DNA of 64,000 nucleotides. Source: Cystobasidiomycetes sp. EMM_F5. Its lineage: Eukaryota. The DNA lies in contig JBPGPT010000015.1 of NCBI GenBank assembly GCA_051047955.1, positions 310,001-374,000 on the forward strand, written 5' to 3'. Of the stretch, positions 1 through 64,000 are shown in pieces (position 1 is the stretch's first letter; each line of letters opens with the position of its first letter). Made by a program: the position numbers and the translations under genes. The notes below the pieces were generated by a model that searched no databases, was not told the origin of the DNA, and worked only from the letters and a program-made list of their open reading frames with translations.

Positions 1-100
1 TATCCCGTGCCTCCTTGAGCAGGTCGCTAATGCTCGCCGACAGGGATTTGTAGTCTGTCTCGTAAGACTCAAACACTTCGAGTCCTGGCGTCGAGTCCAT
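1..100 (-). CDS. VTI1: SNARE Vti1, 5' part (runs off window)
   Basis: Minus strand from ATG at 100 reads MDSTPGLEVFESYETDYKSLSASISDLLKEARD, resembling the fungal Vti1 N-terminus (F.SYE.D(F/Y)); only 33 codons visible. Confidence 0.65.
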   Translation of the reverse strand, partial: MDSTPGLEVFESYETDYKSLSASISDLLKEARD

Positions 101-252
101 GTTTGTAAATTGGCGTGTTCAGTATTGTCAGCAGTCAGTCTGGTTTAAAGAGGTCCATTTGCTTTGCGCGTCTAAGTAGCAGTGACGATCAAGCCAGCTC
201 AAGCTCAATCCCACCCAGTCTGAGTCTGGCAAGTCTGCTCACCCAAACAGCT

Positions 253-1789
<1,537 letters not shown>

Positions 1790-2119
1790 TGACTGCGTTG
1801 ACGAATGCGCAAGTGTCGCAAACATCCAGTATGGGCTCGCTAGATCTGTAGTTTCATGTAACAATGGAAGAAATTGAAACCAATGTGCTGGTTTATTCCT
1901 ATGCTGACAATTCCAATCACCTCAAACTTACTATTTACCATTGCGCTGACCATACTCTGATGGTCGGTTCACGGCTTCCCCTGTCGCCAAGCACTGGCTG
2001 CCACTCCCTGATTGCTGTACATGCACACTGACACGCGTCGAACGGTCTTGCCACCGTATCGTGCCAGTGCTATGAACTCGTCACCTGGGTTGCACCACAG
2101 TGCTGCATCAGCATATCAA

Positions 2120-2809
2120 ATGTCATTGTCGAAACCCTCCTTTTCCGTCTATAACATCGTGTGAGTCGTCTGCTTTGCGCCCTCGCTGCTTGTCAGCGTT
2201 GATGATACTACATGCAGCAGTACAGCTATGGACATGATGTCGACCAGCGCCAAGCGTGCAGGATATGAATACCTGGCATCCCTTGGCTTGCAGGTTCCGC
2301 TCCATCCGACTTTACTTGGAAAGTACCGTGGTCCTGACCATTTAACGTATCTTCCAAAGGACATCAAAGCCATGATAGTGGCAATTCTAGACGGCGATAA
2401 CGACTTTCACTCTATTGCGCATTTGATGATGAGCAACAAAAGCTGGTTCGATCATCTCGCTCATGACGATAAAGCATGGCAGCGAAGATACAGGATCATC
2501 GCAGAGGCATGCAGGATTGGTATCATGTCCAGTCTGCTTGCCTGGCGTGTCGCAGTCTGTCGCCTTCTGCCGAAGGTCTGCGCCGGCTGCCATGCTACCC
2601 CAAATGTTACTAGTTCAATTCTCTGGCCGCGACATCCTGCGTGGGCTCGAATCTGCTTAATGTGCAGAGTCGGTAACCCGTATTTCTTCTGTTTGGACTA
2701 CTCGAGCTCAGAGGTCCGATCTTTGCGGTCGGAGGTGCTACAGAAACTTGAATCTGGGACGGCTTTAAGGATGTGGTATGGACCGGCAGTCGTCCTCCTC
2801 ATGGAATAG
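2120..2809 (+). CDS. F-box-like protein with CxxC...CxxC module, tandem copy 1
   Basis: ORF 2228-2809 has LTYLPKDIKAMIVAILD...NKSWFDHLAHDDKAW (F-box pattern) and CAGC...CLMC. Possible short exon 1 from ATG 2120 with a gtgagt donor. Confidence 0.65.
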
Positions 2810-3133
2810 CCTCCTCTTTTCCTGAAGTGGCGAGCGGCTCAACGGATTAGACCTCAATGTTGAACTGGCGGATGAGCGCCTTACAGGCAGACCTCAAAGT
2901 GTAGCGACATGTCGGGCCGACGAGTGCATGCCTGTCGGGACGATAAGATCAATGCAAGCACATCCGTAACCTGTTCCGAACTCTAAGGGCATGCCCGTCT
3001 TTATTGCACCTCTGCTCTCCCTTGAAGACCTGCATTGGCTCAAGTTTGCTATCGCCGGCCAAGCGACTGCATCAAATCGGTCCTTGCTTCCGACAACGAC
3101 TAAGCTCATTTCTCTGTTTGCAAATTTTCCAAA

Positions 3134-3788
3134 ATGCGCAAAGCAGGTAGGTTGTATGACGCCATGCCCGCGCTACGGATACCTCTCTTTAGCAAGACCC
3201 TAACATTGTCCCCATTCCTGTATCATAGCCACAGATCTGTCCAGCAGCGCTACACGTGCTGGATATGAATATCTCGCATCGCTCGGCTTCGATGTACCCC
3301 TTCATCCGACTATGCTAGGAGAATATCACGGTCGAGACCGTCTGCAGGCGCTACCAAACGACATCAAGAGAATGATCGTCGCATGCCTGGATGAGGACCA
3401 GGACTATCATTCTATCGCTTACTTGATGATGAGCTGCAAAAGCTGGTTTGATCATCTCGCCTACGATGAAGAAGCGTGGCAACTAAGATACGAAAGTATC
3501 GCCCCCGAGTGCGAAGCTGTGCTCTCGTCCAATTCGCCCGTCTGGCGTATTGCAGTCTGTCGCGTTCTCCCGCGTATCTGCGCAGGGTGCCATACTCAAA
3601 ATGCAGACAAAGCGATTGTCTGGCCAAGATACCCGCACTGGGCCCGAGTCTGCGCGGGATGCACTTACCGCCACCCGTACTTCTTTTGCGTAAATTACGA
3701 AAGCAAAAGGTCTGCTCTGGTAAAGCTCGAATCGCAAATCGGTCTGAGGCTATCGTATGGTCCGGCAGTCCTACTTCTCGCAAAGTAG
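3134..3788 (+). CDS. F-box-like protein with CxxC...CxxC module, tandem copy 2
   Basis: Paralog of copy 1 (RAGYEYLASLG, LPNDIKRMIVACLD, CKSWFDHLAYD, CAGC...CAGC, YGPAV) with the stop at the equivalent position. Exon 1 MRKA, gtaggt donor at 3147, cctaac branch point, acceptor near 3228. Confidence 0.65.
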
Positions 3789-4893
3789 AGCTCCATATAT
3801 TCATGATACGATACTGGGACCCGAAGTGAATGCTTATTCGCCAATGACTTCGACTTTCGCTTCGCAGAGTGTAGGACATGGAGAACTATTACAGGTGAGT
3901 ATTGCTGTGGTCGAGGTGAACAGCATACGTTGTGTGTCCAGTCTCCGCAAAGGGCAAAAATTGGTAGCGATGTTTCGGCAAGCACACGTGGATGAGTTAC
4001 AGATATCGTTGTAAACATTCTTGCGCGTGGATCGCTCATGGCTTCATGCATACGGAAAGCGAGGGATTTTGAATAAGAAGAAAACCTGAAGTCACCCTCA
4101 AGCTCACTCCAGGCCTTCTGTCCGAGTCTCCTCCATGTTGGCTGTTTGATGTAGCACATCTACTCACAAGTCATGGCCCTTGCTGGTATACCTGCCGCGT
4201 GCTATAGCTATAGCCTTCTCCTCGTTCCTGGTCTACACCGTAACCTGAAATATTTCCACAACCGACAGACTCCTGGCCTTTCAAGCCACAGCTGATTTGC
4301 TGTCATGCTGTTCGTATGCTGCTGAATTTCTAAGACTCATAACGCTTTCTGTCGATTTCCCGGCATCGTCAAGGCGACAGATGTCCTTTCCAACCAGCTT
4401 CAACACGAATCGATGAGACTGCACCACTTGAACGCTATGGCCAGCTACTAATACTCCTACCTCTCCCGCGCGCTCTCTAACACTTGTATAAAAGCAGCTG
4501 GTCTGCGTGGCTTTCCGTATCTCCCGCTGCTGCCTGTCCCCCGCTGGTCGGCCTGACTTTCGAAATCCCGCATTCCGTCCATTACTTTCGGCTGAAATAC
4601 CTGCTCAAGATGCCTTTGGTATACTCCGATTGGGCCAGGCTTGTCGCGATGACTGCTGCCGTTTGTAAGACGACTATGACGTTTGCGGTGGGCATTTTAA
4701 GGCTGATCTCCGCTCCTATGCAGGGTGTTGCTGGGGTGGTATTTGTGGGTTCTACAAGCGCAAGGTATCCCAGTCATAGTACCGCTGACCATGCCACTAA
4801 GGGGGCCTGTTCTATCGTAAGTTTTTCTTCGATGGGTAGGTTCATTGCGCATTGAGCTTTGATTCGGCAAAATTAGCTGAGATATGGTCTGGC

Positions 4894-5440
4894 TTAGCGT
4901 TGGAGGCACTTTAGGTCCACAAGGCATAATGTGCGAACGACCGGACAGTCTTGGCTACGAAACGTTCTGATTGTCTCCGCAGACCACCTGATACCGCTCG
5001 GCCGTTCGTCGCTATCATAGTCGATGCGCCAATCCTTCAGATTCTGGCTATCGTGAGTGACCCTTTGACCGTCGCGACAAAGCTGACCTCTGCTCTTCCC
5101 AACAGGTACAAGGCATCCTCATCCTCGCTACGGAATGGCCGCTCCCCCAGCTTCAAAAGACAGTCCTTTGCAGGTCTCGCCTACTCAAGGCAGTGCTGCT
5201 ATTCTGGAACGGATTCATTGCCAGTTGAGTCATTTGACTTAAGCAGTGCCTGGCACACTCAATCGATACTGTCTTGCAGTGATGATATACCAGACTTTCG
5301 ATGCCTTCATCGTCTCCTTCGTCGCTTCGGGCATTTACGTAAAGGCGCATGCCAAAGGAGAGGGCAAAACAGCACGAAAGCCAGGACAGGCTAATGGAGG
5401 TGGCGAGGCGGTATGAAACGAAGCCTTTGCTGAATTCCAT
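4894..5440 (-). CDS. Possible small secreted/Cys-containing hypothetical protein
   Basis: ORF 5153-5440 starts with a hydrophobic stretch (YRLATSISLSWLSCCFALSFG). Downstream open frames (KDCLLKLGER...; ...QDCPVVRTLCLVDLKCLQR*) can be joined by putative introns. No family recognised. Confidence 0.25.
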
Positions 5441-6932
5441 TCATGCTGTATCAGTTTCTAGCCATCGGCCAAATTCCTCCAGTCTGCGCTTCTCCGCTGC
5501 TTCACCATCTTCGCCGGCGATAATAGCATCTTCAGTCCCTCCAGATTTCTGGTAGCGTGTCTTTCCATCGTAGAGCCATGCTTTCAATTGCCTTCCGCCA
5601 AAGAAGCGGTTATTATTTTTCTATGATTAGTGGCGAAGACAATGAGAACTGTCTTGCTTGCAGCTTGCTATGTCTACTCACCAGAACACAGGCTTGAGCA
5701 GAGATTGCGTCGCCAAATTTGACAGTGACGATGCCATCGGCCTCTTTCTGCAGAGCCATGGCATGTCAGAAGATCCGAGCGGACGTAGCCGAAGAGGGAC
5801 TCACGTCATATAAAACAACGTTGGTTACGGTTCCAAGACTCTCGCATTCTTCTCGTATATCTTCTTTCAATTCAAGAAGAAGAGACGAGTCTTCCGCTAG
5901 TTCCTCGAGTGTAAAGATGCCTTGAAGAACCACCACGCGATCGTTTATCGACGGAGCCCTAGAAGCGGAAGCTTGAATGGCCACGAGGGGCGACTCTCGC
6001 TCATCGTACGAGGGATCGTAATCAGCCGCTTCTCTGTAGACACGGAACAGATTGTCGGTTCTATCAATCTGTTTGTGAAGTATGCTGTAGAATCGGACAC
6101 GCACTGTAGCAATTTCTCCGCCCGCTTCTGCATCTTCTGGGCTCGACCATCAGATTTCTTCCTACCCCTTTCATCCGGTGCATCTTGCGCCTTTCCATTC
6201 TCCGCTGTTTCTTTGTGTGACCATTCAGCTTTGGTGACTTTCATATTGTCCTGGTCGCCAAGGCGGAAAGGTGTATCGTCAAATAGATTAGTCGCCAGAC
6301 TAACGCTCTCCTCTTTCAGATAGACTACAAGACCATCGCCGTTACGGATGCCTGTGTCCTTGTCTGTGTACAGCTTGACTTTCGGATTTCCATCGGCGTC
6401 GGGCAGGATGAAGCCTGCTTTGCTAAATACTTTGGAAACCTCTTCGACAGTAGCATCGAGAGGCAACCTCTGCAGGAATACGGCTGTATTGCGCGGTGGT
6501 GGCTTGACTTTGGCAGCTTTCTTGTTTGGAGCGTCACCATCTGCACCCGCCTTTCGCTTCTTCCGTCTATCGCGAGCTAGAGTTACTTCTGCAGGCGTCT
6601 GGAAATACTTTCAGCTGATTGTATGTATTGCCCACTCTCGCCCAGCTCACGGAGTCATCCACGCCTTCCACCTTGTATGCAGCTTGTTGAGCCTGGAGGA
6701 CATCCTCGTCCACCACAGGCAACCACGCATTCGCAGCGATGTTCCACTCCAATTCTTGTCCGGTTTCTGGATTCTCATAGATCCATTTGCCAGCGGTCGT
6801 GTCGAAATGCATATTTGGATTATCGTCAGTGCCTACCGGTCCTGCGGCATGACTTTGCGCGCTGCCATTGCTGTTGGCATCAACAGGTGTCTCTTCGTCG
6901 AGCTTGCTCGTCGAAGCTATGGGCTCCGTCAT
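5441..6932 (-). CDS. CUS2: U2 snRNP-associated splicing factor Cus2/Uap2/Tat-SF1
   Basis: RRM1 (KVKLYTDK...GDGLVVYLKEESVSLA), UHM (VVVLQGIFTLEEL...ELKEDIREECESLGTVTNVVLYD), RFFGGRQL..WLYDGK; introns. Confidence 0.9.
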
Positions 6933-7041
6933 GGTAGAGTCTGGAAACAAGGGCTGACGCTGAGTGGGTCTAAAGCAAATAAATATGGATGCCTGGAAAT
7001 TGCATCGCCAGCCGAGAGTCTGGCTTCATGTTACAACAAGA

Positions 7042-8643
<1,602 letters not shown>

Positions 8644-8737
8644 GTTGCGTTCCTGCAGTAAATTGTTGGTAGGATACGAACCCTGACCAATATCGTCAGG
8701 ATATCACGGGTTTCTTCTGTACGAATCTGCTGCAAAC
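8644..8737. promoter_or_regulatory. Putative bidirectional promoter RVB2/PFDN6
   Basis: Only 94 bp between the divergent ATGs. Confidence 0.6.
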
Positions 8738-9352
8738 ATGTCTGTCGCTGAGGCACAAGCTCTCAGCTCAGAGTATCAGCAAATCCAGCTGGGCGAGTGC
8801 TGTCTATGCCTACAGCGAAAGCGGCACTCTGATCCGGAATTATGACTAACAGACCTGCAGAAGGCGGTCGAAGCGAGAGCGAGATTAGAGGCTCAATACA
8901 ACGAAAATGATGCAGTTGAGAAGGTTCATTGCGATACTGAACGAGATTATCCAGACACAACTCATGTCCATTATTTCCAGGAGTTCAATCTGCTGACACC
9001 AAATAACACAATATACAAGCTCATTGGCCCTGCACTCATCAAGCAAGATCCAGTGGAAGCGAAAGCAAACGTGCGGAAACGTATAGAATTCATTCAGAAT
9101 GAAATGTGGGTCTGCCTTCCATAGACCCATACAGAGAGTTTCTCACTTTGCACTTTACGCGACATATACTCCAGCAAGCGTGTCGAGACGCAGCTGCAAG
9201 AATACCAAACGAAATCTGAAGAAAAGAAGAATAGGGTGAGTGCCGCGATTCACTGTGACTGGGGCACATTAGCTGATCAGCATCAGTCACAGCTTGTACA
9301 GCTGCAAATGCAAGCGCAACAAGCACAACAGGCTGCATCAGGGGAAGCATGA
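8738..9352 (+). CDS. PFDN6: Prefoldin subunit 6 (Yke2/Gim1)
   Basis: Five exons spliced by eye: MSVAEAQALSSEYQQIQL-DLQKAVEARARLEAQYNENDAVEK-EFNLLTPNNTIYKLIGPALIKQDPVEAKANVRKRIEFIQNEI-KRVE...; first intron is GC-AG. Confidence 0.9.
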
Positions 9353-9520
9353 TGGGATATGGGAGTATGTGACACGCATCATCAGTAGCGATCGTTCTTA
9401 GTCTCGTGTTCAGTAGTATCCGTTTGCTTCATTTCTTTCCACAATAAGTACTGTTGAGAGTAGTACAATACAACGATAATCGAAACTGCCGGGTATGGCT
9501 CGCCGTTCTACCAATGCCCC

Positions 9521-10787
9521 TCACCACGATTGTGCCGCGAGAATATACTCGACTGCAGCTTGCACGTTCCCACCACACGCCAGAAGGGCTCTGATATTAA
9601 CTTGACCGTTAACAAAGCCCATAGAAGACAGTGTTTCCAGCTGGCTTGCAAATCGCTCTTCTGGCGGTCTGGTGTCTTGAGGTTGTGATGGAGTCTGAGT
9701 CGCGCCTGCACCACCGGGCCCACCGAATCCACCAAAGCCGCCAAAATCACCTCCGCCCATTCCTCCCATTCCACCCTGACCAAACATCTGAGCAAGAGCA
9801 TTCAGATCTGGCATTTGTCCAGCCCCTGCGCCGGCTCCAGTGCCTGTTGCTGCTGCTCCAGATGGTTGAGGTTGCGGATTGAAGAGATTTGTCGGACCGC
9901 GCGCTTGATTCTCAGTTTGACCGGCAGCTCCACCTCCAGTAGCCGCGCCTGCTCCGCCAGCATTTCCGCCTAATCCTCCAAACATGCCACCCATTCCACC
10001 TGGAAAGCCACCCATTCCTCCAGGTCCAGCTCCACCAAACATCTGCTGCATCTGTTGAGCCTGCTGCATCATCTGTCGCATCTGATCCGGATTTGTCATC
10101 ATGTTTCGGAATTGCTCAGACTGCATAATATTTCGCAACCCTGGACCCATGTTGCGTAATTCTGGCGACGCTTCGATGAGTTGATCAATCACAGCGGGGT
10201 TTGACAGCATCTGTCTCATCTGCTCTTGCGCCTGTGGACTGTTCATCATGCCTTGGTACATGTTGGGATCGTTTGTGTTCATTCCCATTTGTGCGAAGGG
10301 ATTGAAGTTGCCGATACCGGGATTTGTAGCATTCATCAATGGAGCTAGTGGGTTGCCAGCTATTTGATTGCCAGTAGCCACGCTCTGAGGTACTTGGGCA
10401 GCTGCTGGTGGCGGAGCAGCTTTACTCGCTCCCTTGACGAGGTGGACCGTATCGCCAGGCCTGAAAATAATGGGGTATGGTATAAGTCTATTGTGAAGTG
10501 CGTGGAGACCGTTGTGTCATTTTAGCTCACCGAATCTTGTAGTTCTCGACCTTGTCGTCATCCTTGAGAACCTGCAAAACGCACATCGGAGGTAAGGGTT
10601 GTACACAAGCTACAATAGATCGTTGACTCACTCTTCCGCTGTATATCAGCCGTTGTCTGTCTGCCTCAATCTCCGTCTGCTCCTGCACCTTTGCCTTGAG
10701 CTCGCCGACTGTCGCTGACGGGCTGACCTTTACGGCGTACTTCTTGTCACCCGGTGCGCGAATGTTGATTTCAATCTCGTCCGACAT
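9521..10787 (-). CDS. DSK2: Ubiquilin/Dsk2 (UBL-STI1-UBA)
   Basis: UBL (QRLIYSGRVLKDD), M/N/P/Q-rich STI1 repeats, UBA PPEERFASQLETLSSMGF...GGNVQAAVEYI. Confidence 0.95.
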
Positions 10788-11104
10788 GCTTGAAGCGGGC
10801 TGAACAGCACTTCCTGAGTTGGATCTTGTCTAGAAGCTGGCCGTGGAGGTTCTCAATTCGAATACGGCGAAGAATGACGCCGATGGATAGAAGCTGGTTC
10901 AGTGTTGCCGGCACCAGGTTTCGTGTACAGTCTGTCGCAGAGGGTAATGTCTCAGCAATTGGGCGGGTGCCAGGACGTTTCGAAGCGTCAGAATACACGT
11001 CGTCATGCAATGATCGAGACGCAAGGAGGCCCTTCAAATGTTTCTGCCAGAGTCTCTGTCTGACACTGCTCTGAACGCACATCTAACCACATTATTCACT
11101 GGCA

Positions 11105-12517
11105 ATGCCCGTAGAGCTGCTCAAATTCCCGCCAGCTTACGTTGTCGTCGGCCTGAGTCGCCTGGTCACTGATTCTAAAATATGGAAACCGATACTGCAA
11201 GTTGCGGGTTATCAAGCTCGTCGGACACTGGATACTTACGTCCTTTGTGTAGGAGACAAGGATCCAAAGCAGTCGCAAAAGGCGCTGTTCTAGCAGCAGC
11301 TTGGGTGAATTATGGATCGTATGGGAAGCCCAGCAGCGTCTGACGTGTTCTTGTATTACCTAGGTCTACGTATCCATCCCATTGTGACTTCTCGTACCGT
11401 TTCAATATGTCCTTTAATACTAACCGACGTCCGTAGCACGCGACTGTACGTTCGCTTCTTCGCACGGACCGCTATGTTTCGAAATGAGGGCAACTCGACG
11501 TGGCTCGGGATGAAGTCAGTAACTTAGTAACATGCTTATCTAAGCATCTAACGACTACGTGTAGTGTGTTCACTTACACTACTTGGCTCCTACTGCTCCA
11601 ACAAGCGTCATTCGTTCTGGAATACTTTGTGGAGAAGGAGCTGAGGATAGCCCGAGCACACGCCTACGACGCAACTGTCGCTAGTCGTGGCAAGGGACCA
11701 GAGTTCTGGCAACCTTATGTGGAAGAATGGGCTATCCCACCTATTGACCGCTCGAAACGCTCGCTCCTGAGACAAGGCTTTCTGCAGCAATCGCGAAATC
11801 CCATAGTCAGAATACTGATTAGCAAATGTAGGTCCACACCAATGCCATTTGCTTGTTTATGCTCTCTGACCAGCACAACAGTCCTTCTTATGCCCCTCAA
11901 TTTCATCCCTTTCCTGGGCTTGATAGTCTCGGCGGGACTTAGCAGCATGTGGGCAGAATTCGCTGGTGCTTATTGAGACGAGCTAACTGCATTCACATAG
12001 TACAATGGCAAGAGTCCTGCACGCCCCTTACTTCATCGCGAAGAAGATGACGCCTGAACAAGAGGAGCTGTTTATTGTCGAGCGGCTCATAGGCTATCGA
12101 GGTTGATCTTCCGTTTGCCGTGCTGTATATGAGCGTGGCTGATGTAGATTTGGCGCAGCATTTGGATTTGCATCCTCCTTGCTCGAAAAGTTGCCAGTGG
12201 TTGGACTCGTTTTTAGCATTTCTAACCGGATAGGCGCTGCGATGTGGGCGCACGATCTCGAAAAGCAGCAACATGCCTATGCATCTGGCGCTATGAAGAG
12301 AAGCAAAGAGTACATCTCAAAATCCACGTCATCAGAACCATCAGACCTTCCAGAAGACTTTAGTGGTGGCTTTCCTAGCAAGAAAGGTCCCGTTAGGGTC
12401 GATCAAGCAGAAATATCAAACGCTGCAGGAGGAACTGTTCTGGAAAGTGATCCTGTCCCTCCACCGCTACCGCCTAGAAAGATGCAAATCAGTGCTCCTC
12501 CCTTGCCTCCGCGTTGA
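11105..12517 (+). CDS. EI24/Rrt8(Lds)-family membrane protein
   Basis: PPAYVVVGLSRLVTD, LRIARAHAYDATVASRGK, LNFIPFLG, LEKLPVVGLVFSISNRIGAAMWAHDLEK; multi-exon; start uncertain. Confidence 0.7.
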
Positions 12518-12613
12518 CCGTGGACGGATGATAATGCCCACTTGTACCTCGTAATCTGATGCTATAGGAGTACAGCGACATGGACTACTCTGATGCTACT
12601 TGACTGTACTCTT

Positions 12614-15600
12614 TTAATGATATCCGATCGTCTTACTAACAATGGTGTCTAGCCTGAGCAACACCCCCGCAGCAGCCCTAGCAACGTCATTCACTTCACC
12701 ACCCTTATTCTCCTGTGTCGTCCAAGCCAGCTCGGCCCAGTCTTTGACCTGCCAAGTGAGGCGAGAGTGATCGCGGGCCAATGTTCTCCCACCATCTAGC
12801 ATTGCACTTCCTTCTAGCACGATCAATACTAAGTGTAGCATACTGGTTTCGACAGCTTGATTGGCCACTTCCGAGCCACGCAAAGCCATAACTAGCTGTA
12901 ATGTCTCTGGTGCAATAATGGCTAAGAAATGTGGCGAGTTCTTTGCAGAGCTGACGAGGACACTGAGTGTGCCTAAGAACTTGCTCAGAACTAACGGATC
13001 CAACAGCATCGCTGTGCCTGCAGAACCTCCGTTGTATGGCGACACGTTACTGTCTTGTACGGAAGTGGCTGCATCGCGGAGATACAGCCAGAAGCGATTA
13101 AGGAGTGGCATGATGTAGACGTCGGCTGCCACGTCGGCGAAAGTGGGTCCGTTCTTCGAAACTTTGGAGATGACTTTGCTCTTGACCGCCTTGGAAGTGC
13201 TTGAACGCACAGTCAGGAGCTTCTCTCGAGCTGCGCCGGGTATGCTCTGCTCAGATGCATCCCTGGTACTGCTGAGAGCCGCGGACGCTACTTCATTCGT
13301 CAACAGATCCAGCTCGGCTGCTGCAGGTAATGCAGCTGAACCGTTTTGTCTTTGTCCTTGCAAGTAGTGTTCATGCAATTTTGGCGGCAATCGGTCACTG
13401 GGAAAGTCGAGGCTGGTGGACGATTGTTTGTCGCAGCTGGGAAGTAGGGAGGGCAAACCCGCAAGCTCGCGGGAGCTGATCGCGAGAGCACTAAGCATCG
13501 CATATCGCTGAGCAATCGAGTACTGATTGGAGAAGAGATGCTCAATGACAGCCCTGCAGCGATGTAGAGTCCGTCAATTGGCAGCTGTTTCGCGATAACC
13601 TCGCATAGGCAGAGAACTCACGGTGCAGATTTTCTGGGTGTACTGGCCAACAGTGCCGACAGTGCTGCGCACCTTCGCTGCTCAAAACCTTTCAGGTCGA
13701 AATTATCCTGCAGGCCTGAGAGCGTGATAGCCAGGTCGACGGCCGCGTCCTCTGAAAATCTCACGGCAGATCAACATCTTGCTCTAGGAACCTCAGGAAA
13801 GTCCGATGCTCACCCAACTCTTTACCCCAAGTTGCTTTCCGTCTAATCAGCGCTTCTGCCTCTTTCAGACCCAAGTCGAGTCGCTCAGCATCATCTGTCG
13901 TTTTCAGGTAAGCAGTAAGATCTGGAATGTAAACGGGCGGCTTCGGCTTTTTCTTTTCTGGTCGGTACGTCGAGCTGTCTCCGACATCGACCAGTTCTTC
14001 GGCAGGTGGAAGAGGAGGGATAACATAAGGCTGTAGGTCGTCCTCTTCTTCGTCATCGTAGTCTTCAAAATCAGCAGGGGACGACTGTAAGACTTGGATT
14101 TTGGTTCCGGACACCGAGGGTCTGCTGGCGCCATTTGCTCCTTTCGTTCCAGAGGCGCTGAACTTACGGGGCGAAAGAGGCACAATAGGCTCGTCAACCA
14201 CTTCTTCAACAGCATGCAGTTCCTCTGGCCGTAGTTCCCAATCGACTGCGGTATGATCTGATTCGCGAGCGGAAAGTTCACGTAATCTCGCCACGATAGA
14301 GATGTCATCGGAATTATCCTTCCACGTCTCTTCAAAGTTCAGAGGCGTCACAGGACCAGTTGGATCCAAAGTGCGTTGTGATACCACCTCGGCTACATAC
14401 ATGCCTGAAAATCGTATAGCTGGCTGCAACGAGCCCAAGTGTGTGGAGATGGCTTGCAGAAATGCAGGTGACCTGGAGAAGCGGATGACTGAATCGTCCA
14501 TTCTCGGCATGGCGAACAACGTCAATACTATGATAGTCGTCAAATCTGTTGACGCAGCCGGAATGTCAGCTGGCGCAAGTCCCAGGCGGAATGCAGGAGC
14601 GCACAGGAATGATAGACTACACTTGTCTGCTGAATCAGCAGCTTGTCACACCACAATTCAGAAGCTGCCGATAGTAGCTCGGGTAGTGCTGTGACAAGGG
14701 ACTCAGCTGCATCCGATTGTACGGAATTTGACGACCCACCGTCCCGTTGTGACAGAGCCACCCACGTTACTAGTACCCGGGCGACGCGCTCGTCCCAATG
14801 TTGACCCTTGATGCACACTGTACGTATCACGAGATCCCAAATTAAATCGTTTTCGGGATTTGCATCGCCTAGCATTCTGTGTAGAACAGATGCATTGCGC
14901 TTGACGTCTCGTGAACTGGCATTGGTAGGCATAGTGGCTTGCATATACTGCAACATTGTCGATGCGAAAGTGGAAAGGTCTGGTGTAGTCAGGCTATGTA
15001 GTACACCTTGCCATCGTGTATTGGGGGCCAGTCCCGACTTTTCATTAGACAGCAAAGCGATCCGCAACGAAGACCATACTGCCGGCCAGAAGGAGAGCAG
15101 AGCGGGCGCTAGCTGCATGTAGCCGCTTCGTATTATTCTGCCCAGGAGAAAGCTTATGGCGTCGCTGCCTTCTTCCCCGTCAGAGTTCTGGTCGTTGATT
15201 ATGCGTATCAAGTCTCTGGACGCTCGGCACAAGAGGGCACGCCAATCGAGCACTGAAGCATGGGAACTTTCGCCTTGGAGGTATGGCGCCAGTCTGTCAG
15301 GTATCGACAAGTATGCGAGTACGAACGGTTGCCATGTCGCAAGGAATCGAGCACGATTCTCACTTCCTTTCAGGCTGTTGTACATGTAAAGCAAGCCGTA
15401 TCGCTGGACGAGTACTTCAAGCGTCGTTATTGCTTTTCCCCTAGCAAGGGGATGCGTTTCAGCTTGGACTGTCTGAATGCTCGACAGGCCAGCATGACGC
15501 TGCTTGTTGGCTGCGATATCTGGAAGAAGGGAGTATGACGATAGAGCGACTTGCGCAGCGTAGAGTGAGGAAGTATTAGGCACAAAGAACGGAAGCCATA

Positions 15601-15892
15601 GCGTTTTCTCCAGACCGGCCTGACGCAACTGTTCGACCCAATCTACGACAATCTTGGTTGCGACAATCTGCTGGATGGTGAACCACCGAGTGCGGAGAAT
15701 GTATAGCTTGTCATCGTGCGACAGAGTGCTGAAGCCAGATAATACTTTCGATGATTGTGATGGGACATCGCTGCCCAAATTGAAGGCCGCTACGATTGGA
15801 TGCAGGATATCGCAGAGCTCGTCGAGCGATTCAAGCTTGGACTCGAGAGCTGCTACGAGTCCATCCACCAGACTGCGTGCATCGTCAGACAT
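12614..15892 (-). CDS. TEL2: TTT complex subunit Tel2
   Basis: Long helical protein with FLQAISTHL, RFSGMYVAEVVS, acidic DDLQPY, PPVYIPDLTAYL, LKEAEALIRRKA, GLQDNFDL: Tel2 signature order. Confidence 0.88.
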
Positions 15893-16167
15893 GCCTGACC
15901 ATGAGTGCGGGCAGTTTTTGTCAATAAAGTCCAAATTGAAGCTGTTTACGCGAAACAACAGACGCGCATTCAGGGTTTTTAAATCAAGAAGCTGCAAAGG
16001 TATTGCTCTTCCTGTCGATGAATACAAAACTACATCGTTTCGTGCTAGCTTTATTGCTCCTGGCGGGCTTCGATATTGTATGCTGTTTGACAAGCCACCA
16101 CCAGGGTTGGTTGCTGCGCGACTGAAAGCCGTCAAAGGCTTGCTCGAGGCGCCCTTCGCAAGTCGAC

Positions 16168-19063
16168 ATGAGCGACGGTCACCTCTCCGATGATGCAACT
16201 ATCGACGAGGACGAGCATGTCGGTCTCGTCGAAATGCCTCCCAATTTCCTGACCAGCGCGCGAGATATCCTGGGTCGAGCTGTTGGGCGTCAAGAATTAC
16301 TGGCAGCATGGGATGCGTGCTCGAACGAGCATCAAGTGGACGCTCGGATGGCAGCAGTGCTGGATTTCCTGATGGGTCAGGCTGGCAATCCTCAGGTGGA
16401 TGACGCTTCAGAAAACAACAACGACGATGCCCGCCCACCTACTTCGAATGACCCGCAAGGCAAACCGGAAAAGAGGAAAAGGCGCACCGCACAAGAACCG
16501 CAATCCTACATTGACATCTCCGACGACTCGGATGATCCCACTGATGCCCTTACCACCCGTCGTGCTGCTCGTCAAGCGCGTGAAACAGCCAGGCGAAGCT
16601 CTGCCAGTATTATTTCTATCGAAGATGACGATAACGATGAGGCCATTCAGCGCTCTGTAGAGAATAGCTTCACTAGTGCGAAAGGTGACCAGAACACTGG
16701 CGTCAGGTTTGAGTTGCCTGCGGCATCGACAGCACCAAATTCGGCATCGTCCGCGTCCTCGGCTTCCACTTCTACTTCCGCTCAGTCGGGCGGCAGCGAT
16801 ACAACGCCTGGTTCTTCTGTCCTCGATGCGGGGCCATCAACATGGCTCGTCCAGGTACTGGCAATGGTACCGGATGTTGATACCGAGCACGCCAAAGCAC
16901 TCATAGATACACATTCCAATCAAGTGAATTGCGTCGAGCATGTCATTGATGCGCTTTTTGGGGATAGCAATTACCCCAAAGCAAAGATGGCAACGGCCAG
17001 CTCGAGCAAAGGAAAGCAGAAACTCTCACCGGCCGAGCAGCAGAAAATGGACGCTGAAAAGTGGACAGACATTGCGAAGCGAGGTGCGTCTTCGATGGCG
17101 TACTGCATGGAAGCGTGAGTTGCTTGCACATGTGGTATACTTTGCAACGACCGACGCTCTTTGGCAGATTCGATGTATTGGTGGCAGAGTTTCCCATGAT
17201 ACCTAAACCTTACATTCGAGCGGTGCACATCAGCAACAAGCACTACTATGCGCCTACATTATTTCAGCTTCAAGCAGACACCGACAAGACACCCCGTCCC
17301 TTTACTATACTATCAACAGGCAGAAGAGACAAGGGCAAGGGCAAAGCCGCAGAAGTCACCGACCCTGAACTGCTTGAAGAGCGACTTTGGGTCAGAGCAG
17401 CTCGAGGTGCGAAGTCTGCCTTGGTATGCAGTGGGCGAGTAATCTGACTTTGGCCACTACAGCTGCCCAACTTGCCGAAACTCAAGCAAAGCTAGCGGAA
17501 CAACAACGTGACGCAGAAGAGGAAGCAGCTGGCCTAACGATTGAATGTGGCTGCTGCTTTACAGAGTCCGTCTTCAGCAAGGTATGCTGCGCTTTATTCC
17601 GCTGCGCAGTGACCTGCTTGAATCTGTGCTCACTCAATCTCGTCTTCTCAGATGATACAATGTCCAGACGCGCATCTTTTCTGTATGGATTGTGGTCGAA
17701 GAAATGCGGAGAACGTTCTTGGCCTGCGACAGATTGTGAGCAATGACACCTTGAATACATCTGTCCGTAATGAATAACGAGTCTCCGTGACTAGGAAATA
17801 TGCTGCATGGACCAGGACGGATGTACTGCGCAGTTTACTGCCTCTGAGCTGGCTCGATGTTTGACCCAGGGTCAGCTGGACATGCTGGAGCGATTTAGAT
17901 CAGAAAAAGCAATAGATCTGGCCGAGCTGGAGGGACTGTCCAAGTGCCCGCATTGCCCTTGGGCATGCGTCATTGAAGATCCTAGTATGTTTGTTTGCGG
18001 ACAAATGGCTACCATCGCAGCCCTGACACATTTGCATTTAGACGAGAAGCTTTTGCGCTGCAAGAATGATGAATGCATGCGCGTGACTTGCAGGAAATGC
18101 CAAAAGGTGAGTAGTGCCATTTTCATAAGAGATGATTAGGCTCACGCTGCGATACCCGCTAGGCCGACCACTTACCGAAATCTTGCGAAGAATATGCCGA
18201 CGATTTAAAGAAGAACAATATACATAAAGTCGAAGAAGCTATGACTGCTGCGTTCATCAAGAAGTGTCCGAAATGCGCGCAAGCCTTCGTCAAAGAGGAA
18301 GGCGTGAGCTACAGTGTGGGCTGTACTAGGCCGTATTTGCTGATCAATGCCCTATCGCAGTGTAACAAGATGATATGTACCAACTGTCGCACCATGTCAT
18401 GCTTCGTTTGCGGTAAACAGATCAACGGTACGTTTCTACGAGCAGTGGCGCTAATCGCTAGTCTGACTGGGCTGCATGTCAGGATACGATCATTTCCATG
18501 GCCAGCCTCCGATGCCTGGCGGGGTCGTCAATGCGTCGGCCCAGAAGTGCCCTTTGTGGGACGACACGGCCAAGCGACAATATGACGCGGTCGAAGAAGC
18601 TCGTAAAGCAGCGGCAGCGGAAGTGAAGGCAGTCGCGGAAGAGGGTCATATCGATGACGCCGAGATTGAGAAGTTGAAAGCTGCGGCACCTCCTCCACGT
18701 GCGGCAAACGATCCTTACGGACGAATGGCAGGAATGGCGCGACCGCCTCCGCCTTACTTCCCTCATGCCCCAGCGTATCAGCCGGGTCCTGCTGGAGCTG
18801 CAGACAGACAGCGGTACTTGCTGGAACGAGAAGCGCAACATGCTCGTTTTCAAGCTGAGATGCAGGCTATGCATGCACAGCGGGCAGCGCAATTAGCGCA
18901 AATACAAGCTGATCCGCGCTATGTACCCCGCCAGGCGAATCATGCAGCCTACCAACCCAATCAAGCACCACCTGCTCCGGCCGCGCCTGCACCAGTAGCG
19001 AACCCTCCGGCAGCCTACGCGCAACCCATTCCTGCATATGCCAGACGGAAGCGTAAGCGGTAG
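16168..19063 (+). CDS. RBR (RING-IBR-RING) E3 ubiquitin ligase, RNF216/TRIAD3-like
   Basis: CUE-like VLAMVPDVD, ECGCCF, QCPDAHLFCMDC, CPHCPWAC, CRKC, HKVEEAMTAAFIKKCPKC...KEEGCNKMICTNCRTMSCFVC, CPLWDD. Confidence 0.88.
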
Positions 19064-19231
19064 CCAAACCTTACAACTTTCTGATGACAGGCGAGGACAA
19101 TGTCCAAGGTATGCAATCAGTCGTTTTGGTATGCATACAACATTTCGACTGCCGTGATGCCCCTTTGTTGGTGTTACTACTCGTAGCTGCCGGTATTCTT
19201 CAATGCAACATCACATGCCACGCAACGCACT

Positions 19232-20748
19232 CTATCGCAGCGGGCTGAATGGTAGCGGTGTTAGGATTTGAGCACTCATGTTATTTGCCAGCTTGACGGT
19301 CTGCGCAGTATCAAGAGCAGGGTCAATTCTATATCGTCTGAGATCCTCAGCTGCGGACTCACCTTTGCGACTGTCCGAGACCATGTGTCAATCTCCCATG
19401 CCCGTTGACGCATCTGCTTGCGCGACTCCAGGCTCTGTGTGTGTGAACCATCAACAAGTGGCATAAGTCTGAGAAATTGGTCACACTTGCCTCGTAGTGC
19501 CACATGTGAATGACTTGATGCAGCTGACCCACTTGGGCAAACCAGGCTCCAATTGGCTGTACAAACTTCTTGCGTGCTTCAAGGCCGACTCGCCTAGTTT
19601 TTCCCCCACATCAGATTTGCATCAAACGTAGCTAGATTGCCCGCTCACCACTCGTTTTCCCATTCTAGCAGTGTGCCGGGTTTCTGTAGTGTTGTCCATC
19701 AGCATGATTGCTCTCCTAGCGACGAGAAAGATGATTATGCGCACAAGATCGTACACGCGCATCTCGTAGATTCCACCAAGCTGCTTCGGAGGAGAGGAAG
19801 GCCAGAAGCTGAATTCCTGGATTAGCTGAGATTTTCGTTCCGTGACTAGCGGCAGCAGGCGTTGTTGAAGCTTTCGCAATTCCTGGAATAGCGGGTGGGT
19901 CAGTGCGGAAATGACACCTTTTGTAGAAGGGTCTAGAAGTACCTCGGACTGGGCAATTTGTGGCATTGCAGTATCTAGGCCGTGCATGCCATTGTGCTCC
20001 CACTGTTTGCAGTGGCTTATTCAGACATGTCGGTCACGGGGATTGCATCGGAAGACGTACGATGTGATCTGCAGGAATCAACATCATGTGATCAGCGACT
20101 CAGTGTGATCTGCGCCATTGAAAATGACTTACAGAACGTGTCTAGCTCTCCGACAGCGGTCTCCCAAGATCCCGTCAATTTCACATCTATATCCTTTGTA
20201 TCGGCGAGTCTTGTGTTGTACTCTCCCACAACCTCCTTGTATTCCTCTACCTTCCCGGGAAGCACCTTGTGCCCTGTGTAGAAATGTCGTAACATTCACG
20301 ACCTACGTCAGGTACGGCTAGGTCTCGGTTATGTCTGAAGAATCTCGAGCCTCACGTAGTAGCTCGTGGATGTATTTGCCTCTTCCCACAATGTGCGAGT
20401 GCTGTCCAGAGTTGATTGCGTCCTGGTGTGTTACCGGCTGCTCCGCTTTAGCCTTCTCGGAGCCGTGCAGGATAGACTGAGTATTGACAGCAGTCGCAGT
20501 CAGCCGAGGGCGTACAAGGAGAGTTCGTACATACAGCAGACCTTCAAGAGTCCTCCAGACTTCTTACCGCTGCTCTCGTCTGTACTTGTCGATGCTGCTG
20601 GTGGAGTGTCTGCTTCAGCTAGTCTCTGCGGGGATGTCGCCAGTCCACGTCGAGCCGTCTGCCGCCATAGCTGCGTGAGGCTTGGTCTAGCCAGCGCAGA
20701 AGTGCTCGCCCATATGCTGGTTATGACACGACTTGATACCTGCTGCAT
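19232..20748 (-). CDS. NIPSNAP family mitochondrial protein
   Basis: Presequence-like N-terminus; GKYIHEL, KLTGSWETAVGELDTF, GGIYEMRVYDL, RQRAWEIDTWS, ILTPLPFSPLR*. Confidence 0.9.
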
Positions 20749-21190
20749 GTTTGTGCGATGGTCACAACAGCAAAGGCCAGACGCGAGATGTTTTGCGTGC
20801 AGATGGTCAAGAAGAATGGCACAAATCGCAGGCAGTGTGAAGTATATTCCAATATCCATGACATAGCTGCAGAAGCTCATACAGCCATTTACAACTGTCT
20901 AGTCTCCGTTTGTCTGCTGAAGTCTCGAGACTTTTATGTTTATTCAGTATATCCTGGAGTCACAGCATCCGAGACAGCAACACAGAGCTTAGCTGACAAG
21001 CCTTATCATGTCCAGCTCATTGCGTAGAGAGCAGTGATAAATACTGTGCATTATGATACGGGAACAATGATTGCGAGCACAGAACCGGCGACCACCTTCA
21101 TCGCCGTCATCGCTAGCCGGATGTGCCGAGACTTTTGTCACAAAAGCCGTATCTTTGCCTTCGACGCATCAATACTGATTCATCTCCATC

Positions 21191-22573
21191 ATGACTACTT
21201 CCTCCCAAGTTCCTACGTATACAATGTGAGAGAGCCTAGATCATCGATCCAAACTTTCTCCAAATGCGCGCGCGTCGGCTAACGAAAGCACTACTTTGAT
21301 AATCCATTCCAAAGTCTGGAAGCTGATGGACAATACCCCGATGATGTAGACGAGCAGCAGATGTTCAACGCCAATCCGACTCATCCATACAAAATCCGTT
21401 TCACCCGTGCAGCGCTGGCGCCTCTGGGCGTCGACACGTTAAAACCATGGACTGATATTCCCAAAGAACTCCGAGACCAAGTTGACGGTCTCATGATCCT
21501 CAAGCTTTTCATTACGGAGGCGGATCTGGACTTGTTCCCTAAGCTGAAAGTGTGAGGGGATCGTCCTGCTTGTCGTGCTCAAACAATACCAATGCGTTCT
21601 TCAACAGAATTGTCCGAATGGGAGTTGGCTACGATCGCATCGATAGAGTTGCTGCTGCACGAAGAGGAATCATTGTGTGCAACATACCAGGTCTGCATGT
21701 ATCGGCACCTCCTAGCCTATTTCTGACGTCCCATTTCGCTTCACAGATTATGGCACTGAAGAGGTCGCAGATCATGCATTAACCCTAGCTCTGACGTTAC
21801 GCAGAGGCATACTCTTGCATCACGATTTGCAAAGAGCGTCTCCTCCCGCGCAATGGGTTCACATAATCCACCCTCTCGTTGCCCGCAATGCAGGGTCGAC
21901 TTTTGGCATATTTGGACTTGGTCGGATAGGTACAGCTGCAGCACTGCGAGCAAAGGCTTTCGGTTTCAAAGTCCTTTTTTACGATCCTTACCTGCCGAAC
22001 GGCTCCGACAAAGCACTGGGTATCGAAAGAACCAAAAACGTGCAAGATCTGTTCCGTCGTTCAAACATCCTCTCAATACATTGTCCGAATACTCGAGAAA
22101 CAAGAAGTTGCATAGGGTATGACCTTCTGCGTCTACTCCCTGCTGGTAGCATTTTGGTCAATACTGCACGCGGGGAGATTGTTGATCTCGATGGAGTTGA
22201 GCAAGCCCTCAAGGATGGCAATTTGGCTGGAGCGGGACTAGATGTGCTGCCGCAGGAACCGGTACCGGAACCAGCTCACCCACTAATACAAGCCTATCGA
22301 AGGAGCGAACCATGGCTGACTGGCAGTGAGTACAGGATATGCTAGTACGGACCTACGCAGCTGATGCTTCATCAGGATTGGTACTAACCTGTCATACGGC
22401 CTTCTTCAGCCCGTCGTCTATACAAGAGATCCGCATCAAGTCTGCCCAGACGATGCGAGACGTGGTAAGCCCTAGCCATACCACTGGAGCCGAATTTCAG
22501 ACTAACGCGGCTAAATACCATCCAGCTTATCGATAAATTGACAACCAATGTTATTAATCCGAGCACGGAGTAG
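21191..22573 (+). CDS. D-isomer 2-hydroxyacid dehydrogenase, CtBP-like
   Basis: VRMGVGYD, VCNIPDYGTEEVADHA, GLGRIG, YDPY, LVNTARG, GAGLDVLPQEP, CHTAFFS. Confidence 0.9.
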
Positions 22574-22709
22574 CGATTACGGATACATTAGGGCTGCTGG
22601 AGTTCCGTTATTGTTGTATGATTGAAGTACAAAGCCGATCGCTTGTTTACGCGACATCGCACATAGAGGCGTGCTGTTTACGCGTATCATGCACAACGAC
22701 ACTTGACGG

Positions 22710-24141
22710 ATGCCTACGATCCTGCTGCTGGGGCCTATCGGCGCGAACCAGAATGAGATTGTGGACTTCCTGGTCGAAGAGGGGGATTTTACGCACGTCC
22801 AGTTTGGTCGACAAGAAACAGCCAGCACAAACGACCACCGCCTGTACTTTACGTCGCCGTCTGCTTTCCTCGATTATGCAACATTGAACTGGCGCAAGCG
22901 ATTCGTGACGAGCCAGATTTGTTCGCGCAATCACCTTGATGCGTTCATCAAACGGCCATGGGTACTGCTGGTCGGATGCGAAGCTGGCATACAATGGCGT
23001 TGGCAGAGATGGAACCAAGAGCGAGTCGCAACAGCACGAAGCGCAACACATGCATGCTGATGACATAATGTACTGCTTCATAGCCTGCAAAGGGCACTGC
23101 TTCCGCAGATTCCGCTCGAACAATTTGTCCATGATGACGACGTAAACATGTTCGGACCCACGCCCAGCGAAGTCGATATTCGCGAAGAGCAAGGATTGAT
23201 GTCATCAAGTAGCACTTCTACACAGACTCTACATATACCGAATGGTCATTCGGCGACCCATATGACTGTCAACACGCTACCACCACCCTCTCCAGAACTC
23301 TCCAAACGCTTCATCTCGCGTCCACCCTCACCACACAAGCTGGAACATACACACAAAGATCCGCTAGCCCCTCTCATGCGGATGTGTAACTTGCACATTC
23401 AGATGTCGCGCTATCCGACAACGCAAGACCTGAGAAGACACTTGCGCATACTGGATCTGCCGAAAGAAGATCGCATGCGGCCAGGCTGGGATAGATATTT
23501 CATGACTCTTGCTGGCCTCGCCTCGCTGAGGTAGGATTATAATCCGAAGATTAATCTATATCCGTCTGACCAGCCTTGGCTACAACAGGAGCAATTGCAT
23601 GAAACGCCGAGTTGGCGCTGTCCTTGTATCAAACAAACGCGTAGTCAGCACGGGATATAACGGAACACCGCGAGGCATGCGTAATTGCAATGAAGGTGGT
23701 TGTGGGAGATGCAATTCGACGTCCGTCTCTACGTCGGGAAACAATGGCAACGCAACACCTGTCAAAAGCGGCGTTGCTCTAGACGAGTGCTTATGTCTGC
23801 ACGCCGAGGAGAATGCTCTCCTCGAGGCTGGCAGGGAGAGAGCAGGAGCTGGATCGGGCGGTGTCCTGTACTGCAACACGTATGTTTCCCATTTTGGGGG
23901 ATATACGACCCGGTCTGACCGATGTGTTTGAATACAGTTGCCCCTGCCTGCGATGTAGCGTCAAAATCGTGCAATGCGGGATCTCCGAGGTCGTGTACTC
24001 GCAGGTGAGATGCGTTTTGAAGAGCATATCGATTGAGACCAATTGATTTCGATCTTTCAGTCATACTCGATGGATGAAGCTAGCGCACGCATTTTCAAGG
24101 AAGCTAGGGTGTCAATGAGGCAAATCCAGCTATCTGAATAA
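22710..24141 (+). CDS. DCD1: dCMP deaminase
   Basis: RPGWDRYFMTLA.LASLRSNCMKRRVGA, STGYNGTPRG, CLCLHAEENALLEAG, CPCLRCSVKIVQ. Confidence 0.95.
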
Positions 24142-24309
24142 TGAAACCCTGCAAAATTTAGCAGCCTTTGCAACTCGGCGACTGTGGAACAAGGACGGGC
24201 AGCCAAACATCCTCATCGAGCCTTCGCACCATAGTCTTGAACAATAAAGTGGTATCGTGACAGATCTGCGTAGACGATAACGGGTTGAAAAGTAACAACA
24301 GGGAACAAC

Positions 24310-25770
24310 TTACAACCGCATACACCGTACAGTATCACCCATAGCAATGGCCAGATAATCACGTCCTCCTCCCCATGCCACCGAGTCCACCGCAAATGGC
24401 ATGGTCGCAGCAGAATTCGGCAACGAAAATGTTCGCGGCAGGGTCTGCTTTTGCCGATTCTCGCTATTTGGCTGTATTGTATTCCATAACAAGACCTGAC
24501 TATCGTCGCCTACGCTTGCCAGCATTGCGGATCCAGTGTCGGGATAGTCGTGATATCCATTAGAGCTATTTGATGACGCGGAACTGCCCTGCCATGCGAT
24601 GCCATTTACGGCGGCGCTATGGCTACGTAGCTCTGCTATCGCCAATCCTGGACTGCGCACGTCCAGAACCGTAATGATTGGGGAGTCGGCATGGAGGACA
24701 GCCATAGTATTTGCATCGTTTGGGTTGAAGGCAAGCCGCAATAGGGGCGTGCCTCTAGCCCGTGAGCCATTGGTGGAAGCGGATTCATATAGGATGGTAG
24801 AGTGATCCAATTGCCGAAGATCAAACGACCGGACGGATCCGTCTGCTCCAACCGATGCAAAAACATCCTTGGAATTGGGTGACCACGCAACATCAAACAC
24901 TTCTCGGTCGTGAGATCTAGCATCATGGAGTCGTCAGTTTGAGGTCATTGTGTTGCGATCAGAAATGCTCACATTAGTTGCGTGACTGCCTGATTTGTGG
25001 AAATGTCCCAGATTGTGCAAGTTGTGTCTATTGAACTTGTCACTATCGAAGACGGCGAAATCGTAGACCAGCAAAACGACGTCAACGGCGCAGTTACGTC
25101 TCCCTTGGACTGGGATACGGGTCAGCGGTATCCCACACATCTGACATCCCGGTTATGCCTTACATTCGTTAAAGTTGATCGCTCTGACAGAGAATAGCTG
25201 GATCTTGGCGTTTGTCGACCAACGAAATTGCTCTTTGGACTTTGAAGCCCTTCCTGAGGCCCCGCTAGATCCCATAATCTGAGGCAATCACTCGTACTCG
25301 CTAGCATCTCCCTACTTTCGCTACCGCTAGCTGCACTTGCTTGCAACTTGCTCGCCAAGCTAGCTGGCGAAAAGTCTACTTTTGTGACTGGATACGCAGT
25401 CTTTTGTTTTGCCAGAGCGACAAAGTCTGATCCTGATGCCGTGCCATCTTCGCTGTACGGTTGGCTCGCGTTGCCGTAGGTATCGTATTCCTGGGTGAAT
25501 TGAGGCGATAGACCAATAATGGTGATGTTGCTCTCCGACGACGAGTCCGAATAGGAGCCAACGGCTAATTTGAGATCAGCAGGGTAAGGGTGTAGGGAAG
25601 AGTATCGTCCAGCGGCCGAGGTTGAAGCACCGCCGCTGGAGGACGAGAAGGCGAGCGCAAACGCCCTGTCTGTAGGGATGTATACTATCAGATGAAATGC
25701 CAGACGGTCATTACAGATCCGATATATACTCACAAGACGATTTGTAGTCCAGATACTCCGGCCCAGACAT
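24310..25770 (-). CDS. WD40 protein DCAF7/WDR68/YPL247C family
   Basis: YPVTKV, LASTSDCLRLW, APLTSFCWS, SSIDTTCTIWDI, VFASVGADGSVRSFDLRQLDHSTILYE, PLLRLAFN. Confidence 0.92.
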
Positions 25771-26158
25771 TGTGACGAGACTAGCGCGACGACGAGTGTT
25801 GCGGACGTGATGCCAGCTAGATGGGATGGGCGATCCACGGAGTAGAAGTGAAGCTCCACTACGGTCAATGCCCAATGCGGTCGCGCACGAGTTCTAGCAA
25901 ATCGTCCCTATTGAACCGCAGTTTCACCGGTAGTCGAACCGCAATGACCGATAAATAAAGCCAGCCAGGCCTAGACTCTCTTTATACAGGCAGCGGTGTC
26001 AGATCTGCATGCGCATGTCTTCATTGGCACACTGTCGTGACCATTCGAAGTTTGGTCGTCGTTTGCCAAAGCAGCAACGTCAAAATGAACTTGCATATTG
26101 AAGTTTGGTTTCAATCCGACTGCAAATCTAGCCAGGGTTGACGTTGGTCGAGCTACTC

Positions 26159-27521
26159 ATGGCATCGTCAAGCCTGAAGCGCGTATGGCAGCTCTCGCCC
26201 GCGCCATGCAGCCCGCTGCGACGCGGATTGGCGACGTCTGCTCGTATTCTGCAGTCATCATCTGGAAACAATAGCAGCAGCAACGATGCTTCAAGAGTCC
26301 CGCATGCCCCAAAGGGACTCGACTCGGCGACGTCGGCGCTCGACTACAAGCTCAATCACCCAAGAGCTCGCCCGCCAAAGCTCCCAGAGATTGACCCGCC
26401 GAAATGGTCTGCAGAGTACGCAGTGACCAATATCCTATAGTGAGCGCATCGTAACACGCTGGAGACGCGACGTGTGCAAGTCACTGATGCATGCTGTATC
26501 ATCTAGTAACAGTAAGCACTCTTGCCCTGGCCAAGTGTAGTGCTTGCCCACTCACATGCTCGTCTGCGTTTGGCTTGGCTGCGACAGCTCCGCCGCCGTC
26601 TACACAACCTTTCTCGCGTCGAGTACTCAATTGTCTAGTGCAAAATGAGCCTGGTGTGCTTTCCAGAGTGTCCGGTACTCTTGCGGCTAGAGGTTTCAAG
26701 TAAGTCACTTCCGGGCAGTTTCTCCGACACCCACTATTAACATTCAGGCAGCATCGACTCCTTGGTAGTGTGCACAACGGAGGTGAAGGATCTGTCGAGA
26801 ATGTGCATAGTACTCCGTGGTCAAGATGGAGTCGTAGAGCAAGCACGACGGCAGCTGGAAGATCTTGTACGAACCATAATTTGGCCGCTTGTCCTATCGG
26901 CAGCTTATTTTCCGTCTACAGGTGCCTGTCTGGGCAGTGCTTGATTATACGCATACTCGCACTATCGAGCGCGAGTTACTGCTCTGCAAAGTGTCCATTC
27001 TTGGCCCAGAATACTTTGAAGATCAGCTAGCGACAAAGATTGAAGAAGCTCGTGCCGGTGCCGGACACCACCATGAACAAACCGAAGAGCATCATCTCGA
27101 GGCTGGTACGCCTGCAGAGGAGGCCGCGCGACAGACCATGATGGCCGCCGAGTCTTCACACCCGGCTACATCCCACCACGCCCATCACGGCACACCACCG
27201 CGCGAGCAACTGACGCCCTCTGAAGCGCTTCGCCAAAAACACTTGCATCTGAGTGGCATCGATATGATTGCAAAGACGTTTGGCGGACGTATCGTCGATG
27301 TCAGCAACGATTGCGTGATTGTCGAAGTGTCTGGCAAGACACAGCGAATAGACGCATTCCTCAAACTCATTAGACCGTACGGTATCCTCGAGGCAGCGAG
27401 AACTGGTACAATGGTCATGCCCCGAGCGCCAATACAATCACCTTGGTCTGGCCTGGCCGACGAAGAGCCGGCTGAAGAGGAAGTTGCAGCCATTGATGCC
27501 GGTCTCCTCCCACCCGGTTAG
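26159..27521 (+). CDS. ILV6: Acetolactate synthase regulatory subunit, mitochondrial
   Basis: SATSALDYK, NILYNTP (via a microexon), LNCLVQNEPGVLSRVSG, GVVEQARRQLEDLVPVWAVLDY, GILEAARTG, LLPPG*. Confidence 0.96.
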
Positions 27522-27661
27522 GCATAGACAGGAGAACGACGCTAGCTGTATTGGTTGACAAGAATGCAGTGGTTGTACAACATCATCGAGCAACGAGACT
27601 GCGGGATCAAAAGAGGTGATGATGATGTGACAAGTATGACAGAACATATCCGCCATGGCCA

Positions 27662-28378
27662 CTATGGTCGAGATTTGCGCTTCTTGCCTTTTGAGGGCGC
27701 TGCGGCTCTAGAAGTATTGCGCATCTGCTGAGCCTTGTTCTTGAGCGTTCTATCTGTCCTTTCCTTCTTTGCCTTGTCTCTCGGATTTGCATCATTGTCG
27801 GCATTGTTGGGCACTTCGACAAGCCACTGATCCTCCTGATCTTTGTTTGCGCCCTTGTATCCGTACCGTGCAACGTACTCTTGCTTCTCCTCATCAAACA
27901 CCATACGCTCCCTCTTGGGCTTGGGAGCGATACCTTTGGACGTTGCAAACTTTTCCCACTTTGTCTTTTCACGGGCTTTCGGTAGCGGCTTCTCTCGTGG
28001 CAGGACTGTCGTAATCTCGGGTAGGTGTGCCATCACACCGTCCTCTGTGACCGTGGTTGGCCGTTCCCACAGTGCGTTGACGAGACCTTGGATGCCTTCG
28101 CGGGTATTGTATGACAGCGATTCCTCCCTGTCGGCCTGGTAGCTCGACACATCGAGAGGGGACGGGTCGAATACAGCCAGTAGCCCGACATCGTACGATA
28201 GTGGTTCTGCAGTCTTGGGGAGCAACGTTTGTCTGCGCAGGATGAGATTTCAATTGTCAGAATTATCGAATTTCAAGCCGACTGCCGACCCTCACTTCTT
28301 GGACTGCCTGGCGGCAAGCGTGGGTGCTGCATCTATAATCACAGCGCTCGTCGAAGCAACTGGAACAGAGTCTGCCAT
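27662..28378 (-). CDS. RRS1: Ribosome biogenesis regulator Rrs1, N-terminal domain only (short form)
   Basis: YDVGLLAVFDP, QGLVNALW, TTVLPREKPLPK..TKWEKFA..KGI, RYGYKGANK, WLVEVP; ends PSKGKKRKSRP*. Confidence 0.93.
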
Positions 28379-28732
28379 GGTGTTGAAATCTTTTTGGTTT
28401 GTTGCAGACAGAAGCAACGCTCGGTTGATCCGATGTCGACTACAGCAGTCAAGAGCATCTCCGATGTCTAGCTGGGCAGCCTCTGTTCACGTTACTAGGC
28501 GTCCCGACAATGATAAAATCTGCTCATCTTTGCATGACTTTCACGCTTGTTGTTGACTTGATGCATCCAGCCAGCGCGTCATGCAAATGGCTTCTGGCTT
28601 TCTTGACTGCCCGAACTCCAGGAAGTCTGAGTCAATTTGCCGGACCCACAGTCTGAAGGCACATATGGTACTCGGACATACGCACAAGTGACTCTGCGCG
28701 CCATTCGGGCAGCGAGACTCTGCTAGGATCCA

Positions 28733-31164
28733 ATGGCCAAGGGATCCAACCTCAAATTGTCTGGAGCGGCCGACAACGGCAGGCTGAGAGTCAACGATGA
28801 GGACGCATGGAACCTGGATGACTCGGACAATGACGACGCGCTCAGCAGTGGACTCCCGTCTGCCAGGACATCGATCTCTACAGTCGCGCAGCAGGCAGGT
28901 TTGGGACGCAAAGGGAGTATCGGTACACTCAGCGCTGGTACAGCAAATGCATCTTCGAGTAGTGTCAAAGACAATGCGGCTCCCAACGCGTCCCTAGGCC
29001 AAACTTCTTCCAGTCAGCGCACGACTAGTGCGCCGCATGTAGCGACATCGTCAAACGCGCCTGCCCGGAGCTTGAGTCCGCCTCTGGCAAACAAAGCAGC
29101 CACACCCGCCAATGCCTTCAAAGAACGTGGTCGCCAGACTAGCTTTGGATTTTGGGAGAGGCTGAGCGGACTCGGTGCGGCTGTAGCAGGTAGCGGTGGC
29201 AGTAGCAGCTCCCCCAATAACGCTGGCGACGATAGTCTGGCAGAGACGTCAGGCTACACGCGTTTCGACGATACTGTAGAGCTTGAAGATAACTTCGATG
29301 GGACGTATTCGGTCAGCGCCGCGACTATCAATCGCCCACCTAGCACAAACGGCGGGCAAAACAGGCTGCTGGGACCAGCCAGCATTGCTCGTCAAAGTGC
29401 TGGTACGGCATCCGGTACTCGAAGCGGCGCGATACCGCGTGTCCCTTCATCAAGCGCCCTGTCCATAAAAACTACTTCATTGACAAAAGGCAAGGGTAAA
29501 TTGGATAGTCCCAGCGCGACCATCGTCGGCTCGCCTAGACCTAAATCACCCACAAGGAAATGGCAAGATGGTATGCACAGCGAAGAAAGTATGCGTAAAG
29601 CTGTTCGGAGCGATTTGTCGAGCATATTGGAAGGTCAGTCTTCACCGGTCCATTCGGTTGATTATGTTACTGAATCCTGCGCAGATCCAATGCATCTTAT
29701 GAAGAACCTTTCGATAGCTACCGATGCTGTAGAGACACCGCAGTCGTCATCTTCATCTCACAACCCTTTCGACTCGGCTAATATACCTCGAGTTTCGATG
29801 GCGGCTACGTACGATTCGCCAAACGAGCAATCTTCCGTAGACCCTGCGGCATCAGCTGTGGAGACGGAAAAGCGTCAAGCTCAGATGCGGCGAGAAGCGA
29901 GCAAGCGACGGCGATTTGTAGATTGTCTTGGCAAGAATACGGTCGATGTTTCAGAGTTACGAAGGTTGGCATGGAAGGGCATTCCTGCAGAATTAAGGGC
30001 TATCACTTGGCAATTACTCCTTGTAGGCTTGTCCCACCTTTAAATCTACACAGTAGAGAGATTTGTGCTGACTACAGGCTTGCAATAGGGCTATTTACCC
30101 GCCCCCGCTTCGAGACGCGTTTCAGTTCTAGCGAGAAAGCGACAAGAATATTCGGATGCTGTACGAGCTGCGTTCGGTCGAGGCGAAGCGGCTCTCGATG
30201 CGCAATTATGGCATCAAATCCAGATTGATGTTCCGCGTACGAATCCTGGCGTACCGCTGTGGGGCTTTGCGAGTACGCAACGAGTACGTGTATCTAAGCG
30301 AAGTTGGCCCGGAGGTGGTATGGCTGATTAGACCGCCAATTTGCAGAGTCTCGAGCGGATATTGTACGTATGGGCTATTCGGCACCCCGCCTCCGGCTAT
30401 GTGCAAGGCATCAATGACCTGGCAACGCCATTCTTCCAAGTTTTTCTGTCCTCATTCATTGGTGGGCACGCTAGCCTTGTGACATGTGCTGCGCTGCTGA
30501 CCAGTGCATCATCAACAGATTGCGAGGTAGAGGATTATGATGTCTCGGTGTTGCCTGAAGACGCTCTGTCTGCTTTGGAAGGCGATACGTTCTGGTGCCT
30601 ATCGAAGCTACTAGACGGTATACAGGACAATTATATATTTGCTCAACCTGGCATACATAGACAGGTGGCTAGATGTCAAGAGCTGTGTATGAGAGTTGAC
30701 GGTAGGCAATTCAGGAGGAACCGAGGCCAAAGAGGCTGACTTATATGTGATTAGCCCCATTGGCGAAGCATATGGAAGCAGAAGGTATCACGTTCATACA
30801 ATTCTCCTTTCGCTGGTTCCACCTCCTCTTCCTTCGTGTGCTGCCGGTCAATGCGGTCATCCGGATGTGGGATACCTACATGGTGAGGGACTTCGACAAG
30901 TGCACACTGCCAAAACTTCTGCTGACGCGGGCTGATCTCCAGTCGGAAGGTTCTGACGCCTTTGCAAACTTCCATACCTACGTGTGCTTGGCGTTTCTGC
31001 TCCGCTTCAGCAAGAAACTACTCGCCATGGATTTTCAAGGGTGCATGCTCTTCTTGCAGGATCCGATAGACCATAACGCATGGCAGGAGAGTGATACAGA
31101 GATGCTGCTAAGCGAAGCGTACATGTGGTCAGAGTTGTGGAGCGGTACGAAGAAACCGACTTAG
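28733..31164 (+). CDS. GYP1: Rab GAP, TBC domain (Gyp1/TBC1D22)
   Basis: LRRLAWKGIP.ELRAITWQLL, WHQIQIDVPRTNP, ERILYVWAIRHPASGYVQGINDL, FWCLSKLLDGIQDNY, IRMWDTY. Confidence 0.95.
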
Positions 31165-32143
31165 TTGTATTAGTAGGGTACCGCCTTCGTGTATTGCCGA
31201 CGAAATAGTAGCCCGATAGCAGTCGTGGCATCCCCGCTTTGACCACGCCCGTTTGTCTGCGTATAATATGGCAGTTCGGTCATCTTGGAACTGGTACAGC
31301 ACGCTATGATGGAGAGTCATTGAATCTGCTAAAACGAGCCGCCAGTACACCAAACTGGCCATTGCTGCGGAACAGGGTGTACCGGAACAGGAGGTGGTTC
31401 CCAAGAGAGCAAAACGTGTATGTCGGTACTGCCTGGTGCCGGCATGTCAGTCTGGTGGAAGCAGCCCAACCGGGTTTATGAAGTGCGAAAAGTGGATCCA
31501 CGACCTGGCGAGAAAGGAATACAAACCGCTGGGCAAGATCATGAACCCGGACAAATATGATGCCAAGCTGAAAGAAGTGCTGTGATGGAATTCTTGTCAG
31601 TATGATGTACGCAATGTATGCGGTGTGATACAACACGCGCCAATAGTTCAGCGGTTAGAATCTTTCACTTCCAATGAGAGGGCCGGCGTTCGACTCGCCG
31701 TTGGCGCATTGCTTTTGTCCGTGGAGGCCAGGTCATCGAACGGGCCAGGTGCCATTTCTTTTTAGCATATGTCCTTCTTCTTAGCAGACAAGGATAGACA
31801 TGCTGTTTGCAAGTCTGTATGCGTGGAATCCAGGTCTCGCATGGCCAGATTTTGTTCACTCCACTGCTCCGCGCTGTCGAGTTGTCGAAAAATCATCAAT
31901 CTACATCAATGATCAGAATGTATGGCCTTTGTCATGAGCGTTAGAGGTCGTCAAGGTCTACGATGAAACAGACTTGACATATACAACTTCACAAGAGACC
32001 ATGATACTTGTCGCAATGTCAGTTCAGGTCAGCAGAGTCTACCACAGCAGATTTAATCAGTAAAGCACGACCATTGGTATGCACGCCTTTCGAAAAACGT
32101 CACGAGATGGAGTAGAATTACACAACCCTGCTGATGACAACGA

Positions 32144-32863
32144 TTACTCGTCTGGAACTTCCCTCTCTCCGCTGTGAATCTCGTCGATGATGTTGTGGGG
32201 TGGTTGACCGTCTACAGTGCAGCCGACGGATTGGGCGGTTCCTAGAATCTCGAGCACGACGCCCGATAGCTCCTTTGCCAGCGACTTGAATCGCATTGTT
32301 CTCGCAATGTCAATGATGGTGTCGAAATCAATATTGCCAGAGTGTTTGATGTTTTTCTCCTTCTTTCGGTCGCGAGGAGGCTCCTTGAGCGCTCTGATAA
32401 CGAGCGAGGAAGCAGAGGGGACAACGGATACAGCCGCTTGACGATTTTGGATGGTGAGCTTGACAGTCACTCTCAGTCCTTTCCATTCGGCAGTGTTCTT
32501 TGCAATGTTTTCTCCGACAACCTTTGGTGACTGTGGAGAGTACCGCTCAGCTGTCTTTCCTTTCACATCCTTCCGTAGCATTGCTCTAGGAGGCGTACCA
32601 AACCAAGAGGACCAATCTTTGGCGCCAGTGCTGAAGATGCACCGACTTCTCCACCGGTCGCACGAAGGTAGATGACCTTCACCTCACTAGAAGAGTAATA
32701 GAACACGAGTCATGTGCGTAAGCTTTGTCGTTTCTGATGGTTCCGCTTGTGGACGCATCGATCATGGCATTCTACGCACTTTGGGTCGAATTTCGGACTA
32801 ATAGATCCAGAAAGTCAGCGCAAGTTAGGATAGGTATACGAGCAGCATGGGCACTCACGGCAT
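32144..32863 (-). CDS. RPL12: 60S ribosomal protein uL11 (L12)
   Basis: Exons [48 protein letters not shown]...[22 protein letters not shown]. Confidence 0.97.
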
Positions 32864-33051
32864 GGTGAATGTGTGTGTGAGGACGGTGGACGTCGATAAT
32901 TTGCTGCAGGTCTGAGCCTCTCAGTCCCTCGAGGCTGATCGAGGGGGAAAAGGACAAGTCTTCCTTAGGGAGCTTAGTCAGCCGAGCCAAAGAGAAAGAG
33001 AGCGAGGGACTTCATTTCAAGACGCAGCAAGTCTGTGTAATCCCTGCAAAC
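32864..33051. promoter_or_regulatory. Putative bidirectional promoter RPL12/RACK1
   Basis: 188 bp between the divergent ATGs of two ribosomal protein genes. Confidence 0.6.
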
Positions 33052-34453
33052 ATGGCAAACGAATCATTACAGTTCAAGGTGAGCTGCAGTGATCGCTGGC
33101 AAGCAGTGCCCGGGTGGAGTTATGCTGATACTTTGCAACTTGCGCAGGGCGTTCTTGAGGGTCACGGAGGGTACATTGAAGACATCGCAGTCCTGCTATA
33201 GCTCGGAAACTAACCAGACCCTACTTTCTCTCTTTGCGAACGAAACATCAGATGGATCACTGCCATCGCTACCTCTCGTGAGGAATCGCACAAGAACACC
33301 AATCTCGTACTCGTCTAATAACTTGCCTCTACAGCCGAGAATCCAGATCTTCTCTTGACCGCTTCCCGGGACAAGACTGTCATTGTCTGGACCTTGACCC
33401 GCGATGACGCGCAATACGGTTACCCCAAGCGCATCCTCAAAGGCCACAACCACTTTGTTTCGGACGTAGTCATCTCGTCCGATGGTCAATTCGCTCTGTC
33501 CTCGTCCTGGGACAAGACCCTCCGTCTGTGGGATCTGAACACCGGTCTCACCACCCGTCGCTTCGTCGGCCATACTTCCGATGTCCTCTCCGTCTCCTTC
33601 TCTGCCGACAACAGACAGATTGTTTCCGGCTCCCGCGACCGTACCATCAAGCTGTGGAACACCCTCGGCGAGTGCAAGATGGATATCCGCGAAGATGGAC
33701 ACACCGAGTGGATCTCTTGCGTCCGCTTCTCGCCAAACCCAATGAATCCCGTCATCGTTTCTGCCGGATGGGACAAGGTCGTCAAGGTCAGTGCACACCT
33801 CTATACAGCCCCTTCTTCCCATCACGCTCCCCTCTTGTGTCCCATCTCTACTGGCTTGATGATCATTTTACATATTTCACAAATATTTGCTACTTTAGAA
33901 GGGCTATCTACCCTGATGAAAAAGACGGATTATTCCACCAAGATCTCTGACCCTCTTCTGCATACGTCTTGCCATGTGCACGTACCTCTATGTAGTCTGC
34001 GATACTGACGATTGTTCCGTATTGCTACATTAGGTTTGGGAACTCAACAAGTGCAAGCTCCGCACAAATCACTTTGGTCATACCGGATACATCACAACCG
34101 TCACAGTCTCTCCAGATGGTTCGCTGTGCGCATCGGGCGGCAAGGATGGCGTTACCATGCTCTGGGACTTGAACGAGGGCAAGCACCTCTACTCGCTCGG
34201 CGCCGGCGACATCATCAATGCCTTGGTCTTCTCGCCAAACAGGTACTGGCTGTGCGCTGCTACTGCTTCGTGCATCAAGATTTTCGACCTCGAGAGTAAG
34301 TCTATCGTCGATGAGCTCAAGCCAGACTTTGCGTCTTCCTCGCCAAAGGCCCGCGAGCCAGAGTGCTTGTCGCTCGCTTGGTCCGCCGATGGCCAGACCC
34401 TGTTTGCTGGCTACTCTGACAATCTCCTCCGAGTCTACAACGTCGTCGGTTGA
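33052..34453 (+). CDS. ASC1: RACK1/Asc1/Cpc2, 40S WD40 protein
   Basis: [75 protein letters not shown]. Confidence 0.98.
33852..33953 (+). ncRNA. SNR24: Box C/D snoRNA U24/snR24 in RACK1 intron
   Basis: Inside the ~247-nt intron 33787-34033: box C TGATGA (33857), guide ATATTTGCTACT plus D' TAGA, C' TGATGA, guide CACCAAGATCT plus box D CTGA (33947). Both guides match those of yeast snR24, which is also hosted in ASC1. Confidence 0.92.
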
Positions 34454-34982
34454 GCGAGTCGGTATGTCTAGTCGCCGCTAAGTAGGGAGCTGGGCGACAA
34501 GGAAAAGTACGATGCACACTCAAGACTCATCAAGTATTTCTGAAAACTTGGCCGCACAAACTCGGCGTCGTGTAGACACCTCTTCGATTTTTACCTCGAG
34601 TTTATTCCAAAACTCCAAAATCAGCCCGGATGCACAGTGGGAGAGGTTACGTGCATGGGCTAGATGCTCGGGTGAACGTAAAGCCAGGTCGAAGATTCAT
34701 TTGAAAAGCCTGTTTGTTGCACGTATGGCAATTCGTTGTTGCTCATTCTACCATGCAACGAATGTCGAGCTTTCCGCCCCACATCGTGCACTTAAGAGCA
34801 GACTCAGCGGAAGAACTGATGGCTATCAAACGTCATTGACATACCTCATGCAGAAGTCGGCACAAACATTTGCTGTCGCAGGTCGCGTCACGTGCCTGTC
34901 TCGGTGTGTATAAACCGTCTATCCGGCTGAACGGATGGGTTGACTGGCTGCGGCACTTGTCGATATAAAGCACCATAGCATC

Positions 34983-35508
34983 ATGGGCGACACTGAGCTC
35001 GACACCTTTGCATTGTGAGGCCTTCTATCAACCAAACAGGCTGCAACCACCGTAACATGCGGACAACAGAGCATACAGCGGTCTGCTAGCTGCCGGTGGT
35101 GTGATTGGATGGATGCGAGCAGGATCAACAGCGTCGTTGGGAGCAGTGAGCAACAAATGCAGAAGTGACCTGTCGCCAAAGACTGATTCCCGCATTCTCA
35201 CGTAGGGTGTGGCTTCCAGCAAGTCATCCACGAAGTCACGTCAGCTCTGCAGAAGTGAGGCTGATGGCAATTCCAGGCATAGCAATGGCATACGGTGTTA
35301 ATAATGACAAGCGTATCGCTCTTGCTACATCTGCCATACTGGTTATTGCAATGGGTCGTCGCTTTCTCGTACGTACTCAAGTGAGGAGAAGGTATCAAAC
35401 TGACTAAATGCCTTTCGCAAGGCTACTCACAAATTCATGCCGTCGGGATTGATAGCTATATTGTCTGCATATTTCAGTTATCAATATTATCGACTTTTAT
35501 TCGCTTAG
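34983..35508 (+). CDS. TMEM14-family small membrane protein
   Basis: Spliced: ...LLAAGGVIGWMRAGSTASLGA-GVAS-SIAMAYG...AMGRRFL-ATHKFMPSGLIAILS; GG.IG...GS..SL and KFMP.GL are TMEM14 motifs. Confidence 0.85.
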
Positions 35509-35681
35509 CCCGTTGCAATACACCAAGGTAGCAGTACAAACAGTCCTCTTACGTATACAAACCTGATATCTGATATACTCCCCGTCTACCGACAAAAAAG
35601 CTCAGCCTCGAGCTAAGAGAGAGAGATGACATAATATGCTACACATTTGTGGGCTGACTAATGGAGTTTCTGGAGACGCGC

Positions 35682-38600
35682 TTATGATGGAAGTGGAGAA
35701 GTGTTGACTTGAGGGCTACGATTGGCAACACCCGCGTCCACAGCCTGCCGCGGAAAGACATGGCCGCTTTGATCCTCGTAATACCTTAGCTGGAGTATGC
35801 AATGAAGTCAGCTCTGGAGATTCTAAACCGTGCCAAGTAGCAAGAGACTGACTGTTTCGAGATTGCAATCGTCAATGCCGCCTTGAAGATGTTGTAAATG
35901 AGACGACCGCGACGTTACGTCGGGAAAGTCCACTATGGTACCAGCAGTGGTTTGCGAAGTTGTCTCGGGCAATGGGTAAGAGGCGGCTTTGGATAACGAG
36001 GTGTTGGCTTGGGGCTGAAGCCGGGCAGGATCCGAAATTCGGGATGCTATGTCTAGCAAAGAATGTTCCGAGGACAAAGAGTTCTGCTTTGACGGTACAT
36101 TGCTTGTAGGAGGGGACAGAGTGTCATTGTTTCGTGTGCTGCTTCGAGAGAGGGAGCTGAAATTTGGGTCATGACTGCCGGTACGCGACATGTCTCTGGA
36201 GTTGTCGTTGCTCGAGCCAAAGCTGATATCACTGGCACCCTCGCTGTTAGCTCGGCGGGCTGTAAGCCTCTTCCACCTTGATGCCGCTCGCACAGCATTG
36301 ACGATGTATGATACCGAAGGAATGGCAATAGCGTTGTCAACGTCGGTCTCTGTAACGGCTGGAAGGCTTGTGACGTTGACTTCAACGGACGGCAGTGGAT
36401 CTTGACCGTCTAATGTGAGCCAGGGGTGCTCCTGTGTACTGGCTGGTCAGAAATCGCTCAAGCACGATAGTTTTTGTGACCCACTCTTAGAGCGTCCATC
36501 TTGATGCGCTGTTCTGGGTCCTTCTCAAGCAGTTGAGCAAGTAGTGATTTCAAGGACGGGCTGAGCTCTTTTGGAATACGAACACTGTCTTTTGGGTTTT
36601 AGCGCTTTTGACACAGTTGTGCGATCATGCTTACGGATCATTCTTGATCTTATCATACAAGTCCAGCATTTGAGTAGTCTCAAAAGGCAAGTGACCGACT
36701 GCCAGACAATAAAGCGTAACGCCTAAAGCCCAAATATCGGTCGCTTTGCCAGAAACCTTGCCGGCATGAGCTAGAATGCTACTTCAGCTGGAACGTAGCG
36801 ATGTAGGCTAAAGTATACGCACAAATGCAGAGTTCCGGACTCATGAAAGCTGGACTGCCAGCCGTCTTCAGTTCCGTCGGGTTATCCTCGTGTAAATTTT
36901 TATCGAACATCTCGGAGACACCAAAGTCGACCAGCTTGATCTCCTCAGGATCGGCCATCCTAAGTATATTTTCGGGCTTGATGTCACGATGAATTATGCC
37001 GTTGTGATGTAGGTACTCGATAGCTAATACGATTTGACGGAAGTAATTTCGAGCTGTCTCCTCCGGCAGCGGTTCGGCGCTCTCATTCATGTTGACTTGC
37101 ATAATCGGCCCATTGGCGCACAGTTCAACAACTTATGTGGTACATGGAGAAATCAGAGCAAGGTCAAAGAGGATGTGTAAGCAATGACGTACCCATGAAT
37201 AAAGAGTCGTCTTCCTGGACGTCCAATACCTCAAACAATTTGACGCAATTCGGATGATCTACCTTCTTCATTACTGCCACCTCGGAGCGGATGAGGTCAA
37301 GATCATTCCGCAACTGAGTAGGCGATGGCTGCAGATCATCGTCCTCGTGTCTGGCATCGTCGGCCGAGTGTCGCCCAACTGACGAGTCTCGTGCCATGCC
37401 TCCTCGTTGCCGCATAGGGACTGCGCCTCTTCGAAGACCTCTGCCTTGCCTCCTCATCATCTCACTCTGCGCGCGCTTCCGCAAGCGAACTTTGGAAAAT
37501 TCTTTGACTGCATAATCTCGGCCAGTGTTTTCGTCACGGGCTTTGGTGACCACGCCAAAACTTCCTCTTCCGATATCTTCGGTCAAGATATACTGGTTCA
37601 ATTTTCGCTTGCCATCAGGTAGATCCTTGTACCCTGCTCCATATGTTTCTTTGACCTCTTTTGGCGCATTCTGCGAGCTGCTTCTCCTGTGGCGAAGAAA
37701 GCCGACAGGCGTTGAAAAGTCGTTCACGCTTCCGGTGGATGATGTGGAGTTGTTGCGACTCTGAGGACGAGGACGTGGTGAGGGATGCCGTGTATCTGGT
37801 CGCAGGTTAGTATTCGAAGATGGAGGCGATGCGTATTGCGGAGGCGATGAGACAATGTCGCTAGGAGACGGCGACGAGGCGGCGGAAGTTTCTTCAGCAA
37901 TGTCATCCTCGTGAGAGTGGTGTGACGTGAGTGGGAAACGATAATCGGTAGAATGTCTTTGGGATTGCTCGTTGCCGCCTGGACTGTGCGGCACACCGAA
38001 GCGATGAGGGGTCGTGTGTCCAGTACTACTGTGCGGCGAGGGCGGAGCCTCGCTGCCCGGCGAATCAGTAATGGCCTGCGACGGAAGACGTTGTAAAAGC
38101 GCTCTCGCTGGATAGACGGGCTTTCTCCTCTCAGCTTCTCTCTCGCGCTCCTTATGATCTGTCGAGACCTCCTCGGAAGAGCTCGTAGGTGTTATTTTCC
38201 GATGTTCACCGTTATGATGGGGTTTTAATGTATTTTCGGAGGATTCTTCTTTGTTTGCGCCCGCATTGCTACTCTGTGCACTCTTCGCACTATGTCTCTT
38301 TGATCTATTTCTAGCTAACACGCCAGTCGTAGACTGAACAGTTTCCACAGGTGTTGCTGGAGTGACGTTGACCTTGACATTGTCGTGCAGTCGTGTTTGC
38401 GAATCAACCGAGAGTCGCGGCGGGTTCCCCGGTTTTGGCGGAGCCGGCTGGGAAGATTGCGGACGTTTAGGTTCTTTGAATATCTCGGGCTCTTCTTCGC
38501 CCTCCAAAGCTTCCGGCGACTCAGCCATCTCGCAGCTCTCGTCATTTGCCGTCCCGGAACGCAGTCTGTCCTCGTCGGACGAGTCCATCGAGACTGGCTC

Positions 38601-38903
38601 TGCCGTTATTTGCTCGCTTGCGGTACTTTCATCACCACTATTAGGAGTGTCCTTCCGAACTTCATCAGGTTTACCGTGACTAGACCCCCGTTTCGTCTGG
38701 CTGGAATCAGTTGAGCATGCTGGCTTTACGGTCGAGCTTGAACGAGTGCTATCCAGGGAAGCTCGTTCCACATCTTTCTCAACGCTGCGTTTATTACCAC
38801 CATTATTGTCGTCAGGCCGACTCTTTGTCGTCTTGCCGGATTTCGTTTGCTCGTCAGCGGTGCTCGGGATTGACAACTTTTCGAGCAGACCAGGCAGAGG
38901 CAT
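35682..38903 (-). CDS. CaMKK-family Ser/Thr kinase (Sak1/Ssp1-like) with long low-complexity N-terminus
   Basis: LNQYILTEDIGRGSFGVV, YAVKEFSK.RLRKR, EVAVMKKVDHPNCVKLFEVLD, HRDIKPENIL, DFGVSE, GSPAFMSPELC, DIWALGVTLYCL; 3' end approximate. Confidence 0.9.
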
Positions 38904-39296
38904 TCCCTAGACGGCGCCGAGTGGGAAGACTGTACGACAAAATCAAACAGTTTGTTTGTGTCGTCCTTCAGATAAGTGCAGAAGCAGCAGCCAGCAGCTG
39001 ACCCGCAGGAAATGATCGACGGGTATGCCGACCAGAAATAGCCAGTCATGTCCGGGCCCAAAATTGCGGGATCCGAGGTACATCTTTTATGACGTGACAG
39101 TCATGCTTGACGGCAACGAAGTCTAAGCTTTCACATTCGAACCACAGCGCTACTATTCTGCCTATTGTCCAGCTCAACAACATGCGCATGGGTTTACTTG
39201 CGGCGAAGGGGAAACAACGCAATACGAGAGTGGGTTGCTTGCGGGGTTACCGTGAAATCATTCCAAGCCTTTGACGGAAGATAGACCTTGCAAAGC

Positions 39297-40976
39297 TTAT
39301 GCTGCTGGTGCAGTCGAGACGGTGTTCTGGTATTGCTCCATCTCGGCATCGAGATCCGCTGCAGTGACGGCTGGTCTCTCGCTGCCTCCCTTACCACCTC
39401 GGCCGCGACGTCTACCACCGCGTCCACCTCTTCCTGATCCTCCTGCATTCTCCTCTGTTGCTTCCTCGGTAGCTTTACCCTTTCCGCGGCCTCGTCCGCT
39501 ACAGATTGCCAATGGTGAGTCCAGATTTCAGAGGTAAAGTGAATGGCGATGGTATTGGCCGACGATATAGTGGTAGTAAGAAGATATTTTTGTATGTCGT
39601 TGAAAATGTGGTAAAGCAGAGGAAGAGTGAGAAAGAAAGCGAAAAAGCATATCCGTAAGCCGATGTTCTCCGTTCCGCTGGGCAATTTTTCGGACGTCGG
39701 TGAGGGAGATATGGGGGATAAGCGCTGCCATAACAGGAAGACACCGTGTAGGCGGAACGACCGATTGACTCGTATCCGCACGACAGCAACTTGCTTTCTG
39801 TGGCAGCTGCATGGCGGACCCGCAGGATGTCGACTGTCAGCGCCTAAGAGGTTGCATGCCGTGTCTATATCGCAATCCCTCCAATATTAGGGCCCGAGCA
39901 CCTGTGAGATCACCGCAAGTAGCTGTCTGACAGGCCGTTACCAGGCGGTAGCGGCAGGCAGGGCCCGTGCCTCGGTCCCCGCGCGGCAAACACAAGCGGA
40001 GGCTGTAGCAGCACCCTCCCACTGGTGTATGTGACATACGTCAAGCTGGCCTACGGGTGACTGACTGCGCGGCATGCGCCCTCATACTCTCCGTGACGCA
40101 ACAAGTAGTTCAAACCAAAAATATATTTACCTAGCAGTAGCCTGAGTCGGAGAGATGACGTTTGCTTGAGCACTCTTGGGAGCTGGCGCAATGCGCGAAT
40201 TGAGGGGAGGGGGTGGGAGTCGTGTGGGATCAAACAAGATCTCCACCTTCATTGGCTTCGCTGAAAATTATGAGAAGAGAAATAGCGGGAAGTGCCAGTG
40301 ACTGCGTAAGCATCGTTGTACCAAAGTATGCACCAGAACCTGACCGATGCCAAGTTGCCGGGTGCAAATTGCATTGCTTGACAGCCTTACATTTGTCATT
40401 ATCGATGACTCTCCGGTTGTAGGTCGTAAAGGCAAGTTGAGCGTCTCCCGGGCGCTTCAGATCAATGGTAGCGACACCGGTTGACTTGCCACCCTTGTCG
40501 TAAGCCAGCTGGACTTTGGTGACTGGTCCAATAGTATGGGTAAAGAGCTCCTGTAAAACGTAGCGGGTGGAAGCGATGTTGAGCGATGCGGCCGTTTACT
40601 CCGGGCGGCGAGGCCGTTCGGGCGAAGGAGAACAGAAACATACGCGAATCTGATGCTCCGTCACATCTTGCGGCAAATTGGATACAATGATCTTGCTGCC
40701 ATCGGCCATTAGCGGAACGGCAGCTACTTGCAATGCAGGGATGCTAGCAGCTGGTCCTGCATTATTGGCAGCGGCAGCATTGCCGGCGTAGCGGTTCCTG
40801 ACGGGTCCTACACCACCGCTAGCTTGGGCGGAAGCGACAGCAGCACGTCCTGCTGCCTTTGCATCACCTCTGCCACCTCTACCTCTACCACGGTTGCCTC
40901 CGCGTCCGGCCGAAGCCTTTCGACGTTCTGCCCGCTTCTCCTCGACAATGTCGTCCAGGGGTCGGTCGATATCCAT
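39297..40976 (-). CDS. YRA1: mRNA export adaptor Yra1/Mlo3/ALYREF
   Basis: N-box MDIDRPLDDIV, RG-rich linker, RRM SKIIVSNLP..V...IRELF..TIGPV, KPMKVEI, C-box TAADLDAEMEQY; four exons, last intron 39499-40130. Confidence 0.93.
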
Positions 40977-41393
40977 GATCTGAGCGTAGTTTATGCTGCG
41001 GCTACGGTAGAATGAGTAAAGTGCGAGGAGTGCACGATGTACGTGTGGTCATGCAGAGCTAGCGTCAGATATGTGTTTTGATGGCTACTGAACGGGCGCA
41101 GATCGATGCCAGCCCGGATTGGGAAAGCCTTTTGCGGTTCGTACAGCTTGACCAGCGCGCCGAGAACCGCTCAAGACCGTCGAGGGTTTCCACTTACCTA
41201 TGGAGTACTGGTCGGGTGCTGTCCCTTAGTTGTCTGCCGGGGGGGTTTGGTGGTCGAGTCCGTAAGGATTCAAAAGGCAAACGCCAGTCTCGACCGCAGT
41301 CAAGAATGGTATGCCCCGACTGAAGTGCAAAAAGAGGCTGTCTACAATACACGAATCAATACATAGGCTTCCTACGCACCAGTTTCCAATCCG

Positions 41394-41760
41394 ATGCCCT
41401 TGATTTCTACTCTTCCCTCCCCAGATGACCCCACTACTGACTTCACTCATCGAGAACTGACATACGCTTACGATCTCACCTTGGCGAGTCCAACAGGAGC
41501 TAGGGAGCAATCAGACTGTGCGCACTTAATGGAGATGCGGCGCTCAATCCGCTTTGCTGAATGGGCCGAGTCAAGTAACATGTACGCTGATTCCCCAATA
41601 AGTGCTACTCATGCTCACAATGACTATGTCGTTGGCAACACCACCCTCCGCACTCATACTACACCGCTACAGGCATGAAGCGTGGCCTTATGTGCAGAAC
41701 AGCGGCCGGAATTTTCCCGGTCTTCAACCGCACAAAATGGATACTCTGCTTGTTCAATAA
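41394..41760 (+). CDS. Hypothetical protein (uncertain)
   Basis: 94-aa ORF (MPLISTLPSPDDPTTDFTHRELTYAYDL...) and further short open frames; no family recognised. Confidence 0.2.
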
Positions 41761-42397
41761 ATGCAGAAAGCTTCCGAGTCTGCATCGACACCAATATATG
41801 CTCTGTGTCGCGGCACTTGGGAGGCTGACGAGTGCCGAACTGGTGCATTCTTCTGCACCAGACTCAGAGGAGCAAAGAAGCTGCAGGCAAACATCACTAA
41901 AGGCCTCGGTCTGTTCAAACGGAGAACATACGATAGATTGGGGCGGACATTGGGCTGAGGTGGCTGAGGTTCTGCAAGATAGTCTTTCCTGCATCACCTC
42001 GACTGCAGACTTTGTCTTCTTGAAAAAATCTCGCCGTCAAGCTATTCAATCAGTCTCGCTTTCAGGACAAGGAGATGGAGCAGTGTTCAATCAGACAGTT
42101 GTAAGGAGGAGTTGTTGTGGTCGTTACAGAGACACGTCCTGCGATCTGGATTCGTCATTGGCAACCCTTCTCAGCCACTGTGCAGATTCTTTCACACTCA
42201 GCGACCTTTCACTGGCATTCCGAGAGAAGACCGTCGCGAGCTCTGTTGTGCCAATCCTTCCTGCTATCGCCAGCCACTTTGAGAAAAAGATGACCGCGCT
42301 GAGCACGTGACCCGGTTTACCGTGTTCGAAGCTGGAGGGAACTGAGGGTTTTTGATTGTTGCGACACTGCCATACGCGACTACGACCACCGGCAAGC

Positions 42398-43496
42398 ATG
42401 TCAGCAGCCAAGCGACGCAAGCTGGATCAGGATGTCATGTCGAATGGCAGCGCTATCGGGGGAGGAGCCAGTCGAACTGGAGCTGGGAGAAGGGCCGCTG
42501 CCGCTGCCGCTCAACAAGTTACGGCAGGTCACATAGCAGATCTTGGAGGCTCAACTGGCATCAATAGAGGTGGGAGAAGTGCCAACGGTGCTGGCGCTGC
42601 TGCGATTCGCAATGGTGGATATGCGCCCGTCGTGAGTGCAGAGTAGTGACGTTGGGCGCGTTGGATACAGGCGAAACAGCTCAACCGACTATGTGAGATA
42701 GATGACTAACGCTCAGCTCTTATCCGCAGCTATCTCTTGCAACACTTCCGATATCCACGCTGTCCCGCTACTGCCTACATTACGGCTGCGTCCCACCCAC
42801 GCCGTTGACAATGGCCCAAGCAATACATCCAACTCCGCCATTACCGCTCGAGCTAGCTCTTGCAGGCTCAAACCAAGTCATTCCACGTCGCAGAGCCTCG
42901 CTGGTCCCTGACCGTAAGCCACGGGCTGCTGTGCGAAGTGGTGTCTCCAGCTCGACCATCAAATCCGGCAATCCGGCCGACGCCACTAAAAGTCAAGGCG
43001 CACAGGAGGGGCACGCGAGCAATAACGCGGTGGATGGCGTCAACAGCGGGCCGAAGCAACACTATCCTGCCGCAACAATGCAAGTGGATACTGCAAGCCG
43101 TGTACATCCCGATGAAGCAGTCGCTCAGTCCGGCTCTTCCAAGTCCAAGCTCAAGCGTAGCCGAAGTGCCTCGACGACATTCAGTGAACAAGCCCAGCGA
43201 GAACTTGACGGTAGTGAGACGAATTGGGGCAACGCCGGAGAACCCTTCGCAACGGACCTACAGGGAATGACAGCATGGTATGGCGGCGAGGAACAAGCGC
43301 GAGACCGATTAGCCAAAGCCGCTCAAGCGCACTGGGACAAGATTACTGTCGTAAAGGAAGCCGAGACTATTGTCAACTTTGCTTATCGTGTCAGGATGGG
43401 CAGTGAGTCGCATCCAGAGACCCAAAGCAGGCATCGTACTGAAGTATGTTCGTAACGTAAACAGGCAAAGTTTTACGCTCCGTACCGCCCATCTGA
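42398..43496 (+). CDS. SAP30-like Sin3-binding-domain protein
   Basis: NLS AKRRK; LATLPISTLSRYCLHY and C-terminal RLAKAAQAHWDKITVVKEAETIVNFAYRVR resemble the two parts of the SAP30 Sin3-binding domain. Confidence 0.7.
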
Positions 43497-43757
43497 AGGC
43501 GTGCTCCGTCTTCGACATTGCCCGTGCATCTAAAGATTGTGGTTCGCAAAGATAACATCTTTGCATCGATAGAATCTAGTTGTAATCTACATATTGGCAG
43601 CATGGCTTTTCGTAGTAGAAGCGACGTTCTAGCTGAGCGCATGTCACAGGCACTGTGGCTCGTCATGTTGTAAACTGTGCAAGCCACTCGTTTCCACCCT
43701 AATCGTGCCACAAACGGCTGCATTGTTTGCTTTTCGATAGCTGGACTGAGCGACAAC

Positions 43758-45325
43758 ATGACCATTCCAATCAAGTCACCTTCTGCAAGATTGACTACTG
43801 AACATCTTGCAATGCAGGAGGCTGCTTTGTCGTCCTCCTTGTCGAAAGCGAGTAGCAGTGCTGGGTCAAGCACGAACACCTCGCCGAGAGCGCCAGTTGC
43901 ACGGCTGCCTGAGGATTTCGATATCGTGGCCCACTATGCAGAGTTGTTACAGAGAGACAGCGTGAGTTGTCGGTCATTACTTGCATGGAGCAATCTGCTA
44001 ATAAATTGGTCACTTTACGCGTTCAGAATATCGCAATGCCTGTGGCAGCCATTGAATGCCTGTCGCAACTGATAGCGCGGTCGGAAGGTGTGTGAGAGTA
44101 CTTCAGAGCTGGCAAGGAGGGCTAGATATTAATCATTATTGCCATCACAGCTCAGACAATGTCCGAATTAATAGCAGAGCTCACTGCCGGGGCCGAATTA
44201 CTCCAAAGATCATCATTTAACCCTGTCGCACTCACCGCAGGAGTCGACCTACTCTTGCGCTTTGTCACTCTGCAGAGACCTTCAGGACATCAGCCGTTTT
44301 CTATGCACAAGCGCGATTTGGTCGTCCGTGCAAAAGAGTTTATATACGACAGCCATCGGTGCATAGACAAGATTGTAGATTACGCGTGTGGTCTCATCAA
44401 AGATGATGCAGTGGGTGACGGATCAGTGACAGCCCACAGCATGACTGATGAAGTTGGTTTTGCTCAGGTCGTTTTGACACACTCGCACTCTCGAGTAGTC
44501 GTACAGAGTCTGATACAAGCTGCCAAACAGCGTAAGCGCTTCCGAGTCTACGTCACAGAATCCCGACCGGTGTGTTTTTGCACGCTTTGACTGTCGCGAT
44601 CTGCTAAGCCTGTTCCCTGGCAGTTTGGGCTAGGCATAAAGACACATGCTGTCCTCACGCGAGCTGGCATACCCTGTCAGATTGTACTTGACTCTGCCGT
44701 CTCCTTCGTCATAAACAAAATCGATATGGTACTATTGGGAGCAGAAGCTTTGGCGGAAAACGGAGGGTCTGTGCAGGATGCAATGCTACTAGCAGTACAT
44801 TCTGACTTTGGTATATCGCCAGGCTGGTCAATTTTGTAGGCAGTTCACAGATGGCTCTGATAGCGAAAGCTGCGGAGAAACCTGTGTATGCATTGGCGGA
44901 AAGGTGCGCCTAACTTTCAAACATGCAAAGATTCCCATCTGACACTGTTCCAAGCTTCAAATTCCTGAGGATTTTGTGAGTGTCATTCGTATGGATTTAT
45001 AGCTCCTTGCTTATCATCTTCCATCAGCCCTCTCGACCAATACGATCTCCCAGTGTCTGTCCCTGTCCTGCGATTCGAGTCTGGCGCAAGCGAGACGGCC
45101 CGCGATGTTGAGCGACCTAAGGAGATCATCATTCCGCCCACTCCGTCACGCCCGCTTGTAGATTCCCCAACACCGGAGGCGCTGCAGATGACGCCTGAAC
45201 AGATACAAAATAACCCGCTTGTCGACTACACGACACCGGATCTTGTCACGCTTGTCATCAGCGACGTGGGCATCTTGACGCCTGCAGGAGTGAGCGATAC
45301 GCTGCTCCGCATATACAGTGGGTAG
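43758..45325 (+). CDS. GCN3: eIF2B alpha subunit
   Basis: FDIVAHY, MPVAAIECL, VLTHSHSRVV, FRVYVTESRP, LDSAVSFVI, GAEALAENGG, PVYALAESFKFLR.FPLDQYDL, VDYTTPDLV...SDVGILTPAGVS. Confidence 0.95.
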
Positions 45326-45397
45326 CAATTTGCTGAGCGCAATTGTTCCGTGCTATAATTGTTGTTGTCCTTGATTATCGTTCCGCGTCGAGGAGCT

Positions 45398-46030
45398 TTA
45401 TGACCTCGGTTTTCCGCGGGAATTGCTGCTTCTGCTGACTCCCCCTCGGCCACTGCTGGCGCCTCTGCCACCTCTGCTACTGCCACCGCCCCGACTACTT
45501 GCGCCTCGTCCGCGTATCCTGCTTGAAGATTTGCCTCGGTCGGATGAGGTCGATGCTAGGCTTGCGCTGCCTCGTCCGCGCGATGCAGTTCTAATGGCTT
45601 TCCGCACGTTGACTGTCCCACTCTCTGGGTCCGTACCCTGTCGGATCTTGTCAACCTTGACGGCATTGTCTAGACTGCCCAGGATGGCCAAAGCTCGCTC
45701 TTTTTCGGTAGTGGCATCGACTTCGTTTTGTTCAAATTGCCTGCGCTTGCCTTTCTGACGCTCGGACTCTCCCTTCAACGTGGTGTCGTACTTGCCCAAA
45801 GACGCCGTAGAAGTTTTCGTCACGAACAATTGTCGTTGCAACTCGACAAGTTTTGCGGACCGGGGAAGCGCTTCAATCCCTTCGTGGCTCGTAGGATGGA
45901 CAGATACGGGGGCAGGGACAGCAGGACCAGGACTAGATTTTGGCTTAGACTTCTTCTTGACGGGCGTGAGAGCAGTTTTGGTTTTGGTCTTTGTTGCAGC
46001 CTTATTTTGCTTGGCCGAATGACGCGCCAT
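45398..46030 (-). CDS. Stand-alone protein matching the C-terminal region of long-form Rrs1 (K-rich N-terminus, RGG tail)
   Basis: Intronless 210-aa ORF; ELQRQLFVTKTSTASLGKYDTTLKGESERQKGKRRQFEQNEVDATTEKERALAIL...VNVRKAIR aligns with the C-terminal STAS.G...GKKRKF...EK...L.LL region of human RRS1 (from memory). Confidence 0.8.
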   Translation of the reverse strand: MARHSAKQNKAATKTKTKTALTPVKKKSKPKSSPGPAVPAPVSVHPTSHEGIEALPRSAKLVELQRQLFVTKTSTASLGKYDTTLKGESERQKGKRRQFEQNEVDATTEKERALAILGSLDNAVKVDKIRQGTDPESGTVNVRKAIRTASRGRGSASLASTSSDRGKSSSRIRGRGASSRGGGSSRGGRGASSGRGGVSRSSNSRGKPRS

Positions 46031-46479
46031 TGTGAACAGTGTCGTGTGAGAGCGTGACTCTGCTTCAGTAGAGAACGATTGCAGGCTGTTCGATGTTGCT
46101 GCTGAATCAGTGCTGATCTACTCTGCAACTAGCATCCAAGCAGGCAGAGCTCTCAGGTAACTTTTCTACTAAGACGGACGGATTCGAGATATGGATGACA
46201 CGGCAGACGTTAGCCCACACCTATAGCGATACTGCCTCGTACTGGTCGTGTGTGGGCGAGAACGTATGGGATAATTCGCCTTCCCCAATCTGTTGTCGAC
46301 GAACTCTCCAACGACCTCTTCAGTGTTGCCGAGGTCGCATATTGTTGTCTGATGGCAAGCGTATGCTTTCTTAACCTACAGCACTTATCCCCGGTGATCT
46401 ACACTATTGCCCTGTCAGACTGTACCACCACTAATTACATCTAACTGATATACAGACGGCCACTTTCGCACCATGGTAC

Positions 46480-49116
46480 TTAACGAGGGCTTTGTGGAAG
46501 ATACGCAATGTTCGCATTCTCATCGATGTCGGCTGACTTTGCAAAGTCGGAAGTCTTGTGCTGTAACTTCTCCCTGCCCTCCGAGACTTCCGTATGATCC
46601 TCACTGGCAGCAGCACTAGGCAGTCGGAGCTCCTTCCGCTTGCGGTACACCTTTAGAAAGTATAATGTCTCAAGCGCTCGTGTCAGCAAAGGCGTGTCGT
46701 ACGAATTATCACCAGTTGCTCACCACGTCAACAATATTTACGGTCAGAAGAGAAGCGAAAACCACGGCAACCAGCCACCATTCTCCAATTAACGCGTATA
46801 TGTACGCATATCCGCCTTCGACTTCGCCAAAAAGCTCTTGAATATTCGGGGGTGGGCCAATACTAAGGTAATTGAAAGGCTGAGCCGGCTCAAGGCGCAC
46901 ACAGATAAAGAGACTGACTTTAGACATGTCATCGCAAGCAATCCCACACCCAGAAGGATACGCCAGTAAACGGACAATTTTCGCCAGATTGCTGTAACAC
47001 GTAGTGATATAAGCTAACGGCAATAAAAGCAGCAAGAGTAACTCACTATCAATATTGCGTTGTAGTAAGGTAAGTGCGGCCAGAGTAATGAGGAAGGCGC
47101 CGAGATCAGTAAAAATGTACATGCAAGAACCAAATACTGGCTCGAAGAGCGTCAAAATCGCTCGTCCATATAGCTCCGTAATCGTGACGTTGTCAATGCC
47201 ACTTCCGTTGACTCCATCGGCCAGATCCCACAATCCTCTGTCCATCGCATCGTAGAAAGCAGTCTGTGCGACATCACGTAAATTTCCAGTGAAACAACTT
47301 TTGAAGATACTGACAGTGGGAGGGAAGCCGTAGCTGTTTGAGATGAAGGACGTCATGCTTAAGAGTTCTGCGCCATATAACACCAGCCAATTGGTCACAT
47401 TGTCGCCAGACAAGGATGTCACAGTGGCAATTCGACCTAGCCGGCCATTCAATAACGACACTCAGTCTTGGCGAGTTTCATGTCCAAGGCGCGAAGCCAC
47501 GCACCGCGATAGTTGAGACCCAGCGTCCCCGCGATACTAATCATTTCATCCGATGTGAAAGCGTTGGTGAGTTGTTCTATCGTCGGCGGCGGTGTTTCCG
47601 GCAAGGTTGAGCCCGCAAGTTCCGACAATCTTGTGACCTCGAAGGTTAGACGCGACAAGCCAACCTCCATGGCAACACCTTGTATCGACTTCGCTATGGA
47701 CCGTGTGACGAGCAGAAGAGCGACGTGTAGTGCTACAACTACACTTTCAGAGCGAAAAGCCAATGCACGATCAACGATAGCTTACGAAAATGGAGTAATG
47801 CCCACAAGACGTGAACTTTTGGACCTCCGCGGAGGTGATGACTTTGATGACTGAAATAAAGATCTGTTCATTGCACCTCAGATGTTACATCGCTACCGAG
47901 GGGTTGTAATACGTACAATACAAACATCGGAAGATGCCGACACTGAACAGCAGAGCCGTAAGAATAGGACCATCGGCGATGCCGGCCGCGACTCCGCCGA
48001 GAAAGACCTGCAGCGGGAAGACGAAATTGTCAGTATCAGCATGACCCTGGATTGCCGTAAAAAGAAGAAAACCTTGAAGGATTCAAACAAGCCAATAACT
48101 GCAGCGGCACCACTCAGTTACGTTTCACTCGGTAATACGAGAGCCGCCTACTTCCTTCGCCCAACACAATCAAGGTGAGCGCATTGAACCTTTCGCAGAA
48201 GTATTCCAACTCGAAATGCGGGCCGCCATCCATAGTGACCGATAGATATGTAAAGAACCATTCGGCAGCAATTCCCACTGTCCACAAGCTGATTCGTGCA
48301 ATTGCTGAGGCTTTGTTGTGACCAAACGAGGTGCCAAGAGCTCCAAACCAGCATACTGCGCTAATAGCGATACCCAGCATGTTGAAAGCGATAGCTCGAA
48401 GGGGCTGCCGCGCTCGATAGGCGAAGACCAGTGGTATGAGATATTGTACCAAAAGCAAACCCCGTGAGGCCGCAAATATGCCAGAGACGGCACGAACGGC
48501 GCGCTCAATATCTGCCGGGTGATCTGGTTCTTGCATTGTCACGCGAGAGACGAGCTGGGGCACGAGATCTTCGGTCTCCGCCTCGTGTGGAGATATGCCG
48601 TACTGTGCTTGAAAGTTGCCAGCGACCGCTGCCAGATACTGAACGCCATGAGGCAGTCAGCCAATGTTTCCCGACGCGAAAGGCTCTAGCCGACTCACAG
48701 CAAACGTCAGCATGGAAATGGTATTGAAGACCGACCCGAGTCCGTCTCTAGCGCCCCACCGACTCGCATAGAATGACTGCGAGGCGAAGACTGACCAAAT
48801 CACCGCCACATACATGATATAGCTTCCGATAGTTGCGCCGTTACTGAGCTGAGTCTCTTTGCTGAAGACGGTGAGGGCGGCGACGAGACTGAGGTCAGTA
48901 AACAGTTCGACGTATGTGACGTGTATATCCTTTCGCTTGAGATGACCGTCTTCTTCTTGGATACCGCCGCCCGCATAGGGGTTCTTTATGAAATGTTTAC
49001 CAGTGTCATGCTTGCTGTTGCTCGTAAACCAGGCTCGGAAGACGCCCCAGCTGCACAGGATGGTAGTCAGCACTTTCCATGCGGAAAGAAAGCTGATGCT
49101 CTCACAAGCTTGACAT
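46480..49116 (-). CDS. LtrA (low temperature requirement A)-family multi-pass membrane protein, copy 1
   Basis: VTYVELFTDLSLVAAL, IWSVFASQSFYASRWG, ASRGLLLVQY, ERFNALTLIVLGEG; many introns. Confidence 0.85.
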
Positions 49117-49649
49117 GTTTGCAATCAGTCAGACTTGCAGGAACCAGACATGAACCTGGCCCAAACCCAGGCTAGAAGTAGAGGGCCGTCAAGGACAGAT
49201 CAGAATCCAACAGCGGCGCTTCAATGTGGTCATGAAGGCGTCTCTCAGCACGATTGTTCGCTTCCCAAACAAGCAGAAGCCAATTCGCGAGCGGGGTTGA
49301 AGATTGATCGAGTCCGGAACGAGACTGAAACAACAGACACGACTGCGCAGGTTGGGCTGGAGAATCGAGAGGCCTAGCGACTCACAGGCTGCATGTTCTC
49401 GTCAGATGCACATACGAGACAGCGAGTGATACATTTGCAGTGTTTGCTTTACATTCTGCAATATAATCTCCACGATACCGAATATATCGGCACGTGCTAC
49501 ATGGATGTCGGCCGAATCTCCAGCTAGCTATTTTACGATAGTCTTCAGCTTACAGAGGTGTCGCAACTCGGTCGCAGTATGTTTCCTCGAATACCGCCAT
49601 TGTAGGTCTGACGCTCGCCTGTCAAGCTTTCTAAAAGATTATTGATGGT

Positions 49650-52397
49650 CTGGCCTTGAAACGCCGAGCAGTCTGCGATTCTTGAAACGCTTTTTTCGAA
49701 ACAGGACATCGCCGCCGTTGGTCGCGAATCCGTACAGTGCCGGCGGACTGCAGGAAGTCGACGGGCACCTCATCCGGAAGAACCGTAGAGTGACATTTAT
49801 CGAGTGCGTCAAGTTTCGAGCTCGGTCGCAATTGACCACCACACGGCAAAGACAGAGGCGGGCGTCCAGCCTGACGCCTGTCGCGCAGTTATTCAAGATT
49901 CTGACTGATACTGTTCCTATCCGCAGACTCTTTTACGACCTTTTCCTGGTTGCCGCTCTTAACCTCTTTACACGTGAAAGCAACCTGACAAACGGGGCAA
50001 ACATCTCATCCTACATTGTCTACTTTGCCGTCTTGTGGTCGATTTGGGTCGGACAAGCCTTCTACGATGTGCGGTTCGGTGCTTCTGATGGCACTTCGTG
50101 GATATATGGATTCGTGCAGCTATTGACGTATGCGGTGAGTACTCTCTTACAACGTGCAGTCTTGGCACGTCTTGCGTGCTGAAGTCAGGAGTAGTTCTTG
50201 TCAGCAGTTGCTGGCAGCTTCAACATCACGTATCGTATGTTTGACCACGTTGATCCCAATGCGAATGCTCCACAAGTGAGTCATCGGAATACTTCGGCGT
50301 GTGTGTGCAAGCTCGCCTGACAAGCTCCGCAGATAGTGCAGAGGGTGTCGGGAGGAGAGGCCACAGATGCCGAGATTTTACGCTCTCTCGAGTGCGCCTC
50401 CGGGATCTATGCGGCATCCCGTCTAGTGCTTCTCATTCAATATACTCCAATGCTACGCTTCGCACGCTCCGCAAACCGTAGCCTCAAACCCATTCTATAT
50501 ACACAACTCGGTATCGCCTTCAATATGTTATGCGCAGTGATCGCACTCGGCATCTACTTTAGAGACACTCCAGCGTCTTCAATTGCTGCCCTGACTATAT
50601 GGCTGTTAGGTATCGTCGTCGAAAGCTTGGCCAACCTAGTGTCCGCTGCGTCCTCACAAACAATATATTGGGATCTCGAAAATTACTGGTGTGAGAGGTT
50701 TGCTGCACTGACACTCATTGTCGTGGGAGAGGGCGGTACGTTGACTCAAATCGTATGATCGGTAGCTGCTGATATGTACCTTCCTGTATATTGCAGTCAT
50801 CGGCCTTTTTGAGGAAGTGAGTACGCGCTCACAACAGACATAGTCAGTTGATATTGATACGAAACGTCTCTAGTTCCGTTCCTTCCTCAGCGGAGTGACC
50901 GTAGGCTACGGTGCCGGGGACATAGCAGGCTCAGCTTTCAGCGCTGTCGGCATATTTCGGATTATATACTGTGAGTATGGTGATGATGGCTCAGCGGTTC
51001 ATACTGAAACGTATCCGTCAAGATCTGTATTTCAGCTACCATTCGCATCATCTGAAAGGTGTGTGTATGCCTTACGTGTTTTGGTCCAGTATTTACTTGC
51101 ATTCTAGGCGGCCCCGTTGCTCACCTCGTCTGGGGCTATATCCATTTTCCGCTACATCTTTCTCTGCTTCTGCTGACACAGTGTATAGCAAAGGCAATCG
51201 CTGCTGGCAACGTCCTGTTTGGCCTGGCCCGCTACGTCACAATAGCAGAAGCACTTTACACGACCGTACAGCCTCTATCAGGATCGAATACCGTGTCCGA
51301 ATGGCTTTCAGCTGTATCCACCGGCGACACAGCGGAAGCGATGAATGACTTTACCGAGGCGCTGGGAGTCAACTATACGAGTAAGCGGACCTTCGAGCGT
51401 TATGGTGCTACACATACGTTGCTGAACTTACCTCAACCGCTTGGTCTGCGTCTGCAGGTATAGTAAATTCATACGCGGAATTGTCGCAAAACAGCACCAA
51501 CACTTTTGCAAGATTATGGGGAGCAAGTCTGTACTCTATATTGGCTCGCATATTTTCACTTTACGGCTTTGACCCGAGCACAGAATCGTATAATTATATC
51601 GATGCTCAGCTGGCAGTTCGAGACGATCCGAATTATTACGAAGCTTTCCTACAAGATACAGATGACTTGATTCAGGTGAGGCAACATCTAGTATGATCGC
51701 GCTATTGCACGCTGAGTCATGCCCTTGAAGCCTGTTATGAAATCTTGCATGTATGCATTCACAGTGGCCGGAAGTTTTTGCGTTTGTCTGTGTGCCCTAG
51801 GTGCCATGCAGAAGAACATGAATGGTACTTTCAGAGCCTGTATAGCCTTACACACGGCGTAGTTTTGACATCTCGGTCTTATAGATCGCTACCACAAGAT
51901 AGCTTATATCTGGCGAGGCATTGTTGGAGTATCCTGCCTGGCTTTGACCTGCCTGGAGTGAGTGTTCCCTCGGCGCTGATCATTCATAGATGCTAAATAT
52001 TCTTGTTCAGCATTGGACCAAACGCATCCGTGCAATATCTACAAGGCTTTACAAACGACATAGCCCCGATTTATGCCCTGATTATCAATGTTTTCTTGGT
52101 CCCGGCTCTGTTTTTGGTACTCCAAGTTACCTCGATGCTGGATATTGTGAGTGCTGCCTGTGGAAAGTCGTCTGTCGTCTGTGCTTGCTGACCTATGCGA
52201 GATCAATGCAGGTCCTGCATCTACATCGTGCGTATATCAGAGATGGGCAAGCGACGTCAGAGAAGCAAGGAGATCATCTCGAAAAGAATTCACAACATGA
52301 TACTCGCAATGCCGGAAGATCTTCAGCGAGCTTAGCTGATTCGTCTGCCGACACGGATGAACTGTCTATTGCGGACACGAACGCTGATGAACATTAG
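49650..52397 (+). CDS. LtrA-family multi-pass membrane protein, copy 2
   Basis: VTFIE/LFYDLFLVAAL, LWSIWVGQAFYDVRFG, ASRLVLLIQY, ERFAALTLIVVGEG, WGYIHFPLHLSL; start codon not resolved. Confidence 0.85.
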
Positions 52398-52454
52398 CAC
52401 ATCCGTCACTCGGAACAAATGTAGCATAGCGTATTGTTTACAGCGGTCGGGGAC

Positions 52455-55400
52455 CTAACCCAACAAATCCATCTGGTCACCCGAAGCACTCAGTGCCATA
52501 ACCATGTCTGTCTCTAGATACTTCGCTACTGAGATGTCATCACCGAGGCCTTTCCGCCGGCGTGTCTTCAGGACGAAATCTCTAGCGAGGTGAAGCGGTG
52601 GAGCCGGTTCAAGTGGCAGCAGTTTTATTGTTTTGTCTGTCGGATCGCCCGGACAGATAGACCAGTGGTTAAAGACTGCTAAGGGCATGGCCTGACCCTG
52701 CGTGTGTGTTCGTAAGTCTGTTTCAAACCCGTTGGCATCGATGACTGGAATGTACGCCTTGATAGTCGATAAGGGCGTTCCGGGCTTGGCTTGGTCAGAC
52801 ACGACGTGTCCTCTCCGCCGCGCCAGCACAGCGTAAATAACGGCGACGGCTTCTGCAGGCGCTTGTATCTCGACATAATACACGGGCTCCATAAGGCGCG
52901 GCTGTGCCATCAGGAAAGAGGAGTAGCAGACACGGCGAGCAGTAGGAATGATCTGTCCACCGCCTCGATATATAGGTTCCGCGGCCAGTGTAGCGTCTAG
53001 CAACCTGAATTTGACATTACGTATTGGTTCATCGCATAATGGACCTTCCCTCGTGCCCCATTGGAAACCTTGACGGATAGAGTCGCGTACGCTGCCCAAG
53101 GTCTTTTTATCCACCTCGGACGGTAAAGTGTCGTCAAGGAGGATATTCGTGCCCAGATCGGACGGCCCGAAAGCCCAAATTGATCGAGATGCCAAAACAT
53201 CCCAGTCGTACTTTTCGACGAAGTGTTTGCCGAGCTGTCGAGGCGGCATCCGTATATTTATCCGGCCAGATTCTATATCTTCCGCAATGCCTTTGTCTAA
53301 CGGCTCCGCAATCATAGTAAGCTTGTTTCTGAGGAGAAGGAACAAAATCAGCTTATACTGTCGTTTCTCAAACCAAGATACCAACTGACTTTTTGTTTGG
53401 GGTGTCGGCATAGCATTTCAGGGCAGACGTCTCCACAACTGTCTCGCAGAATCTGACGACTGGATCAGATACTTTGATGTCGATCTCTGCAAACATAATG
53501 CGCAGATCGTGTAGTACGCAATCGAGGTAGAGCTCTCCAGTGCCCATCACGACATGCTCCCCACTTTCCTCGACTCGCGTCTCGACCAGCGGATAAGTCT
53601 TGTTGACTTTACGTAAGCCGTCCAGCATCTTTGGGAGCTCCGAAGGCTGTATTGGTTCGACGGCGACTTTCAAGACAGACTGGTTCGTATGTCGCAATGG
53701 CGCGAATATGCGCAGATCATCCTCATCACTGTTGAGTATTGATGTTACGGTGGCAGTCTTCACGATGGAATTGTCGATTCCTCCGAGAAGGACGAGATTA
53801 CCTGCTGCCATGCCGTCTTCACCGACTGGCAATCTATATCTCGATTCGTGCACCCAGACGTTTTCAATCCGAGCTATGGCCATATCCTCTTCGTCCTCTG
53901 GAGAATAACCCTCTCCCATAACTTTGACTTGCATTCCTTGTTTTGCGGTTCCGCTTAGAATCCTGCCAAACGCATGGAATTCTTGGGCATCGGGCGAAGG
54001 ATATAGTTTCGAAATATTCACTACCAGCGGCCCTTCTGGATCGCATGCAAGCATGGCTTTTGCAACGGGCGTATCGAGAGACCCTGTGTAGGTCGATTCG
54101 ACCTTTTGTCTGGCTGCGGATATCGGGTCGGGAATATGTTGCGCACACATATCGACGAATCCTGTTGCCGGACCGAAGAACTGCGAAAGCACAACCTTGA
54201 GTAAGGGCTTTACGTCCAGCTTGTAGAAATGTGGCTTCAGCTTTATGCCAAGTTCGAACAGTGTCTGTCGCAGGGTTGCCGGATCCTCGCCAAGTACCTG
54301 GGTATAGAGCTTGTAGAGCGGTTCCATGATGAAGTGATCAAACGACCTTTTCCCTGATCCGCTCAAATTGCTTTTGCTAAATTTACGGGTTTCCTGGTCA
54401 TAGTAGATGTTTCCCCACAGCCGTTTCGCGAAACCGTCAATGTCCATCTTGCCGTACGTGTCTGCATACATTTGTGCAAAGCTGCGTATAGTAAAACACC
54501 ATCCCATGCCGGAACTGGCAAATGCGACATTGCCTCTCTCCGGTGACACGCGTAGCTCCGGGCTGGGATCTACACTGGATATGACGGTGTTGACCTCCTC
54601 GATGACGTGCTTGAGCTTATAATACGCGTCGCCTGGCGGAAGCCGTAGTTCCAGTATGAGGCGGTCGACTTTGTTAATGACAAGGGTCATTGGTAGGCCT
54701 TGCGACATGGCGTGTTTGATCATGTATTCAGTATTTGCCAACACCTGTTGGCGAGACAAGTCAGTGTGCCTCGCTCAATTTCGCCTGAACACTCACTCCT
54801 TCTATGGCATCCACGACAATGACTATACCGTCGGCCAGTCGGACGGCCGCTACAACTTCGTCTTGAAAGTTGACGTGCCCAGGAGTGTCGATGATGTTGA
54901 GCAAGTAGGATTTACCGCGGGTGGACGGAAGGACAAGCGACATGGGCGATGATTTGAGGGATATACCTCGTGATTGTGACAGAATGTGCGAGTCGGTGTA
55001 CCGGAGCTGTCGATAAAGACGTAAGCGATCATCTTCATCAGTGTCAAGGAAGAGGTATTTGCGGAGCACTCACGGATCTTTCAACATCCCAATCTAACTT
55101 ATGCGTTTCGTACACGAGCATATCTACCAGACTTGTCTTGCCATGATGCATGTGACCGATGATGGCGATATTTCGTATAGACTCGCGATGGTTTGACAGG
55201 TCCAACAGATAGCTATGAGATTATAGATAAATCGTCAGTGATAGCTAGTCAAGTTGAGGGGAATTCCCCTCTGTCGCACTTTTTGTCGTAGGATGTTTCC
55301 GGCAAGTCTTTCGCTTCTACTCGAAACTTGCGGACTTTTATAGGAGCGATTATAGGTTCTGAGAGCGGTTGAAGATCCTCCTCTTGTACGAGGGTCTCGA

Positions 55401-55827
55401 CGTCTTCGCCGTACAGTTCCTGAGCGGAGGTGTAGTATTTTTTGTCTCTGCAGCCAGCGATGGACGTCTTTAGCCCCAAGACGCGGGAGTAGGATCTGCG
55501 CACACTGGCTGCTCACTCGTGCAGTATAATGGCATTGCTAGGCCCAATGTTCATACCATCGTCCATATCTTCCATGTCTGCATCTTCGTTGACCACCCCG
55601 TCCTCTTCCTCGTCGTCGTCGCCGTACCCGGGCAGCACCGTCGAAGTTGAAGCTCCATTCTGAAAGTGCTGCTGCTCGTCTAGATCTTCCTCGTCGTCCG
55701 ACAGCGCTGCACCAATGTAATTCCCAAACTCGTCTGCGAAATGTACACTCCAGCAATCAGTCGACTGCCCGCTGTATATTGAACAGCAGCAGCATATTCA
55801 GCCCAGCAATGTACCATAGTCGTCCAT
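52455..55827 (-). CDS. SNU114: U5 snRNP GTPase Snu114/EFTUD2
   Basis: [88 protein letters not shown]. Confidence 0.98.
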
Positions 55828-55971
55828 GATGAGCTGGTTCTCGAGACTCGGTCGATAGTCCGTTTGCAAAGACCTGCTTCATTTCAAAAGCTACAAGTCG
55901 AAACTGATGATCGTGCCAGGACCACATTCTTTGCTTTTGACGCAATTGCAGGCTGGCCTTACATTTACAAC

Positions 55972-56360
55972 ATGGCCCGAATCCACAGACTGTCGAGCTT
56001 CTGCCTCCTCTTCCTGACAATCTACGCCATGCTCTACTTTCGGGTCGTCGAGACTGAATACCTGCCCCACGAGAGGCTGGTCCTGGTCAGTGGCAGCGTA
56101 ATTGTCAACAAGGCAATGCTGAGGTGTTCATATTAGTTACCCTTCTGGGTAATCACCTTCCTCGCGACGTACGTCTTGCTCGACTTGGGGAGCAGCGTGC
56201 TCGGTATTGAAGACGCCAACGACGCAGCCGTGGAGCTGAAAAAGGTAGACTGGGTGTAGAATCGCTAATGTGTGGTGCTGATACTTTGAATGGCTCTGCT
56301 TCTCAGGATATTGCAGACGCGACGGCTGATCTGGCGAAAAAGGGTGTAAAGGTCGAATAG
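55972..56360 (+). CDS. DPM3: Dolichol-phosphate mannose synthase subunit 3
   Basis: Three exons: MARIHRLSSFCLLFLTIYAMLYF...-LPFWVITFLATYVLLDLGSSVLGIEDANDAAVELKK-DIADATADLAKKGVKVE*; two TM segments plus the DL.KKG tail. Confidence 0.85.
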
Positions 56361-56428
56361 TTGCAGTCTTCCGCGTATAGCACACTGTATCAACAACAAC
56401 GACAACCACTCAGATATGCTTCAGGATC

Positions 56429-59183
56429 CTACATAACTCTGCAATCTCGCTCGCCCGGCCCACCGGCGCTGTCGCCTGCTAATTGCAGGAGAGCCTGCAG
56501 TGGCACACGGCGCGTGATACCCGATGCATCATCGCTGTCCAGCTCCGAGAGCAATCGAAGGAGCATGCCCGAGCTGGGTGAGCCCATGAGGCGTCGACTG
56601 GTCCACGTCTCGTCCTTGTTCTTTGCAGAAATCTCATCTCGCTTGTCAAAGCGAGAAAATGTCTTGCTGTTGCAATTGGTTGGAGCAAGAATCTTGATGC
56701 TGTTGTCGATACCAGAAACCGCCATCACTGGAAGTGTCGGATGCCATTGCAAGACATTGACTACGCTCTCGTCCCCCTTCCAGATGCCCATGAGTTCGGA
56801 TGTGTCGCGGTCCCAGATGAAGACGTTGCCGTCATCACTACCTGATAAGACAAGTTCGTCCGTGCCGCCGCCAAAGTTGACGTCTTTGACTGTATCGACG
56901 TTGCGATGTCCAGTGTAGATGCGATGAGGGCGGATGAGCGGAATGTCAGCGTGTCGACCGCCACTTTCACTGTGTTCAGACGGTTCTGAGAGCGCGTCTG
57001 ATTCGCTAATGCCATCACTGTCACTCGTTTCCGCTTCTTGCTCGTCACTGATGTCTTCAGCCTCGTGCAGCACATCACTATCTCCGTCCGACCCTGTCTC
57101 CTCGTTTGCGCTGCCGATTTCGAAACGTGAATCCATTCCAACTGGACCGCCCAATACTATCTCGATCTCACCATCATCTCCGACACGAATCTCAAACTGC
57201 TCTCCGTGTTCCTCCAAGGCTTCTGATAAAGCATCTGTAGCCGCCTGTGCATCTGCTCCTTCAGTTTCGGCAGGAGGCGATCTTAAGAAGCTAGCAGCGC
57301 GAGAAGCTCTGACCATCGGCGGTGGGGCACTTGCGTCTTGCTCGTCAGGAGTATCTTGGCTCTCTGACGCGGTCGAAGTGTCAACCAATGTATCTTCGCA
57401 TGTGAGCGAGCGTGAAGCAGAATGTATTGGAGGTGGCGAGCTGCGAGTGTCAACTGTCTCATTCAGCATGGCGCATTCCTCCGCGGTCAGAGGCGGCATG
57501 CCTCGCATCTTCCGCTTCAAGTTGACGCTCCCCAGATCTTCAGGTACGACGTTGTGCCCTCCTGCTGCTTCTGACGCTATGTTCAGGGCTTTGACGCGTT
57601 TGAGTTCTGACTGATCTTTCAGTTCGCCATTGATTTGTCCGGAACGGGTCTCTTGTGCATTGTTGGGCAGTATGCTGGACTGGCTACGGCTTTCCGGCTC
57701 GGCGAAGATGTCGTATAGGCACACGGGTCCACCAGAATAAGTCACGAGAAGATCTCTGCCATTAGTGGCTGATAATTTGGCTGCCGTAACATGCTGCTCT
57801 GCTCTGCTTCGCGATTGACGCAAAAGCATTCTGCGTCGCTGAGCATTCCTTCTGGCAGCTTGTGCGGTTTGTCGGGTTATGTTTCTGCGACTCTCGGGAT
57901 AGGCGCCCGCTGTCGCAGAATTTAGCTCGTCTTCTTCTCCATCTTGCTCGCCGTCGAGCTCTTCGTCGATCTCATCCGGAGGCTCTTCTGGAATAAGCGG
58001 GGGCATTGGCGGCCCGAATCTACGCACGCATTGCGTCAACTCGTTCGGATTCATTCTCGTTCCCCATTGCTGCATCATGCTTCGAGGAACCAGGCGCCTA
58101 TCGTGTAAGAATGCAAATTCTGAAGTTCCGGCAACTACAAACAGTTCCGGGCGAAGGGGAGTTGTGGACAACGAATATAAGCCCATGCCATGTTCGCGGT
58201 AGGAGCACAGCGGAGGCGGACAGTGCGATTTGCATGCATGTCCTACTCTCAGGTCATGCTGCCGGACTGTGCCATCTTCCGAGCACGTCAGAAACAGCGA
58301 ATCGCTCAAGGCTTCGGTCGCTATCCGCTTGACCCGGCCACGATGACATCGGAGTACTCGTGTGCACACCGCTGAGCCTCGAGCATGTTCAGTCCATTCA
58401 CGATTGTATGCCGCACCGGACCGGGCTGCAGTGGACGTCGAGCGATGGGTAGTTCCGCTCACGGCACCTTGTGCCAGGTCGAATACGCGGACTTCGTGGT
58501 CCCCAGCTGCCGAGTACAGCTTTTCATTAGAGGTAGGAGAGAATTTGACTGAGAATATGTTGGCACGGTGTCCAGTGTGAATGCTACGTATCAGGAATAG
58601 ATGGTCAGGGCAGGCGTTCTAACCAGACAATCTCGAATCTCGAAATGAGTGACCTCACGTTGTGGTTAGGCCTAACCCAAGGGGAGAATACTTCTGAACT
58701 ATGTCGGGGTTGTTTGGATGGCCGTTGAGCGGTTCTTGCCCAACCTTCCATAGACAGAGGCTACGTATGTTTGCCACATTTGGAGGATGTCATAAGTTGT
58801 GTCAGAATTGCGCTTGACTATTTTGAAGACTGCAAGGGCTTGAATTCACCGTGTATCATCGCTTCCAGAAGCCAGTAAAGATCCATCGGGCGACCAAGAT
58901 AGAGCATTAATGCAACCGGTGCTGACGACCGTTACATCAGCTTACTGCCGATTGTCTTATAACGAAGCGCAACTGACTGGCCATAGACTCCTGAAATACC
59001 ATCACCTCTACCTTCTTCTCCCTCACCGCCGAGCACATTCACCACGTCAAACTTGCTGGACCATCTATAACCTCGCCGCTGATCCGCACGCAAGGCAATT
59101 CTCGCACGCCGTCTGTTCAATCCAGTCTCGCTTGATGCTGTAGACAACATGTCCAAAGACGCATGCAGTGACCTTGACGGCAT
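56429..59183 (-). CDS. WD40 protein, DCAF8/DCAF6-like CUL4-DDB1 receptor
   Basis: HTGCINALSWSPDGSLLASGSDDT, TGHRANIFSVKF, FLTCSEDGTVRQHDLR, YTGHRNVDTVKDVNF, SGSDDGNVFIWD, VVNVLQWHP, SGIDNSIKI. Confidence 0.9.
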
Positions 59184-59291
59184 CTCGCAGGCGGTCCATC
59201 AGAGGAAGTCGGCTTGAACAAGACCTATTGCCACTGATACGACAGACTACCTTGTTTCAAGTGCTATAAAGTGCTACTGAAGGATTTGCTT

Positions 59292-60810
59292 TCATATCCG
59301 TGCCGAAGTACTTTGCGAAGACTTATCGTTCACCACTGTGCACACAATTTTGCCGGTGTTAGAAGCTGACTCCATGATCTCCGTTGCTTTTATAATCTCC
59401 TCCCATGGCAGTACTTCGTGGATTACCAGCTCGTAATGCCCTTTAAGCAACTTCGGCAACGCTTCTGTGCTGAATCTTTGCAATAGATTGCTTTGGTACT
59501 CTACAGTACGCGACCGCAAAGTCTATGATTGCAAGGCAGGTTCAGTTAGATCACTGACAGCGCTTTGACTGCTCTCGTAACCTACAGTTCCCTCAATGCG
59601 GAGCCTCTTGAATAATAGCATGCTGAGATCCACGGGGTTCTGCGTTTTCGGACCAGACAGCAGTCCAAGCATGACCATTCGGCCATCTCGAGCAGCGCCT
59701 GCAGCAATTAGATCAGCCGGACAGCGTTGATATCGTGTAGGCATTCACACACATCCAAGATTCTTCTCAAAGTAATCCCCACCGACAAAGTCTACGATTA
59801 CGTCCACTCCAGCAGCCTGAGTCGATTTCTGGATCTGCGGAGCGCAAAATGTATGTTTCTTCAGGTCGAGACTTTAACAACTTATATCCGGCTGACGCAC
59901 ATATTCTTGGAAGTTCTCCTCTTTACTGTAATCCTTGTGTCTCAGTACAAGCTTTGGACGCACATGCCTGCCAGACTTACTAGTTTATAGCATGATCTGC
60001 TCCCAGCTTTTTCAGAAAGTCACACTTGTCCTTCGTTCTGTCGAAAGGATTTACGTCAGGATAGCTTCTTACGCCATTGAACTTATTTACCCGGCCGTAG
60101 TAAACACCTCTTTTGCCCCAAAGCCTTTCGCAAGCTGGTTTGCAGCTATCCCGACTCCAGATGCGCCGGCATGAATAAGAACTCGAGCTCCCTCCTTCAT
60201 TTCAGCAATCAGGAAAAGAGCTTGGAAGGCTGTCAACCAGGCTTCTGGAATGGCAGCTGCTTGTACGTGAGAGAGACTCGGTGGTTTGGCTGTAAGCATG
60301 CCGGAGTTGACGACGACTGATCAGAAACGTCAGCATCAAGCAATGTAACAAGAGATGTTAGGCAGCTACTGTATTCAGCGTATGCGCCCTGTTGTAACGG
60401 TGCCGAAACAAAGATACTGTAGATTCAGTTCTCCGTTCGTCATAACAGTACTCGCTCGCCTACTCCGTACGCCAGTCCAAACCTGTTCCAACATCATTAG
60501 CCTGAGACGTCTGCAATAACATTGGTACATCCGCATACACTTCATCGCCCTTCTTCCACGACTCGGCTGCTTTCTTGCCGGCATCTTGGACGACTCCGCT
60601 AAATTCGACTCCAAGGATGGGAGTGACTCCAGGAGGAAGTGGATACATTCCTTTACGCTGCATGATATCCATCCGGTTCAGCCCAAAGGCATGCACTGCG
60701 ACGAGGACTTGGTTGTCGTCATTGATTTTCGGCAACGCCGCTTCGCCAATGGATAGCGAAGACGCGGACGCCTTGTTGCTCCCGTCCACTACTACAGCTC
60801 TCATAGACAT
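59292..60810 (-). CDS. NADPH:quinone oxidoreductase, PIG3-like MDR family
   Basis: AFGLNRMDIMQRKGMYP, ILGVEFSG, AAAIPEAWLTAFQAL, VLIHAGASGVGIAA, LRSRTVEYQ, MESASNTGKIV. Confidence 0.92.
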
Positions 60811-61136
60811 ATTGGGCGTAGTTGGGCTCGTCCGAACTAAACGGAAGCGACTACAAAGTCCGAAACGCACAGACGAGATGTGGCAAAGAAAGTCAATGAC
60901 TTTAGATACGGAAGACCAGACGTAGGCCTCTGGTTGCGTGGACATGATTCCCCGACCGCGACGCAAAGCATTCATGAAAGACCAATTGGCTCTGCATTTG
61001 TTTTGTTTGCATTGATTCACTAAATTGATTCTTTCATCGCGTAACGCTGCCTAGAGCTCTCTTCAATCCACGTCTTTTTATGGGGTATGTTAGAGAAAGG
61101 AAGACTACGGCGATGCTGATTCCCAGCTGAAGGCGC

Positions 61137-62065
61137 CTAATTGTGGACTGCGGAGGGTGCCAGATGTCAGTTTGATGTATGTGAAGCTCGTTGGCAGGAA
61201 GTACAACTTACCCAAGATCTGGTACTGCTGAATTCCCATCTCTTCTTTGCCAGAAAATCCAATATTGGCCCTACGAGTCAACATTTTCAGTAATAAAGCC
61301 GACTGCAAAACGGCGACTGTTGGTACCCATTCATGTGAGTGCCAACTTTTCCAATCGATCTGAATCCATCGAAATCAGCTCGGGCGATAGCCAGTTGCTG
61401 GCCATCGTGGTCTTTGCCTGTCATGGACAAGGGGCGGAGCGCATATTAGGTAACGCAACTCAAGTCAGGAAAATCTTATAATTACCTCCTTCTACAATGT
61501 TGAAGCCTTCGAAGGATGGGTAGCCTGCACGATCTTCCCAACGGACAGAGTTGGAATCGCCAACGAGGATCTCACACTTGCCGAAATATTTCTCGGCTCC
61601 ACCATAGGGAATTAAAGCACCTCGACCTATGCATGCATAACAATGTAGAGATAGAGGTTGAATTTTTTTCCTTTGTGACTGAATACTTGCGGGTACAGAA
61701 CTCACCAGTCGTCCTGAAGTAGGTTGTTGGTCAGCCTTTGTCGCCCTGTAGGGTAATGAGCTTGCTCACTCTCCAATCTTGCCTGTATGGGAACTGCCAT
61801 CTTCGAGTGTGACGCGAGCAATGTAGAGGGCTTGCCCGTCCTTCTCGTTACCACCCCTGTTGTATGCGAAAAAATCAGTTCCGCATTTTTTTGGGCACAG
61901 ACCGCGGCTCAGGTACGGACGCACTGGATTGCATCAGAGGGAATGTCCTGGCCGGAAACCCATTCTTGCTGTTGTGCGGTGTCGTAATTGAGTTGGTGGG
62001 TATGTCAGCATAGAATTGCTACGCGACTGCGAAGAAGGGGTTGACCTCACGAAGTGTACGCTCAT
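61137..62065 (-). CDS. DM9-repeat (DUF3421) lectin-like protein
   Basis: Two repeats over many small exons: W....IPSDAI.GGNEKDGQALYIARV...GKIG...ALIPYGGAE...EILV and W...VEGG.DHDGQQLAIARA...GKVG...ANIGFSGKE...YQILV. Confidence 0.85.
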
Positions 62066-63159
62066 GATGAGATTGGTTTGGTGGTTGTGGATTGGTGTTT
62101 GCGAGATGTCCTGTTGTGTGTGGATGGAGCAGAGGTAAGAGGCTGGCGGCAGCAACTTGGGTTTTATGAAGTTGCGGCGTCGGACGACCCTCGTCACGTT
62201 TGCGTGCTGGCCAAGAAGTTTATTCGGTGGGCCAGTTTTGTGACGACAGAGCCGTTCCGTTACCGCGGCGCTAGCGTACCCTCACAACCAATAGCGCGTC
62301 TTCACGTCGCATACACCATCTCATACACACTACTCTTGCACAGTCTACTAACATTCGCTGTGCAAGCTGCTTCTGATGCGCTTTCCGTCTCGCGAGTCTG
62401 TTCGTCGCGGTGCCCAGGAACGAACAACTTGAATGGTCGCGTCTCCACCTTGTAGCTATGCAACTCGCTCTCACTGCATGCTCATTACGTCTTTTCAACC
62501 GTACTGACATAATCGCGTTGATACACTGACTGCACATGCCGAGGATGACTTGCTGACAGCACCGCACCGAATCTGAAAGGAAGGAACGAGTGCCCCCAGG
62601 CCTGCACCCATTCTCTGCGGAGGTCAACGGGAAAGCCGCAGTGGTCGTATCCAGTGATACTACAAGAAGCGTGAGGCACGAGCTTTGGAACCGTCTCAAA
62701 CAATCATGCTCTAGATCTTCTGGCCATGCATGATGACCGGAGGGGCTCGCTAAGCGGTACTACTGGAGACAACAATAGCCCCATGCAGGTGACGAGACAT
62801 CATACTGTAGCAGGCGGAAAGCAGCGCTCAATCCTCATTCTACTCGCACAAGTCACTGCAATGCACTGAAGCGTAAGTCGTTAATGGATATACTTGGGAA
62901 GGGAGCCCACCTCGAAGAAGGAGATTTTGTAGGCATACGAGCAACCTGACAAGTCCGCTCTCACTTCTAGCTAGCCAGTACAACGCGTGTGCATAGTCAA
63001 CAATGTCGATGTGGCGTTGTCTGCTCCGTGCCTGCCAACTCGCCAGGACGCCCTTGTCTTGCACAAATCTTGCCATTCAGTCTCGCCCAGCCAGCTGGCA
63101 GCATTTCAGCGTGGTTCATATACTGCTTTTGAAGCTGGAGTTGCTGCTGCATCTTCACC

Positions 63160-64000
63160 ATGGCGCACGCGACCAAGCAGGAGATTGATAGCCTATTTCG
63201 GATTTTGAAGACTGTCAAGGGCAACAAGGTGCGCTGGCAGACATTCGAGCAGTCATTCGCAAGCAGTGGATATGAGCTGATCTCTCCGCCTTCTATCTAC
63301 GCGGCTGTTGTTTCGTTCAATGGATAAACGCGGTGGTTTTTCCATGCCAGGCCTGCGCGGACTGCTCAGCCAAGGTAAGAAAGGCAAACGTAGCTTCCTA
63401 AATCTGGCACGGAGCTCATCGTGAATGCGTATGCGCTCTTCTGTGCTCCCGACCTACTTTCCCTCTCACAGAACCCAACGTGGTCTTCAGTGACTTATGG
63501 CGTCTACCTCTGCTTGGACTGTAGTTCGGTGCACAGGAACATGGGAGTTCACGTTACGTTCGTCCGGTAGGTACATACTACGCCGGATCCCCTTTCAACC
63601 CACTAAAATGCTCCATGCGCCGATAGATCAACCAACCTAGATTCCTGGACATGGGACCAACTCCGGATAATGAAAGTCGGAGGCAACTCTGCCTTTGCAG
63701 ACTATATTTCAAAGAATGGGAGAGGAATGGTTACCACGAGCACGCCTGCAAAGGAGAAGTACACGAGCAAGCCGGCCGAAGCATACAGGGATGAGCTGAA
63801 ACGCAAAGCGAAGGAGGATGAGATCCGATACGGTGCTGGCCAAGTGACGCCCGAGGGTATCGCAGGAGTAGCACTCACTGAAAACCTACTGTCGCCGGGT
63901 GGGACTGCTTCTAACGGTCGCGCTTCGCCCATGTCCGCAGCCGGCAGCAATTCGGCTGATGATGGTGACTTCTTCGATACCTGGGACAAACCAACCAACA
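63160..64000 (+). CDS. GLO3: Arf GAP Glo3/ArfGAP2-3, 5' part (runs off window)
   Basis: [66 protein letters not shown]. Confidence 0.93.

Follow-up and report, generated by a model that had tools for sequence, protein, structure and literature searches.

Two RRS1-related genes in the window

RRS1 is a universal eukaryotic factor of 60S assembly. In the window, which means the whole stretch of 64,000 nucleotides from Cystobasidiomycetes sp. EMM_F5 that was analysed (contig JBPGPT010000015.1, positions 310,001 to 374,000), two separate genes on the same strand are related to it. We call them the N-half and the C-half, and their features are as follows.

27662-28378, minus strand: RRS1 core gene (N-half), two exons joined by an in-frame splice, 217 aa
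28378-28296, minus strand: exon 1 of the N-half, with the ATG at 28378
28295-28233, minus strand: intron of the N-half, 63 nt, GTGAGG...GCGCAG (GT...AG)
28232-27662, minus strand: exon 2 of the N-half
45398-46030, minus strand: gene of a free Rrs1 C-extension (C-half), intronless ORF, 210 aa
45551-45883, minus strand: conserved module of the C-half (residues ~50-160), delimited by alignments and tblastn footprints

The spliced coding sequence of the N-half has 654 nt and encodes 217 aa, with a single stop codon at its end. The Pfam domain RRS1 (PF04939) lies in exon 2 alone, where positions 1-164 of the 165 model positions are covered with an E value of 2.2e-59. With 200.5 bits against a cut-off of 25, the N-half belongs to RRS1 with the domain at full length. 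A preliminary description of this DNA had claimed that the gene stops right after the core, and this is what we found: the N-half contains the whole Pfam core and nothing beyond it, except for a short K/R-rich tail directly after the domain. Between its stop codon and the end of a convergent gene for the small subunit of acetolactate synthase there are 140 bp, and therefore no space is left for a further downstream exon. The N-half matches 9 PDB sequences, including Rrs1 of yeast (4.6e-36), human (1.6e-30), Chaetomium and Aspergillus, whose structures were solved in pre-60S particles or together with Rpf2. It aligns with residues 17-202 of the 203 residues of Saccharomyces cerevisiae Rrs1, which, like other short Rrs1 proteins of ascomycetes, has the length and the end point of the N-half. 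In human RRS1 (365 aa; chain ST of PDB 8FKP and related pre-60S entries), the part that resembles the N-half is the core, residues 32-197. The N-terminus of the spliced protein aligns from residue 3 with an annotated model of a Cyphobasidiales genome (P0268).

The C-half is a separate intronless ORF with its own ATG, as had been described. Reading on from an upstream in-frame stop at 46117, this codon at 46030 is the first to encode Met. The protein is composed of a K-rich leader (residues 1 to ~48), the conserved module and an RGG/S-rich tail, and the module contains the blocks LPRSAKL-EL-RQL, TSTASLGKYD, KG-RR-FE and VN-RKAIR-AS-G-GSA-L. In the Pfam search, no family was found in the C-half, and no match to RRS1 appeared at E values up to 1. 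A protein search with the single sequence returned 8 standalone homologues and 5 fused Rrs1 proteins with PF04939, the latter at E values from 2.5e-8 to 3.8e-4. Against the PDB, the profile of the C-half matched one sequence, human RRS1 (chain 8fkp_ST; E 5.6e-12), and the aligned blocks are located in the post-core extension; no yeast or Chaetomium chain was matched. The human extension shares its motif blocks with the 210-aa protein, and the human motif block which the preliminary description had named is present in this profile alignment. With phmmer and the single sequence, only a chance-level match was obtained in the PDB (E 2.1), and human RRS1 was not reached. By protein search, tblastn and profile search alike, the similarity of the C-half is confined to the post-core region of fused Rrs1 from basidiomycetes, Kickxellomycotina and human, in line with the earlier claim that it corresponds to the C-terminal part of Rrs1 only.

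The leader of the C-half (MARH..KG..) was also considered as a relic of the WE-FA-KGI segment of the core. MAFFT suggested this alignment, hhalign found nothing, and the candidate was rejected.

Two halves as complementary loci

A distance of 17,019 bp separates the two genes, which share one strand, and in the direction of transcription the C-half lies upstream of the N-half. The order is thus permuted, and cis-splicing is unable to join the halves, as had been argued. The genes between them encode a TBC-type GAP, a tRNA, RPL12, a RACK1-like WD40 protein, a kinase, an RGG protein, SAP30, an eIF2B-family protein and unnamed ORFs, so that the earlier count of about ten genes is roughly right by the gene content of the window. 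The neighbours of the N-half are ILV6 and the TBC-GAP gene, and those of the C-half are the eIF2B-family gene and an LtrA-like gene. The window contains no Rpf2 gene.

We ran tblastn on the window with fused Rrs1 proteins, and all of them (5 of 5) matched just two places, 28276-27692 for the N-part and 45880-45530 for the C-part. The C-part was matched at E values of 2.5e-13 to 5.9e-17 by residues ~193-321 of the fused queries, while every other match had E >= 0.6. In the 331-aa Rrs1 of Rhodotorula, residues 1-189 are covered by the N-half (53% identity) and residues 208-314 by the C-half (41% identity). A profile-profile comparison of the N-half family with the C-half family (hhalign) detected no similarity, which agrees with the claim that the halves have no overlap in homology. 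Judged from these comparisons, the two separate loci are homologous to complementary, non-overlapping parts of one gene, which is one mark of gene fission, and the description of RRS1 as two independent genes held.

Around both genes, the only repeats are 25 nt shared by two RGG-coding stretches and a single weak inverted pair. Four raw RNA runs were compared with positions 27100-46900: two had 0 reads, one had 3 reads outside both genes, and the remaining run gave two 151-nt contigs at 44839-45138, which are too sparse to bear on expression.

Split relatives and fused outgroups

The extension is kept in many basidiomycete Rrs1 proteins, as the preliminary description had stated. Rhodotorula (331 aa), Puccinia sorghi (378 aa), Cryptococcus and Agaricomycetes have the same core and C-module, but in single genes. 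Named fused forms were found in Rhodotorula, Puccinia, Ustilaginomycotina, Agaricomycetes, Tremellomycetes and Kickxellomycotina. In a profile search whose profile also caught core columns, PF04939 was present in 120 of 120 among the matches listed, a list that consists of full-length fused Rrs1 only, since the alignment used included core columns. A metagenome scan yielded 6 loci, all of them distant and fused (34-40% identity), with the core directly upstream of the module in 6 of 6; no matches to the neighbour genes of the window were found in these loci.

The split state is shared by relatives. In 14 relatives the encoded Rrs1 is short and has the end point of the N-half, and a free C-module with its own conserved start occurs in at least 12 distinct relatives. 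The N-half aligns end to end with short Rrs1 proteins of relatives. These proteins are automatic ORF calls on short contigs, and "short" or "standalone" is based on their conserved termini. The aligned short proteins (9 of 9) stop within a few residues of each other. Among the 12 standalone C-module proteins, 8 have a start of the type M-[AP]-R-H, and the 28 invariant columns are located in blocks that are also conserved in fused proteins. The standalone proteins are 43-53% identical across the 12 lineages, with the ORF intact. One relative carries both halves on a single 31.7-kb contig. In the Cyphobasidiales MAG, the nearest named relative and the sole named member of the split clade, the halves lie on different contigs, and neither of the annotated models joins them. 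Most of the short matches that contain no Pfam domain begin with the last helix of the core, as read from their first 45 residues; these were taken as last-exon fragments of fused genes, and the short matches without Pfam that start in this helix were left out of the standalone set.

In the core tree all 14 short forms compose one clade (100/99), and in the C-module tree all 12 standalone forms do so (99/97). When 172 fused rows were added in a large C-module tree, the standalone clade was again single (SH-aLRT 99). No fused row grouped with the short or the standalone clade, whether among the 19 of the core tree, the 18 of the C-module tree or the 172 of the large tree. The short clade is grouped with fused proteins of Rhodotorula and Puccinia (89/86 and 91/81), so its placement inside Pucciniomycotina has moderate support from these sequences. 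Terminal branches of the standalone proteins (0.12-0.38) are not longer than those of the fused forms in the C-module tree. The trees thus give another mark of gene fission, fused outgroups and a split state in a nested clade, and the survey of relatives agrees with the preliminary description, each half being one clade nested among fused forms. That description had further regarded the split as a possible intermediate toward the short yeast form. This is not supported: the short Rrs1 proteins of ascomycetes are a group separate from the split clade in the core tree, so that the events were independent.

Origin of the split

As far as sequence can tell, the fission is an old, single and conserved event and not an artefact of assembly or annotation. 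We consider it highly probable that an ancient fission of RRS1 was fixed in a clade of Pucciniomycotina yeasts; duplication with complementary loss is our favoured route, and docking on pre-60S particles our favoured role for the free module. RRS1 would have been duplicated, after which one copy would have lost the extension and the other the core. In the clade the core gene now ends within the former linker, with its short K/R-rich tail as an addition, and the extension gene has acquired a start codon and K-rich leader of its own. Each half would be transcribed separately, and the new basic ends of both halves may serve nuclear targeting. Gene fission by duplication and complementary degeneration is a general model, and as in that model there are two complementary, non-overlapping descendants here, both retained and in permuted order. 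This route is favoured because the permuted order on the same strand fits it. Neither a relic of the lost core by the C-half nor one of the lost module by the N-half was found by tblastn on the window and hhalign; the duplication, a route that we infer, has thus left no direct trace.

The lack of duplicate relics near either half would suit a real fission that came about through rearrangement with a break in the linker, by transposition or by two inversions. The distance of 17 kb here, and the occurrence of both halves on one contig of 31.7 kb in a relative, are compatible with a local rearrangement. Against this, neither one inversion nor one simple insertion can yield the permuted order on the same strand, and the breakpoint must at once equip one half with a new stop and tail and the other with a promoter, ATG and leader. 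We regard a rearrangement as rather unlikely, and duplication with complementary loss is kept as the preferred route. That the split is not real at all, and results from a misassembly or is undone at the RNA level by trans-splicing, seems extremely improbable to us. The one RNA run with only two 151-nt contigs on the region leaves some room for it, but the split recurs in independent assemblies, including the Cyphobasidiales MAG with its halves on different contigs. Besides, in all 9 aligned relatives the N-half keeps a conserved stop and tail of its own, and here it ends 140 bp from the convergent gene; the C-half keeps a conserved start and a leader to itself, and housekeeping genes stand between the halves.

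Two other readings accept both genes and give them a different status. The 210-aa ORF might be a decaying, functionless leftover of a duplicated RRS1, in which case the clade would effectively have lost the extension, as ascomycetes did. The C-half is mostly disordered (mean pLDDT 61) and without a Pfam family, and a short Rrs1 of 203 aa alone suffices in S. cerevisiae, both of which would suit such a leftover. A pseudogene is not expected to stay open and motif-conserved across such divergence, yet 12 diverged lineages have kept the ORF intact (43-53% identity, 28 invariant columns), its start is conserved, and its branches are not accelerated relative to fused modules; we hold this reading to be very unlikely. 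Much the same can be said of a full-length RRS1 elsewhere in the genome, with both genes of the window as extra, sub-functionalised partial paralogues. Even the nearest fused forms share only ~53% identity with the N-half, all 14 of its closest core relatives are short, and no fused protein groups with the short or the standalone clade in any of the three trees, so that this reading is given hardly more than a marginal probability. An ancient fission of RRS1 by duplication and complementary loss is the reading followed below.

The free extension in 60S assembly

The split RRS1 is a variant of a known factor. A search of full-text literature for Rrs1 together with gene fission found no earlier report. 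The post-core extension of RRS1 has been seen only recently, in human pre-60S structures, and has been interpreted there as a tether that pre-positions the 5S RNP. According to a preprint on human pre-60S particles, the C-terminal extension of human RRS1 offers a means of recruiting the 5S RNP and the L1 stalk, and peptide elements of human RRS1, reportedly those of the extension, bind a hub around the N-terminus of BOP1 in state A on early pre-60S particles (bioRxiv 10.1101/2023.03.14.532478). What yeast papers name the "Rrs1 C-terminal extension" lies inside the Pfam core, and it is not the module that is split off here. Core and extension are in one polypeptide in human RRS1, whereas here they are encoded by two genes 17 kb apart; the C-half, as a separate ORF with its own conserved start, is not in the same polypeptide as the Rrs1 core. 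A tether tail that is normally built in thus exists here as a free-standing protein.

By structure prediction the C-half is mostly disordered (mean pLDDT 61, pTM 0.23), with predicted helices at residues 57-79, 106-130 and 142-149 (pLDDT 80-87) and disorder elsewhere. Foldseek, run with this model on the PDB, returned nothing with E below 9.7, as is expected of a peptide-like factor, and a search of the ESM Atlas with the whole protein and with residues 48-162 gave no usable match. A complex prediction of the N-half with residues 40-165 of the C-half had a score of 0.00, which speaks neither for nor against an interaction.

Docking of the free module on early pre-60S particles in the manner of the human extension is our favoured model. 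The core protein would work with Rpf2, as the short Rrs1 does in yeast. The free module would be a mostly disordered, helix-containing factor of peptide type and would dock on the early nucleolar pre-60S at the N-terminal hub of Erb1/BOP1, the site of the human extension, where it may act alone, serving as placeholder or element of the hub, or may be linked to Rrs1-Rpf2 non-covalently. If the extension were purely a covalent tether, the role proposed for it in human, it would be useless once detached, and its retention would thus need another function. It is conceivable, and we put it forward tentatively as a less than even possibility, that the post-core extension of Rrs1 acts as an autonomous assembly factor on early pre-60S particles, binding the Erb1/BOP1 hub by itself, and is not merely a covalent 5S RNP tether. 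If true, a fission of the Cyphobasidiales type would be a natural separation-of-function experiment, in which the tether role is dispensable and the hub role is kept, and human RRS1 would have a second function of its extension that does not depend on linkage.

The long survival of the extension as a separate protein points to selection on the extension by itself, and the split clade offers a natural test of whether the covalent linkage of core and extension matters. The C-half also defines a small, previously unnamed protein family without a Pfam model, whose members are left unnamed or merged with neighbouring genes in genome annotation. An example is a 442-aa annotated model of Cyphobasidiales, in which the C-module is joined to a cysteine-rich protein.

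Two complementary parts of RRS1

The preliminary description held that RRS1 is split into two genes about 17 kb apart in permuted order, and this was confirmed: two ORFs with complementary homology lie at separate loci in the window, a core gene (N-half) and a free-standing C-terminal extension (C-half, or module).

Features of the two RRS1 parts
27662-28378, minus strand: RRS1 core gene, ATG at 28378, two exons, stop at 27662
28378-28296, minus strand: exon 1 of the core gene, 83 nt
28295-28233, minus strand: intron of the core gene, 63 nt, GT...AG
28232-27662, minus strand: exon 2 of the core gene, 571 nt, terminal stop
45398-46030, minus strand: Rrs1 C-extension ORF, 210 aa, starting at the first Met past an in-frame stop

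The spliced CDS of the N-half is 654 nt long (217 aa), and exon 2 alone covers positions 1-164 of 165 in Pfam RRS1 (E 2.2e-59, 200.5 bits). The protein aligns to residues 17-202 of 203 in yeast Rrs1 and to residues 32-197 of 365 in human RRS1. Because a convergent acetolactate-synthase small-subunit gene ends only 140 bp from the stop, no further N-half sequence can be appended downstream.

A Pfam search of the 210-aa protein returned no family; judged by homology, it is the Rrs1 extension. A single-sequence search found 8 Pfam-less proteins (46-58% identity) and 5 proteins combining PF04939 with this module at the C-terminal end (E 2.5e-8 to 3.8e-4), the latter from Tremella, Cryptococcus, Saitozyma, Dimargaris and one further source. 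When fused Rrs1 proteins, with core and extension in one chain, were used as tblastn queries against the window, all five matched exactly two places, the core parts at 28276-27692 and the tail parts at 45880-45530 (tail E 2.5e-13 to 5.9e-17), and every other match had an E of at least 0.6. The N-half covers residues 1-189 of a 331-aa Rhodotorula Rrs1 and the C-half residues 208-314. Across standalone and fused modules 13 columns are invariant, around TSTASLGK[YF]D, KG-[KR]R-F and N-RKA. In the PDB the module profile matched one sequence only, human RRS1 (E 5.6e-12), with its motif blocks in the post-core region, and this alignment bears out the human sequence given in the preliminary description. 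Since profile-profile comparison of the N-half and C-half families gave no similarity, the two are complementary and not paralogous.

Phylogenetic extent of the split

Fused Rrs1 is the rule. The core domain is present in 120 of 120 among the matches listed in a protein search whose profile took in core columns; these come from Agaricomycetes, Tremellomycetes, Rhodotorula, Sporobolomyces, Rhodosporidiobolus and Microbotryum. Further named fused forms are found in Puccinia, Ustilaginomycotina (5) and Kickxellomycotina (2), and in 6 of 6 metagenome loci core and module share a strand, the module following the core after a few hundred bases.

The relatives nearest in the core (59-70% identity) are short without exception, consisting of the core alone; longer predictions among them gain only unrelated N-terminal read-through. 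Past the core's final helix, short forms run on for about 15-20 residues, ending in a K/R-rich tail, and in all nine aligned the end points differ by only a few residues. On the module side, 12 standalone proteins have 28 invariant columns in common, and 8 of them begin with an M-[AP]-R-H type start. This count leaves out putative last-exon fragments of fused genes, as which we took most other short matches of a wide profile search, since they begin with the core's last helix (an untallied reading of the first 45 residues).

The sole named member of the split clade is a Cyphobasidiales MAG, where both parts sit in merged models: the module, on a 245.6-kb contig, in a 442-aa model (P0263) that also takes in an unrelated cysteine-rich protein, and the core, on a 29.8-kb contig, in a 927-aa model (P0268) that also takes in a TBC GAP. 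The TBC GAP adjoins the core in the window as well. In another relative, core and module are both recorded on a 31,726-bp contig.

In a maximum-likelihood tree of 36 Rrs1 proteins, where some extension columns were retained as gaps in the short rows, 14 short forms make up one clade (100/99), which groups with Rhodotorula, Puccinia and one further fused form (91/81 and 89/86); three ascomycete short forms are placed elsewhere. In the module tree the 12 standalone forms are likewise one clade (99/97), with terminal branches of 0.12-0.38, which do not exceed the fused modules' branches in length. The clade persists when 172 fused rows are included (SH-aLRT 99) and contains no fused form. Together the core and module trees point to a single fission within Pucciniomycotina, with both products under constraint ever since.

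Origin of the split and role of the free module

The complementary halves, the split common to relatives and the single clade of each product support fission. The C-half lies 17,019 bp from the N-half and upstream of it in the direction of transcription. That the fission arose by rearrangement seems unlikely, as neither a single inversion nor an insertion can yield permuted order on the same strand, while duplication of RRS1 followed by complementary loss can. Because neither gene in the window is adjoined by relics of lost parts or flanked by informative repeats, we infer this duplication-loss route rather than observe it. Both new ends are basic: the core ends in a K/R-rich tail and the module begins with a K-rich leader, which is compatible with a need of each product for a nuclear import signal of its own.

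The core is expected to work with Rpf2 on the 5S RNP, like short Rrs1 in yeast. What the module might do can be read only from human pre-60S structures: in state A, peptide elements of RRS1 are reported to dock at a hub around the N-terminus of BOP1, and the C-terminal extension to offer a means of recruiting the 5S RNP and the L1 stalk (bioRxiv 10.1101/2023.03.14.532478). The AlphaFold model of the C-half, with three confident helices (57-79, 106-130, 142-149) and the remaining chain disordered, fits a peptide-type factor. Since a detached tether cannot tether, long retention of the module suggests that it either acts autonomously at the hub or is linked non-covalently back to Rrs1-Rpf2. The "Rrs1 C-terminal extension" of yeast papers lies within the Pfam core and is a different segment from the module split off here. 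This division of a universal ribosome-biogenesis protein, known by sequence from largely uncultured yeasts, is natural, clean and conserved, and it is relevant to the tether function that has been proposed for the RRS1 extension. The C-half and its relatives define an unnamed small protein family.

Genes around the two halves

Ordinary genes lie between the halves: the TBC-type GAP (28727-30043, plus strand), divergent neighbour of the core gene, a tRNA (31637-31708, plus strand; RF00005, 59.6 bits), the sole gathering-score Rfam match in the 64-kb window, RPL12, a RACK1-like WD40 protein, a kinase, an RGG protein, SAP30 and an eIF2B-family gene. The GAP-core adjacency is conserved; the orientation may differ, the two being merged on one strand in the MAG and divergent in the window.

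Among the 12 standalone proteins, a long RGG tail is peculiar to the window's C-half, the others having K/S/G-rich tails. A 25-nt direct match (84% identity) between this tail's coding stretch (45462-45486) and the RGG-coding part (40867-40891) of ORF 40596-41048 (minus strand) reflects similar RGG codon runs, not common gene ancestry. Upstream of the C-half, ORFs 46709-47461 and 48114-48656 (both minus strand) are probably exons of a single membrane-protein gene; the latter has a match (1.4e-9) to PF06772, the bacterial-type LtrA family of low-temperature-requirement membrane proteins.

Public annotation mis-models both halves in the MAG. P0263, whose upstream cysteine-rich part is secreted-looking, is named "Rhodanese- sulfurtransferase"; the label "Rhodanese-related sulfurtransferase" looks like a propagated misnomer, because several other fungi have it on plain Rrs1 proteins too.
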